This document shows, piece by piece, positions 1-64,000 of a DNA stretch of 64,000 nucleotides (within the stretch, counting starts at the first letter, position 1; the number at the start of each line of letters is the position of its first letter). Below the pieces are notes generated by a model. That model was not told the DNA's origin, did no database searches, and saw only the letters and a list, made by a program, of their open reading frames with translations. Both the position numbers and the translations under genes were made by a program. The DNA is from the human T2T-CHM13v2.0 reference genome, Homo sapiens. The stretch is taken from assembly GCF_009914755.1 (NCBI RefSeq), contig NC_060948.1; one strand, 5' to 3'.

Positions 1-3000
1 ATTCCCCATGAAAACAGAAAAACTAAGGCTTGACTCAGAAAAATAGCTGCTTTGAGCTGGAGTCCAAGCAATGTTCAATGATTCCTGTTAGAGGACCCAG
101 AAGCCTCCTGCAAAGTGCAAAAAAACCTCAGTCCCCATAACAAGACAATGACCCACAACCTGGAGCACATCCAGCCTACCCAAAGTCCCTTTTGCTTTCT
201 GAAATTTCTGGCAGCAAAATAATCTGTTGTGAGAGGCCATCCCTTCCAGCAACAGCCCAGTGATAGAGCTCCTCCACAATGAGAAGGTCATGCAGTTGAA
301 ATGAAACTGAGGCTAGATTCCCAGGCAAAAGCCAGACTTGGGTGTCAGCTTCTCATCCTATGGGAATCATGCAGCCCTCCAATAGAAGTGAAAGATCAAG
401 AGGTTTCTTGTTGGCAGCTGTAATGGGAATTTACAATTTTAAAAGTATCAAACTTGCCTAGTCATTAAAATGTGACAGTTTTTAGAAGAAAACACTCAGG
501 CAATGCATTCCCATGAGGGTCACACTTTGGGAACTGAGAAACATTTAGTGTGGAAGTTGTTGAGCCAGACCAAGGAAGCCCTAGGCCAATGTGGAATATG
601 GAAGTCAGAAAAAGAAGAGGCAAGTGTAGATGCCACATGCCACCCAGCATCAATCAATTCCACTCCGATTTGCCTCTGGGTATGAAAAACCTCAAATCAA
701 GAGTTTGCCAGGAGGGCCCCAATTTTCATTCCAAATGTTGCTTACATAATGAAGTACTCCCACCTGAACACTGGGCCATGGTGTGGACTGCTTGTGCAAT
801 TAAGGGAATGCTGGGATGGAGTTGGAAGCACCTGCTATGTCATCTGTCTTCATTTACTAATTAATTAATTAATTTATTTATTTTTGCAGGCAAAGTTGCT
901 GGACCCAGTTCACCCCTCACAAGATTGTATCCTCACTCCTCTCTGACCTTATTGTGGCTCATACTCTATGTCCCAGAATGAAATCCCAAGATGATGGAAA
1001 AATATCCCTTCATGATGTGAAGCACCTGCTCAGCAATGAAATGAATTTGAGGTAAATTCAAGGGGCAACCAGAAGTTTGGAAGACTCAAAAAAAGAAGCA
1101 CTGAAGTGCATTATCCACAGTCCTTTAAGCAGACTCCAGTTAAAGGCAAACACACACACACTCACACACACACACACACACACCCCTAAGCACACAATGG
1201 CACACACACATGCAGACATCCAACACTCACAACATTTTCACAGAAACAAGCAGCCTGGTAGCTCCTGAGTTTGGTTGGTTCTTCAGGAAGACCCACCTAG
1301 GAGAGAGCAACACCAGAGAATACAGTCAGGGTGTACCTAGAAATCACAGTGGGGCAAGTTTCAAAACTACTCACCCCCACAACATCTAGGCAGACCTGAG
1401 GAGACTTGCAGATCTTTTTGATCATTAAGGATTTCACGGTTTATTCCTGGAGCAGAGCCAGCCTAGTACTGGGGAAAATGCTGCCTCAGAAAACTCACTA
1501 TCAGACCATAAAAGTCTTCACCTCAGGCCCCCTTTGGGCTGTCTCCGTGGTTGGGTCTCGCTGGAGGAAGAGGCATTTTGAGACTGCGAGGTGATCATTG
1601 GAAACTGCTCTTCTGGCTCCATTCCAGAAAGAAACTGTGTGCAAGAGTCAGATCCCATGGGGATTGGAATATAGCCTGGTAGGTTGTTTAGAATTTTTGG
1701 GTGATAGATTTATACCTGAAACCTGAGACCACAGAGCCAGGTGTCAGTGAAAGATAGCCAAGCTCTTGACCTCACTGCTTCCCTTTATCTTGACCTCACT
1801 GGGGCTTTCTGGGAAAGGCAGAATCCAAGACAAAGTTAAGACTAAGGTATTACAGTATTCCCACACCTCAGACTGGCCTCTCACGGGTGCAGATAAGGTT
1901 GAGACAGTGTCTTAGAGGCCCTCTGTGGTGATGGCAAGCCTGAAAAGGGTGTCCAGTAGTGCTGATGAGGGGCACTGTGGATTCCCCAAGAAAGCAAAGA
2001 ACAATCAAGGCTCACCTGAGAAAATGAGTGCCTTTTGCTGGAGTATAAGCAATGTTCAATGATTCTTGTCAGAGGACTCAAATCTTGCAAAGTGCAAACA
2101 ACCTCAGCCCGCACAATGATGCAATCACCCACAACCTGGAGTGCAACCAGCCTACCCAAAGTCCCTTTTGCACTTTGAAATCCCTGACAGCTAAATAATT
2201 TGTGGAGAGAGGTAGTCACATCTGGCAATAGCCCAATGAAATTGTCTCTCCACAATGAGAAAGGATATGCAGATACAATGAAACACATCCTAGATTACCA
2301 AGCAAAAGCCAGACACACCGGCCTCCTTCTCATGCTCCAGGAATACACTGTCCTCTGATAAAAGTTGGAGAGCAACAGTTTCTTTTCCCACAACTGTAAT
2401 GGGAATTTATGGTTTTACATATATCAAAGCAGCCCAGTCATTAAAATGTGACAGTGTTTGTAAGGAAACATTCGTGCAACGGATTCCCATGAGTGTCATC
2501 CTCTGTGAACTAGGAAACATTTAGTGTGCAAGACATTTAGCCAGACCCAGGAAACCCTAGGCAGATGGGGAACATGGAAGTCAGGAAAAGAAGAGGCAAG
2601 TGTGGAGGCCACATCCCACCCAGCATCAATCCATCCCACTCCCATTCGGCTATCATAATGAATCTGGGGTTTGCCCAGATGGCCCCAGTTTGCACTCCAA
2701 ATGTTCCTTTCATGTTGGAGTACTCCCAGATGAACATGGGGCCATGGTGTGCGCTGCTGATGCAATTAAGGGAATGCAGCGATGGAGTTTGAAGCAACTT
2801 CTGTTTCATCTGTCTTCACCTTTTTTGCAGTTGAAGGTGCTGGACCCCATACACCCCTCACCAGACAGTGTCCTAACCCCTCTCTTACCTTATTGCTGCT
2901 CACACCCTCTTTGCCAGAATGAAATTCCAAGAAAATGGAGTGTCCCCTGTTGACTTTAAGCACCTGCTCGGCTGGGGATGGAATTCAATGTAAATTCAAG

Positions 3001-5430
3001 GGGTCCTGCAGAGAAGACTGCTAGTGTCTCTCCTTGGGTTAGCGTGAAACACTGAGAGATGTTGGTCTTGGGTATGACGTGCTGCTCTTCTTTCTGGAAA
3101 AGTAAATTTTTTTCAGGGGGAGGTGATTTGGACTCTGGCTCATCTTGGTCAGACTCCTAATTCACTACAGATTCATGATCCACAGAAAAATAAAGAACAC
3201 GGAGCCTTGCATCCCAAGCAGAACCACACACACAGGCAAACAAATGTTAGGTTACTCAAAAAAAAAAAAAAAGGAAGAAGAAGTGCTGCAATGCATTGCC
3301 CACATTATTTTAAGCAGACTCCACTAACAGGCACACACTCCCACACACACACCCACAAATACACAAAGCCACACACACAAGCAGACATCCACTACTAGCA
3401 GCACTCCCACAGAAACAGCAAGCCAGCTTCTGAGGCTGCATGGTTCTGCAGGCAGACACATCTGGGAAACAGCTACCCTAGGGAACACAGGTGGGCTATA
3501 TGTAGTAATCATTTTGAGACAAGTTTTAAAAAGAGTAACCCCTGAAACATGTAACCAGGCTGGAGGCAACCTGCATATCCTTTTGGATCCTTAGGGATTT
3601 CACGGTTCATTCCTGGAACTCTCCTTGATGTTCCTTCGGGCTGGCTCACATCTACCATCTACTAGAATCATGGCACTGTCCTGTGTATCCCACAGAAAAG
3701 ACAGGCAAGAGTCCACCACTGACACACCTCCACAGAGGTCTCATTCTCCACAAAGGTGCAGGGACTTGTCGCTAGGCAATGGTTCCATTTATTGTGACAC
3801 TAGCCAGAGCTCACTGCTCAGGCCTGGTGCTTTAAGACTAGCTCATGCACATTCATGAGACAGGATCAGGTGCCTGCCTGTCAGAGCCATCAGCTGCCTA
3901 AGCAGAGGAAAATGGTACAGGCAGAGCCGTCCTGGTATTGAGAAAAAGGTTGCCTGCATGACCCTAAAAGTCTCAAACTTATTGCCCCATCGGGTCGTCT
4001 TGGTGGTGGAGTTCTGGTGGAAGAGGAGGTATTTAGAAGCTATGAGGTGGTCACTGGAAACTGTTGTTCTGACTCCATTCCTGAAAGAGACCATGTGCAA
4101 GAACCAGGTCCCATGGGGATTGGGACAGGGGCCAGTGAGTTGTTGAGGGTTCTTTATGTGATGGAATCACACCTGAGACCCCAGAGGCAGGTGTCTGCAA
4201 AAGATGGCTGGGCTCTTGACCTCACTGCCTCCCTTCATCCTGGGCCTTGCAGGGGCTCTCTGGGAAAGGCAAGAACCACTACAAAGGCAATTTCAAGGTG
4301 GAGCAGTGTTCTCTCACCTCGAACTGGCCTTGCCTATAGGCAGATGAAGTTGTGACAGTGTCTCAGAGGCCATCTGTGGCAATTGCAAACCTGAAAATGG
4401 TGTCCAGTAGTTCAGTTGATGGGCAATGTGGAATCCCTAGGAAAGCCAAGAAAAATCAATGCTTACCTGAGAGAACAAGCTGCAAAATGCTGGAGTCAAA
4501 GCAATGTTCAATGATTCTTGTCAGAGGACTCAAAATCCTCCTGCAAACTGCAAAAATCTTCACCCCCAACAATGCAACCATGACCCACAACCTGGAGCTC
4601 AGCCAGTCTCTCTGAAGTCTTCTTTGCTGTCTGAAATTCCTTGCAGTCAAAAGACCTGCAGTGAGAGGGAGTCCCATCCAGCAACAGCCCATTGAAAGAG
4701 ACCCGTGACAATATGAAAAGACGTGCAGATGAAACGAAACAGAGCCAAGATTACCAGGCAAATATTAGACACAGTTGCCTGCTTCTCATTCCATATGAAT
4801 CAAGCCACCCTCCGATAGAAGTGGGAAAACAAGAGTTTCCCTGTTGGCAGCTCTAAAGGAATTTACAGTTTTAAAAATATTAAAGCTGCCAAGTCATTAA
4901 AATGTGACAGTGTTTAGAAGAAAACAATCACACAATGGATTCCTATGAGGGTCATCCTTTGTGAACTGGGAGATGTTTAGTATGGAAGACAATGAGCCAG
5001 ACCAAGGAAACCCTAATTCAATGAGGAAGATCGAAGTCAGAAAAAAAAAGAGCAACTGTGGAGGCCACATCCCACCCAGCATCAATCCATCCCACTCCCA
5101 TTTGGCCCGGTGTTTGAAAGCCCTCTAAGTGCACAGCCCCAGTTTGTACTCTACATGTTCATGGCATGTTGGAGAACTCCCACTTGAACACCGGGCCCTG
5201 GTGTGCATGGCTTGTGCAATTAAGAGGATGTGGTAATGCAGTTGCAAGGAACTTCTGTGTCATCTGTCTTCACCTTTTTTGCAGGTGCACTTGCGGGACA
5301 CAATCCACACCTCACCAGATTGTGTCCTCTTCTCTATCTGACCTTATAGCTGCTCACACTCTCTGTCCCAGAATGAAAGCCCAAGATGATGGAGTAGTGC
5401 TCCCTCATGACATAAAGCACCTGCTTGGCT
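1..5430. repeat. Degenerate long-period tandem array, ~2.5 units visible (SST1/NBL2-like, Y-type; TTTY-associated repeat)
   Basis: Motif gtcattaaaatgtgacagt recurs at ~461, ~2437 and ~4893. Motif aagcaatgttcaatgattc recurs at ~67, ~2047 and ~4499, and aagcacctgct at ~1020, ~2957 and ~5416. The period is ~1.98 kb then ~2.45 kb, and the first two units carry a CA-rich tract. The family name is from recall. Confidence 0.75.
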
Positions 5431-5669
5431 GGTCTCATGTATTGATTAATCATACCTATAATTGTTAACATTCATTGTGAAACATAATGTTTCATTTTTC
5501 TTCCTTATTCTCCACCATTTGTTTTCTTCTCAGATTAGTTATAGTTTGTAAATTATTTTGTCAAACATATGCAATAAGGTAACACCGCAGTATTGCAGAA
5601 TACACTGCATTGGAAACAGATTCATATTGGAATGGGAAAACATCCCTTATTACCTGCAGCTGGGAGATC

Positions 5670-6404
5670 AATAAGGATGGGATCTGGGGTTCTGACCCCA
5701 GGTACCATCTATGGGTGAATGCTTACACTTCTTGAATCCCTAGCGGGCATGTGTTACACGGTGCTAATTTAGTTTATCCATCTGTAGGCTACTAGTGTTA
5801 ATTCAATTAGACACCCTGCCTTACTGCAAGGACAGAGGGCTTTCCACATCCTGAGCTTATCTGCTTTGCTGTACCTGAAAAATTGGCTCACACATGGGCT
5901 TGGAGAATAAGTGCAAGGTTTCATTGATTGGAAGTGCTCAGCATATGGATGGGGAGCCAGAATGGAGATGGAGTGGGAACGTGGTTTTCCCTTGGAATGG
6001 GACAGCTCAGAGCTGTCCTCCCACATCCCCATGAAACCTTGTGTTCTGTGGTGAGTGGCCTGCTGCCTCAGTCGTTGTGTTCTCCTTGCTCTGGTGTCCT
6101 CTCGAGGTCCAGTTGCTGTGTCTTCTTGTGCTAATGGTTCCTCTCGATGTCCAGCTGCTGTGTATCTGCCTGCTAGTGTCTCAGGGTTTCTTATAGCACA
6201 GGATGGGGGTATGGCAGGCCAGGGTGGTCTTGGAAAATGCAGCACTTGGGCAAAAAAACAGAAACACATGTCCTCACCAACTGGGGCAAGAAAATAGAAG
6301 TGTGTGTCCTCACCTAGGTCAGTGAGCACAGGCGTGATGGTGGATCCCTAGCCAAGAACCACACCCTCCTCTACCAGGCACTTCCCTGCCCTCCTTCCAT
6401 ATCA
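5670..6404 (-). mobile_element. Solo ERV1-class LTR (LTR9-like)
   Basis: The minus strand begins TGATATGGAAGGAGGGCAGGGAAGTG...GACCTAGGTGAGGACA. The internal motif ggctcacacatgggcttggagaataagtgcaagg resembles LTR9/HUERS-P LTRs. The left edge is approximate. Confidence 0.6.
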
Positions 6405-7584
6405 TTATATTTTAAAATTTAAAACTCCAAAATAGCACCTTTAGAGAAGACAATTGGAGAAAATGGCATTAGAAGAGCCAGTCTAGGATTAGGCTCGCTG
6501 AATGCAAAATGGAAACACAGATAGCATGTCCGGCAGGCATGGAATCACTGCAGAAACATATCTCTTACTGAGAAGGAAAAGGAAACAAACTGGCTTCTCT
6601 CATCTTCTTGTTCTCTTATCTCTGCAGTGTCACCCCTTGACTGAACTGAAAGAGGAAGTAATTTTTATGGGAGCCTAGGATCCCTACCTCCCAGAGGCCA
6701 GGCCTCTCTATTACAGAACAGTGCCAGGGAGACGTGAGTGATGTAGCTGTGGGCATGCAAACCCAGGGCCTCACACAAAGGAGTATCAAAGACAAATACA
6801 GTATCAAGGGATGAAGAGAGAATTACTCTCAGGAATGATTCATGCTTGATATTTGTGAAAAGACCAAAAAGTAAAACAGCTTATGAGGTAGTAAACATAA
6901 AAAGAACATAAAGAAAAGCAGGCAAAAATGGTAAAGTCCAGGCTATTTACCTTTCCTTTATAGGATTTTGAAAATCCCTTCTGGAATCCTTTTCCCAATA
7001 TCTTCCATTCATGGATTCTTTCAGGAAATATTTATTGAGCTAGAATGGTCTAAGCATTCGGCAGATGGCATCATATACACTGTTGTACTTCTATCATTGA
7101 TAGAAAGAATGTTTCTTTTTTTCTACAATGCTTTTCTCCCAAACATTCTTCTTGAAAATTTGTGTCCTTACAGATGCTGTCACTTGTTGCTGTTCTAAGA
7201 AGGTTCCCCACACCCCTGTAAACCCAGTTAAGAACTTTCTTCCTCTCCAACTAAGTTACTATATTGCATATATTGTAACACTTGTCAGAGTACATTCCAA
7301 TTATTGCTCTTCTCTTCATTCTCAAATTAATATTTTGAAGGAAAATCTATGAACACAATGGCTTGACATTTCTCAATATTTATTGTATAAAAGGTTATTA
7401 GATATTTATATATATATTTATCTTAATTTTTGGAAAACAAAATAAACAATGTTCACTGCCCAATCCCCCATGAACTGCTCAACTTTAAACAATGTCTAGG
7501 ATTTTAGAGCAATTATACAAACTTTCAAAAAACACCTGAAAGTGTTTCTATTTTAATTTATTTTGCTTTTTATATTGAATTATT

Positions 7585-7840
7585 TTGTAGAGACAAAGTT
7601 TTGCCTCAAGGCCCACGCTGAAGTGCAGTGTGTGATCACTCCTAACTACAACCGTGAACTCCTGAGTAAATAGAACAACAGATGTGTGCCATCATGCCCA
7701 ATTTAACCAATTAAATAAGTAGTTACACTTTAGATATAGTTTTTGCTGTGTAGCCTGTGCTGATGTCAAACTCTGGGTTTGAAGCAGTCCTCCCTTCTCC
7801 GCCTTCCAGAGAGTTGTGATTCCAGGTGTGAACCACCAGA
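7585..7840 (-). mobile_element. Old, decayed Alu (AluJ-like)
   Basis: agagacaaagttttgcct...gctgaagtgcagtg...cctcccttctccgccttcc...caggtgtgaaccacca is an antisense Alu pattern. Confidence 0.6.
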
Positions 7841-8111
7841 CTTCAAAGAGGAAATTTTAGATTTTAGAATATTGCAATATATTAGACTTAATTTCTTCTT
7901 TCAACTTTACATTTGCAGTGACACTTCATAATAATTATTACTTATGGTGAGAATGTGATTTCTTATATTTGGTCACCAAATTTTGAAATCTTTATTCTGT
8001 TTACTTAAACCCTAATAACTTGTAGTCAACTGAGCTGAAAGTCAAGTACATGGGTGTTTTTTTTTTTTGCTGAGGCTGTGAAGACAAATGTAGAGATGCA
8101 TTAAAAACCAA

Positions 8112-8117
<6 letters not shown>

Positions 8118-8157
<40 letters not shown>

Positions 8158-8400
8158 TTATATATATAGTCTTTATATATATATAAAGTCTTTATGCTTT
8201 ACATATATAGTCTTTATATATATATAAAGTCTTTATGTGTATATGCAGTCTTTATATATACATAAAGACTTTATAGATATACAGTCTTTAGCATATATAT
8301 GTGTGTACATATACTTGTGTGTGTACATATGTGTGTGTGTACACATATATATATATGCTAAATGTGTGTATAGCATATATATATATATATATATGCTAAA
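8118..8400. repeat. Compound (TA)n/(TG)n microsatellite with repeated gtcttta units
   Basis: Directly visible. Confidence 0.9.
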
Positions 8401-9042
8401 GCTTTATCCTGGCTGGTGAAGCATCATACATGGCATGGATAGTTTTATAAAATACCCTGAAATACATGCTTTAGTAAGCAATTTAGCACTTGCAATTTCC
8501 CAACTTTGCTTTCAGCAGAAGTTAATGATGTATGTCACTTCAAGTAAGTAAATGAATGTTTGAATTGCTGTGAGTTATTTTACTCATTTCTCAGCTAACC
8601 ACTTAACTTATCAAAGATCTTTACTTGTACAATATCATAAATGATAGATATTAAAAATTAATCAACAGGATTTATCTAAGTAAAAGCTGCCATCTAATAT
8701 GATATTTTTCAGTAAGATGATAGCAGTAATTATGCCAAAAAATAGTAATTCCCCTAGTTTGAGCCCAGGTGACAGAGCAAGACTCTGTTCACATCTCTTT
8801 TCTGGGTATGTGCCAACTCTGGTCTGCTTTAATTTTAGTCAACTGCAGCAACTCATATATCATTTTAGGTCCTGGCCTACACTGATCTTTAATCACTGAC
8901 TGTGTCTGTGTCTGTCTGTATGTTTTGTGTGTTATCATATTTTATCTGAAGGAGCTAAATAATGGTGCTATAGTGGTTTCATAAACATAAAGCATTCCAG
9001 GAACACAATATTGCTTATCAACTGAGCTTTAAAACAGATATG

Positions 9043-9345
9043 AGGCAGGACATGGTGGCTCACAACTGCACTCCCAGCAATTTGGCAAGCCAAGGTGGGT
9101 GGATCTCTTGATGTCAGGAGTTTGTGATAAGCCTGGCCAACATGGCAAGATCCCATGTCTAATATCATAGCAAAGCTAGCCGGGCTTGGTGTCCCATTGA
9201 TATAATCTCAGCTATGTGGGAGACTGATGCAGGAGAATCCACTGAAACCCTGAGACAGAGTTTGCAGTGAAGTAAGACGACACCACTGCACTCTATCCTG
9301 GGCACCAGAGCCAAGACACTGTCTCAGTGTCTAAAATAATAAAAT
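9043..9345 (+). mobile_element. Alu (AluS/J, diverged)
   Basis: ggcaggacatggtggctcac...ccactgcactctatcctgggc followed by an A-rich tail. Confidence 0.85.
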
Positions 9346-9384
9346 AGACAGGACAGATCACTGAGAAGAGAAATGCATAACACT

Positions 9385-9675
9385 GGGTGGACATTGTGGC
9401 TTATGACTGAAATCCCAGCATTTTGAGAGGCTAAGGTGGGTGGATGACTTGAGGAAAGGAGCTTGAGACCAGCCTGAGCAAATATTGTGAAACCTGGTCT
9501 TTACTAAAAGTACAGAAAAAAAAAGCCAAGATTGGTGTCACTTGCCTGCAGTCATAGCTACTTGGGAGGGTGTGACTGGAGAACTGCTGGAACCCAGGAT
9601 GGGAAGGTTGCAGTGAGCTGAGATCATGCCACTGCACTCCAGCCTAGGCAACAGAGCAGGATTCCATCTAAAAAT
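9385..9675 (+). mobile_element. Alu (diverged)
   Basis: gtggcttatgactgaaatcccagcattttgagaggct...gcagtgagctgagatcatgccactgcactccagcctagg. Confidence 0.85.
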
Positions 9676-9699
9676 ATTAAACAGAGATACAGAGTTAGA

Positions 9700-9716
9700 G
9701 GAAAGAAAGAAAGAAA

Positions 9717-9764
<48 letters not shown>

Positions 9765-9812
9765 AGGAAGGAAGGAAGGAAGGAAGGAAGGAAGGAAGGA
9801 AGGAAGGAAGGA

Positions 9813-9906
<94 letters not shown>

Positions 9907-10025
9907 AAAAGAAAGAGAACGAAAGAAAGACAGGGAGAAGGGAAGGAGGGAAGAAAGAAAGACAGGGAGAAGGGAGGGAGAGAAGGAAGAAGGGAGGGAG
10001 GGAAGAAGGGAAGGAAGGAGAAAGA
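9700..10025. repeat. Complex (GAAA)n(GAAG)n(GAAA)n tetranucleotide STR / polypurine tract
   Basis: Directly visible just downstream of the Alu tail. Confidence 0.95.
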
Positions 10026-12649
10026 GAATGAAAGGCATAAAACCAAAAGGAAATGAATAAAAATAAAAACTTACGATTTTGCTCATTATCCACATGAATT
10101 TCAAACTATGTTTAAAGTAATATTTTATGTTTACAATAATATTAGTAATATTTAGGTCTCCGGTGGACTAACAGAAATTTTAAAATAAGCACCTATATAT
10201 TTTCAAAATTACTCATTTAATTATGAGTATTGTCAAAATTACTCAAGTAACTAAGCTTCTTGGAGGAGCTGAAACCTAGTTTTCAACAAATTTAATTGAC
10301 ATATGTCATCAAATTGCATACTATTGGGGCAAGGTAGTCTATATTATGCTGCCTAATCTATGCTAAATTAAAAATGAAATCAAATCTGCAAAAGATTTTC
10401 CATTTACTATTACTAGTAAAGGCTGTTTTGTTTCCTGACTTGTGGAGGGTTTTATTTCCACAGTTTTGATGGCTCTGGCAGAAACCTTCCTGGTCCAAAC
10501 TCACGTCCTATCATCACAGTATATACATGTTCAGGCATTAAGAAGAAAGAGCATCCCATCTTACTGCTTTCCTGCACTGGTTCCCATGCACAAGCCAATG
10601 TGCTATGTTAGTGACTATCAAATATTCATATATTTGATCAAGGAGATTTGTGTTTCCGAACAGTAAAACAAAAATACTATGATCAGTTGTATTTTTATTA
10701 TTTATTTACTTAGAGGCAGGGTCTTGCTCTGTCAACAGGCTGAATTATACATCACTCTGGTCTCAGACTTTTGGGCTCAGAGGATCCTCCAACATCGGCC
10801 TTCCAAAGTTCTGAAATTACATACTTTAGCAATTGTATCCAGCCTCAAGTTTAGAGATAAAGGCTAACAAATATATTGTAAACCATATAAATAAACCTAA
10901 TTGCAGGTTATCTGGAGAGCTGTAAGAAACCACTGAAAAACTGCCATTGTGGACAAGGCTGCTGACAACAATGTCATGCAAGCAGAGGAACGGGTCTTTC
11001 CCCAGTAAGCCTTCAGATAATACCAGAGACCAGCATGGCATTTCCATTGCTGCTTTTAGAGAAAACATGAAACAGTGGTGTGCATTTTGTGTGTGTGTGT
11101 GTGTGTGTGTAAGCATACATACAAAACCAGTTGAACAAAATAGGATCACCCACATAATGGAATATGATACAACTGTTTGTAGATATGGTAGAATGCGTCC
11201 TGAATCTATCAGTTTCTCAGCTTTTTTTTTTTTGGCTGGTAGGTTATTTATTAGTAATGATCCAATTTTGGAAATTGAGATTGGACAGGCTGGAGCTAAG
11301 ACTGGGTCCACTTTGATTCTGTTGTGGAACAGAAAATTGCATGGCTGTAATTTTGGCTGTGATTATTACTGGAATGTTTCTGTACAGATGGGCTAGTTTT
11401 CTGCCTGCAGCAGGAGGCCTTGGGGCTGAAAATCAGCTCCCTTGACATCTGCTGTTGAACAGATCACTTAGGGCCTGCTCTCAGCTAAGAAAGTTGCATA
11501 TTGCCCAGAAAGTTTCCCAAAGATTATGTAGTTCTCTGACTTAGGGAAGGCCCAAAGCTGAAAGTGGGTCCTCCCCATAGGGGAAAAAAACTGGAAAGTC
11601 TAGATCCATTTCCTGCTGGATAGAGCCTGGATAGGCTACATTCATTGGCTCAGACAGGCAAGTTCCCCAGCAGGGTAGCTGCTTCCCAGCAGCAGAGGGA
11701 GGGGCTGAAGCTGAGACTGGGATTCTTTTTCTCAATAAAGTCATGTCTTCTACAGATTCTAATGCCCCAGTGATTTCCATTAGATATATCAGAAGTGAAC
11801 TTCCTTCCAGGGGTACCAAGGCTTATTATATAAGCTACTTGGCCACTGGGTCCAGGTAGAGCCAGAAACTTTATCTTTAACCACTAAGTTGTCTCTGATT
11901 TTCAGCCTGGGGATTGATGGAACACACAGGGCTAGGATGGTCAAAAGTATATGGCAGCTGGGATTGGGTGGGGTCACATGCCCCTTCTGTGGATAATCAC
12001 CTAGTTGCCTCTTTGTCACAGCTTGGGAAGTTTTGCAGAGAAAGCCAGGTTGGGATATGGAAGTTGGCTAATGATTTGAGCATGGCAGATGCATCAACCA
12101 TGGTTGGTTGCTGCAGAGTGATGCTGTTGCCTAGTTTCCCTGATGGTGCACCTCTGCTGGCTGGAATGCAAGTGTAAGATTACTTTTATGGTCAATGTGA
12201 GCCCCATCCATGTAGTTTGTTTCTAACTGACCCCGGTTGTCTGATACCCTCAATATTTCCCACTGGGTAAGACTAGAGAGAACATCATGTGAAGAATTGC
12301 AAAATGGAAAAGAAAAGCCTGAGTGTACATTTTCAACTCTCTCCATTCTGAAGAAACTGTGAGTCTGGGAAAAATTTTGTGTGCAACACCATGCTGGCTT
12401 GGGGAGGAAAAAATTTAAAACATCAAATTAAAATTATTCTTTTATCCTTTGTGTGTGGCTATTCTCAGTTCTAGTCAAAAAAGGTGTCATATATTCAACC
12501 TCAAGTTATAGAATCATTCACTAAGGTATCCTTATCTAAGGATAGTTGTGAGCTGAGTTTTTTGCTGGAGAGGTAGGAATTAGCAGAATCATAGAATGCC
12601 TGTTCTGTCACACCAGACCCTAGAAACAGCCAAGTTAAAACACTGGTCC

Positions 12650-12965
12650 ATGCTGAGCACAGTGGCTCATGTCTGTAACCCCAGAACTTTGGTAGGATGA
12701 GGAAGGCATATCATGAGGTCAGGAGGTCAAGACCATCCTGGATAACACAGTGAAATCTCCTCTCTGCTAGACATACAAAAAAAAAAGAATTAGCTGAGCC
12801 TGTTGGCATTTACCTGTAGTCCTAGCTACTTGGAAGGTTGAGGAAGGAATATCTCGTGAACCCAGCAGATGGAGGTCAAAGTGAGCTGAGATCATGACAC
12901 TGCACTCCAACCTGGGTGACAGAGTGAGACTGGATCTCAAAAAAAAGAAAAAAGAAAAAAAAACC
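12650..12965 (+). mobile_element. Alu (AluS-like)
   Basis: Two arms, an A-rich linker and a poly(A) tail. Confidence 0.85.
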
Positions 12966-13159
12966 TCATCCAAAGGGAGGAGTGTAAAACGTTGGGGTGC
13001 TTCATGGAGAACCTGAAAGTTAGAGAAAGCCAAGGTTTGGATTTAAGGAATATCTCATGGGACCATCAAAAACCACTTCTTTGTCCCCTATGGAACGCAA
13101 GAAATAGTGAATGCTGAGGTACACTGTTTACCGATAAAGGCACATTATCAGCCAGAGAT

Positions 13160-13595
13160 ACATGGTTAAGTCTTCTTGTGTTCCTATGAAAGGATGAGAC
13201 TGGAAAGTTTATAAAGAAAATAGCTTTCATTGATTCCTTGTTCTGCAGACTGTAAAAGATGTGTGTGGTGCCAGCATCTGCATCTGGTGGGAGCTTCACG
13301 AGGCTTCCACTCAGCACAGAAGATAAATGAAAACAGGCATGTCATATGTGGAAAGAGCAAGAGAGAGAAGGGGAGATGGTATCAAGCTCTTTTCAACAAC
13401 CTATTTCTATATAAGCTTCATTGTGGGAATTAATACAGTAGAAAACTCACTTATTAACCATGGCCAGGGTGCCACGCCATTTATGAGGGATCCAGCACCA
13501 TGACACAAACCAACACCTCACCTTCGTGCTATTTACAGTGTGGAGGACCACATTTCAGCCTGAGGCTTGGAGGGACAAATGTCAAAACTATAACA
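13160..13595 (-). mobile_element. MaLR solo LTR (MST-like)
   Basis: gtggtgccagcatctgcatctggtgggagcttc, agagcaagagagagaagggg and the terminus caaaactataaca (reverse complement TGTTATAGTTTTG) fit MST LTRs. Confidence 0.75.
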
Positions 13596-13928
13596 ATAGG
13601 CAAGTTTAAAAATCATGCAGAGTTATGGTAAGACGATCATTTTTTCTCTTTAGTATCCTGGGACTACAAAAAGCTGGAATTCATTAGTTTCCAGAGATTA
13701 GAAAGTTAGTATTGAAACTCTTAGGCAGCAACCTAGATGTCAGGGCCATAGTTGGGTAGTTTGACTTCTTGGAAGGAAAATTTGGAAGCTCAGTATATTG
13801 CTAGAGTGAGTGATGATGAAGGCTGATGAGAAATGCCTATGTGCTTGCTCTCAGAGGACCTTGACAGATCCAAAAGTCAGGAGGATTACGAGCAAGATAC
13901 CTGGGCAGAAGTTATAAAAGTCAAGACA

Positions 13929-14233
13929 TGGCCAGGTGTGGTGGCTCAAGCCTGTAATCCCAGCACTTTGGGAGGCTGAGGTTGGGGATTACCTGAGGTC
14001 AGGAATTTGAGACCAGCCTGACAAACATGGTGAAACCTTGTCTCTACTAAGAAATACAAAAATTAGCCTAGCATGGTTGTGGTCACCTGTATTCCCAGCT
14101 AAACAGTAGGCTGAGGCAGGGGAATCACTTGAGCCCAGGAGGCGGGGGTTGCAGTGAGCCAAGATCATGCCATTGCACTCCAGCCCAGGTGACAGAGCAA
14201 GACTCCATCACAAGAGAAATAAGAAAAAAAAAA
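13929..14233 (+). mobile_element. AluS
   Basis: ggccaggtgtggtggctcaagcctgtaatcccagcactttggg...; full length with tail. Confidence 0.9.
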
Positions 14234-14386
14234 GTCAAGGTGTTAGATGTACAATCTAAGTTCTTCAAGGTATAAAGTGGGAGCTGAGCTTTCTTGACTG
14301 CTTGAGATCCAGTAAGCCAGGGAAAAACAGTTTCAGAAGTGCTTGAATGTCTATTTAAATCCCTATTTTTTTCTTGGAGGTCCTAG

Positions 14387-14789
14387 GGAGAGGTGAAGCC
14401 ACCTGGACTTCCTGGATCAAGTGGGGACTTGAAAAAATTTTCTGTCTGCTAAGGGATTGTAAATGCACCAATCAGCACTCTATAAAAATGCACCAATCAG
14501 CACTCTGTATCTAGCTAAAGGATTGTAAATGCACCAATCAGCAGGACGTGGGTGGATCCAAATAAGAGAATAAAAGCTGGCCACCTCACCCAGCAGCGGC
14601 AACCTGCTTGGGTCACCTTCCATACTGTGGAAGATTTTTCTTTCACTCTTCACAATAAATGTTGCTGCTGCTCACTCTTTGGGTCCACACCATCTTTACA
14701 AGCTGTAACACTCACCACGAAGGTCTGCGGCTTCATTCTTGAAGTCAGCGAGACCAAGAACCCACAAGAAGGAATAAATTCCAGACAGG
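14387..14789 (+). promoter_or_regulatory. 5' LTR12 (LTR12F-like) with three CCAAT repeats and an AATAAA
   Basis: gcaccaatcagca occurs three times at ~14465-14545, followed by gagaataaaagctgg. The LTR ends ...aattccagaca. Confidence 0.85.
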
Positions 14790-14792
14790 TTA

Positions 14793-14810
14793 TGGTGACC
14801 ACAAAGGGAC
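14793..14810 (+). other. Primer-binding site (tRNA-Arg type)
   Basis: tggtgaccacaaagggac lies immediately after the 5' LTR and is close to the HERV9 PBS TGGCGACCACGAAGGGAC. Confidence 0.8.
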
Positions 14811-16098
14811 TATCGCCTATCACAAAGCAGTGAGTACCATCGGACCCCTTTCACTTGTTATTCTGTCCTATTTTTCCTTAGAATTTGGATGTTACATACC
14901 AGGCACCTGTCAGCCAGTTAGAAGTGACTAGTGTGGCTGCTGGACTAAAGACACGGGTGACAGACTTTCTGGGAAAGTGCTCTGTAACAACCCCCAACTC
15001 TTCACAGTTGAGAGAATTGGTTTGCCTGGAAAGAGCTTCTGATTTCCCTGTACTTCTGGGCTGAGGTGAGGGTCAACAGAGAGGAAAACCATTCTGCTCC
15101 AGGGTCCCAAGAGCAAATTGGTTGACCCTGTGGCCATGAGCAGAACTCTCAAAGTCACGTTGCACAAGCGAGACTCACCCATCTATCCTATCTATCCTGA
15201 CCTCTGACCTTTGCACACTGGATCCTAATGCCTGTCAGACAAACTTCCTCTTGCCTCTTCTCCAAGGCTATTCCTGATTCTAAAAACCACTCCCTGTCTC
15301 TCGTGGTTTTCTAGCACCAGACAGAAAAACCACTCCCTCTCTCTGGTGCTTATCTAGAACCTATAAGAATGATTTCTGCTATAAACTCCAGGACTCTATT
15401 CCCTTCTTTAGGCACCCAGGCTCACCAATCAGAAAGACATAATTTTTGCCCAAAGCCCTGTCAGTGGTCTTGGGGGACTATCTTATCTAGAATTTTAGGA
15501 TCACTCCTCAGAATAGCAGGCCTAACAAAGCTACCCCTGAAGCTAGGATATGGGGAGCTTCAGAAATCGTATCCTTCCTATTCAAGTGAGGACAAAAGTC
15601 ATCACTCTTCCAACCCTGGAGATCCCTTCCCTCCCTCAGGTTATGGCCCTCCACTTCATTTTTGAGGCATAGCATCTTTATAGGACAGGAGTGAAGTCCC
15701 AATACTAATGAGAGAATGCTTAGGACTCTAACAGTTTTTCAAGAATGAATCAGTAAGGGCCACTAAATCTGATTTTTCTCATTCCTCTTTGTGGTCTAGG
15801 AGGACAGGAAATAGTGCAGGTTTTTGAGAGTGTGTCGGTAAGGGACAATAAATCCAACCTTCCTCGGTCCTCCTTGTGGTCTAGGAAGGAAACTAGTGTT
15901 TCTGCTGCTGCATCTGTGAGTGCAACTATTCCAATCAGCAGGGTCCAGGGACCATTGCAGGTTCTTGGGCAAGAGGTGTTTCTGCTGCTGCATCAGTGAG
16001 CACAACTATTCTGATCAGCAGGGTCCAGGGACCATTGCAGTTTCTTGGGCAGGGAGAGAAACAAACAAACCAAAACTGTGGGCAGTTTTGTCTTTCAG

Positions 16099-18835
16099 AT
16101 GGGAAACATTCAGGCATCAACAGGCTCACCATTGAAATGCATCCTAAGCCATTGGGACCAATTTGATCCACAAACCCTGAAAAAGAGGTGGCTCATTTTT
16201 TTCTGCACTATGGCCTGGCCCCAATATTCTCTCTCTGGTGGGGAAAAATGGCCACCTGAGGGCAGCATAAATTACAATACTATCCTGCAGCTTGACCTTT
16301 TCTGTAAGAGACAAGGCAAGTGGAGTGAACTACCTTATGTCCAAGCTTTGTTTTCATTGAAGGAGAATCCACAACTATGGAAAGCTTGACATTTACATCC
16401 CACAGGAGGGCCTTTCAGCTTACCCCCATATCCTAGCCTCCATATAGCTCCCCTTCCTATTAGTAAGCCTCCTCTAATCTCCTCCTCCCAGAAGGAAACA
16501 AGCAAAGAAATCTGCAAAGGACCACAAAAAACCCTGGGCTATCGATTCTGTCCCCTTCAGGCTGTAGGGGGAGGAGAATTTGGCCCAACCTGGGTACAAG
16601 TCCCCTTCTCCCTCCCTGATTTAAAGCCAATCAAGGCAGAGCTGGGGAAGTTTTCAGATGATCCTGATAGGTACATAGATGTCCTGCAGGGTCCAGGGCA
16701 AAACTTTGACCTCACTTGGACAGATGCCATGCTATTGTTAGATCAAATCCTGGCCTTTAATGAAAAGAATGTGGCTTTAGCTGCTGCCCAGGAGTTTGGA
16801 GATACCTGGCATCTTAGTCAAGTAAATGATAGAATGACAGCTGAAGAAAGGGACAAATTCCCTACCCGTAAGCAAGTCATCCCCAGTATGGAACCCCACT
16901 GGGTTCTCAACTCAGATTATTGGGACTGATTTCACACACATCTGTTGACCTGTGTTCTAGAAGGACTAAGGAGAATTAGGAAAAAGCTCATGAATGATGC
17001 AATGATGTCCATCATAACTCTGGCATAGGAAAAAAATCATTCTGCCTTCCTCGAGCAGCTACAGGAAGGAAATAGCTGTATTTCCTTAAGGAAATATTCT
17101 TACCTGTCACCTGACTCCCTCAAGAGTCAATTGATCCTGAAAGATAAGTTTATTACCCAATCAGCTGCAGATATCAGGAGAATGCTCCAAAAATCAGAGC
17201 TGGGCCCTGAACAAAATCTGGAGGCTTTAATAAACCTGGCAACCTTGGTGTTCTATTATAGGGACCAAGAGGAACTGGCCAAAAAGGAAAAGTGAGATCA
17301 GAGAAAGGCTGCAGCCTTAGTCATGGCCCTCAGATAAACAAACCTTGGTGGTTCAGAGAGGACAGAAAATGGAGCAGGCCAATTGCATGGTAGGGTTTCT
17401 TACCAGTGTGGTTTGCAAGGGCACCTTAAAACAGATTGTCCCACAAGAAACAAGCTGCCTTCTTGCCCATGTCCACTATGCCAAAACAATCACTGGAAGG
17501 CTCACTGCCCCAGAGGACAAAGGTTCTCTAGGCCAGAGGCCCCCAACCAGATGCTCCAACAACAGGCAGGAGGGTGCCTGGGACAAGCACCAGCTCATGT
17601 CATCAGCCTCACTGAGCCCCAGGTACATTTAACTGTGGAGGACCAGGAAATTGACTTCCTCCTGGACACTGGTGCAGCCTTCTCAGTGTTAATCTCCTGT
17701 CCTGGACAGCTTTCCTCAAGGTCCGTTACCATCTAAGGAATCCTGGGATGGCCTGTAACCAGGTGTTTCTCCCACTTATTCAGTTGTAATTGGGAGACTT
17801 TTCTCTTTTCACATGCTTTTCTTGTTATGCCTGAACGACTCATACTTTATTAGGGAGGGACATACTGGCCAAAGCTGGCACTATTGTCTACATGAATATG
17901 GGGAAAAAGTTACCCATTTCTTGTCCCCTGCTTGAGGAGGTAGTCAACCCTGAAGTCTGGGGGATTAGAAGAAACAAACTCAAGCTCCAGCCTTAAGCCT
18001 TCCCACAGGACAAAACTTCTCTTTATATGTCACAGAAAGAGTAAGAATAGCTCTTAGAGTCCTTACTCAAACTCTTGGGACAACCACACAACCAGTGGCA
18101 TACATAAGTAAGGAAATTGATGTAGTAGCAAAAGGCCATCCTCACTGTTTACTGGTAGTAGTGGTGGTGGCCATCTTAGTGTCAGAGGCTATCAAAATAA
18201 TTCAAGGAAAGGATCTCACTGTCTGGACTACTGATGATGTAAATGGCACACTAGGTGACAAAGGAAGTTTATGGCTATCAGATGACAGCTTGCTTAGATA
18301 GGAGGTACTACTCTTTGAGGGACATATGCTTCAAATATGCATATGTGCAGGCCTCAACCATGCCATTTTTCTCCTAGAGGATGGGAAACACTAATCGAGC
18401 ATGACTGCCAACAAATTAAAGTCCAAAATTATGCCTCCCAAGAAGATCTCTTAGAAGTCCCCTTAGTTAATCCTGACCTTAACCTATATACCAATGAAAG
18501 TTCATTTGTGGAGAATGGGATATGAAGGTCAGGTTATGCCATAATTAGGGGTGTAACAGTACTTGAAAGCAAGCCTCTTCACCAGAGACCAGCCCCCAGT
18601 TAACAGAACTAGTGGCACTTACCCAAGCATTTGAACTGGGAAAGGGAAGAATAAATGTGTATATGGATAGTAAATATGCTTATCTAATCCTACATGCCCA
18701 TCCTGCAATATGGAAAGAAAATGAATTCCTAACCTCTGGAGAAACCTCCATTAAATATCATGAGGAAACCATGGAGTTATTGAATGCTGTGCAAAAGTCC
18801 AAGGAGGTGGCAGTCTTACACTGCCAAAGCCATCA
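16099..18835 (+). pseudogene. HERV9 gag-pro-pol remnants (in-frame stops; most of RT and the integrase deleted)
   Basis: Matrix [29 protein letters not shown]...[19 protein letters not shown]; zinc knuckle YQCGLQGHLKTDC; protease FLLDTGA; RNase H INVYMDSKYAYLILHAH. The sequence jumps at ~17960 from early RT to the connection region. Confidence 0.88.
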
Positions 18836-19899
18836 TAAGTGGAAGGAGAGGGGAGAACAGCAGCATGAATGGCTGGCAGCGTCAGAGAAAGACCAACAGA
18901 CAGGAAAGAAACAGAGAGACAGAGGAAGAGACAGAAAGTCAGGAGAGAGAGAGAGAGAGAGAGAGAGGAAGGGACACACAAAGAGGGATTCAGAGAGAAA
19001 GAAAGAGAAAGAGAGAGACAAAGTCAAAGACAGAAGGAAAGAGAGGAAGAGACAGACAAAGAAAGAGTCAAAGAGAGAGAAAGAGACAGACAGTTAGAAA
19101 GAGACAAAGAGAGGAAGAGATAGGCAAAGAGGGAGTCAGAGAGAAAGAAAAAGAGACAAAGTCAAATACAGAAGGGAAGAGAGAGACAAAGTCAAATACA
19201 TAAGGGAAGAGAGAGAGGAAGAGACAAACAAAGAAGGAGCCAAAGAGAGGGAAAGAGATAGAAGTGGTAAAGAAAAAACAGTGTACCCTATTCCTTTAAA
19301 AGCCAGGGTAAATTTAAAACCTATAATTGATAATTGAAGGTCTTCTCAATGACCCGGTAACACACCAATACCACCTTGTTGTCAGTGTAAACAAGGGCAT
19401 AGCCTGAAATCACTAAGGCTACTGACAACCCCTAGCCCTCCTATTAAAAATGTTAAACACGGCAGGTTTCCTAACAGGGGATCTAAGTCTTAACTAATTA
19501 CCATACAAAAGTCCAACCAGACCTATGAGGAGCTCCCTTCAGGACAGGATGATAGATAGTTCTTTCCAGGCAATTAAGGGGAAAAGACAGAATGGGTATT
19601 CAGTAAGTGATAAGGGAACACTTGTAGAAGCAATTAGGAAAATTACCTAATAATTTGTCTGCTCAAACATGACAGCTGTTTTCACTCAGTCAAACCTTAA
19701 TGTACTTACAGAATCAGGAAGGAGCCATCTATACAATTTCTAAGTTAATAGGGACTGAATGAGGTCTTATTAATAGCAAAGAATAATTGAAATCCCAAAA
19801 TTAGAAGGTTTTCAACGAAAGTAAAATTTGCTAAAAGTTAGCAGTGTAACATGTTTTATCCTACTACCTCACACTCTCAAAGGATTTCTCAGACAGTTT

Positions 19900-20330
19900 G
19901 TGAAAAATAACAAAATCTATCCTTTCTCTGCAATCCAAAATAGACTCTTTGGCAGCAGTGACTCTCCAAAACTGCCAAGGCCTAGACTTCCTCACTGCTG
20001 AGAAAGGAAAGCTCTACAACCAGTCAGGGATAGTATAAGATGCCGCCCGGCATTTAAAGGAAAAGGCTTCTGAAATCAGACAATTCCTTTCAAACTCTTA
20101 TACCAAATTCTGGTGTTGGGCATTATGACTTCTTCCCTTTCCAGGTCCCAGGACAGCCATCTTGCTATTACTCGCCTTCAGGCCCTGTATTTTTAACCAC
20201 CTTGTCATATTTATTTCCTATAGGATCGAGGTTACAGGTGGTCTTACAAATGGAACCCCAAATGAGCTCAACTAACAACTTCTACCAAAGACCTTGGATC
20301 ATCCCTCTGGCCCTTTGGCTGGCCTAGAGA
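19900..20330 (+). pseudogene. HERV9 env TM remnant
   Basis: ~19940-20010 translates as DSLAAVTLQNCQGLDFLTAEKG, matching the immunosuppressive domain LQNRRGLDLLTAEKG. Confidence 0.75.
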
Positions 20331-20436
20331 GTTCCCCTGTAGAGGACACTAACACTGGAGGGCCCCTTCTTCACCTCTACCCAGCAGGAAGTAGCTAGAG
20401 TGGTCATTGCCCAATTCCCAACAGCAGTTGGGGCAT

Positions 20437-21390
<954 letters not shown>

Positions 21391-21394
21391 ATAT

Positions 21395-21706
21395 GCCCAA
21401 CTCAGTGTTTCAAGGCTATAATCACAACACGTTCAGAGGCCAAGGAAGGAGGACACTTAAACCTCAGAGTCTGAGACCAACCTGAACAATATATCCAAAG
21501 CATTGTCCTTACCACACACACACAAACACAAAAGTGGGGCACAGTGGTGTGTGTCTATAATTCTATCTACTTGGGAGGCTGAAATGGAAGTCTCACTTAT
21601 TTGAACCCAGGAGTTCAAGGCTGCAGTGAGGTACGATGGTGCCAATGCAGTCCAGGCTGGACAACAGAGTGAGACCCTGTGTCTAAAAAAAAAAAAAAAA
21701 AAAAAA
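21395..21706 (+). mobile_element. Old Alu with CA-repeat linker
   Basis: Diverged two-arm Alu ending in gagtgagaccctgtgtct(A)n. Confidence 0.7.
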
Positions 21707-21754
21707 GTGCTTGAAATGAAGGATAAGCTATGTATTATTTATATATTTGTTGAT

Positions 21755-22045
21755 TTTGATTTGGAGTCTTGCTCTGTCACTCAGGCTACAGTGCAAGGTG
21801 CAATATCAGCTCACTTCAGCCTTAGGCCCACAGGGTCAAAAAATTGTCCTGCCTGAGCCTCCCAATTAACTATAACATACTACAAGCATGGGCCGTCAAG
21901 CCCAGATAATTTTTTTTATTTCAGGTAGAAATAGGGTTTCATAGTGTTGGCCAGGTTTGTCTCAAACCCCTGACCTAAAGTGATCTGCAAGTCTCAGCCT
22001 CCCAAAGTGCTGGAATTAAAAGACTGAGCCATCACACCTGGACAG
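21755..22045 (-). mobile_element. Alu (AluS-like)
   Basis: ggagtcttgctctgtcact...cagcctcccaaagtgctggaatta. Confidence 0.85.
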
Positions 22046-22322
22046 TAACATACACAAGACTAGGGAGTTTTATCTTTTCACTTCGTCCTCACAATACTAC
22101 ATTATAGGTGAATGAAAACACAACTTCATAACATGAAGAACTCACTTGAAATTCAAAGTTGGTAACTTCTGTCTTTAAAATTATTTCCACACTTACCCTC
22201 TAAAAATTGATGATCTTGTCAAAATTTTACGAAGAAAATGCTTCCTCCTTGCAGATTAGTATGTTAATTGTAAGAATTATGGACTGTAAAACTTCTGGAA
22301 CTTCATGTATTTCATTTCTTTA

Positions 22323-22705
<383 letters not shown>

Positions 22706-23058
22706 AGATCAAAGAGGGGAAGGGGGTGGGTTAAATTGTGGTTGCTTAGAAGGAATACAATCTAGTGTTCAGTAGCCCAGGATGATTACACTTAATAATG
22801 ATTTATTGTATATCTGAGAAGAATTAAAACAGCGAAGGTGGAATGTCACTCATACTAATAAGTGATATGCCAGACTCAGTGGCTCACAGCTATAATCACA
22901 ACACATTGTGAGGCCAAGGAAGGAGGATCACTTAAGACTGGAAGACCAGTCTGAACAATATATGGAAGCATTGTCCCTACCACACACACACACAAACACA
23001 AGAGCTGAGCATGGTGGTGTGTGTCTGTAATTCCAGCTAAGTGGGATTTTTCTTTTAC

Positions 23059-23172
23059 CTATCCTTAATTCCATAACCACCATCTCTTGACAACATATGG
23101 TCATTTCTCCATGAAGTGATTGGCTTCTCGAGTGGAGGACCTCCATAATTCTCTCTTCCATTAAATTTAATG
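23059..23172 (-). pseudogene. RBMY: RBMY-family pseudo-exon
   Basis: The minus strand encodes [33 protein letters not shown] (RBMY: [33 protein letters not shown]). It is flanked by ttttag and gtaaaag splice sites; 114 bp. Confidence 0.88.
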
Positions 23173-24464
23173 CTAAAATGAAGGAACATAATGTAAGAAC
23201 ACCAAATCTGAAACATTATTTTCTCTTCTCTCAAACAACTTTTTAAAATTATTTCTTCTATGTCTCCACTCTTTTTTCCCTAAATTACTAGAAAATCATG
23301 ACACTGTGAATGTTTCTTATGGCTTTGGATAATCCCATGGCTCCTGCAAGGCTAGTTCTAACAAAGCTGATGGCAGACATAAATTCTTTGGTAAAGGTTC
23401 ATTTGTAATAGTTAATTACAACTTAGTTATGATTTTCCTTTTTATATGAATTACTGATGACTACTAATGACACATGGAAAAATGTAAAACCATCAAACTC
23501 TTCACTGATTTTCAAATTTACATACATTGTCCTTTCTCAGCTGAAGAAGGTAAATTTTCCCATGCTGTTCAGTCCATCTCACACACACAAATACTGCTAC
23601 CTTTGAATGACTGCATGCTAAACTTTTACATAAAATTTCTCCTTTATCTCTAAGTGGTTGGCTTTATCATAAATGTTGACAAATTAAAGTATACTAGTGA
23701 ATATTTTCTAACGATGACCAAGATTTACTTATACTGCAATAAGCAATACTGTTAAAGGGATCATGACAACATTGTTGTTATTTCAAAATAGAAAAGACTC
23801 TCCTTTAATATACTCTTCACGTGCTATTACTTAGAGGTCCACCTTTCACTTATGATATGTTCACCAGCTAATTTTCCTATGGAAATGTGTTGGCTTGTGT
23901 ATCCTGAATTCAATAAATACCTAACTTCACTGATACTCTACACATGAAATGTTAAATTTAAAATGGCAGTTTTCAATTTCCTCCATATTAGGATGGAGGA
24001 ATAAGTAACAATTTTATTTTGTTCTGCTAAAAGTCATCGCTAAGAACTTTGATTTATTGTCTTGCTTTCTTCTGTTCAGTCTGCAATCTTACAATTCTCC
24101 TTCTCAAAAATATTATTTCTATTCAATCCTACTGCTCAACTCATGTTGCTTAGTTCTAAATTCTCTCCTCAAATAATTTTAAATCTTACACTAAGGTCTT
24201 GTGTTAATGTTTAAACATCCAGGTACAATCTTAATTATTGATTTACATTCCATTGTATTTCACAACTCTGCACTTCTGTGATATCCACTTAATTTAAGAA
24301 TATTAGACTCCTTCATGTTTACCTTTGAAGCCTTAAATTTATTTTTAAATAATATTTAAGCCCAGTGCCTCTTTTTCTGCCAAATGCTCTTGTAGTTTTT
24401 TTGAACCTTTATATAAGCATTAAAAATGCCTTGTGCATAAGAAATATTGAGGTCTCGGAACCGA

Positions 24465-24745
24465 GATGCCAGGCTCACTGGCCCACACTGTGGGCCAGTG
24501 TAGAAGTCTGAGGCACCTGGATTGCTTGAGCCTAAGACTTTAATGTCAGTTTTGATAATGTGGTGAGATCCTCTCTCTACAAAAATATAGGGAAAAAATT
24601 TAGCTAGATGTGGTGGTGCATGCCTGTAGTTGCAGCAACTGAGAAAGCTGAAACAGGACAATTGCTTGAGCCCAGGAATTTGAGGGTGTAGTAAGCCATC
24701 ATCTCACCTATGCACTCTGACCTGGGAAGAGTAAGCCTCCATCCT
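24465..24745 (+). mobile_element. Old Alu (AluJ-like)
   Basis: ggattgcttgagccta...ggtggtgcatgcctgtagttgcagc...ttgcttgagcccagga. Confidence 0.7.
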
Positions 24746-25559
24746 AACGGACTAAGTTTTAATTGTTTATAAAGATTTTCTACATATTATAATCTTGCAA
24801 ATTCACATTTGTCTAAAGTAATAAAATTAACATTTCTACATGAAAGAAGTACAATTCAAGCAATAAAAGTCTGTTTAGAAAATCTAGTAAGAAACTCGAG
24901 TCATAATATGTTGGTGAGAGATAGAGATGTGGGAAGAATGGAGAGTGAACTGGGAGCAGAAATCTATCAGTAAAATATCTAAGTATAATATACATAAAAT
25001 ATTAAAAGAAAAATGATAAATGACTGTTTTTATCATTCTGTTATGAGGAAAAATTTCCAAAGCAAATCATAAAGATAAACTAAATTCCATGCAAAGAAAT
25101 TAAAATATTTACAAAATCAAAAGGTGACACATCAGGAAAATACATCATCCCTAAAATTTGTTAACATAACATTGAATTCTTACAATTCCCTTATGAAATG
25201 CTAATTTTCAGATTAGACTATGCTAAATATTAATAATCTTTAAGAATTGCATATTAAATAATATAAAAATATTTTCATATATCTACAAAAATGTAGATAT
25301 ATGCCAATTGCCAGGCGCTGTTACAAGTTAGAAGACGCACATTCTTATACAACGCAGAGTGTAATTGAACCCCACCCTCCAGATCAATGGAGATGAAATA
25401 ATCACGAAGCTGTGTATCTTAAAATGGAGGAAACACTGTAATTTCAACTTTAAAAAACATCTCCAATTAATAAAAAATCTGGTTATTAAAACTCGAAATT
25501 AAATAGTATATTTTTGAAGGTTGGTTAATAGATAATACAAGTTAACCAATGGGTTAATT

Positions 25560-25925
25560 TATTTGTTTATTTATTGAGATGGACTATTGCCCTATCCCCC
25601 AGGCTAGAGTACAATGGCATTATCTTGGCTCACTGCAGCTTCCAACTCCGTATTTCCAGTGATTCTCCTGCCTCAGCCTCCTGAGTACCTGGGAGTAGAG
25701 CTGTAAGGCACCATGCCAGGCTAATTTTTTGTATCTTTAGGAGAGACAGGTTTTCATCATGTTGGCCAGGCTTGTGTGGAACTCTTGACCTCTTGGTCCA
25801 TCTGTCCCATATTTCCCAAGTGCTGAGATGACAGGCATGAGCCACCTCACCCAGCCCATGATATAGATAGATAGATAGATGATAGATAGCTAGATAGATA
25901 GATAGAGATAGAGATATATAGATAT
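25560..25925 (-). mobile_element. Alu (25560-25855) followed by a (GATA)n STR
   Basis: caggctagagtacaatggc...gacaggcatgagccacc, then an atagatagat array. Confidence 0.85.
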
Positions 25926-26669
25926 ATCTATGTATCTATATATATTTTATATATATGTAAAATACATGATTTGATTTTCTTTTTTATGTAAAAATTGACC
26001 CCTTATTTCTATAGCATAAATCACTCATAAATATCATTTTCAGTGACTCAGCCTCCAGTAAAGAAAGATACTTACATACCAGTGAAGCAGTAGTTCTTAG
26101 ACACTTCCAGGGTCACAAACTCTTTTCAGAAATTAAAGCTCTACATTTCTTAAACTGAAAATGCTTTAAGGCAGTCTGATGTACAAACTCTCTGTATCAA
26201 AATTACTAAGCAATTGACTTGCACAGATGTTTGCACATGAATACACAAAAAAACAAATATTGCAAAATCAATCTTAAGTACTGAGATACTTTTTCCTATT
26301 TGAAAGTTTTAAATATTCCATTGTATTTTGATGATAAAACCGATATGAAGTTCTGGGCCCCAGAGTAGAAAACGCTAAAGTATAATGAATATAAATGACT
26401 TCTTCAGAAAACCGGTTTACAGGCAATCAGCATTCATAAAATCAATTCTGTTTGAAATTTGCCTTATTTCAATGCAAAGTTATTACACTTTTAAAATGAA
26501 TTTTAGATATTAATTCAATCATTCTTATAATAAACCTTTGCTAGTTAGAAATAAATGAATAATAAATGTTCTGTTCATAAAGATAATAAATAAAATTGAG
26601 AAATTTTGATATCTTCAAACTTATTTTCTTTCAGTCTTATGGTTCCACCTTCATATTTTAAAACATTAC

Positions 26670-26845
26670 CCAAGTGCCCTTCATGTGAAGGCAGCCACCC
26701 TCCTGTTCCTCCACTACTTCCTCTTGCAGATCTTAGACTTCCTGAAGGGCTTCTGTTTCTTGAAGAAGGTGGTGGTATCTGCTAACCACCACTTTGAAAA
26801 TGGTTTCTTGGCTTATTCTACTTTTATTGCTTTTCCATCCAAACA
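26670..26845 (-). pseudogene. RBMY: RBMY-family pseudo-exon (end of RRM plus RG-rich linker)
   Basis: Minus strand: LDGKAIKVE*AKKP, a frameshift, then [42 protein letters not shown]. The donor gtaatg is intact, and the acceptor AG is mutated to AA. Confidence 0.9.
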
Positions 26846-26990
26846 TTAAAAGTAGTAAGGGTACTATCAATAACATTGGCACATTTAACCTAAGCACATT
26901 TTACAAACATTTTTACGTCAACTACAGTTCATAGTTAATTAGGTGATAGGGAGATATTGGAAGAAGTATTTTTGAAGTCACATGTCTTTA

Positions 26991-28853
26991 TTTTTTTTTA
27001 ATTATACTTTAAGTTTTAGGGTACAAGTACACAGCGTGAAACTTTGTTACATATGTATACATGTGCCATATTGGTGTGCTGCACCCATTAACTCTTCATT
27101 TAGCATTAGGTATATCTCCTAATGCCATCCCTCCCCCCTCTCCCCTCCCCCCACTCCACAACAAGCCCCGGTGTGTGATGTTCCCCACCCTCTGTCCAAG
27201 TGTTCTCATTGTTCAATTCCCACCTATGAGTGAGAAAATGCGGTGTTTGGTTTTTTGTCCTTGTGATAGTTTGCTGAGAATGATGGTTTCCAGCTTCATC
27301 CATGTCTCTACAAAGGACATGAACTCATCATTTTTTAAGGCTGCATAGTATTCCGTGGTGTAAATGTGCCACATTTTCTTAATCCAGTCTATCATTGTTG
27401 GATATTTGGTTTGGTTCCAAGTCTTTGCTATTGTGAATAATGCCGCAGTAAACAAATGTGTGCATGTGTCTTTATAGCAGCATGATTTACAATCCTTTGG
27501 GTATATACACAGTAATGGGATGGCTGGGTCAAATGGTATTTCTAGTTCTAGATCCCTGAGGAATCGCCACACTGTCTTCCACAATGGTTAAACTAGTTTA
27601 CAGTCCCACCAACAGTGTAAAAGTGTTCCTATTTCTCCACATACTCTCCAGCACCTGTTGTTTCCTGACTTTTTAATAATCACCATTCTAACTGGTGTGA
27701 GATGGTATCTCATTGTGGTTTTGATTCGCATTTCTCTGATGGCCAGTGATGATGAGCATTTTTTCTTGTGTCTGTTGGCTGCATAAATGTCTTCTTTTGA
27801 GAAGTATCTGTTCATATCCTTCACCCACTTTTTGATGGTTTTGTTTGTTTTTTTCTTGTAAATTCGTTTGAGTTCATTGTAGATTATCGATATTAGTCCT
27901 TTGTCAGATGAGTAGATTGCAAAAATTTTCTCCCATTCTGTAGGTTGCCTGTTCACTCTAATGGTAGTTTATTTTGCTGTGCAGAAGCTCTTTAGTTTAA
28001 TTAGATCCCATTTGTCAATTTTGGCTTTTGTTGCCATTGCTTTTGGTGTTTTAGACATGAAGTCCTTGCCCACTCCTATGTCCTGAATAGTATTGCCTAG
28101 GTTTTCTTCTACAGTTTTTATGGTTTTAGGTCTAACATTTAAGTCTTTAATCCCTCTTGAATTAATTTTTGTAGAAGGTGTAAAGAAGGGATCTAGTTTC
28201 AGCTTTCTACATATGGCTAGCCAGTTTTCCCAGCACCATTTATTAAATAGGGAATCCTTTCCCCTTTGCTTGTTGTTGTCAGGTTTTTCAAAGATCAGAT
28301 AGTTGTAGATATGCAGCATTGTTTCTGATGGCTCTGTTCTGTTCCATTGGTCTATATCTCTTTTTTGGTACCAGTAACATGCTATTTTGGTTACTGTAGC
28401 CTTGTAGTATAGTTTGAAGTCAGGTAGTATGATGCCTCCTGCTTTGTTCTTTTGGCTTAGCATACAAAATCAATGTGCAAAAATCAAAGCACTCTTATAC
28501 AACAATAACAGACAGAGAGCCAAATCATGAGTGAACTCCCATTCACAATTGCTTCAAAGAGAATAAAATACCTAGGAATCCAACTTACAAGGGACTTGAA
28601 GGAACTCCTCAAGGAGAACTACAAACCACTGCTCAATGAAATTAAAGAGGATACAAACAAATGGAAGGACATTCCATGCTCATGGATAGGAATAATCAAT
28701 ATCATGAAAATGGCCATACTGCCCAAGGTAATTTATAGATTCAATGGCATCCCCATCAAGCTACCAATGACTTTCTTCACAGAACTGGAAAAAACTACTT
28801 TAAAGTTCATATGGAACCAAAAAAGCCTGCATTGCCAAGTCAATCCTAAGCCA
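26991..28853 (-). mobile_element. 5'-truncated L1PA with twin-priming inversion (antisense 26991-~28462, sense ~28462-28853)
   Basis: ORF2 C-terminal peptides on both strands meet at ...[14 protein letters not shown]. Poly(T) at the left end. TSD gaagtca(ca/ag)tgtcttta at ~26974 and ~28854. Confidence 0.93.
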
Positions 28854-29664
28854 GAAGTCAAGTGTCTTTAAAAATGCTTTAACTGAGCAAAGACTAAACC
28901 TTTGGGGAAGTAATCTAGGAACATATTTGGAGGAATAGAATTCCAGGCAGAGAACATAATCATTGAAATAATTCTGACACTAGAATTAAGCAAACAGTCA
29001 TACTGTCATCATGTAGCAAGATGAACAAAGGAAAACGCTTAAGTGAGATCAAAGACAAATCCTTTTGGTTTTATTCCAAGTATAATTCTGGCTACCAGGA
29101 GAACAAACTAAGCTACAAGTGAGTATCAGAATCAAGCAGAGAGACCAAACAAATGATGATGCTTCAACAAACGTAATGGCAGAGGAGGTGATACAAGCAG
29201 TCATTTTATGTGACTGTATAAGTTGTGCTTTGCCGAATGTTACTTGGCTGATGGTGTAAATAATATTCAGATAGCGATGCTGAGTATGTAGGTGATTTTT
29301 TATTGTTACAACTTTCCTCTGAATTCCTTCTAGTATTTGACTTCACTCTTTTAACCAGAGTTAAAATTATTTATGCCTAAGTATTATATGGTAATCATTA
29401 GGTATGTACCATGTAAAAGTTCTTACTGTCCATCAAGTAATATAAAATTTACATATGATAGAAAAGTATAATTTATACTTTTAAGTTAATATCTTATAAT
29501 TTAATGTATGTATAAAACCTATGTTATATAACTAATTTATAAATATGTGTTCCTAAACATGTTCAATATACGTATCTGTATATTTTATAATATATATGTA
29601 TTGCATATAGATTAAATTTATACATTATATATATTTTAATTCATGTATAGTATATGTCTATATG

Positions 29665-32430
29665 TATTTTTTATATACTTTAAGTTCTGGGGTACATGTA
29701 CAGAAAGTGCAGTTTTGTTACATGGGTATTCATCCACCATGGTGGTTTGCTGAGCCCATCAAATCATCATATACATTATATATTTCTCCTAAAGCTATCC
29801 CTCCACTAGTCCCCTACCCCCAACAGGCACTGGTGTGTGATGTCCCCTCCCTATGTCCATATGTTCTCATTGTACAACTACAAATTATGAGTGAGAACAT
29901 GCAGTGTTTGGCTTTCTGTTCTTGTGTTATTTTGCTGAGGGTGATGCTTTCCAGCTTCACCTATGTCCCTGCAAATGACATAAACTCAGCCTATTTTATG
30001 GCTGCTTAGTATTCCATTGTGTATATGTGCCACATTTTCTTTATCCAGTCTATCACTGATGGACATCTGGGTTGGTTCCAAGTCTTTGCTATTGTGAACA
30101 ATGCTTCAATAAACAGAAGGGTGCATGTGTCTTTATAGTAGAATTATTTATAATCCTTTGGGTATATAACCCAAAATGACATTGCTGGGTCAAATGCTAT
30201 TTCTGGTTTTAGATCCTTAAGGAATCATCAGACTGTATTCCACAATGGTTGAAGTAATTTACACTCCCACCAACAGTGTAAAAGCATTCCTATTTATCCA
30301 CATCCTCTCCAGCATCTGTTGTTTCCTGACTTTTTAATGATCACCTTTCTAATTGGCATGAGATGGTATCTCATTGTGGTTTCGATTTGCATTTCTCTAA
30401 TGACCAGTGATGATGAGTTTTTTTCATATATTTGTTGGCTGCATACCTGTCTTCTTTTGAGAAGCATCTGTTCATATCCTTCACTCAGTTTTTCATGGGT
30501 TGGTTTAGTTTTTTTCTCATAAATTTGTTTAAGTTCTTTGTAGATTGTGGATATTGGTCTGTTGTCAGATGGATAGATTGTCCATTGTTAGATGGTAGGT
30601 TTATGGGGATAGCATTGAATCTATAAATTGCTTTGCACAGTAGGGCCATTTTCAAAATATTGATTCTTCCTATAATGAGCATGGAATGTTTTTCCATGTA
30701 TTTGTGTCCTCTCTTATTTCCTTGAGCTGTGGTTTGTAGTTTTTGAAAAGGTCCTTCACATCCTTTGTATATTTTATACCTAGGTATTTTATTCTCTTAG
30801 TAGCAACTGTGTATGTGAGATCACTCATGATTTGACTCTCTGCTTGTCTGATATTGGTGTACAGGAAAGCTTGTGATTTGTGTGAGCTGAGATAGTGGGG
30901 TTTTCTAAATATACAATCTTGAGATCTGCAAACAAAGACAATTTGACTTCCGCTTATTCCATTTGAATACACTTCATTCTTTCTCTTGCCTGATGGCCCT
31001 TGTCAAAACTTCCAAAACTGTGGTGAATAGGAGTGGTGAGAAAGGGGGTATCCTTGTCTTGTGCAGGTTTTTAAAATGAAAGTTTCCAGGTGCTTCCAGG
31101 CTGTGGTTTTGTCATAAGTACCTGTGATTATTTTGAAATATGTTCCATCAATACCTAGTTTATTTAGAGTTTTTGTCATGAAGTTGTGTTGAATGTTGTC
31201 GAAGGGCTTTTCAGGATTTATTAAGATAATCATGTGGTTTTTGCCATTGATTCTGTTTATGTGATGGATTATGTTTATTAATTTGTGTATGTTGATTCTG
31301 CCTTACATCCCAAGTACGAACCTGACTTCTTCATGGTGGATACACTTGTTGATGTGCTTCTGGATTTGGTTTGCCAGTGTTTCATTGAGGATTTTTGCGT
31401 CAATGTTCATCAGAGATATTGGCCTGAAATTTTCTTATTTTGCTGTGTTTCTGCCAGATGTTGATATCGGGATGATTCTGGCCTCATAAAGTGACTTACG
31501 GTGGATTGCCTCTTTTTCTATTGTTTGGAATAGCTTCAGAAGGAATGGTACCAGCTCCTCTTTGTGCCTCTGGTAGAATTCTTCTGTGAACCGTCTACTC
31601 CTGGATTTTGTTGTTGTTGTTGTTCATAGGCTGCTAATTACTGCCTCAATTTCAGAACTTGTTATTGGTCTATTCAGAGATTCAATTTCTTCCTGGTTTA
31701 GGCTTTGGAGGCTGTGTGCATCCAGGAATTTATCCATTTTTTCAGATTTACTAGTTTATTTGCATGGAGATGTTTATAGCATTCCCTGATGGTAGTTTGT
31801 TTTTCTATGGGATCAGTGGTGATATCCCCATTATCATTTTTTATTGAGTCCATTTGATTCTTCTTTATTTTTTTCTTCATTAGTCTGGATAGTGGCCTAT
31901 CTATTTTGTTGATCTTTTCAAAAAGCAGCTCCTGGCTTCATTGATTTTTTTGAAGGGTTTTCATATCTCTGTCTCCTTCAGTTCTGCTCTGATCTTAGTT
32001 ATTTTTGTCTTCTCCTAGCTTTTGAATTTGTTTGCTTTTGCTTTTCTTGTTCTCCATTCTTTTAATGTTGATGTTAGTGTGCCAATTTTAGATGTTTCCT
32101 ACTTTCTTTTGTGGACATTAAGTGCTACATATTTCCCTCAAAACACTGCTTTAAATGTTTCCCAGAGATTCTGGTATGCTGTGTCTTTGTTCTCATTGGT
32201 TACAAAGAACATCTTTATTTCTGCCTTCATTTCATTATGTACCCAGTAGTCATTCAGGAGCAGGTTGTTCAGTTTCCACATAGTTGTGCACTTTTGAGTG
32301 AATTTTTAAATACTGAGTTCTAGTTTGATTGCACTGTGACCTGGGAGACTGTTTGTTATGATTTCTGTTATTTTGCATTTGCCGAGGAGTGTTTTACTTC
32401 CAATTATGTAGTCAATTTTAGAATAAGTGC
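29665..32430 (-). mobile_element. Older L1PA (3' UTR plus ORF2), with an internal deletion near 30595
   Basis: 3' UTR ttatatactttaagttctggggtacatg and decayed ORF2 peptides ([24 protein letters not shown]). Confidence 0.9.
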
Positions 32431-35400
32431 TTTTACTCTGAGTGTAATTCTGGCTATTGGGAGAACAAACTGTAAGCTGCAAGTGGGTATCAGAATCAAG
32501 CAGAGAGACCAAACAAATGATGATGGCTTCAACAAATGTAATGAGTATGTAGGTGATTTTTTATTGTTTGGAACCTTCCTCTAATTTCTTTCTAGTATTT
32601 GATTTTACTGTTTTAACCAGAGTTAGAATTATTTAAGCCTAAGTGTTATATGGAACTCTTGAAGTATGTACCATGTAATATTTATTACTGCCCATCAAGT
32701 AATATAAAATTTACATGTGATAGAAAAGTATAACTTATAATTTATTATATTTTAATTTAATATTTGTATAAGCCATATAAGCTATATAACCAATTTATAG
32801 ATATAAGTATTCATAAACATATACAAGATATGTATCTGTGTATTTTATAATTTGTATATGTATTGCATACATAAGTAATTTATGCATTATACATTGTAAT
32901 CCATGTATATTACATGTCTATAAGTATTTCTAATATATATGGTTAACTTTGTTTCCAACCATTCAAGTACAGCAAAGTCGTCCTGTTCTTTGCCTCTTTG
33001 GCAGTCACTGGGAACTGGTAGGCCTGGTCAGTTTTACCTCAGAAGCCTGTTATGACCCTGTTCTTTTCATCAGGACAGCCCAATACATATCTTGAATGAG
33101 ATGGCTTATCAAGGCATCCCAGAAACCACTGGGTCCCATTTTTTTCTCTACCTTGCAATTTTATCCTGGAGTAGAAGATAGTCCACAAAACACACTTAGC
33201 TCTAACACAGGCTCTGTCACTTTGCTTTTTCATGGATTCTGAGAACAAACATGTAGGAGAAGATTAAGCACTTCCTCAGTGAACAGAAGGCACTGGAACC
33301 TTCATTCAATGTTTTTTTGGTTCAAATAATAGAGACTATTTTATGCCAATAGACCATTACACTTTCAAAGTGGTCACCTCTCTTCAGCTAGCAAATTCCC
33401 AATGGTATGATCCTGGATTTCTCCTGTTGCCAAACTGTGGGATCATCCTGATACAGCTGAATGCTGGGGTACCCCAGAAATGGACAAATCTCAATATTTC
33501 TTTTTTTCTGGACCCCAGAACTCCCAAACAGCTATTAAACCTATACCCTGGAATTTTCCTCAGAAAAATACAATAAATTATAAATATTAAGCTGTAACTG
33601 ATTCAGCAAGATTCTAGATTAATACATTAGCTAGTATAATTAGGCTTCATACTCTGCAGTTAGTTAATGCTGGTAGATGGTGGTTTCTCTTTTCAAGTGG
33701 GATAGGTGGATCTCAAGTTCCTGTTAAGAGGGATACTCATCTGTCTCAAGTTCAATCTATTAATGTTCCATCTCATGGGCAACTTGTAGCTAGACCTCGG
33801 CTAGAAATTACCCCTGAAGTTGAAGCTTGGAAACAATTTTTATCTTATAAAACAGGAACAGTGATGTAGATTCAATCCAGGGAAGAGAGTAATAGAAAAA
33901 AAAATGTATCACGTAGTGCATAGAGCTAACCCTGGCACTAAACTGGTAACTTACAACTAGATTCCACCAGTACCTTTCATAGATAATAAAATTGAACTAT
34001 GGGCTCATTCATCCCTCGATGAAGATTGATCTCAGCATACTACAGTAACCCATACCATTGAAACATGGTGTCAGCTAGTTTTAAATGTATTTGGATCCTC
34101 AAGAAACTATAGAAAGCTCAGATGGATACTGGATTCTCACTGAACCTGAGTCCACTCAGTTCTGGATTTCTTCTATACTGCATACTCTTCATGTGCTAAG
34201 TCAAAAGGTGACAATATTAAGGCTTGGGCGCAACAGAAAACCAGTATGATCAGGCCCTCAAATCAAATCAATAGATGTAGTCCATTTAGTAAACATGAGG
34301 CTATTATACTCAAACCCCTGATGCAGAAATGGATCTTAATACATCCTATTATGAATATAATTGAGCCCTTCCTTCACTCCAAAGTTGACATGATCAGACC
34401 CTGAAGTCAGCCTAAAACAGCCATAGTCCTTACCTGGATCTAGCCAGAATCTCAATCAGGAAGACTCTTGATTCACTTGAGAGCTGATATGATTAAACCA
34501 TTGTTACAAACTGAAACTGAAAGAATGAGACTCGGCATTCAGCATAAATTTAAAATATTGAGGCCTAGAGCCCAGACTCAAGAATGGAAAGAAAAACACT
34601 GGACCCAACCAGAAGCAGATCCAGTTAGGTACTGGTCCCAAACTGGGATGGAAACAGTGGTACCCAGGCCCCAACCTGGAGATGATAGATCCAGACCCCG
34701 AAATCACACTGAAGCTGATATCATCAAACTTTTATTTCAGTCTCAATCAGAGACAGTCACACAGTGGAGAGAACCAGTAACTCTGACAGATCACCATTGG
34801 ATACAGTCTGAAACTGAAATAGTGATGTTTTGGAACCAACCTGTGGCTGATAAGTTAAAAGACTGGATACAACATGAAGCTTATGCATTTAGACTCTGGG
34901 ACAAGTTTGAAAGTGTTAAAGTCAAATTGTGGACCCAAGCTGAAGATGATACTTTGAGACCCTGGAATCAGAAAGACATTGGTGTAATTGACCCCTGGGT
35001 ACAAGGTAAAGCTACTGTATTAACACAGTGGATGCAGGGAGTGTCTCAAGAATTACATCCATGGACACAATCTGAAACTCACACAGTCCCACTGTGGACC
35101 CAGAATGAAACTCCAATAATTTCATATCTTGGACCAAGATGTTAGCAGATACACTCACAACATGGACAAAGGCTGAATTTCAAGGGTAAACATCCTGAAG
35201 ACAGTCTGAAACTGATCCAATCATACTGTGAACTATTGCCAAATCTCCAACAGTAAATCTCTGGACACGCTCTGTATCGAATGAAGTCACATGTTGGAAC
35301 CAAGAAGAATTTCCAGCCTTATTTCCCTTGACAGAGTCTTATGGCTAAGACAGTCACACCATGGATCCAGGATAGATTTCCAACAATGAATCCCTGGGAA

Positions 35401-35950
35401 AAACTACAGCTGAAACCGTCATACAATTGATCCTTGATGAAATGTCACCAATAAATCCAAGGACAAAATTGCAGCCTGAATATCTAGAAGGAAATACCCG
35501 ACTCCCATCTGAATTTAATCCAGTCTCATTGTGGACCATGGCTTATTTGCCAGCAGTAAATTACTGGATACAGTTTGATACTGAAGCAATAACACTATGA
35601 ATCCAGGTTGAGTCTTCAGCAAAACATTCCTGGAAACAGTTGGAAATGGATATAATCCCACTAGGGACACATGCTGAATCACTAGTGATGAATTCATGGA
35701 TAAACTCTATCTGATATGATCATGTGTATCCAGGCTGAATCACTATTATTAAATCCTTGGACAGAGTCTGAAACTGATATAGTCACAACATGGATTCTTG
35801 TTGAAACTCTAGGAGTAAGTCCCTGGTTACCTGATATATTCCTACCATGTACCCATGCTGAACATCCACAGATATCTTGGACTCAACCATGGATTATCGC
35901 TGAAACTCCAGCAATGAATCCCTAGAGAAAGGCTACAGCTGATATGGTCC

Positions 35951-37914
35951 TATCAGGGGAATTTCAGCCAGATATCGGGTGAAATTCACCCCCAATATTT
36001 CACATACCTTCTTTTCTATTTTCCCTAAGTGTCGGCCACTCTGAGAAATAAAGAGACAGAGTACAAAAGAGAAATTTTAAAGCTGGGTGTCCGGGGGAGA
36101 CATCACATTGGCAGGCTCCATGGTGCCCCCAGAGCCATAAAACCAGCAAGTTTTTATTAGTAATATTCAAACGGGTAGGGAGTGTGCGAATAGCATGTGG
36201 GTCACAGAGATCCTGTGCTTCACAAGGTATATAGAATATCACAAGGCAAATGGAGGCAGGGCAAGATCACAGGACCAGAGGACCAGGACAAAATTAAAAT
36301 TGCTAATGAAGTTTCAGGCACACATTGTCATTGATAACATCTTATCAGGAGACAGGGTTTGAGAGCAGACAACCGGTCTGACCAAAATTTATTAGGCAGG
36401 AATTTCCTCTTCCTAATAAGCCTGGGAGCACTACAGGAGACTGGGGCTTATTTCATCCCTACAGCTTTGACCATAAAAGACGGCCACCCCCCGAAGTGGC
36501 CATTTTAGAGGCCTACCCTCAGGGACACATTCTCTTTCTCAGGGATGTTCCTTGCTGAGAAAAAGAATTCAGCGATATTTCTCCCATTTGCTTTTGAAAG
36601 AAGAGAAATATGGTACTGTTCTGCCCAGCTGACCGGCAGTCAGAGTTTATCTCTCTTGTTCCCTGAACATTGCTGTTATCCTGTTCTTTTTTCAAGGTAC
36701 CCAGATTTCATATTGTTCAAACACACATGCTCTACAAATAATTTGTGCAGTTAACGCAAACATCACAGGGTTCTGAGGTGACAAACATACTCCGCAGCTT
36801 ACAAAGATGACAGGATTAAGAGATTAAAGTAAAGACAGGCATAGGAAATCACAAGGGTATTGATTGGGGAAGTGATAAGTGTCCATGAAATCTTCACAAT
36901 TTATGTTCAGAGACTGCAGTAAAGACAGGCGTACATCAGAGAAATGCAAATCAAAACCACAATGAGATACCATCTCACACCAGTTAGAATGGCAATCATT
37001 AAAAAGTCAGGAAACAACAGGTGCTGGAGAGGATGTGGAGAAATAGGAACACTTTTACACTGTTGGTGGGACTGTAAACTAGTTCAACCATTGTGGAAGT
37101 CAGTGTGGCAACTCCTCAGGGATCTAGAACTGGAAATACCATTTGACCCAGCCATCCCATTACTGGGTATATACCCAAAGGACTATAAATCATGCTGCTA
37201 TGAAGACACATGCACCCATATGTTTATTGCGGCATTATTCACAATAGCAAAGACTTGGAACCAACCCAAATGTCCAACAATGATAGACTGGATTAAGAAA
37301 ATGTGGCACATATACACCATGGAATACTATGCAGCCATAAAAAATGATGAGTTCATGTCCTTTGTAGAGACATGGGTGAAATTGGAAATCATCATTCTCA
37401 GTAAACTATCGCAAGAACAAAAAACCAAACACTGCTTATTCTCACTCATAGGTGGGAACTGAACAATGAGATCACATGGACACAGGAAGGGGAATATCAC
37501 ACTCTGGGGACTGTTTTGGGGTGGTGGGAGGGGGGAGGGATAGCATCAGGAGATATACCTAATGCTAGATGATGAGTTAGTGGGTGCAGCGCACCAGCAT
37601 GGCGCATGTATACATATGTAACTAACCTGCACAATGTGCACATGTACCCTAAAACTTAAAATAAAAAAAAATTAATTAAAAAAAAATAATAATTATATGT
37701 ATTTATGATTAATATGCTTTCTTTCACCTGACATTTGGTCAATTTTGTTAATTTCTTTATTAAAAAGTTTAAAAATAAAAAAAAGACAGGCGTAAGAAAT
37801 TATAAAAGTATTAATTTGGGGAACTAATAAATGTCCATGAAATCTTCACAATTTATGTTCTTCTGCCGTGGCTTCAGCTGGTCCCTCCATTCAGGGTTCC
37901 TGACTTCCGCAACA
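35951..37914 (-). mobile_element. MER11 (HML-8/HERV-K11) solo LTR inserted in the giant exon
   Basis: The minus strand starts TGTTGCGGAAGTCAGGAACCCTGAATGGAGGGACC. TSD gtcc(ta) at ~35947 and 37915. Removing the LTR restores ADMVLPRNQAEF, a repeat unit. Confidence 0.88.
36934..37781 (+). mobile_element. Young 5'-truncated L1 (L1PA2-like) nested in MER11, with a probable 3' transduction
   Basis: Intact ORF2 C-terminus (...SLIGGN*) and 3' UTR gagatcacatggacacaggaaggggaatatcac. TSD aaagacaggcgta at 36921-36933 and 37782-37794. Confidence 0.93.
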
Positions 37915-40900
37915 GTCCTACCAAGGAATCAGGCTGAATTTATAGAAGGAAATGCATGGACACAGTCTGAAACGTATACAGTCAAAGAGTTGATCCTGAA
38001 TGATTCTCTAGCAGTAAATTCACAGACATAGACAATAGCTGATGCAGACAAGCTGTGGACCAAGCCTGAATTTCCAGCCATAAATCTCTGTACAAAGTTT
38101 CTAGGTGATAGCACATACCATGGATTCAGGATGCCTCTCCAGCAATGAATCCATTTACACAGTATCTATCTTATACAATCAAACCATGGGACCAAGATGA
38201 GTCTTCAGCAGTAAAACTCTGTACACTACCTGAATTTGATAACATTATCCTGTGGATACAAGCCAAGTCTCCAACAGTAAATCTGTGCATAGAGGATGTT
38301 ACTTCCACAGTCATACCATGGGCCCAGGCTGTATCTCCAGCAGAAATTCCATGGACACAGCCTATACCTTCGATAGTCATAGCTTGGACCCACGTTGAAT
38401 ATCTATCAGTGAATACCTGGACAACCTCCATAGCTGATAGTATCACACTATAGAAAGGGGCTGAATTAACAGCAGGATTTCCATGAATACTGCCTTGGGC
38501 TGCTACTATCACACTGACGGCACAGTCTGAATTTCCAGCAGGAAATCTTTGGACACAGCCTGTGTATGATACAGACACATTATGGCCTCAGGCTGAACCT
38601 CCAGTAGTAGGGTACTGGACAGAACCTGTAGCTGATACATTTCGTGGACTCAGTTTGAATTTTTAACACGAAAGCCTTGGATCAAATCTGTATCTGATAC
38701 ACTCATACCATGGACCCAGGCTGAGTCTTCAGCAGTAAAGCATTTGACAAGGGCAATAGGTTATACAATCAAACTATGGAACCAAGTCAAATCACCTGCC
38801 ATACATCTCTGGAAACAATATGAAACTGATATCCTCACACAGTGGACCAAGACTAAATGTCCAAAAGTAAATGCCTGGACACAGCCTATACCTGCTACAG
38901 TTAGTTATACCACAGAACCAAGCAGGTAAGAGTAGCAGTAAATCCCTCCACAGAGCTTGAAGCAGAAATTGTCTTACTGTGGACTCAGGCTGATTCTACA
39001 ATCAATAATCTCTGTACACAAACTCTACTGATAGATTGAAACCATTGGCTAAGAATGTTTATGTAGCAGTAAATCCATGGAGCCAGTCTAAAACTGAGAA
39101 AGTTACATCATGGACCCAGGATATGTTGCCAGCAATAAGTCACTTAACAGTGGCTGTGACTGGTATAGTCACACTGCAGTACATGGCTGTATTTCTAATA
39201 ATAATTCCCAGGGCAGAGGCTCTAGCTGATACAGTCATAACATGGACACAGACAAAATCTTCAGCAATCAATTTCTGGTTACAACCTGTACCTGATACAG
39301 TCACACTATGGACCTAAACAAAACATCTAAGTAATCACTTGGAATGAGGCTGAATTTCCAGCTGTAAATCCCATGATGAAGTCTAAGTCTCCAATTGTAA
39401 ACATCTGGACAGTGTCTGAATCTCCAGCCCCAGGTCCTCTGTTGCAGGATGAGACTATTGATACAGTCACACCATGGACCCAGACTGAATCTTTGGCAGT
39501 AAATGCCTTGACAAATCCTGTTGCTGATACACTCACACTGTGTACACAGCCTGTAACTCCATCATTAATCTTCTTTTCACAAAGTTTACATGCTACACTG
39601 AAAACAGGGCATCAAACTGAATGTCTACCCATAAATACCTGGACAGAAGCTATAGCTTCCTAAGTTACACTCTGGACCAAGGCTGATTTTCCAGCAATAA
39701 ATACCTGGACACAGCCTGTTTTTTATAAAGCTACAATTTGGGCACAGGCTGTATGTGCAACAGTAAAGGCCTGGACACAACCTTCACCTAATACAACCAG
39801 ATGATGGTCCCAATCTGAATCTGCAGCACTAATTATGTGGATACTGCCTGTATCTGACACACACATAGGATTGATCCAATTTGAATCTTCAGCAGTAAAT
39901 CCCTGATTACTGCCTATATTTAATAAATTATCATTGTGGACCCAGCCTGTATCTCTAGCAGTCAATCGTGGATAGAGTCAATAGTTTCCAAGTCACCCCA
40001 TGGACCAAAGCTTTACTTCTAGCAACAAGTCCCTGGCCACCTCCCATATCTGATATAGTTGCACTGTGGACCCAGGCTGAATCTTCTGCAGTCATTACCT
40101 CCACACAGCCAGTATCTGACAAAATTATACTGTGGCTGCAGGCCCAGTATCCAGTAGGAATTACCTGGACACAGACTGTATCTGATATACTTACATCGTG
40201 GACATATGATGAATCTTCAGCAGAAAATCCAGGGGCATGGGCCATAGTTTCCTCAGTGTTACCATGGACCCAGGATATCCCTTCAGCAGAAAAAGCCTGG
40301 ACACTAACTGTGTCTGAATCAATCATGCCATGATCCCAGTCTGAGTCTCCAGTGGTAAACACATGGACAGAGACCGCAGCTTCCACAGACACAAAGTGGA
40401 CCTATGATGATTTTCCCGCTGCAAATTCTTGTACACAGAGTGATATGGGCTCATTTTGGACAATGCTTAAAACTGAAGCTAAGAAACTCTGGGCAATGCC
40501 TGAAGCTAAATTATTTATAGAATTTCATTACTGTCTCAACCTGATACCACACAACCTTTGATCCAAGATGAAAATCAAGCATCAATTTTACGGACACATC
40601 ATGAAATTGAAAATATCGATGAATGGACCTTGCCTAAATTTGGAACACTTATATCTTGGATAGTGCCTATGCCTCAGGCAGCAAAACCATGGTCCAAACT
40701 TGAAGCTCTAGTTACAGAACTTTGTTTAAAACTGGAACAGAAAAAATAAAACCTTGGGCTCAGCCAGAATTTCAAACATTAAGCACATTTACTCCCTTTG
40801 AACTTGGTAAAATAGAATCCTGGGCCAAACAGAGAACTACAACATTTATAACATGGATCCAATGTGAAACTGATGCCTCCTTCCTGTGTACCCAATCTGA

Positions 40901-43579
40901 AGTAGGTACAATGAGACCCCAGATCATTTCTGAAGCTGCTACAGTAAAACTATGGATCTGGACTGAAACAGGCACAATCCACCCCTGGACTCAAGGTAAA
41001 ACTAATACGATCCTTGTCTGATACACTACTGTATCAGGCTGAAATGCAGGCAGTGAAATGCTTGACCATGCCTGACATTAATACTCTGAGTGCTGGGTTT
41101 CAGACCCAAAACAGTGTAAGAAGAAATGGTACTCAACTTTATTCTCACAGAGTTACTACCCGGATGAAGCCAGAATGGCAAATAATCCAACCATTGAACC
41201 AATCTGAAAAGAATGCAGTCAGACCCTGGACCCAGTCTGAAGGTGATGTTCTGCAACCTTGGATCTATGCTGAAACCAATACAGTCAGACTCTGGGCCCA
41301 TTCTGAAACTGATAAAATAAAACAATGGACTGAGCCTGAATCTCAAGCAATTAGGACCTGACCTGAGGCAGGTATGTTGACAAGTTGGTCCCCAGCTCAA
41401 AGCGCTGCAGTTTGGACCTGGACCAAATTTGAATCTCAAATGACACACTTCTGGACCCAGAATCAAATTAGCATAAATTACCCTTGGGCTCAGCATGTAC
41501 CTGCTACAATCATACAATAGACTTATTCTGAAATTCATCCCTGGACCCACTCTGAAGCCAATACAGTGATAAGATACTGGTTCCAGATTCGAATTCAATA
41601 AGATCTTGGAACCAACCTGAAACTGAAGTATTCCAAATTTGGACTGTAAGTCAAGAAATGAAACCCTGCAACATGACTGAAATTGATACAGTCACATCTT
41701 GCTTATAGACTCAATGTGATACAGTTAGAACCTGGATTCATCCTGAAAGTTAGCTGCTCTCTCCCTGGCCCCAGACTGAAGTTGGTATATTTTGGCCCTA
41801 GACTCAGCAAAGAGTTGCTACATATCCAACCTGGACCCACCTGAAACCCAAGCAGTGAGATCCTGGATCAAGCAGGAAACTGATATAGTCAGATCTTCAT
41901 TTTACATTCACATGAATAAAGGCAGATCATGGGCTTATTCAAAATCTCAAAGAGTCAGTCCCTGGATCCAGCTGGTAGTTGATATAATTCCATCTTTTAT
42001 CCAGTCTGAATCCTTCCTACTAAGATTCTGGCCCAAGGTTCCATCTCCAGTAGTCAAAACATGGACCTTGCTTATGGGAAGAACACTCATATCTTGGATA
42101 CTGCCTGTAACCTAAGCAGACAGACACTGGATCCAGTCTGAAGCTGATATTATTGAATCCTTTGGTGTTTTTAAAGCTGGCATAGTAAGAACCTGGATCC
42201 AGCCTGAAACAGAAATACTAAGACCCAGAACCCATTATAAGGCTGATATAAGTGCATAGTTTTCTCCTCCTGAAATTGAGTCTGAGAGACACTATTAATG
42301 AGTCATTTTGGCTGCTTGTCTAAACGTGCACTCTTTTTGCCTGTAAAAAACTGTTTCTTTCCCAGATCAGTATTTTATCTCTCTGTTAACTGAGATAACT
42401 GCCTCAGAAAGCCAATATGAAATCAATTATCTCCAACCAAGCCAGCTTACAAGCATTTGGCTTCCTGGAAGAGCTGTTTACCAGCACTAAAGCAGGAAAT
42501 TAAAAATTATCCAAATAAAACAATGCCCTGATGTCCCAGGTACCTCTCTTATCTCTCTTTCTTCCTCCATTTTCCTTCCTCTTTCTTATTCTCTTCCATC
42601 TCCATGTACACTGTGCCCTTCTTGTTCCGTCTTTTCTTCTGGTACATTCCCTTCATTCTTCATTTTCCCATCTTGTTCAGTTATTTCTCCTCTTGTCTCC
42701 TCTCCTATTCTCCTTTCCATAGCCTCTTCTGCTAACGCCCTTCAGAAAATATTTTCCTCAACATTTCCTGAAGAGTCCATTCTTTCTCATTCTTTTTCAT
42801 TCTTGCATGCTGCTGCAGCCACACTTTTAACAAAATAACCTCATCTGATGCCTGGACAATCTGGACCCAAGTCTGAACAACAACCTCTTAGGCATTCAGA
42901 ACTCAAATGTTTCCCTGGTTGAGTGTCAACTAGCTGTGATCTGGAAAGAAAGTTTGCAGGCTTTCTGGCTCTTCAGAATAGTTGTTATTTCTCATGAAAC
43001 CACAGGCACCTTTGGTCTAGTCATATGTTTAAGTTATTATACCTGGTACAAAGACTCTTGTTGAACCCTAAAACCACAGTTTGTAAGATCAGAGGTTATG
43101 TCCTCAAACCTTTGCAAAACCAAAATTTATGTTATTGTATGAATCAGCACAGACATCCCAATATTGAGAGAATATCTTATTTTTGCCAGACAGGATTTGT
43201 GGGCTATGTTTTATAAACACAATTCTATTCAGAGAACAGTATTTTAAAGATAGTCTTACTTCTTAGAAAGGATTTATTATTCCACTTGAGGTATATAAAT
43301 ATATACACACATTATTGGATAATAGTATAATATCTTGGATATAAATAATAAGATATATATTTATATATACATTAAATTATTATTTGAAGGAAAAGCATGC
43401 AGATAACCTCTGTAGTATATCTAAACTTGTAGGATGAATAATGTATATTTCCAAGGATTTTCTCAGATTGAAGATACTGAATTTCCAAGCTTATTCCTAA
43501 AAACCTAAAATTAGATTTTAGAAATGGAAGAGTAGTAACACTAATCTCACTCTATTCCATATGTATATTCCTTCTGCAG

Positions 43580-43744
43580 AGTGTGGATTATGCCCTGGCA
43601 ATGTCACCCTCTGTCCCAACTGCTGGGAGTCAGAAATTGGTGAATTCCCTTGGATAGTTGCTGTACCACTTTCTCTCATGTCTGTGCTGGCTCCATACTA
43701 AATGAACAGTGGTTCCTTACTACAGCTAGATGTGCCAATTTTAT
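43580..43744 (+). pseudogene. Protease-like exon (N-terminus of domain B)
   Basis: ctgcag|ECGLCPGNVTLCPNCWESEIGEFPWIVAVPLS, a frameshift, then HVCAGSILNEQWFLTTARCANF|gtgagt. Confidence 0.88.
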
Positions 43745-43834
43745 GTGAGTCTAAGTAATTCATCTTAAGATTAAGATATAATTATAAAACAATAACAACA
43801 TTGAGATTATAAATGAATATATTTCCCTTTATTT

Positions 43835-43840
43835 GTGTGT

Positions 43841-43879
<39 letters not shown>

Positions 43880-44095
43880 AAAGACAGAGAGAAAGATAGA
43901 TAGAGACAGGGTCTTGCTCTGTTGCCCAGGCTGGAGTTCTGTGGCATGATTCAGAGTAGCCTCAAACTACCAAGATTAAGGAATTCTCCTACCTCTGCCT
44001 CCTGAGTACCTGGGACCACAGGCACACACCAATGCATCTGGCTATTTTTTTCAGCAGAATTAAAGTCTTATCATGTTGCCCACCTGTTCTCAAAT
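43835..44095 (-). mobile_element. (GT)n/(GA)n tail plus truncated old Alu
   Basis: gagacagggtcttgctctgttgcccaggctggag...; the Alu breaks off near 44095. Confidence 0.8.
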
Positions 44096-44109
44096 AATCC
44101 TTGAAAATA

Positions 44110-44316
44110 GTTTCTAGAGGAGTATTTGTATTTTAGTGCTTTCCTTTTCTGGCTCCAAGGAGTGACATGACCTAGCCATGGACCCTGGCAACACCAAGGG
44201 CCCATGACTACTTCTGCTTCCATGTCCCTTTCAGTCTACTTCTACAAATGCTTCAGCTTTTATCCCCACTCCCACTTCAATGTGGCCACATTTCATCTCT
44301 CTGCCACAGCCTCAGA
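44110..44316 (+). pseudogene. Remnant exon: end of domain B plus S/T/P linker
   Basis: FSAFLFWLQGVT*PSHGPWQHQGPMTTSASMSLS, a frameshift, then STSTNASAFIPTPTSMWPHFISLPQPQ|gtaagg. Phase 1 matches the next exon. The 5' end is not identifiable. Confidence 0.55.
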
Positions 44317-45733
44317 GTAAGGCTCAAAAACCTGGTAGGACAAGTAAAGGAAGAAGAAAATGGAAATATAAAATAATAGAGAGAAGGAAATGGGAGCTAA
44401 AGCTCTTCCTGAGAAATGCATGAGTTTTTTATCTACCAAATCATAGAAATTATTTTCTTTTTGGCTTACAAAGGCATCTCATACTTGATATATGATACAA
44501 TTCCCAGAGTATCCCCATAGATTACTCTGATATAGAACATATAACATGATTATTATACTTATCTTAAATGTATATTCTGATACTACATAAATACAATGGA
44601 CTGATCAAATTCCCATGGCAAAAGATGAACTGGGTTATCATTAAGACACACTCTCCTAATACAAAGACATTTCTTTACTACCACACAGAAGCTTACATTT
44701 GTAATAGAGTTATTTTAAATTAAGTATATTTTAAGTTAAAGATATGATATTTGGAAACAGCATAGTTGGTAAGTAATGAGATGTAGGTGACGGTGTACCA
44801 GACTGCATTACATTGGGATTATCAGTTTCTCCCTTCCCCTGGCTGCTAGAAAACCTACCAGAATATTAGCAATGGCTATTTCACATTACTGTCTATCCTC
44901 TTATTTTCTTGGAAATTGAGACATCTCTTTCGGTCTCATCAATTAAACATGCTCTTAACCACAGCTATTTTATACTTAACACCCATTGCCATAGCTACGG
45001 TGAATAATACATTTAAAACATAAAGGAGGCCATAATTATTTGCTCACATCCGCCAAAGTCTAATTCAGAGACAATTACATATAAGATCTTAGTTATGCTT
45101 CCAATTTCATCTCTAGTTGCTTACCCCTTCTATAGACAGATTATCTTCACCATTTTTCTCTCCCTATTTATATATTGATGAGTATATCTTCCACTCAATT
45201 TTCTGAGGAACTCTCAAATGATTTTAAAAATATGAGCTCTTTCCTGAAACTCAGACTTGAATTTTCTATTTAAAATATTGGTTTGGTATCTTACTAACAT
45301 TATAAGTTTATGAAGATAAGCCCTCTCCAATTTAGAGACAGGTGCTTTATCTCCAAATTTTTCATTATTTATCTAATATCTTCAAATCATTGCATTTTTT
45401 GTTGCCTATCTACTTCAGTGACTTCTAAGTAGCTAAAATCATAGATATATAAATGTTGCAATGGGGGAGAAAGCTGGAATGACTCCCAGTATTTTGATTA
45501 AATAAACTTAAGCTAGGACTTAAAGAAACTATGATCTTGGAAAGACAATAAGAGGCATACTTATTTTCAAGAAAAATTCATGAACACAGAAGAAGCAGAA
45601 GTTTGTCTTTGTTAGTCATATTTAACAATACTGACTCAAATAGCAGAAATAGGAGGATTTAAAACTTTAAAAAATGGTCTACAAATGGCAATTCTATTTA
45701 AATTAGCACAGTTAGCTTATTATTCCTCCTCAG

Positions 45734-45861
45734 CTTCAGCAGATCAGATTTCTCTTGAATACGCCATGCCTTGGAAGGCTGGGATCAACAGCTTTGGCAG
45801 TCATGTCTGCCATAGTTAGCAGCTCTTGGGTTCTCACAGCTGCCCACTATGTTAGCAACGT
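45734..45861 (+). pseudogene. Protease-like exon (N-terminus of domain C, His motif)
   Basis: cctcag|SADQISLEYAMPWKAGINSFGSHVC, a small deletion, then IVSSSWVLTAAHYVSN|gtaag. Confidence 0.85.
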
Positions 45862-46181
45862 GTAAGATTGTGCCTGCCTCTTCTCAACTGTATAACTCAT
45901 TATCCCATAATTACATTGCTGATGGTGTCTATGTCCAAATTCACTTCTATAATGCATGACCATCTCACTTATACAGATAACTTTTTTTAGGCTAAAAAGA
46001 AATTGTCTCACTGTGTTTGGCTTATAGTACCTCTGTTAGTTAATTCCTCTGCAATCCCATTGTCTATGGACTCTTTATTCATAGATTTCTGATTTCTCCG
46101 AAGATGAGCTAGGGACCTTGTGTATCATGACTAAAGCAATATACTGGAAAGCCTGATGTAGACTTAAGGTTGAGGTTTTCT

Positions 46182-46991
46182 TTTTTTTTAACTTTTTAAA
46201 TTATACCTTAAGTTCTAGGGTACATGTGCACAATATGCAGGTTTGTTATATATGTAAACATGTGCCATGTTGGTGTGCTGCACCCATTAACTCATCATTT
46301 ACTTTGGTATATCTCCTAACGCTATCCCTCCCCACTCCCCCCACCCCATGACAGGCCCTGGTGTGTGATGTTCCCCTTCTTGTGTCTAAGTGTTCTCATT
46401 GTTCAGTTCCTACCTATGAGTGAGAACATGTGGTGTTTGTTCTTTTTTCCTTGGGATAGTTTGCTGAGAATGATGGTTTCCAGCTTCATCCGTATCCCCA
46501 CAAAGGACATGAACTCATCCTTTTTTATGGCTGCATAGTATTCCATGGTGTATATATGCCACATTGTCTTAATCCAGTCTATCTTTGATGGACATTTGGG
46601 TTCATTCCAAGTTTTTGCTGTTGTGACTAGTGCCACAATGAACATATGTGTGTATATTTCTTTATAGCAGCAAGATTTATAATCTTTCATGTATAATCCC
46701 AGTAATGGGATGGCTGGGTCAAATGGTATTTCTAGTTCTAGATCCTGGAGGAATGAACAGACACTTCTCAAAAGAAGACATTTATGCAGCCAACAGACAC
46801 AGGAAAAAATGTTCATCATCACTGGCCATCAGAAAAATGCAAATCACAACCACAATGAGATACCATCTCACACCACTTAGAATGGCAATCATTTAAAAGT
46901 CAGGAAACAACAGATGCTGGAGAGGATGTGGAGAAATAGGAACGCCTTTACACACTGGTGGGACAGTAAACTAGTTCAACCATTGCGGAAG
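46182..46991 (-). mobile_element. Short L1PA with twin-priming inversion (switch at ~46750), intronic
   Basis: An antisense 3' UTR/ORF2 end is followed by a sense [10 protein letters not shown]...VQPL piece. TSD core aggttttct at 46173 and 46996. Confidence 0.9.
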
Positions 46992-47043
46992 TTTCAGGTT
47001 TTCTAAAGAATGTACTATAATAAATATTTGCCTATGCATACAG

Positions 47044-47291
47044 GAATCCTGAAGACACTGCTGTGATTCTGGGCCTGAGGCACCCTGGGGCACCAATGAG
47101 AGTTGTGAAGGTGTCTACCATTCTACTGCATGAGAGATGCCAGTTGGTGAATGGGGCAGCAAGGAATGACCTGGCATTGCTACTCCTCCAAGATGTCCAG
47201 ACTCCCATTTGGCTCTCAGCACCCTTGGGCTATCTGAAGAACCTGAATAGTTCAGAATGCTGGCTGTCTGTGCCACAGATTATTATACCAG
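47044..47291 (+). pseudogene. Protease-like exon (domain C, Asp motif), open frame
   Basis: catacag|NPEDTAVILGLRHPGAPMRVVKVSTILLHERCQLVNGAARNDLALLLLQDVQTPIWLSAPLGYLKNLNSSECWLSVPQIIIP-G|gtcag. Confidence 0.88.
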
Positions 47292-47734
47292 GTCAGCAGT
47301 GAGTTTTCTTATTAGGGTAGCAGTTCTACAAAATGAGGTTCATATTTTTAATATTATGGTTCAAGGAAGAAGTATGATCACAATTGTATAAATTACTAAT
47401 TATAAGATATTTAATGCACATAAAAAACCCAATAGGAAATTTGTTTTCATGTTATAAGTTGATGGTTCTGATGATAACTTCATAGGATTTTAGATCTGAA
47501 AACAATTATATGAGCATCTTTCTCTGTACAGTCAATTTTGTAAACTAAAGTAGAGATGATTTGCTTTCCAACTCTTTGCTGACTAAAAAAAAGGAAAAAG
47601 AAGTTTTTGTTTTGTTTTGTTTGTTTTTCTCTCTTTATGAAAAAGAAGCTGAACTTGACTTGGAATTTGGAATTCCGTAAGTAAAAATTTACTTATTACT
47701 TTTGAAGGGTGGCATTTAAAAAGTGATTAAAGAG

Positions 47735-48330
47735 TGACAATGCTGTCCACAGTGTCTCACTCCTGTAATTCCAGCACTTTGGGAGCTTGATCTAGGAGAA
47801 CCCTTTGGGCCCAGGAATGTGATACCCATTTGGGCAATGTAGCAAGACTTCATCACTAAACAACAACAACAAATAGCCTGTTGTGGTGTTGCACACATGT
47901 AGTCCCAGCTACATGGGAGGCTGAGACAGGAAGATAGCTTGAGACCTGGAGGTTGAGGCTGCAGTGTGTGAAGATGGTGGCAATGCACTCCAACTTTACG
48001 TGGGTGACCACGCAAGAACTTGTCTCAAAAAAAGGGGGCGCTACTGTGGTGGTTCATGCCTGTAATTCCAGTATTTTGGGAGGATGAGGCCAGTGAATCA
48101 CCTGAAGTCAGGAGTTTGAGACCAGTCTGACCAACATGGGGAAAACCCATCTCTACTAAAAATATGAAATTAGCTAGGAGTGGTGGTGTGTTCCTGTAAT
48201 CCCAGTTACCCAGGAGGCTGAGTCAGGAGAATTGCTTGAACCCAAGAGGCAGAGGTTGCAGTGAGATCAGGCCACTGCACTCGAGACTGAGTGACAGAGT
48301 GAAACACCATCCCCAACCCCCAAAAAAATC
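47735..48330 (+). mobile_element. Two tandem Alus (AluJ-like 47735-48032; AluS-like 48035-48330)
   Basis: Two consecutive two-arm Alu patterns. Confidence 0.85.
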
Positions 48331-48539
48331 AAGGACTAGAAAGCGAATGAAATACATAAACATGTCTTGTAAAATGGTAATGGTGACAAAATAAACTGAA
48401 TTTATTTGTATAGGTTATATGTACAAGTTTAAAGTAATGATGACACAGTGATAAGACAGTTCATGGTTTTATCTCAATACTTAGTGTTTAAATGTAACAT
48501 ATGTTCCTTAGGATGGTTATACTCCATTTTTCTTCCTAG

Positions 48540-48673
48540 GAGAGAATGATGAGTTTCTAGAAATGTTAAAGGTGCAAGTGATGGAAGCTTCCAGCTGTGC
48601 CCACCTGTACCCTGACATAGGCAGTTCCATTGTTTGCTTCATTACTCAGGCCAAAGACTCAAATGCAAATGTG
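48540..48673 (+). pseudogene. Protease-like exon (domain C), open frame
   Basis: ttcctag|ENDEFLEMLKVQVMEASSCAHLYPDIGSSIVCFITQAKDSNANV|gtacag. This is the C...C loop exon of trypsin genes (phase 1 in, phase 0 out). Confidence 0.82.
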
Positions 48674-49211
48674 GTACAGAGTCAAATGTTTTTTCTATCT
48701 ACATAATAGAAAATATAACTTTGTCCCTGTGTAAAAGGGTATACAGCATATGCTTAAATGAAAAATTTAAGTGAATCATTGATCAACAGGAAACCATTTT
48801 AAAAGTCTTTAATTACAGAAAAAAAATCTCTGAAAAAAATTTGTTGTTAATCTCTGAGTTTTCTTACATGGGTTGTTAATCTCTAGCCATACTAAATAGC
48901 TAGCATGCTGCACTTGAAACAAATTAGACATTATATATAATTCCCATATTCTAATAATAGTATCTTCACACCTCAAAGTTGAAAACAGTCTAACCTTTTC
49001 CTATTTCCCCAATTAAATAACTTTTTAAGGCTTAATCCTCTGATTTTTTTGTAGTAATATTTTTGAATGTATTTGATCAGGATGATTTTCTTGTGTACTT
49101 ATCTGATGTCTCACTTTCTTCTAAATACATATTTTATTATCCATTTATTAGATCTAAGTTTAAGATGTTGGAACAGGAATTTAAATCCAAATTCTGCATT
49201 TGAATTTACAG

Positions 49212-49603
49212 GAATCAGTGAGTCCAGGAAGTGCCATTATGTGCAGACCAATATCTGGCAATGGCAGTTGGAGACATATAGGCTTCAATAGTCTCAAAGC
49301 CCTAGCTACTACAGTGAGTTCACACTTCTCCTGGATCTTATCTACTTCAGCAAAAGAAGGCCACCCACTAAACCAGGCCCTTATGCCTTGAGCGCAAACT
49401 CCTAAGTCCTCTAGTCTCCTTAAACAGCCAACCACACTGCCACTTTCTTCAATAATAATTACTGCAGCCCTGAGACTTTGGTAGCCTAGTGACTATAACT
49501 AGTGATGCTACAGTCTGCTCACAGTATGATAAAACACCAGAACAACAAAAACAAAATATTGACTTAAGCCTCCTAAAATATCTCTAAATATACCTTCAAT
49601 AAA
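49212..49603 (+). pseudogene. Terminal exon (end of domain C, 3' UTR and poly(A) signal)
   Basis: ttacag|ESVSPGSAIMCRPISGNGSWRHIGFNSLKALATTVSSHFSWI... TGA at 49389 is possibly premature, with the next in-frame TAG at 49482. AATAAA at 49598-49603. Confidence 0.8.
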
Positions 49604-50079
49604 TATGCTTTTTCTACATAACAACTGCTTTCTACTTACTTCCTGAACTAATGCTTGGCCTTGGATTGTTTTCATTCTTCAGATTGATTCAGAAGTGTCT
49701 ATTTAACATGAAAGTGAATACAGAATTTCATGTGTCAGCAAATAAAAATTTCAAAATGATGCAAAATACAAATGTGAAATTGAATTTGTGAACTTTACTA
49801 TGCTTTCAAATTATGTATTCATACCTACCCACTCACACAATTTTTTATAACTATCTGCATGTTCTCCTCAGGTGGGAGAAAAACAGCATCAGAATTCTTG
49901 AATAATTTATGAAAGACAGAATGACGACACTATACAAGGTTTAACCTATTCACAATACTGTAGTGAATGAAAACATTACATTTAAAATCCTACCAAGTGT
50001 TGAGTAAGTAAATAAAATATGTGATTTCAATCACTCTAAAATATGTGTACATGAAGAAAATAGAACAATGATTAAAACC

Positions 50080-50547
50080 TCAGCATAACCAGGCGACTTT
50101 TCTCCCACGCGCCGGCCTGGACCCACTTTCCCCAGGCCACTCCCGCTGCCCTCGCCCCAGCAGCCAGAGAATTCTCCGGATCTGCAATATTCCGTACCAT
50201 CTACCTGGCTTGCGTAATGAAGTGAGACGTTTCATGTGTTCCTTGTGGGTCAATGGCTTGCCACACTCAGGATGTCAGTTAGGGCACAGGGCTCACATGC
50301 CAACATTTCCAAAGGTCACGCAGCCCGCGTGTGCCTGGATGCAGCGCTACCTGGCACTAGCTCTGAGGGCTTCTCAGAGTAGGCTTCCCCCGGGAGGCTG
50401 GGACTGCAGGCCAGCCTTGGTTGGTGCCGCCCAGGGAGATGCGCACCGCCTCGCACTGATTGGCCGCAGGGGGAGGCTGGCGGTCTTGGCGCGGCTCCAG
50501 GTGCCCTTTGAGTGCAGTCCGTTAGGTGGCGCCTGGAAGCCAGGTGC
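50080..50547 (+). promoter_or_regulatory. GC/CpG-richer TSPY upstream region
   Basis: GC and CpG content rises abruptly just 5' of the TSPY ATG. An inverted CCAAT (ctgattggcc) lies at ~50457. Confidence 0.55.
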
Positions 50548-51015
50548 ATGCGCCCTGAGGGCCCGCCCACCCACAGGCTACAGAAAGGGCAGCGCAGGGT
50601 TCCTGTGCTATGGGTCGGGCTGCACAGGCGGTGGTCTATGGGAGTCCGGAGAAGGACACCGTCTTCAGGGTGCACCGTCTTCACTCTGCCCGAGGCGCAG
50701 AGGGAGGAGGCAACCTTGAAGCAGGAGACAGTGCTGGTGTTGGATGACATAATGGCGGAGGTGGGGGTGATGGCCGAGGAGGAGGCCCTCGTGGAGCGGC
50801 AGAAGGACCAGCGGGCACAGCCTGGCCCTGGGCCCATGACCCCAGAGTCTGCACTGGAGGAGCTGCTGGCCGTTCGGGTGGGGCTGGAGCTGGTTAATGC
50901 CCAAGCCAGGAAGGCCTTTTCTCGGCAGCGGGAAAAGATGGAGCGGAGGTGCAAGCCCCACCTGGACCGCAGAGGGGCCATCATCCAGAGCATCCCTGGC
51001 TTCTGGGCCAATGTT
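50548..51015 (+). pseudogene. TSPY: TSPY-family exon 1 only (truncated pseudogene)
   Basis: MRPEG...LDDIMAEV...[18 protein letters not shown]...[41 protein letters not shown]|gtatcc. No downstream NAP-domain exons were found. Confidence 0.95.
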
Positions 51016-53819
51016 GTATCCTTTTCAGTGTTTCTTCTGCCTTTCTAGTTGAGAGGTGCTCTTGGGGAAGTGTAAGTAACTTACGGGCAGCTCGGCATCT
51101 ATCAATTTCTGAGAAACTTATACAAGTCTCAGCTAAACAGCTGGCACTGGACCACTGCCCTTTCAGCTGCCTGTTGCTGACTTCTTTCGTTAGATAATAT
51201 CCCCCAGGCAGCAACTGCTTGTGTCACCCTGCCTCCACTTGATATCCTAAAGACCAATATCTACTGTTTAAAACACTTTAAGTCTTAGATATAGCATAAA
51301 GGGTTTATGGGATACAAAACAACAGTCGGACACAAGAGATTGAGTCATTCTTTTTTAAACTTTTGTTTGTAAGTATTTTGTAGTTTATCTTATCGGAAGT
51401 GAGAGACCAAGAGAGTAAAAACACTGCTTCCTTTTCATCCACCCTAATGCATCTCAAACTTATGTCTCATCACTTGCTTTGTATGAGATGTCTGTATATG
51501 AACTCCCATAAAATGTTGCATAATTTATACAAGCAAATGGTCCCATGAAACAATATTAATTTTTAAAGATAAATCCACATTCAAAAGTAAAGATTTTCAA
51601 AACCAGAAATAATTTACAGAAATGCTAAAAAATGTGGCATAATTATCATAATGTGGAAATGGAAATTCAGACAAACTTTCACATTGTTACTGAGAGTACT
51701 TTTCCTTGAAGACCTACAGTTCTGGCTATCTGCATTCCAGGAATATTTTTCTTATTTTTTTATCATCTCATAACCAAATGGCCAACTAGGTTAGATTTTC
51801 CATGTTACAGTGTTTGACTGAAGAGTCAATAACCCTTGCAACAGAGAACATCCTTAGAAATTAGTTGACCAAAGTCTCAAGTTTCCCAAGGCCAGTCCTT
51901 AGGGTTCAATCTCAGACTGTAATAGTGTTTTCTGCAGAACAGTGTCTTTAAGTAGGCAGTTATTTTCACATTTATAATCTGTTGGTGGAAACTCTGGTCC
52001 TAAAGTAAGAGCAGAAGATGCATCTCTCCTTTCATGACAAGTTTGACACTCAGGAGATGATAAACTTATAGGAAAAAAATTATTTTCTCCATTTTTCTTT
52101 GGCCATTTATTCCCAGAAGAAATTAGAATAAATATATGAATGATATTTAAAAACATTTTGGAAAAAATTAAAGAATATATTAAGAAACAAAACTTTTGCC
52201 AGTATCAGTCTTCGACAAAAAAGTTAACCATTTTAACTATAAAGTATAAATGTATTTACAAATAAAGTGATGCATAGGGAAATGTTTCTTGCATTGTACA
52301 CACTTTCTCCAGTGATGTCCTAGCCACTCATTTAAAATGGGTCATTGATTGAATTACAACTATAACCTTAATGCAAATAGTACAGTAGAAAGTTTTTTAA
52401 AACAGAACACATGTACACAATAGTTGGTCTTCCAGTTGCACAGTTTCTTTTGTATGCATGTGTGTATGTCTATGTAATTTTATATACTTATAGAGATTAG
52501 ATTTTGGGCAAGCAATTTAGAAGTAACCAGATTTTCTTTGTAATAAGAAGGAAAATGTTTAAATTGAAATTTTAGTTGAACAGTAAAACTGTATAAGAAT
52601 TTACACTGCTCAGGGAAAAGATGTATTGTGTTTTGCAGACTGAAAGAGTTCTTTCCTGAGTAACCCAGTGTTGGTATTCACTGCAGAAATAGATTTGTTT
52701 TGGTAGACCCCTGTAGCCAGCTACCTGCAGAGAAGGAAATCCTGCTGAACAGAATTATAAATAGAATAGTTAAATATTCTTTCATTTCAGTGAAGCGTTC
52801 ACATACGATATTCTCTTTTATTCATTTATAAACATTTATATTTAATACATTTTCCAAAAAATAAAGTAATTATAAAAATTAACAAGAGATTTGTATATTC
52901 CTTATTTAAAATTTTTAGCCTATTCAAATATAAGAAGTCCACTCTGAAATACCTGAAGATGATATATGAAATGAATAAGAAAAGAAAATACAGCAGAATG
53001 TACCAGATGTTTTTTGTGTGTTGGATGTACATATATCTGTTAGCTTTTAGTGGCAGACAGAGTGCAGTCTACATAATTTTATTCATAATAGATGCCTATG
53101 CATCATACATTCACACATAAATATTATTTCTCTGAAGATTGAAATAGAAAGCTAGGAGAATACAACATGACACATATGCTGAATTACATATAAGCAAGTG
53201 TGAATTATGTAGTTAAATGATCTCTTCACCAGTCTTCTTCTCACTCTCTCACTGGGTAGTCTAAGGATTAATTAAAGTTCCTCGGCTCTTTCAAGCTAAG
53301 AAACAGTATGTAAGTGCTATGCATTATCATGGTAACACAAGAGGGAGGTATAAGTGATTTATAACTTCACAGGCTCTGTGAAATGTGTCTAGCCTGATAG
53401 GTTTTTCTAACAGTGTTTTATGGATTGGAAAGTGCTTATCAGATTTGAAGATGGAATTTGCTCTATTAAAATCATGCTAATCTGCAAAACCAATCTTTGT
53501 TCTATATGTATGTAGAGTGATGTTTCTCAAAATAGAAGAAAACTTGGGATATGATTTCGGAGGTAATATAATAAGGTAGAATGGTGACATGAATTATAAC
53601 TTATCTATTATTGTTTGACTCAGCTGATGCTCTCTTAATTAGGGCAACTGAAGTCTAATTAATTTGCATAAGGTAGCCATCCCATTTTTATACTTTTAAA
53701 GACAGTCAGGAGATATCACCGTTTCCACAAAGCTTATATAGATTTTATTAGCATGTTTCAATTACGTATCACTGCAATAATGTCAATTCTGTAATGTAAC
53801 ATATTATTTCCTTTAGTAG

Positions 53820-54626
53820 TATATTTATTTTATTTGTATTTCATTTTTAGTATAGATTCAGAGAGTACATGTGCAGGCTTGTTACAAAGGCATATTGTGT
53901 GATGCTGATGTTTAGTCTTCTGTTGATCCCATCACCCAGATACCGAACTTTGTACCCAATAGGAAGATTTTCAGCCCCTGCCTCTCTCCCTCTGTCCCAC
54001 TTTGGAGTCCCACTGTATAATGTTCCTGTCTTTATTTCTGTGTGCACCTAAGTTTAAGCTCTTTTTCATAATTGAGAATATTCAATATTTGTTTTTCTGT
54101 TTCCTCATTAATTTGCTTAGGTTAATAACACAGCTAAGTCCGTGTTGCTGTAAAGGAGATGATTTTGTTCTTTTTATGGCTGTGTGCTAGTACAGGGTTC
54201 ATATGTACCACATTTTCTTTATCCCATCCACCATGGATGGGCTCCTAGGTTAACCTCGTGTCTTCGCTATGGTGATGAATATGAGATTTCCTGTGTCTTT
54301 TTGGTAGCTTTAATGATTTATTTTCCTTTGAGCATATACTGAGTAATATGATTGCTGGGTGGAATGGTAGTTCTATTGTTAGTTCTTTTAGAAATCCCCA
54401 AACTGCTTTCCACAGTGACTGAACATTCTTACCACCAGTGTATAAGAGTTCCTTGTTCCCTGCAGCCTTGCCCACATACATCATTCTTATTATTTTCGCT
54501 TTTTAATAATAATAGTCATTCTGACTTGGTATGAGATGGTATCTTGTTGTGATTTTGATTTGGATTTCTCTGATGATCAGTGATGTTGAGCACTTTTCTT
54601 ATGTTTCTTGGCCACTAGTATGTCTT
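53820..54626 (-). mobile_element. Old L1 3' end (L1PB/L1MA-like)
   Basis: gtacatgtgcaggcttgttacaaaggcatattg...; decayed ORF2 end (LWKAVWGFLKEL..ELPFHPAI). Confidence 0.8.
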
Positions 54627-54640
54627 AAGAAGATATTTTT

Positions 54641-57243
<2,603 letters not shown>

Positions 57244-60200
57244 AAGAAGATATTTTAAATAAATATACAAATGTTTCCTCTATTTATACGTGAAATTCTG
57301 CTTGTGTCCTTCTCTCTTCTACTACATGATTTTACATGGATAATGAGTCAAAAAATGTGAAGTGCTGGTAATATATTTTATCTCACACTTGTAAAATGTT
57401 TTTCTTTGAAAATACCACTTGTTCTAATTTTTAATTTTTTTAATTTCTTGGAAGTGACAGTTGAGACAAGGAAATTGTAAAGCAATTACTTCACAAGGTG
57501 ATTGCAATGTAAATGGTATTATAAAATTATTTGGTTTTGAGGAAAATTTAAAAAGATACAGAAATACAAAATAATATAACAAATACCAATTTAACCCCAC
57601 TTAAAAATAGCAGCTATTAATATATTCCTTTTTCTACTTACATTACCTCTGGTTGTAATTGGAATATTTGCCCTCAGGTTAGTTTCCTTTTTACCATTTC
57701 TTAGGCACCATTATCAGGAACTGGTATTATATTCATATTTTTTAAATTTATTAAAATATTTATTTCTGGATAATACTGGTGTTTTGTGAATTTTGAGTGT
57801 TTATGTCAATATTATAAGGTGTGTATTATTTCACATTTTTTTTCTGTTAAGATTCTTGTTGACAGCTGCCATTATTGATGGCATAGTTCGCAGTCTACTG
57901 AATTCTTATGTTCCATGATGGCTTTATTGAAATGCTACAATGAAAAACCTTCCCTATCCCTCCAGTTACACATATGTGAGAGTTTCTAATGAATATACTA
58001 GAAGAATGTCAGGACTGCAGTGTGTGTACAGTTTTAATTTTGAGGAGATAAAATATTCTCATTAGCTCCCTGGACTACCACTTTATTACTATTGTTGATC
58101 CATGCTAATCAGCTTAGCATATGTCTTAGATTTTTCATTTTTAGTGAAGTATTATTATAAGTTACATTAATTAGAACCAGCATGTGTGTGCTAAATGTTC
58201 ATTTTGTTTAATAATTACAGCTTGTCAGGCCTCTATCAGTATGTGAGAAAAATAAAATGTTAACACAACGATGACTTTAGTGTGGGGATAATCTGAAAAT
58301 CAACTTTAGTTTCCTGACACAGTTCACACAAAACATAGATCCTGCTACTTTTTAAGGACCGCATGTAGCAGACTGAGTGACAATAAATCAATATGCACTG
58401 AATCAATAGTAGCTAGGGATGAGTAGTTTCTTCCAATCTTGCCTGGTGATGGAAGAAGTATTTGACATGGTTTATTTTTTGTTTTGTTTTGTTTTCTTTC
58501 TATGTGGTCCACTTATATGACACTCCCAGATCATCGTGTGGTAGGTTTGGGGAAAATGAAGGAAATAATAGGCTAGATATACGTAAATTATGTGCTAGAA
58601 ATAGAAGCTTAACACACAGAGCATAGTTAATTGGTCTGGCCACAGTGGTTTTGTCATCTCTCATATACCTACAACTATTTATGGGCTGCTTGCTAATGAC
58701 TATTTTACAAAAATCTGTTTCAGCAGCAATGGTTGAAAAATGCAAGTAGGTATTTAATTAAAAACTACTCAATTTCCCTTTAAATCAAATTATGGGTTGA
58801 AAAGTGCCAATAAACAAATGATGTAATCATAAAGCCTTGTATTCCATGTTGGAACCACAAGGCTAAAAGTGATATCCTGAAATCCAGCATATAGAAAGCT
58901 GAGGGGAAAAAGCAGCTGCTATTTCAGAAGGTAATACTTAGTTACATTAAGAAAACTGTGCCTGAAGATGACATTTTCACAGGTTTAGTATGTGAATTCG
59001 GAAAAATTAAGCATATAATTCTGAGATGCAGGGCTTTTTATTTACATCAAATTACTATTTTTTAAAAAATCAATTGTGTATATATTTTAATTCTAATTTT
59101 TTTGCAGTTAAGAAATATGCATCAGTAATTGTTAGTATGTTAGCTCCATTAGCTACAGAAGAAATTCCAAAAGAATTCAATAATGCCATTTAGATGTTTC
59201 AAACAGAAAATTAAATTAAAAATGGTTTGAACATTTAGTCAATCATTGGAATTAAAATAAAGCTCTTGAAATTTTATTGTGTGAGAAATAAAACATTGAA
59301 TGATGTGGCAAATGATTTTTAATGTTCAGTTACACTAAACATTGTTGATAACTTTTATTGGTAACAAGAAGCAACTTTGGAAAAGCTTGCAAGTAACTTT
59401 ATTTAAAAAACCAGTATAAAATTGAAAGAAATGCATTTTCCAGAAAAGAACTATGGATAATTATTGATAAGAAACAGATTATTTCATATAAATATGTTCC
59501 GGGGTCATTATTCTGCCTACTATTTCTAATGTTTAAATAATAAATGTAAAGAAACTATTTTTCTGTTTTGCTTGAAGATATGTAATTGTGGTTTTAAATT
59601 TTTGAAGGAATTTCACTTTCAAAAATAGTTGGAAGATAACTATGTAATAGATCCATCGATATAGTAAAAACAATTTGCCTGTAAGGAAATAATATACTAA
59701 ATAATAAATGGTTTTGTATATGTTAGGACTCTTTTATCCTAAAAAAAAGTTTCCTTTGGAACAATAAACGTTGTAGTCACCCTAATTTTACTAAATATCA
59801 TTAGATAGTCCTGTGGATTGATGGAAAAAATTACACTTTTCTTACATTCTTGACTCCACTCAGTGTTATTATTTTAATAGTTGCCAAGCTAATGAAGGAA
59901 AGTTAGAACCTAATGTGGTTTTGATTTATATCCCTGGATTACTAATGAGCTCAAGCATCTAGTCATTTTTCATTGGTCATTTGACTTTCCTCTTTTCTAC
60001 AAAAGATCTAACTACTTACCTGTACTGCTTTTTCCTTCTCCTGGGCTAGATTGTATATATTTTTTCTTGTATATTTGTAAGAGTTATTTTTATTATTTTG
60101 GATACTGGTATTTTTATTTATATTTTTCTTAGTGATTTTTCTGGAGTTTTATAAACACTCAAGATAGTTTTTAGAATTTATGATCTGAAGATTTTCAAAA

Positions 60201-60624
60201 GGCTAACTCAGAAGTCATTTGTGGCTATGATGCTAACTTCAAATGAAAAAATAATTTTGCCACTTTAGCAAAACATACTTTAAAGATACTAATTAGAAAG
60301 CACTGAAGTGCTTAATTATGTGTTTTTCATAAAACTCATCTAAATAGTCATTTCAATAAAATCATTTACCTTTATAGTAAGAACAAATTATTAAATGTTG
60401 ATTACCTAGCTCCTGCATGGTTTTCTAAATATCTCACAATTGTCATTTGGTAATAATCTCTTAGCATACTTGTTAGAATTACTGGTTCTCCAGGTCTCAT
60501 TTTAGATGATTGAACCAGGATTTTGAAGGAAAATAGCTAGAAGTATCTGGACATATATTTTATGACCCACATAATTATTTGGGGTTATTTGTGAAACTTT
60601 GGTCTCACACATAAGAGAAAGTAA

Positions 60625-60679
60625 AAAAATAACAAAACAAAACAAAAAAAACCCAAAAAACAAACAAACAAAAAACAAT

Positions 60680-60730
<51 letters not shown>
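60625..60730. repeat. A/C-rich tract and (CA)n microsatellite
   Basis: Directly visible. Confidence 0.9.
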
Positions 60731-60733
<3 letters not shown>

Positions 60734-61849
60734 AACATCAAGTCAGGAGTCAGGAATAAATACCTTATCCTTCCCTCACTCCAGGCTTCTCAAGTTGTAT
60801 GCCCCTAAATGCATTTTCATTCTTGGCAAATACTACTCCAACTATCTAGCACTTCAGAGTGGTAATTAACCTGTTAGTTTGCAATTTAGCAAAAAATAAG
60901 AAACCTATTTCTTAACATTTTCTTTAGGATCATATTTCTAGCTATACCCTGTGTGTCAGTTAATGCTATGTATGGCTATAAAATAGCAGTATTTAACAAA
61001 AATATTTGACCACTGCAGCAAAATTACCTTCTGTAAATGATCCACTGCTACTAAGATTAACTGACAATTTGGAGATTGTACTGGCATTTTGAATTTCATA
61101 CATTCAAGGAAGATTGGAAAGCATCTTCAGATGCCATTGTCTATAATGATAATAGTTAATAATCATATTAACTTCCAAATTTTTCTGTGTTAAAGCAGGT
61201 GTGCAGGTATTGGATGAACAGGTAGGCCACTACTGTGGTTAGAGTTGTAAAAGTTTTGGTGAAATTGCACATGACAACATCTCCACAGAAAATTTAGATT
61301 TTGGCACAGCTAGGAGAGGTGGAAGAAAATGACGTTTTTGTTGTTGTTGTTGTTTTTAATGATTCCCCATCTGGATCTTAAAGGGAGATAGCACAATATT
61401 GTGGAAAGAGGTATTTTTGTAATCTGAAATTAGACTTTAAGAGAAGTTAAGTATTTTGAGACCCAAATTTCAGACATATGAAGTGGGGTCTAAAATATCT
61501 AGTACCTGTATATGTAGTTATAAAGATCATGTAACGATGGATTCTATTTGCCTTGTACTTGTCTGTAAAACAAAGCCATCATTTAATTGTGTTACTTAAC
61601 ATAGCTTCATGTGGGCATTTTTAAGGAACATTTATCTCGTGATAAATAAAATAGTAATATTTGCAGAGAATGGTACTTTCTCCAACATTGATATTGCAGA
61701 ACTCCAGCTGTTCTGTAGAGAAACTGACACGAATTGAAAAAAAAAAGGATGATTGAAGGTTGTTTAGGGGCCAGTCATTATTTACTGAGACTATATAATT
61801 CTCAGAGGGGACACACAACCTGTGAAGAGTTGGATGTGAATGATGAAGA

Positions 61850-62190
61850 GTCATTGAGAAAAGGCTGCCTGAAGAATCATCCTCTACATTTCTAGCTTGA
61901 AACACAGGGTATTTGGTGCTGTGAATTTCTGAAATAGTGGAATACTGTAGGAGGAAACATGTTTGGAGGATGAAATGAAGATCTGGCTTTGGTATGTGGA
62001 GATGTAAGGCATGCAGTTGGATATGCCAAGTCTGAAGGTCAGAACAAAGATCTGGCCTGAAACTGGGAATTTGTTAATGGTCAGCATAAAAAGGGTGTTT
62101 TAGCCTTGAGAAAACCCAAGAGGATCCATGACTGAGACCTGAACAATGTCACCACCTACAGATTTAGTAAAGATGTCAACAAAATACAGA
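61850..62190 (+). mobile_element. Ancient L2-like fragment
   Basis: cagttggatatgccaagtctgaaggtcagaacaaagatctggcctgaaactgggaatttgttaatggtcagcata resembles the L2 3' region. Confidence 0.45.
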
Positions 62191-62824
62191 CCAAAGTTCA
62201 TATTAAAATTAATGGGAACAGTCAAACTACTTAGTGAGCGGTATTCAGTCAACTAGCATTTAGCTAGCTATTGGCTAGCAAATTTGGGGGAAAAGTGTAT
62301 AAAGAATCTTTGATTAGGTTTCCAAATATACGAAATAAAAGCCACTCACATGTTAGAAGTCAATATACAAAATTATATTATGTTAATGGTACTATTTAAT
62401 GCTAATAGAGAAAAATGAAAATTATTCTGAATTAAATCAATAGACAATGTATTTTCTATCGTTGTCTTTGTTTTCTTCTCAATTTATTTGTGTGTCATTT
62501 TAACTCACTAAGCAATGACTCCTCTTAATCCCATTACTTTTTATTTAACACTGCATTTGTTTTTCATGTGCGCAATATCATACTGCCCAATAGAGAGGAA
62601 ATGCAGAATTTAGACTATTATATCAGAAACATCTTTGCTTTTCAGATTTGGACTTCTGGAGTGTGGTTAATTTAAGTGTTCTCATCAGGCCTTGATATTT
62701 CAGATTTCCGTAATCACTTCTCCAAAATAAAGTCTGAAGGTGATGACTACAATAAAATTAAAATTATACTGGCTTTTAAGATAATTATGTTTATGTAAAT
62801 GTGACGCCTTTTTTTGGGGGGTGG

Positions 62825-64000
62825 GGTGTCGTAAAATACCAATGTATATGTTATATTCGTAGGTGCCGTAAAATACCGACGTATATGTTATATTCGTCGG
62901 TGTCGTAAAATACCGACGTATCTGTTATAATCGTCGGTGTCGTAAAATACCGATGTATATGTTATATTCTTCCGTGTCGTAAAATACCGACGTATCTGTT
63001 ATATTCGTCAGTGTCGTAAAATACCGACGTATATGTTATATTCGTCGGTGTCGTAAAATACCGACGTATCTGTTATAATCGTCGGTGTCGTAAAATACCG
63101 ACGTATATGTTATAGTCTTCCGTGTCGTAAAATACCGACGTATTTGTTATAATCGTCGGTGTCGAAAAATACCGACGTATATGTTATATTCATCGGTGTC
63201 ATAAAATAACGACGCATATGTTACATTCGTTGGTGTAGTAAAATAACGACGTACATGTTACTTTCGTCGTCGTGAAATACCCACGTATATCTTATATTAG
63301 TTGGTGTCGTGAAATACCGACGTATATATTATATTCGTAGGTGTTGTGAAATACCAACGTATATCTTATATTCGTAGGTGTCGTGAAATTCCATCGTATA
63401 TGTTATATTCGTAGGTGTCGTAAAATACCGACGTATATGTTATATTCACTGGTGTCATAAAATAAGGACGTATATGTTACATTCGTCAGTGTCGTAAAAT
63501 ACCGACGTATATGTTACATTCGTCGTTGTCGTGAAATACCTACGTATATCTTATATTAGTTGGTGTCGTGAAATACCGACGTATATATTATATTCGTAGG
63601 TGTTGTAAAATAACGTCATCTATATTATATTTGTAGGTGTCGTAAAATACCGACGTATATAGTATAGGTGTCGTGAAATACCGACGTATTATATTCGTAG
63701 GTGTCGTGAAATTCCGTCGTATATGTTATATTCGTCGGTGTCATAAAACACCGACGTATATGTTATATTCGTCGGTGTCATAAAATACCGACATATATGT
63801 TATATTCGTCGGTGTCGTAAAATACCGACGTATATAGTATAGGTGTTGTGAAATACCGACGTATATATTATATTCGTAGGTGTCGTGAAATACCAACGTA
63901 TATCTTATATTCGTAGGTGTCGCGAAATTCCGTCGTATATGTTATATTCGTCGGTGTCGTAAAATACCGACGTATATGTTATATTCATCGCTGTTATAAA
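62825..64000. repeat. 37-bp CpG-rich tandem satellite (~32 units, continues past the window end)
   Basis: Consensus GGTGTCGTAAAATACCGACGTATATGTTATATTCGTC repeated head-to-tail. Confidence 0.97.

What the first reader, a model, noticed from the sequence alone, without database searches (positions are those of the whole stretch)
32964..49603. Cryptic giant multi-domain protease-like gene (PRSSLY-like) reconstructable exon by exon
Seen: the giant exon (to 43005), then exons 43580-43744, ~44110-44316, 45734-45861, 47044-47291, 48540-48673 and 49212 onward. Junction codons fit (G|AG, A|CT, GT|G, G|GA, phase 0), matching trypsin-gene intron phases. The ORF track shows only unrelated-looking fragments. 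Established (recalled): PRSSLY is a testis-specific Y gene related to PRSS55 with an enormous exon. Inference: this is its decayed ape copy, which is likely poorly annotated.
Basis: partly seen in the sequence, partly recalled or inferred. Interest (0 to 1): 0.75.

Follow-up and report, generated by a model that had tools for sequence, protein, structure and literature searches.

The report
Dead PRSSLY gene copy on Y
This stretch of the human Y chromosome is a broken, unannotated copy of PRSSLY, a testis protease-like gene that many other mammals still keep intact; that humans lost the gene is already published, so the find is real but largely ordinary.

Summary
It has a giant exon of about 8 kb built of degenerate 33-bp units, a remnant of a first trypsin-like domain and a complete second one.

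It is a pseudogene: many stops and frameshifts, a 1.96-kb insertion with an L1 fragment in the giant exon, and an 890-bp deletion that removed most of domain 1.

[quoted passage not shown] 2022, PMC9178871). However, a 31-base stretch taken from near the start of their human model lies exactly in other paralogs, at about 5.98, 10.15 and 10.24 Mb.

The window copy is one of 14 diverged copies, all on the Y. In addition, 45 TSPY array units each carry the last PRSSLY exon.

The copies sit in blocks with RBMY-like and TSPY-like pieces. They diverged nearly neutrally (dN/dS 0.54-1.17). The giant exon already carried frameshifts before the window lineage split from its nearest paralog. Passive co-amplification of a dead or dying gene is therefore the best reading.

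Interest is low to moderate.

The parts
32964..35960 (+). Giant exon, 5' part. The start is not verified. The degenerate 33-bp (11-codon) periodicity runs from about 33,500. The longest open frame is 233 aa (34,444-35,145).
   Evidence: lag-33/66 identity 0.36 against 0.26 background; Y-specific sequence from 32,543.
35960..37915 (+). Insertion of about 1.96 kb into the giant exon, absent from the B, Y22.34, D and AZFc paralogs. It holds an L1 3' fragment with its poly-A (36,801-37,710).
   Evidence: L1 ORF2-like frame 36,923-37,462; periodicity lost from 36,000 to 37,800.
37915..43005 (+). Giant exon, 3' part. It is periodic up to about 42,400. The last 1.1 kb is collinear with the sheep and bat proteins. 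The donor follows 43,005 (junction codon G|AG).
   Evidence: stops at 42,113, 42,257, 42,488 and 42,836, and a 1-bp insertion at 42,905, seen only in this lineage.
43580..43744 (+). First exon of trypsin-like domain 1 (the region that holds His57 in active proteases). It carries a 4-bp deletion shared only with the twin copy at 9.95 Mb.
44139..44316 (+). Remnant of the last exon of domain 1 plus the linker. Just upstream, an 890-bp deletion private to this copy removed the equivalents of sheep residues about 1330-1498. A 2-bp deletion lies near 44,236.
   Evidence: (890 bases present in the twin and in the other paralogs, absent here).
45734..45861 (+). Domain 2, exon with His57 (codon 45,845-47). 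It has an 8-bp deletion between 45,809 and 45,810. Cys58 is replaced by Tyr (45,848-50).
46168..46947 (.). L1 insertion in the intron, present only in this copy and its twin.
   Evidence: no aligned bases in the 12 other copies for 46,501-47,000; masked in the supplied table.
47044..47291 (+). Domain 2, exon with Asp102 (codon 47,168-70). The frame is open, with 79-85% amino-acid identity to most orthologs.
48540..48673 (+). Domain 2, fourth exon. The frame is open.
49212..49484 (+). Last coding exon. Pro stands where active proteases have Ser195 (49,224-26), as in intact orthologs. A premature TGA lies at 49,389-91 (Trp in the other copies). The ancestral stop TAG is at 49,482-84.
49598..49603 (+). 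AATAAA polyadenylation signal.
23058..23279 (-). Flank: RBMY-like exon (Pfam RBM1CTR) inside a stretch with more than 25 copies on the Y.
   Evidence: (E 3e-10, 40.4 bits, cut-off 22).
50077..51102 (+). Flank: TSPY-derived piece (TSPY17P in the supplied table). Three other paralog lineages (B, Y22.34, Y7.35) have the same piece about 4.2 kb beyond the PRSSLY 3' end.

Best explanation
The span is a dead, intron-containing copy of PRSSLY, the Y-linked 'protease, serine-like' gene.

**The intact gene in other mammals.** It encodes a very long, repeat-built N-terminal part followed by two trypsin-like domains.
- Neither domain can be catalytic. Domain 1 has lost all three triad residues. Domain 2 keeps His57 and Asp102 but has Pro at the Ser195 position.
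- The protein is therefore a pseudo-protease.

**The window copy.** It cannot make that protein.
- The giant exon is cut into dozens of short frames and split by a 1.96-kb insertion.
- Most of domain 1 is deleted.
- Domain 2 has an 8-bp deletion and a premature stop.

**The family.** It is one of 14 copies on the Y.
- It lies in one arm of a large inverted duplication on Yp, which I recall as IR3. Its twin is at 9.95 Mb.
- Inferred: the copies arose because the PRSSLY locus lay between RBMY-like and TSPY sequence. It was copied passively with those blocks at a time when the giant reading frame was already broken, at least on the lineage leading to this copy.
- Any remaining activity would be low-level testis transcription, which is reported for human PRSSLY pseudogenes but was not tested here.
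For: **Identity.**
- 22 hits at E 1e-35 to 1e-25 and 68-85% identity. 21 of the 22 carry PF00089. One is named PRSSLY.
- the window maps collinearly onto six orthologs.
- the long orthologs have two trypsin stretches.
- the human copies form one clade within the family (SH-aLRT 99).

**Pseudogene state.** Searches list the lesions.

**Triad.** One search prints the ortholog sequences. The motifs were read by eye against recalled trypsin motifs.

**Family.**
- 14 copies of the Asp102 exon, all on contig 24.
- giant-exon sequence at 12 of those loci.

**Near-neutral divergence.**
- the exon/intron divergence ratio is 0.69-1.33 in the 26 non-twin pairs.
- dN/dS is 0.54-1.17 (mean 0.83) in 21 pairs over 262 codons.

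**Broken before the last split.** Searches find 7 frameshifting indels on the branch shared by this lineage and lineage B in 6.2 kb of giant exon. There are 14 private to this lineage and 10 private to B.

**Block context.** (RBM1CTR exon).

**Print.** PMC9178871.
Against: - No disabling lesion is shared by all lineages in the 262 codons of domain 2. At least five separate inactivations are needed there. The common ancestor of the copies therefore still had an open domain 2.
- None of the 11 lesions of this lineage in the 3' part is shared with lineage B. With a short shared branch, only about 2 to 4 shared lesions are expected, so this is weak evidence.
- Two of the seven shared indels (+1 at 34,099, -4 at 34,188) compensate each other. 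Small indels in a 33-bp repeat can also be alignment artefacts.
- Single window exons give no Pfam trypsin hit and no PDB hit. The family assignment of the window itself therefore goes through the orthologs.
- Transcription was not testable.
Confidence: 0.9

Rival explanations
1. PRSSLY was amplified while still intact. On this reading it was a multi-copy testis gene family in anthropoid ancestors, like TSPY and RBMY, and then died copy by copy.
For: - No lesion is shared by all lineages in domain 2.
- The shared lesions that exist define sub-groups only: a 2-bp deletion in AZFc x4 plus Y8.55; one stop in Y7.35, D and Y7.94.
- The AZFc copies and Y22.34 each have only one disabling lesion in domain 2.
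- The point stops of this lineage in 42,000-43,005 are private.
Against: - dN/dS averages 0.83, and exons diverged about as fast as introns.
- Seven frameshifting indels lie on the branch shared by this lineage and B in the giant exon.
- Every copy sits in a block with RBMY-like or TSPY-like sequence, which explains the copying without selection on PRSSLY.
- Ancestral states could not be inferred here.
Confidence: 0.2
2. The locus still does something: as a testis non-coding transcript, or through a short protein from a surviving frame.
For: - The paper reports low-level transcription of human PRSSLY pseudogenes (PMC9178871: 0.17 TPM in one testis sample).
- An AATAAA survives at 49,598-603.
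- Domain 2 is unusually well kept: 2 lesions, and the shortest protein branch among the copies.
Against: - The published model is another paralog, so there are no expression data for this copy.
- Divergence is near neutral.
- The longest frame is 233 aa of repeat with no Pfam family.
- An 890-bp deletion is tolerated in this copy but is absent from its twin.
Confidence: 0.07
3. It belongs to another protease family, or is a retrocopy or a chance run of frames.
For: The sources name the orthologs inconsistently: 'serine protease 52-, 53- or 55-like', 'elastase 2A', 'TMPRSS9-like'.
Against: - Introns sit at the expected places with GT/AG sites.
- E-values reach 1e-35.
- The same proteins carry the giant N-terminal part.
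- One record is deposited as PRSSLY.
- No autosomal locus matches better than E 6.5e-5.
Confidence: 0.01

Closest known systems
PRSSLY of other eutherians (Hughes et al. 2022, BMC Biol 20:133, PMC9178871); here P0012 sheep, P0005 and P0014 bats, P0020 Peromyscus
   Same: - Y-linked, with a giant coding exon without known domains followed by small exons for trypsin-like domains.
- Same exon order and junction phases.
- 57-91% amino-acid identity per aligned exon piece; the best-kept exon is 68-85% identical to the 22 proteins.
- Pro at the Ser195 position.
   Different: - Here the frame is broken throughout.
- Domain 1 is largely deleted.
- An L1-bearing insertion splits the giant exon.
- The gene is present in 14 copies, whereas the paper states it is single-copy in species with good assemblies.
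The published human PRSSLY pseudogene model (Additional file 9 of PMC9178871)
   Same: Same gene family and same chromosome. Collinear with window 34,990-35,400.
   Different: - A 31-mer from near its start matches exactly at 5,979,552, 10,151,931 and 10,244,114 (paralogs B and D), and not in this copy.
- Lineage B is about 0.10 substitutions per site away from this copy.
- I saw only about the first 400 letters of the model.
PRSS55, named by the paper as the closest autosomal paralog
   Same: Trypsin-like and testis-specific (from the paper).
   Different: - Not confirmed here. A search of the genome with ortholog P0009 gave no chromosome 8 match.
- The best autosomal matches were single His57-region exons on contigs 16, 19 and 3 at E 6.5e-5 or weaker.
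- The tool scores only the best candidates, so this is inconclusive.
Scattered RBMY and TSPY pseudogenes of the human Y
   Same: Old, diverged, Y-only copies spread over Yp and the AZFb/c region. The PRSSLY copies lie next to such pieces.
   Different: RBMY and TSPY still have working copies. No PRSSLY copy examined has an open frame.

Membership tests
PRSSLY | Trypsin-like (S1) domain sequence | tested here: met
   - Orthologs: PF00089 at E 1e-40 with two stretches.
- The window exons align to those stretches at 57-91% identity.
- Direct Pfam scans of single window exons gave 0 trypsin hits, and a PDB search gave only noise. The result is therefore met through the orthologs.
PRSSLY | Very large upstream coding exon without known domains | tested here: met
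   - About 8 kb with 33/66-bp periodicity.
- Collinear and repeat-type tblastn matches to proteins of 1,041-1,823 aa.
- No Pfam family in 4 of its frames.
PRSSLY | Groups with a sequence deposited as PRSSLY | tested here: met
   - P0020 'TPA_inf: PRSSLY [Peromyscus eremicus]' matches every exon in order.
- The tree of 13 human copies and 19 orthologs puts the human copies in one clade inside the family.
PRSSLY | Y linkage | tested here: met
   The window is on chrY (supplied table). All 14 copies are on contig 24.
PRSSLY | Single copy | tested here: not met
   There are 14 copies of the Asp102 exon, and 45 TSPY units carry the last exon. This is a property of intact genes per the paper. It does not bear on descent.
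PRSSLY | Open reading frame and testis expression | tested here: not met
   The frame is broken. Expression is not testable with these tools.
PRSSLY | PRSS55 as nearest autosomal paralog | tested here: inconclusive
   No contig 8 match.
Active S1 serine proteases | Catalytic triad His57, Asp102, Ser195 | tested here: not met
   - Domain 2 has His (45,845-47) and Asp (47,168-70) but Pro at the Ser195 position (49,224-26). The same holds in intact orthologs.
- Domain 1 of the orthologs has none of the three.
- The motif register was set by eye against recalled trypsin motifs.
TTY2 (TTTY2-like) multicopy Y transcripts | Published TTY2L2A and TTY2L12A primer sites within the locus | tested here: not met
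   - None of the 4 primers matches the window at up to 3 mismatches.
- In the genome the forward primers lie 50-190 kb from the nearest PRSSLY copy.

The most novel reading that the evidence does not exclude
The human Y holds the remains of an extinct ampliconic gene family.
- PRSSLY, whose knockout skews the mouse sex ratio, would have been multiplied while still intact, together with its neighbours RBMY and TSPY, in anthropoid ancestors. The copies then died one by one.
- One boundary of the 20.3-kb TSPY array unit was cut inside PRSSLY's second-to-last intron, so its last two exons are fossilised in every unit.
Probability: 0.2. Interest if true: 0.55.

Novelty: new member of a known kind. 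Interest (0 to 1): 0.3.

Why it matters
**For the gene itself, little.**
- The loss of PRSSLY in human, chimpanzee and rhesus is published.
- This copy adds an unannotated paralog.

**What may be useful to people working on the Y.**
- The published statement of a single-copy gene does not hold for its human remains.
- Reads and transcripts assigned to 'the' human PRSSLY pseudogene can come from up to 14 loci, which differ by up to about 15-20%.
- The copies mark old RBMY-PRSSLY-TSPY blocks, so they can serve as a dated tracer of how the Yp inverted repeat, the AZFc amplicons and the TSPY array were assembled.
- I found no paper that says this: 23 papers hold 'PRSSLY', and the main text of the key paper contains neither 'TSPY' nor 'RBMY'. 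Its figures were not visible to me.

Tried and rejected
**Searches that found nothing or only noise**
- Pfam on 8 single window frames: no trypsin hit, and one chance DUF763 match at E 0.056.
- PDB sequence search with the Asp102 exon: only BMP6 at E about 1.
- Tandem Repeats Finder: 14 short rows and no array for the giant exon, because the 33-bp units are too diverged. Autocorrelation did show them.

**Links considered and rejected**
- TTY2 family. I recalled Makrinou 2001 but did not see it. The primers came from passages of PMC6690235. Rejected.
- CYorf16 as a name for the PRSSLY relic in TSPY units. Rejected: passages of PMC6280758 and PMC3954084 describe it as an antisense frame at TSPY1.
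- My first reading that the TSPY17P piece is private to this copy. This was wrong. Other paralogs have the piece 4.2 kb further on.

**Checks left open**
- PRSS55 as nearest paralog: no chromosome 8 hit, so this stays open.
- Branch-wise counts of substitutions needed ancestral sequences, which the machine does not offer. I did not do this.
- Complex prediction, structure prediction and the protein atlas were not used. Nothing here called for them.
Full report
**What is there**

Stop-to-stop frames on the + strand between 33.5 and 42.4 kb show a recurring W-x-Q-x-E-type peptide pattern. Further on there are fragments that look trypsin-like by eye.

Single frames give no Pfam trypsin hit and no PDB hit. 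The 82-aa translation of 47,045-47,290, searched against longer proteins, finds 22 proteins among 66 candidates:
- E-values run from 9.6e-36 to 8.7e-25 and identity from 68 to 85%.
- All are mammalian.
- 21 of the 22 carry PF00089 and 10 also carry PF09342.
- Four are 1,041-1,823 aa long.
- One is deposited as 'TPA_inf: PRSSLY [Peromyscus eremicus]'.

tblastn of six of these proteins against the window gives one collinear map. Sheep residues map as follows:

| Sheep residues | Window position |
|---|---|
| 912-1272 | 41,843-43,004 |
| 1252-1329 | 43,525-43,745 |
| 1499-1565 | 44,132-44,330 |
| 1563-1606 | 45,739-45,862 |
| 1607-1690 | 47,045-47,296 |
| 1689-1733 | 48,539-48,673 |
| 1734-1822 | 49,212-49,478 |

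The phase order of domain 2 is 1, 2, 1, 0. I recall this as the kallikrein/trypsin pattern; I did not check it.

The gene ends with the ancestral TAG at 49,482-84 and an AATAAA at 49,598-603.

**The giant exon**

Base autocorrelation peaks at lags 33, 66, 99 and 132. Identity is 0.36-0.44 against a 0.26 background, and two control stretches show no such peaks.
- The signal runs from about 33,500 to 36,000 and from 37,800 to 42,400.
- The gap between them is a 1.96-kb insertion with an L1 3' fragment, which the other paralog lineages lack.
- Upstream, 30,593-32,543 is an interspersed repeat with copies on many chromosomes. Y-specific sequence starts at 32,543.

**What the intact protein is**

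The long orthologs have two trypsin stretches in Pfam. Read by eye against recalled trypsin motifs:
- Domain 1 has Arg for His57, no Asp102, and Leu for Ser195.
- Domain 2 keeps His57 and Asp102 but has Pro at the Ser195 position.

The window keeps the same three states in domain 2. The intact gene therefore encodes a pseudo-protease. The paper's main text does not discuss the triad.

**Why this copy is dead**

Lesions seen only in this copy and its twin:
- Stops at 42,113, 42,257, 42,488 and 42,836.
- A 4-bp deletion at 42,283 and 1-bp insertions at 42,345 and 42,905.
- A 4-bp deletion in exon 43,580-43,744 and a 2-bp deletion near 44,236.
- An 8-bp deletion at 45,809/45,810.
- A TGA at 49,389-91.
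- An intronic L1 at 46,168-46,947.

The Cys58-to-Tyr change is shared with lineage B as well, so it is not private to this pair.

One lesion is private to the window copy alone: an 890-bp deletion after 44,138 that removes most of domain 1.

The longest + frame in the giant exon is 233 aa.

**Already in print**

I saw the following of Hughes et al. 2022 (PMC9178871):
- the abstract and outline;
- passages;
- sections 5 and 12 in full;
- supplement passages.

I saw no figures.

[quoted passage not shown] These are transcribed at low level and have truncated frames. [quoted passage not shown]

A 31-base stretch from near the start of their human model lies exactly at 5,979,552, 10,151,931 and 10,244,114, and not in this copy. 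The window's homologous stretch differs from the model by roughly 10-15% by eye.

**A family, not a single locus**

The Asp102 exon has 14 copies, all on contig 24.
- Twelve of these loci also hold giant-exon sequence.
- I fetched the other 13 and aligned them.

A DNA tree on 4,031 columns gives two groups, both at 100/100 support:
- the four near-identical AZFc-region copies plus the copy at 8.55 Mb;
- the copies at 22.34 and 7.35 Mb, pair D (5.92/10.23), pair B (5.97/10.16) and pair A (this copy and 9.95 Mb).

A and B are sisters, each about 0.05 substitutions per site from their node. This copy and its twin differ by 0.010.

With a recalled Y substitution rate of about 1.3-1.5e-9 per site per year, the A/B split is very roughly 35 million years old and the deepest split is older. 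This is an inference, not a measurement.

**Constraint after copying**
- Domain 2 exons diverged about as fast as introns: the ratio is 0.69-1.33 in 26 non-twin pairs, over 2,847 intron and 763 exon columns.
- dN/dS is 0.54-1.17, mean 0.83, in 21 pairs.
- No lesion in the 262 codons of domain 2 is shared by all lineages, and at least five separate inactivations are needed.
- In 6.2 kb of giant exon, seven frameshifting indels sit on the branch common to A and B, against 14 private to A and 10 private to B. Two of the seven compensate each other.

I read this as a giant frame that was already broken when A and B separated. The state at the deepest node is open.

**Context**
- Window 23,058-23,279 (-) is an RBMY-type exon (RBM1CTR, E 3e-10). 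The other 57 of the 58 flank frames scanned gave nothing.
- The surrounding stretch has more than 25 Y copies, including arrays with a 23.5-kb period. I recall these as RBMY arrays.
- Window 50,077-51,102 is TSPY-derived. Three other lineages (B, Y22.34 and Y7.35) carry the same piece about 4.2 kb beyond their PRSSLY 3' end.
- Searching the genome with ortholog P0009 shows the last PRSSLY exon, open and 63-64% identical, in 45 successive 20.3-kb TSPY array units.
- One such unit shares 1.66 kb (83.7% identity) with window 48,235-49,892, that is, the last two exons. In a tree of that piece it is sister to pair D (94/96).

**Verdict**

The kind is already published. This copy is an unannotated paralog of it. 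The best mechanism is passive co-amplification of a dead or dying gene with RBMY/TSPY blocks.

Noticed in passing
L042 (G000:C24:9136500-9146400), about 9,140,349-9,142,015; the same in 45 units from 8.96 to 9.85 Mb: Every 20.3-kb TSPY array unit carries the last two PRSSLY exons about 4.5 kb upstream of the TSPY piece. One edge of the shared stretch lies at an Alu in PRSSLY's second-to-last intron (window 48,235). I found no mention of this in print.
   Followed up: partly
window 23,047-27,000, exon at 23,058-23,279 (-): An RBMY-like pseudogene piece (Pfam RBM1CTR, E 3e-10) is not in the supplied gene table. The stretch matches more than 25 Y loci, including arrays with a 23.5-kb period at 22.37-22.42 and 22.72-22.75 Mb.
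   Followed up: partly
window 44,138 against L029: An 890-bp deletion is present in this copy but absent from its 99%-identical twin at 9.95 Mb. It is therefore a recent event and could be polymorphic.
   Followed up: partly
window 42,001-51,000 against L029, L031/L032, L040/L041: The three paralog pairs in the same Yp inverted duplication differ very unequally between arms: about 1.0% for this pair, 0.25% for pair D and 0.02% for pair B. The distal D copy also lacks the giant exon. No explanation was tested.
   Followed up: no
window 51,650-54,600: The flank beyond TSPY17P matches an autosomal locus, contig 3 at 149,539,362-149,542,356, at 81% over 2.9 kb, besides many Y copies.
   Followed up: no
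proteins P0001-P0022: Public records name what are evidently PRSSLY orthologs inconsistently: 'serine protease 52-, 53- or 55-like', 'chymotrypsin-like elastase 2A', 'TMPRSS9-like', 'brain-specific serine protease 4-like'. Many models start at the Met in the linker before domain 2 and so omit the giant exon.
   Followed up: no
L039 (copy at 7.35 Mb): The first exon of domain 1 in this copy holds a 79-bp insertion that duplicates neighbouring exon sequence.
   Followed up: no
window 41,026-41,691 (-) and 39,955-40,401 (-): Long antisense frames of 221 and 148 aa lie inside the giant exon. They are most simply a by-product of a 33-bp repeat that lacks stops in those frames. Not tested.
   Followed up: no

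What the first reader, a model, noticed from the sequence alone, without database searches (positions are those of the whole stretch)
32964..33130. The giant exon begins with the tail of a third, upstream trypsin-like domain
Seen: one frame reads QVQQSRPVLCLFGSHWELVGLVSFTSEACYDPVLFIRTAQYIS*MRWLIK (TGA at 33093, where Trp is expected) and continues toward the repeat region. Established: trypsin domains end G-G-P-L-V-C...W-x-L-V-G-I-V-S...C..P-x-V-Y-T-R-V..Y..W-I in a terminal exon. Inference: the giant exon is internal, not first, so the ancestral protein was protease-like domain A + a repeat spacer of roughly 2,500 aa + domains B and C. As I recall, published PRSSLY models treat the giant exon as exon 1, so unannotated upstream exons may exist in species with an intact gene.
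Basis: partly seen in the sequence, partly recalled or inferred. Interest (0 to 1): 0.8.

Follow-up and report, generated by a model that had tools for sequence, protein, structure and literature searches.

The report
Relic tail of PRSSLY's first domain
The short peptide is a real remnant of the end of a third, N-terminal trypsin-like (inactive) domain of the dead human Y-linked gene PRSSLY, and it is fused to the start of that gene's giant exon, as it is in species where the gene is intact.

Summary
Window 32964-33130 reads as stated, with TGA at 33093.

The peptide alone gets no Pfam hit and only weak PDB matches (best E 0.17). Orthologues settle the question:
- PRSSLY proteins found through domains B and C, independently of this peptide, carry the same tail. 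It lies at residues 1-57 of a 3873-aa slow loris model (72% identity), and after a complete upstream trypsin-like domain in two others.
- Loris residues 1-300 align to window 32961-33887 in one frame.
- Pfam Trypsin covers that domain end to end in orthologues (51 bits).

So the ancestral protein was domain A, then the giant spacer, then domains B and C.

Two caveats apply. The published deer, ferret, fox and giraffe cDNAs already begin with domain A exons, while the mouse lemur cDNA begins just upstream of the tail. This human copy also lacks the upstream A exons. They survive in a paralogous copy at chrY 10.254-10.257 Mb. The finding refines a known gene's architecture and is of moderate interest.

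The parts
28863..32966 (+). Remnant of the intron that preceded the tail exon. It is L1-rich, ends in an AT-rich stretch and a pyrimidine tract, and carries the mutated acceptor (CAA at 32964-32966 where four paralogous copies read CAG).
   Evidence: The stretch is colinear with the same intron of the chrY 10.25 Mb copy, but only back to about window 28863. There is an RVT_1 hit on the minus strand at 31003-31299.
32967..33113 (+). A-tail: the last part of PRSSLY domain A, an S1/chymotrypsin-fold pseudoprotease. It runs from the position equivalent to Gly193 to the C-terminal helix. Gln stands at the Ser195 position.
   Evidence: Translation is. Domain A HMM scores 77.6 bits. Identity is 72% to loris P0021 residues 1-57, 64% to P0024 residues 194-248 and 71% to P0022 residues 410-463. 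PDB matches lie in register with the C-termini of chymotrypsin and kallikrein.
33093..33095 (+). TGA stop at the conserved Trp of the C-terminal helix.
   Evidence: Searches show the stop. W stands there in P0021, P0024 and P0026. TGG is kept in the chrY 10.246 Mb and 22.317 Mb copies, and TGA is shared by four copies.
32967..43004 (+). Relic of the giant exon: A-tail plus a W-x-Q-rich spacer. It is broken by many stops and frameshifts and by an L1/Alu insertion around 36285-37710.
   Evidence: Loris residues 1-300 align to 32961-33887 in one frame at 48% identity, and later loris segments are colinear up to 43004. Sheep, bat and Peromyscus models hit 34198-43004. In the genome search, the P0026 match at chrY 6170892-6171890 (window 32892-33890; query residues 70-403) contains 9 stops.
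43525..43745 (+). Domain B, first exon (the His57-equivalent exon, reading TTARC), with a frameshift.
   Evidence: tblastn. Pfam Trypsin E 0.001 on 43644-43745.
44132..44330 (+). End of the domain B tail exon and the B-C linker. The middle exons of domain B are missing between 43745 and 44132, where a TG repeat and what I read by eye as Alu-like sequence lie.
   Evidence: Orthologue residues about 144-290 have no match here. The TG repeat is at 43834-43877.
45739..45862 (+). Domain C, His exon (LTAAHY), with a frameshift.
   Evidence: tblastn. Pfam Trypsin E 0.036.
47045..47296 (+). Domain C, Asp exon (ARNDLALLLL), open over 92 codons.
   Evidence: 69-86% identity to 20 orthologues. tblastn.
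48539..48673 (+). Domain C, third exon.
   Evidence: tblastn.
49212..49478 (+). Domain C tail exon, the last PRSSLY exon. It lies about 1 kb upstream of TSPY17P.
   Evidence: tblastn. The hub's gene table places TSPY17P at 50503-51015.

Best explanation
Window 32967-33113 is the decayed start of the giant exon of a human PRSSLY pseudogene copy. It encodes the C-terminal third of an N-terminal S1 (chymotrypsin-fold) domain, domain A.

In species with an intact gene, the order is a leader peptide, then three small exons encoding most of domain A. The intron before the Ser195-motif exon is then spliced to an acceptor (..TTCAG|GT.CAGCAAGG..). The same exon runs on without interruption from the domain's tail into the roughly 2,800-3,200-residue W-x-Q-rich spacer. 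Domains B and C follow on their own small exons.

Domain A cannot be catalytic. Position 57 is Asn or Ser, not His. Position 195 is Gln or Arg, not Ser. Asp102 is kept.

In this human copy only the tail survives:
- The canonical acceptor AG is mutated (CAG to CAA).
- The conserved Trp codon is TGA.
- The downstream exon is riddled with stops.
- The upstream A exons are missing, because homology with the fuller paralogous copy ends inside an L1 about 4 kb upstream.

The human sequence therefore has no protein function. Its value is as a record of the ancestral three-domain architecture.

Shown: homology, contiguity, domain identity and the lesions. Inferred: the splicing pattern in primates, secretion of the intact protein, and how the 5' exons came to be absent from this copy.
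For: 1. Independent retrieval. Four long PRSSLY proteins were found with the domain B+C region of sheep P0012. Three of the four carry the tail: P0021 at residues 1-57 (E 1.3e-25), P0024 at 194-248 (E 9e-23) and P0022 at 410-463 (E 1.5e-21). The fourth, rat P0023, starts at the tail's last residues.
2. Contiguity. P0021 residues 1-300 align to window 32961-33887 in one frame. P0026 segments are contiguous over chrY 6170892-6172950.
3. Domain identity. Pfam Trypsin covers the whole of domain A. The first 265 residues of P0032 match at residues 42-256, profile 9-220 of 220, 51 bits. P0040 scores 35.7 bits, P0037 34.0 and P0030 24.0, against a cut-off of 20.6. P0040 gave 52 PDB hits at E<=0.01, all S1 proteases, with the alignment showing N at His57, D at Asp102 and R at Ser195.
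4. The human genome itself. Exons A1, A2 and A3 plus a tail lie in order on one strand at chrY 10256798-10246332.
5. Lesions.
6. Published cDNAs of deer, ferret, fox and giraffe begin with a leader peptide plus domain A exon 1 (by-eye translation). The lemur cDNA contains the acceptor and the tail.
Against: - Pfam finds nothing in the human peptide even at E<=10. Its best PDB hit has E 0.17, and 2 of the 17 hits are unrelated proteins.
- Pfam also misses domain A in 3 of the 6 orthologue models that hold a near-complete domain A and no domains B or C (P0036, P0035, P0033).
- Most orthologue proteins are automatic predictions, and several have no species name. A model could in principle fuse two neighbouring genes.
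- I saw only the first ~400 nt of each published cDNA. That domain A and the giant exon lie on one transcript therefore rests on the stated cDNA lengths and on uninterrupted ORFs in the predicted proteins.
- No upstream A exon is detectable in this window.
- The AlphaFold model of domain A was too poor to use.
Confidence: 0.92

Rival explanations
1. The resemblance to a trypsin tail is chance in non-coding DNA.
For: There is no Pfam hit on the peptide. PDB E-values are only 0.17-1.5.
Against: The peptide is 64-72% identical to the same segment of three PRSSLY proteins that were retrieved without using it. The domain A HMM scores it at 77.6 bits, against 0.4 bits or less elsewhere in the window. 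Nine representatives match at E<=1e-10 in a library of 1.84 billion.
Confidence: 0.01
2. The tail is the last exon of a separate, neighbouring trypsin-like gene upstream of PRSSLY. It is only joined to the giant exon in faulty automatic gene models.
For: Most orthologues used are automatic predictions. P0022 is plainly chimeric at its N-terminus, with RNase H and Gag pieces. The published text treats the upstream ORF as having no identifiable domains.
Against: The reading frame runs from the tail into the spacer without a stop in P0021, P0022, P0024, P0026, P0031, P0032, P0034 and P0042. Decayed human DNA still follows the loris ORF in one frame for 309 aligned positions. The cDNAs of deer, ferret and fox, which carry accessions that file 9 assigns to RNA-seq assemblies, start in domain A and are listed at more than 11-15 kb.
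Confidence: 0.04
3. The tail is the displaced tail exon of domain B, whose middle exons are missing from this copy. It would not be a third domain.
For: Domain B here lacks its middle exons. The best match of the peptide among the 20 shorter orthologues is the domain B tail of sheep P0012 (25% identity, E 6e-4 in a 20-protein database).
Against: The end of the true B tail (FLFWLQGVT..) is still in place at about 44132, so the two tails overlap in content. Orthologues have both tails. The peptide is 64-72% identical to the A tail against 25% to the B tail.
Confidence: 0.01

Closest known systems
PRSSLY as described by Hughes et al. 2022 (PMC9178871). I read sections 5, 12, 16 and 22, find passages, and parts of supplements 1, 2 and 9. 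Figures were not visible.
   Same: It is the same gene family and locus type: a Y-linked, testis-expressed gene with a giant exon followed by conserved trypsin-like exons, and a pseudogene in human, chimpanzee and rhesus.
   Different: The text says the long upstream ORFs 'have no identifiable domains' and puts the conserved trypsin-like region at about 1750 bp in four to nine exons, which fits B+C only (my inference). The N-terminal domain A and its tail at the head of the giant exon are not mentioned in the text I read. The human 'model' in Additional file 9 begins inside the giant exon and differs in sequence from this window, so it comes from another copy (by-eye comparison).
TMPRSS9 / polyserase-1 (recalled, not tested here). 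NCBI names the rat orthologue Tmprss9l1.
   Same: Several S1 protease domains sit in tandem on one polypeptide, and at least one is inactive.
   Different: As I recall, polyserase-1 has a transmembrane anchor and an LDLa module, and its domains are closely spaced. Here a spacer of about 480 to 3,200 residues separates A from B. A lacks His57 and Ser195, B has R at His57 and L at Ser195, and C has no GDSGGP-type Ser motif (my by-eye reading, not a formal alignment).
PRSS55, called the closest paralogue in the abstract of PMC9178871.
   Same: It is a testis-specific S1-family gene.
   Different: As I recall, it is a single-domain protease. It has no giant exon and no tandem domains.

Membership tests
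Peptidase S1 / chymotrypsin fold (Pfam PF00089 Trypsin) | Match of the human peptide itself to the family profile | tested here: not met
   There were no families at E<=10 for the 43-aa and 60-aa readings. Single decayed exons of domains B and C also mostly fail: only 2 of 6 hit.
Peptidase S1 / chymotrypsin fold (Pfam PF00089 Trypsin) | Match of the orthologous whole domain to the family profile above the curated cut-off, with the tail at its C-terminal end | tested here: met
   The first 265 residues of P0032 score 51 bits over profile positions 9-220 of 220. P0040 scores 35.7 bits with residues 46-249 on profile 12-220. P0030 scores 24.0 and P0037 34.0. The tail motif sits at residues 207 onward in P0040.
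Peptidase S1 / chymotrypsin fold (Pfam PF00089 Trypsin) | Register of the C-terminal landmarks: P198, the Cys after it, W-x-L-V-G-hydrophobic-V-S, the next Cys, P-x-hydrophobic, and the C-terminal helix Trp | tested here: met
   15 of 17 PDB hits are chymotrypsin or plasma kallikrein chains aligned at their last ~45 residues. One of the 15, 1dlk_B, is labelled 'Thrombin heavy chain', but its printed alignment has the same residues as the chymotrypsin hits. The numbering of the landmarks is recalled.
Peptidase S1 / chymotrypsin fold (Pfam PF00089 Trypsin) | Catalytic triad His57, Asp102, Ser195 | tested here: not met
   The human tail has Gln at the Ser195 position (V-Q-Q-S-R-P against G-D-S-G-G-P). 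Orthologues have N or S at position 57, D at 102 and Q or R at 195. It is a fold member, not an active protease.
Peptidase S1 / chymotrypsin fold (Pfam PF00089 Trypsin) | Predicted three-dimensional fold | tested here: inconclusive
   The AlphaFold2 model of P0040 with a 10-sequence alignment had mean pLDDT 39.2 and pTM 0.30. No fold search was run on it.
PRSSLY orthologue group | Colinear homology to PRSSLY of other mammals: tail, spacer, domain B, domain C on one strand | tested here: met
   20 orthologues are 69-86% identical to the domain C Asp exon.
PRSSLY orthologue group | Intact open reading frame and complete exon set | tested here: not met
   There are stops at 33093 and 33240, and 9 stops in the P0026 match over window 32892-33890. 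The A1-A3 exons and the middle exons of domain B are absent. It is a pseudogene copy.

The most novel reading that the evidence does not exclude
PRSSLY may not be a 'domain-less ORF plus protease domain' gene. It may be a secreted, three-domain, polyserase-like pseudoprotease. Its N-terminal domain A is detectable in a monotreme-like sequence (P0032) and, by my by-eye reading of lizard cDNA starts, in reptiles. On this reading the giant exon arose when the linker that follows domain A's last exon ballooned. That linker is roughly 480 residues in P0032 and about 2,800-3,200 in eutherians.

If so, the published mouse alleles, which lie near the 3' end, could leave domain A plus the spacer intact. 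Strepsirrhine transcripts that begin just upstream of the tail could start translation at the Met straight after the tail's Trp, giving a protein without leader or domain A.
Probability: 0.35. Interest if true: 0.55.

Novelty: new member of a known kind. Interest (0 to 1): 0.45.

Why it matters
It corrects the working picture of an unusual Y-linked gene. The 'upstream ORF' of PRSSLY starts inside a recognisable, catalytically dead S1 domain, so the protein has three protease-like domains and a leader. The giant exon is an expanded inter-domain linker, not a first exon of unknown origin.

This bears on three things: how the gene's evolution is modelled, how knock-out alleles near the 3' end are read (the authors themselves say function may be partly preserved), and where to look for 5' exons in primates.

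For the human locus itself nothing functional is implied. The copy is dead and 5'-truncated.

Tried and rejected
- Pfam on the peptide gave no hit. Pfam on whole 12-14 kb frames with X at stops found nothing at all, not even domains B and C, so that format is uninformative.
- Tandem Repeats Finder did not see the spacer repeats.
- tblastn of the 20 shorter orthologues gave no hit on the tail at E<=10. Only a word-size-2 blastp showed the weak likeness to the sheep B tail.
- I read a minus-strand hit at 25684-25854 to the domain C region as an Alu artefact. This rests on my own recognition of the Alu translation and on NCBI masking of 25814-25999.
- tblastn with the N-terminal parts of P0022 and P0024 found no upstream A exon in the window, nor did the domain A HMM.
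- The AlphaFold2 model of domain A had low confidence (pLDDT 39), so I ran no fold search.
- P0021 was too long for the genome search, so I used P0026 and P0013 instead.
- The hamster PRSSLY paper contains none of the words domain, exon or trypsin in its main text.
- No paper in the library contains 'Tmprss9l1'.

Full report
OBSERVATION. Just upstream lie an AT-rich stretch, a pyrimidine tract and ..CCATTCAA|GTACAGCAA...

DIRECT TESTS ON THE PEPTIDE ARE WEAK. Pfam gives nothing at E<=10. phmmer against PDB sequences gives 17 distinct hits at E<=10, the best at E 0.17. Fifteen of them are chymotrypsin or plasma kallikrein chains aligned at their last ~45 residues in register, and two are unrelated. 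As a control, single decayed exons of the undoubted downstream domains also mostly fail Pfam, with only 2 of 6 hitting. The negative result therefore says little.

ORTHOLOGUES DECIDE IT. The open 92-codon Asp exon of domain C (47024-47299) retrieved 20 mammalian proteins at 69-86% identity. They include a TPA entry named PRSSLY. tblastn of these proteins maps the pseudogene as follows:
- spacer up to 43004
- domain B first exon at 43525-43745
- end of the B tail plus linker at 44132-44330
- domain C exons at 45739-45862, 47045-47296, 48539-48673 and 49212-49478

A second search used only the B+C part of sheep P0012 and asked for proteins of 3192-5000 residues. It returned four:
- Slow loris P0021 (3873 aa) begins with the tail itself: 72% identity over 57 residues, E 1.3e-25, with Trp where human has TGA.
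- Apodemus P0024 has the tail at residues 194-248.
- The unnamed P0022 has it at residues 410-463.
- Rat P0023 starts at the tail's last residues.
In P0024 and P0022 the tail follows a complete upstream domain.

Loris residues 1-300 align to window 32961-33887 in a single frame at 48% identity. P0026 matches contiguous genomic pieces over chrY 6170892-6172950. So the tail and the spacer are one exon.

DOMAIN A IS A TRYPSIN-FOLD DOMAIN.
- A phmmer scan of 1.84 billion representatives with the 96-residue read-through gave 24 hits at E<=1e-3. Sixteen carry the tail motif, typically at residues ~175-265, which is the end of an N-terminal domain.
- Pfam Trypsin covers that domain end to end. The first 265 residues of P0032 score 51 bits over profile positions 9-220 of 220. 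P0040 scores 35.7 bits, P0037 34.0 and P0030 24.0. Three other models, P0036, P0035 and P0033, are missed.
- P0040 gives 52 PDB hits at E<=0.01, all S1 proteases.
- The alignments show Asn or Ser at His57, Asp kept at position 102, and Gln or Arg at Ser195.
- Domain B reads TTARC and GDLGAP. By my by-eye reading, not a formal alignment, domain C keeps TAAHC and NDLAL but has no GDSGGP-type Ser motif. All three domains therefore look inactive.
- P0032, P0034, P0042 and P0022 each show three Trypsin stretches.
- The spacer between A and B is about 480 residues in P0032 and about 2,800-3,200 in P0021, P0022 and P0024.

THIS COPY IS 5'-TRUNCATED. A profile of domain A from 12 orthologues hits only the tail in the six frames of the window: 77.6 bits there, 0.4 bits or less elsewhere.

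The window's own genome could be searched. With P0030, exons A1 (chrY 10256798-10256619), A2 (10254618-10254397), A3 (10254017-10253871) and a tail (10246521-10246332) lie in order on the minus strand, each with one stop or a frameshift. That copy is 84-85% identical to the window over kilobases. The two are colinear upstream of the tail only back to window ~28863, inside L1 sequence. The stretch that would hold A1-A3 has no counterpart in the window.

Tail-bearing copies lie at six places on chrY: 6.171 Mb (this window), 9.967, 10.150, 5.981, 10.246 and 22.317 Mb. The 9.967 Mb copy is 99.05% identical to the window over 421 bp.
- Four copies keep the acceptor ..TTCAG|GTACAGCAAGG... The window has CAA and its near-identical partner has CAC.
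- TGA is shared by four copies, and TGG is kept in two.

WHAT IS IN PRINT. Hughes et al. [quoted passage not shown] Their text has no occurrence of catalytic, triad, signal peptide, N-terminal or tandem. I could not see their figures.

Their Additional file 9 shows only the first ~400 nt of each cDNA:
- By my by-eye translation, the deer, ferret, fox and giraffe cDNAs start with a leader and the first domain A exon. The echidna start equals the N-terminus of P0032.
- The mouse lemur cDNA starts in AT-rich sequence, then has the acceptor and the tail.
- The human model starts inside the giant exon and differs from this window.

Two library searches (PRSSLY, Tmprss9l1) found no paper describing a third domain. 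Subscription journals are not covered.

VERDICT. It refines a known gene rather than revealing a new kind of system, and the human copy is a dead, truncated relic.

Noticed in passing
window 48235-49892; chrY 8.9587-9.8515 Mb: The last PRSSLY exon (domain C tail) recurs on the plus strand about every 20.3 kb across the TSPY array, with 42 listed hits at 64-65% protein identity. One unit aligns to window 48235-49892 at 83.7% over 1,682 bp, which also covers the third exon of domain C. The TSPY repeat unit therefore seems to have captured the 3' end of PRSSLY. A search for PRSSLY with TSPY gave 6 papers, and none of the 5 listed deals with this, judging by title and abstract.
   Followed up: partly
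chrY 22.79 (-), 23.46, 25.30 and 26.92 Mb (+); also 7.35, 7.94, 23.03 and 23.23 Mb: Further PRSSLY-derived copies and fragments lie in the ampliconic long arm and elsewhere on the Y. Four near-identical copies have an A3-like exon, spacer and domains B and C, but no tail hit. The counts are lower bounds.
   Followed up: partly
window 43745-44132: The middle exons of domain B are missing here, yet a match to them exists in the 99%-identical partner copy at chrY 9956377-9956625. Coordinate offsets between the two copies differ by about 870 bp between the tail and the domain C Asp exon. This suggests a recent deletion in this arm. I did not align the two directly.
   Followed up: no
P0021 residues 3632-3709; window 50503-51015: The slow loris PRSSLY model ends in a NAP (TSPY-type) domain, and in the window TSPY17P lies about 1 kb after the last PRSSLY exon. 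PRSSLY followed by TSPY on one strand may therefore be an old primate arrangement. Alternatively, the loris model may be a read-through fusion.
   Followed up: no
chrY 22317646-22319207 (locus L016): The 22.317 Mb copy has unusually long open frames (571-839 codons) across the tail and early spacer, with few stops. It may be the least decayed human copy.
   Followed up: no
chrY 10.150 Mb and 5.981 Mb copies, inside the tail: This near-identical inverted pair carries a 42-bp insertion within the tail coding sequence, at the W-E-L-V-G position. Part of the inserted sequence is repeated.
   Followed up: no
window 32967-49478: The hub's RefSeq table lists only TTTY8B and TSPY17P in this window. 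The 16.5 kb PRSSLY pseudogene copy is not annotated there.
   Followed up: no
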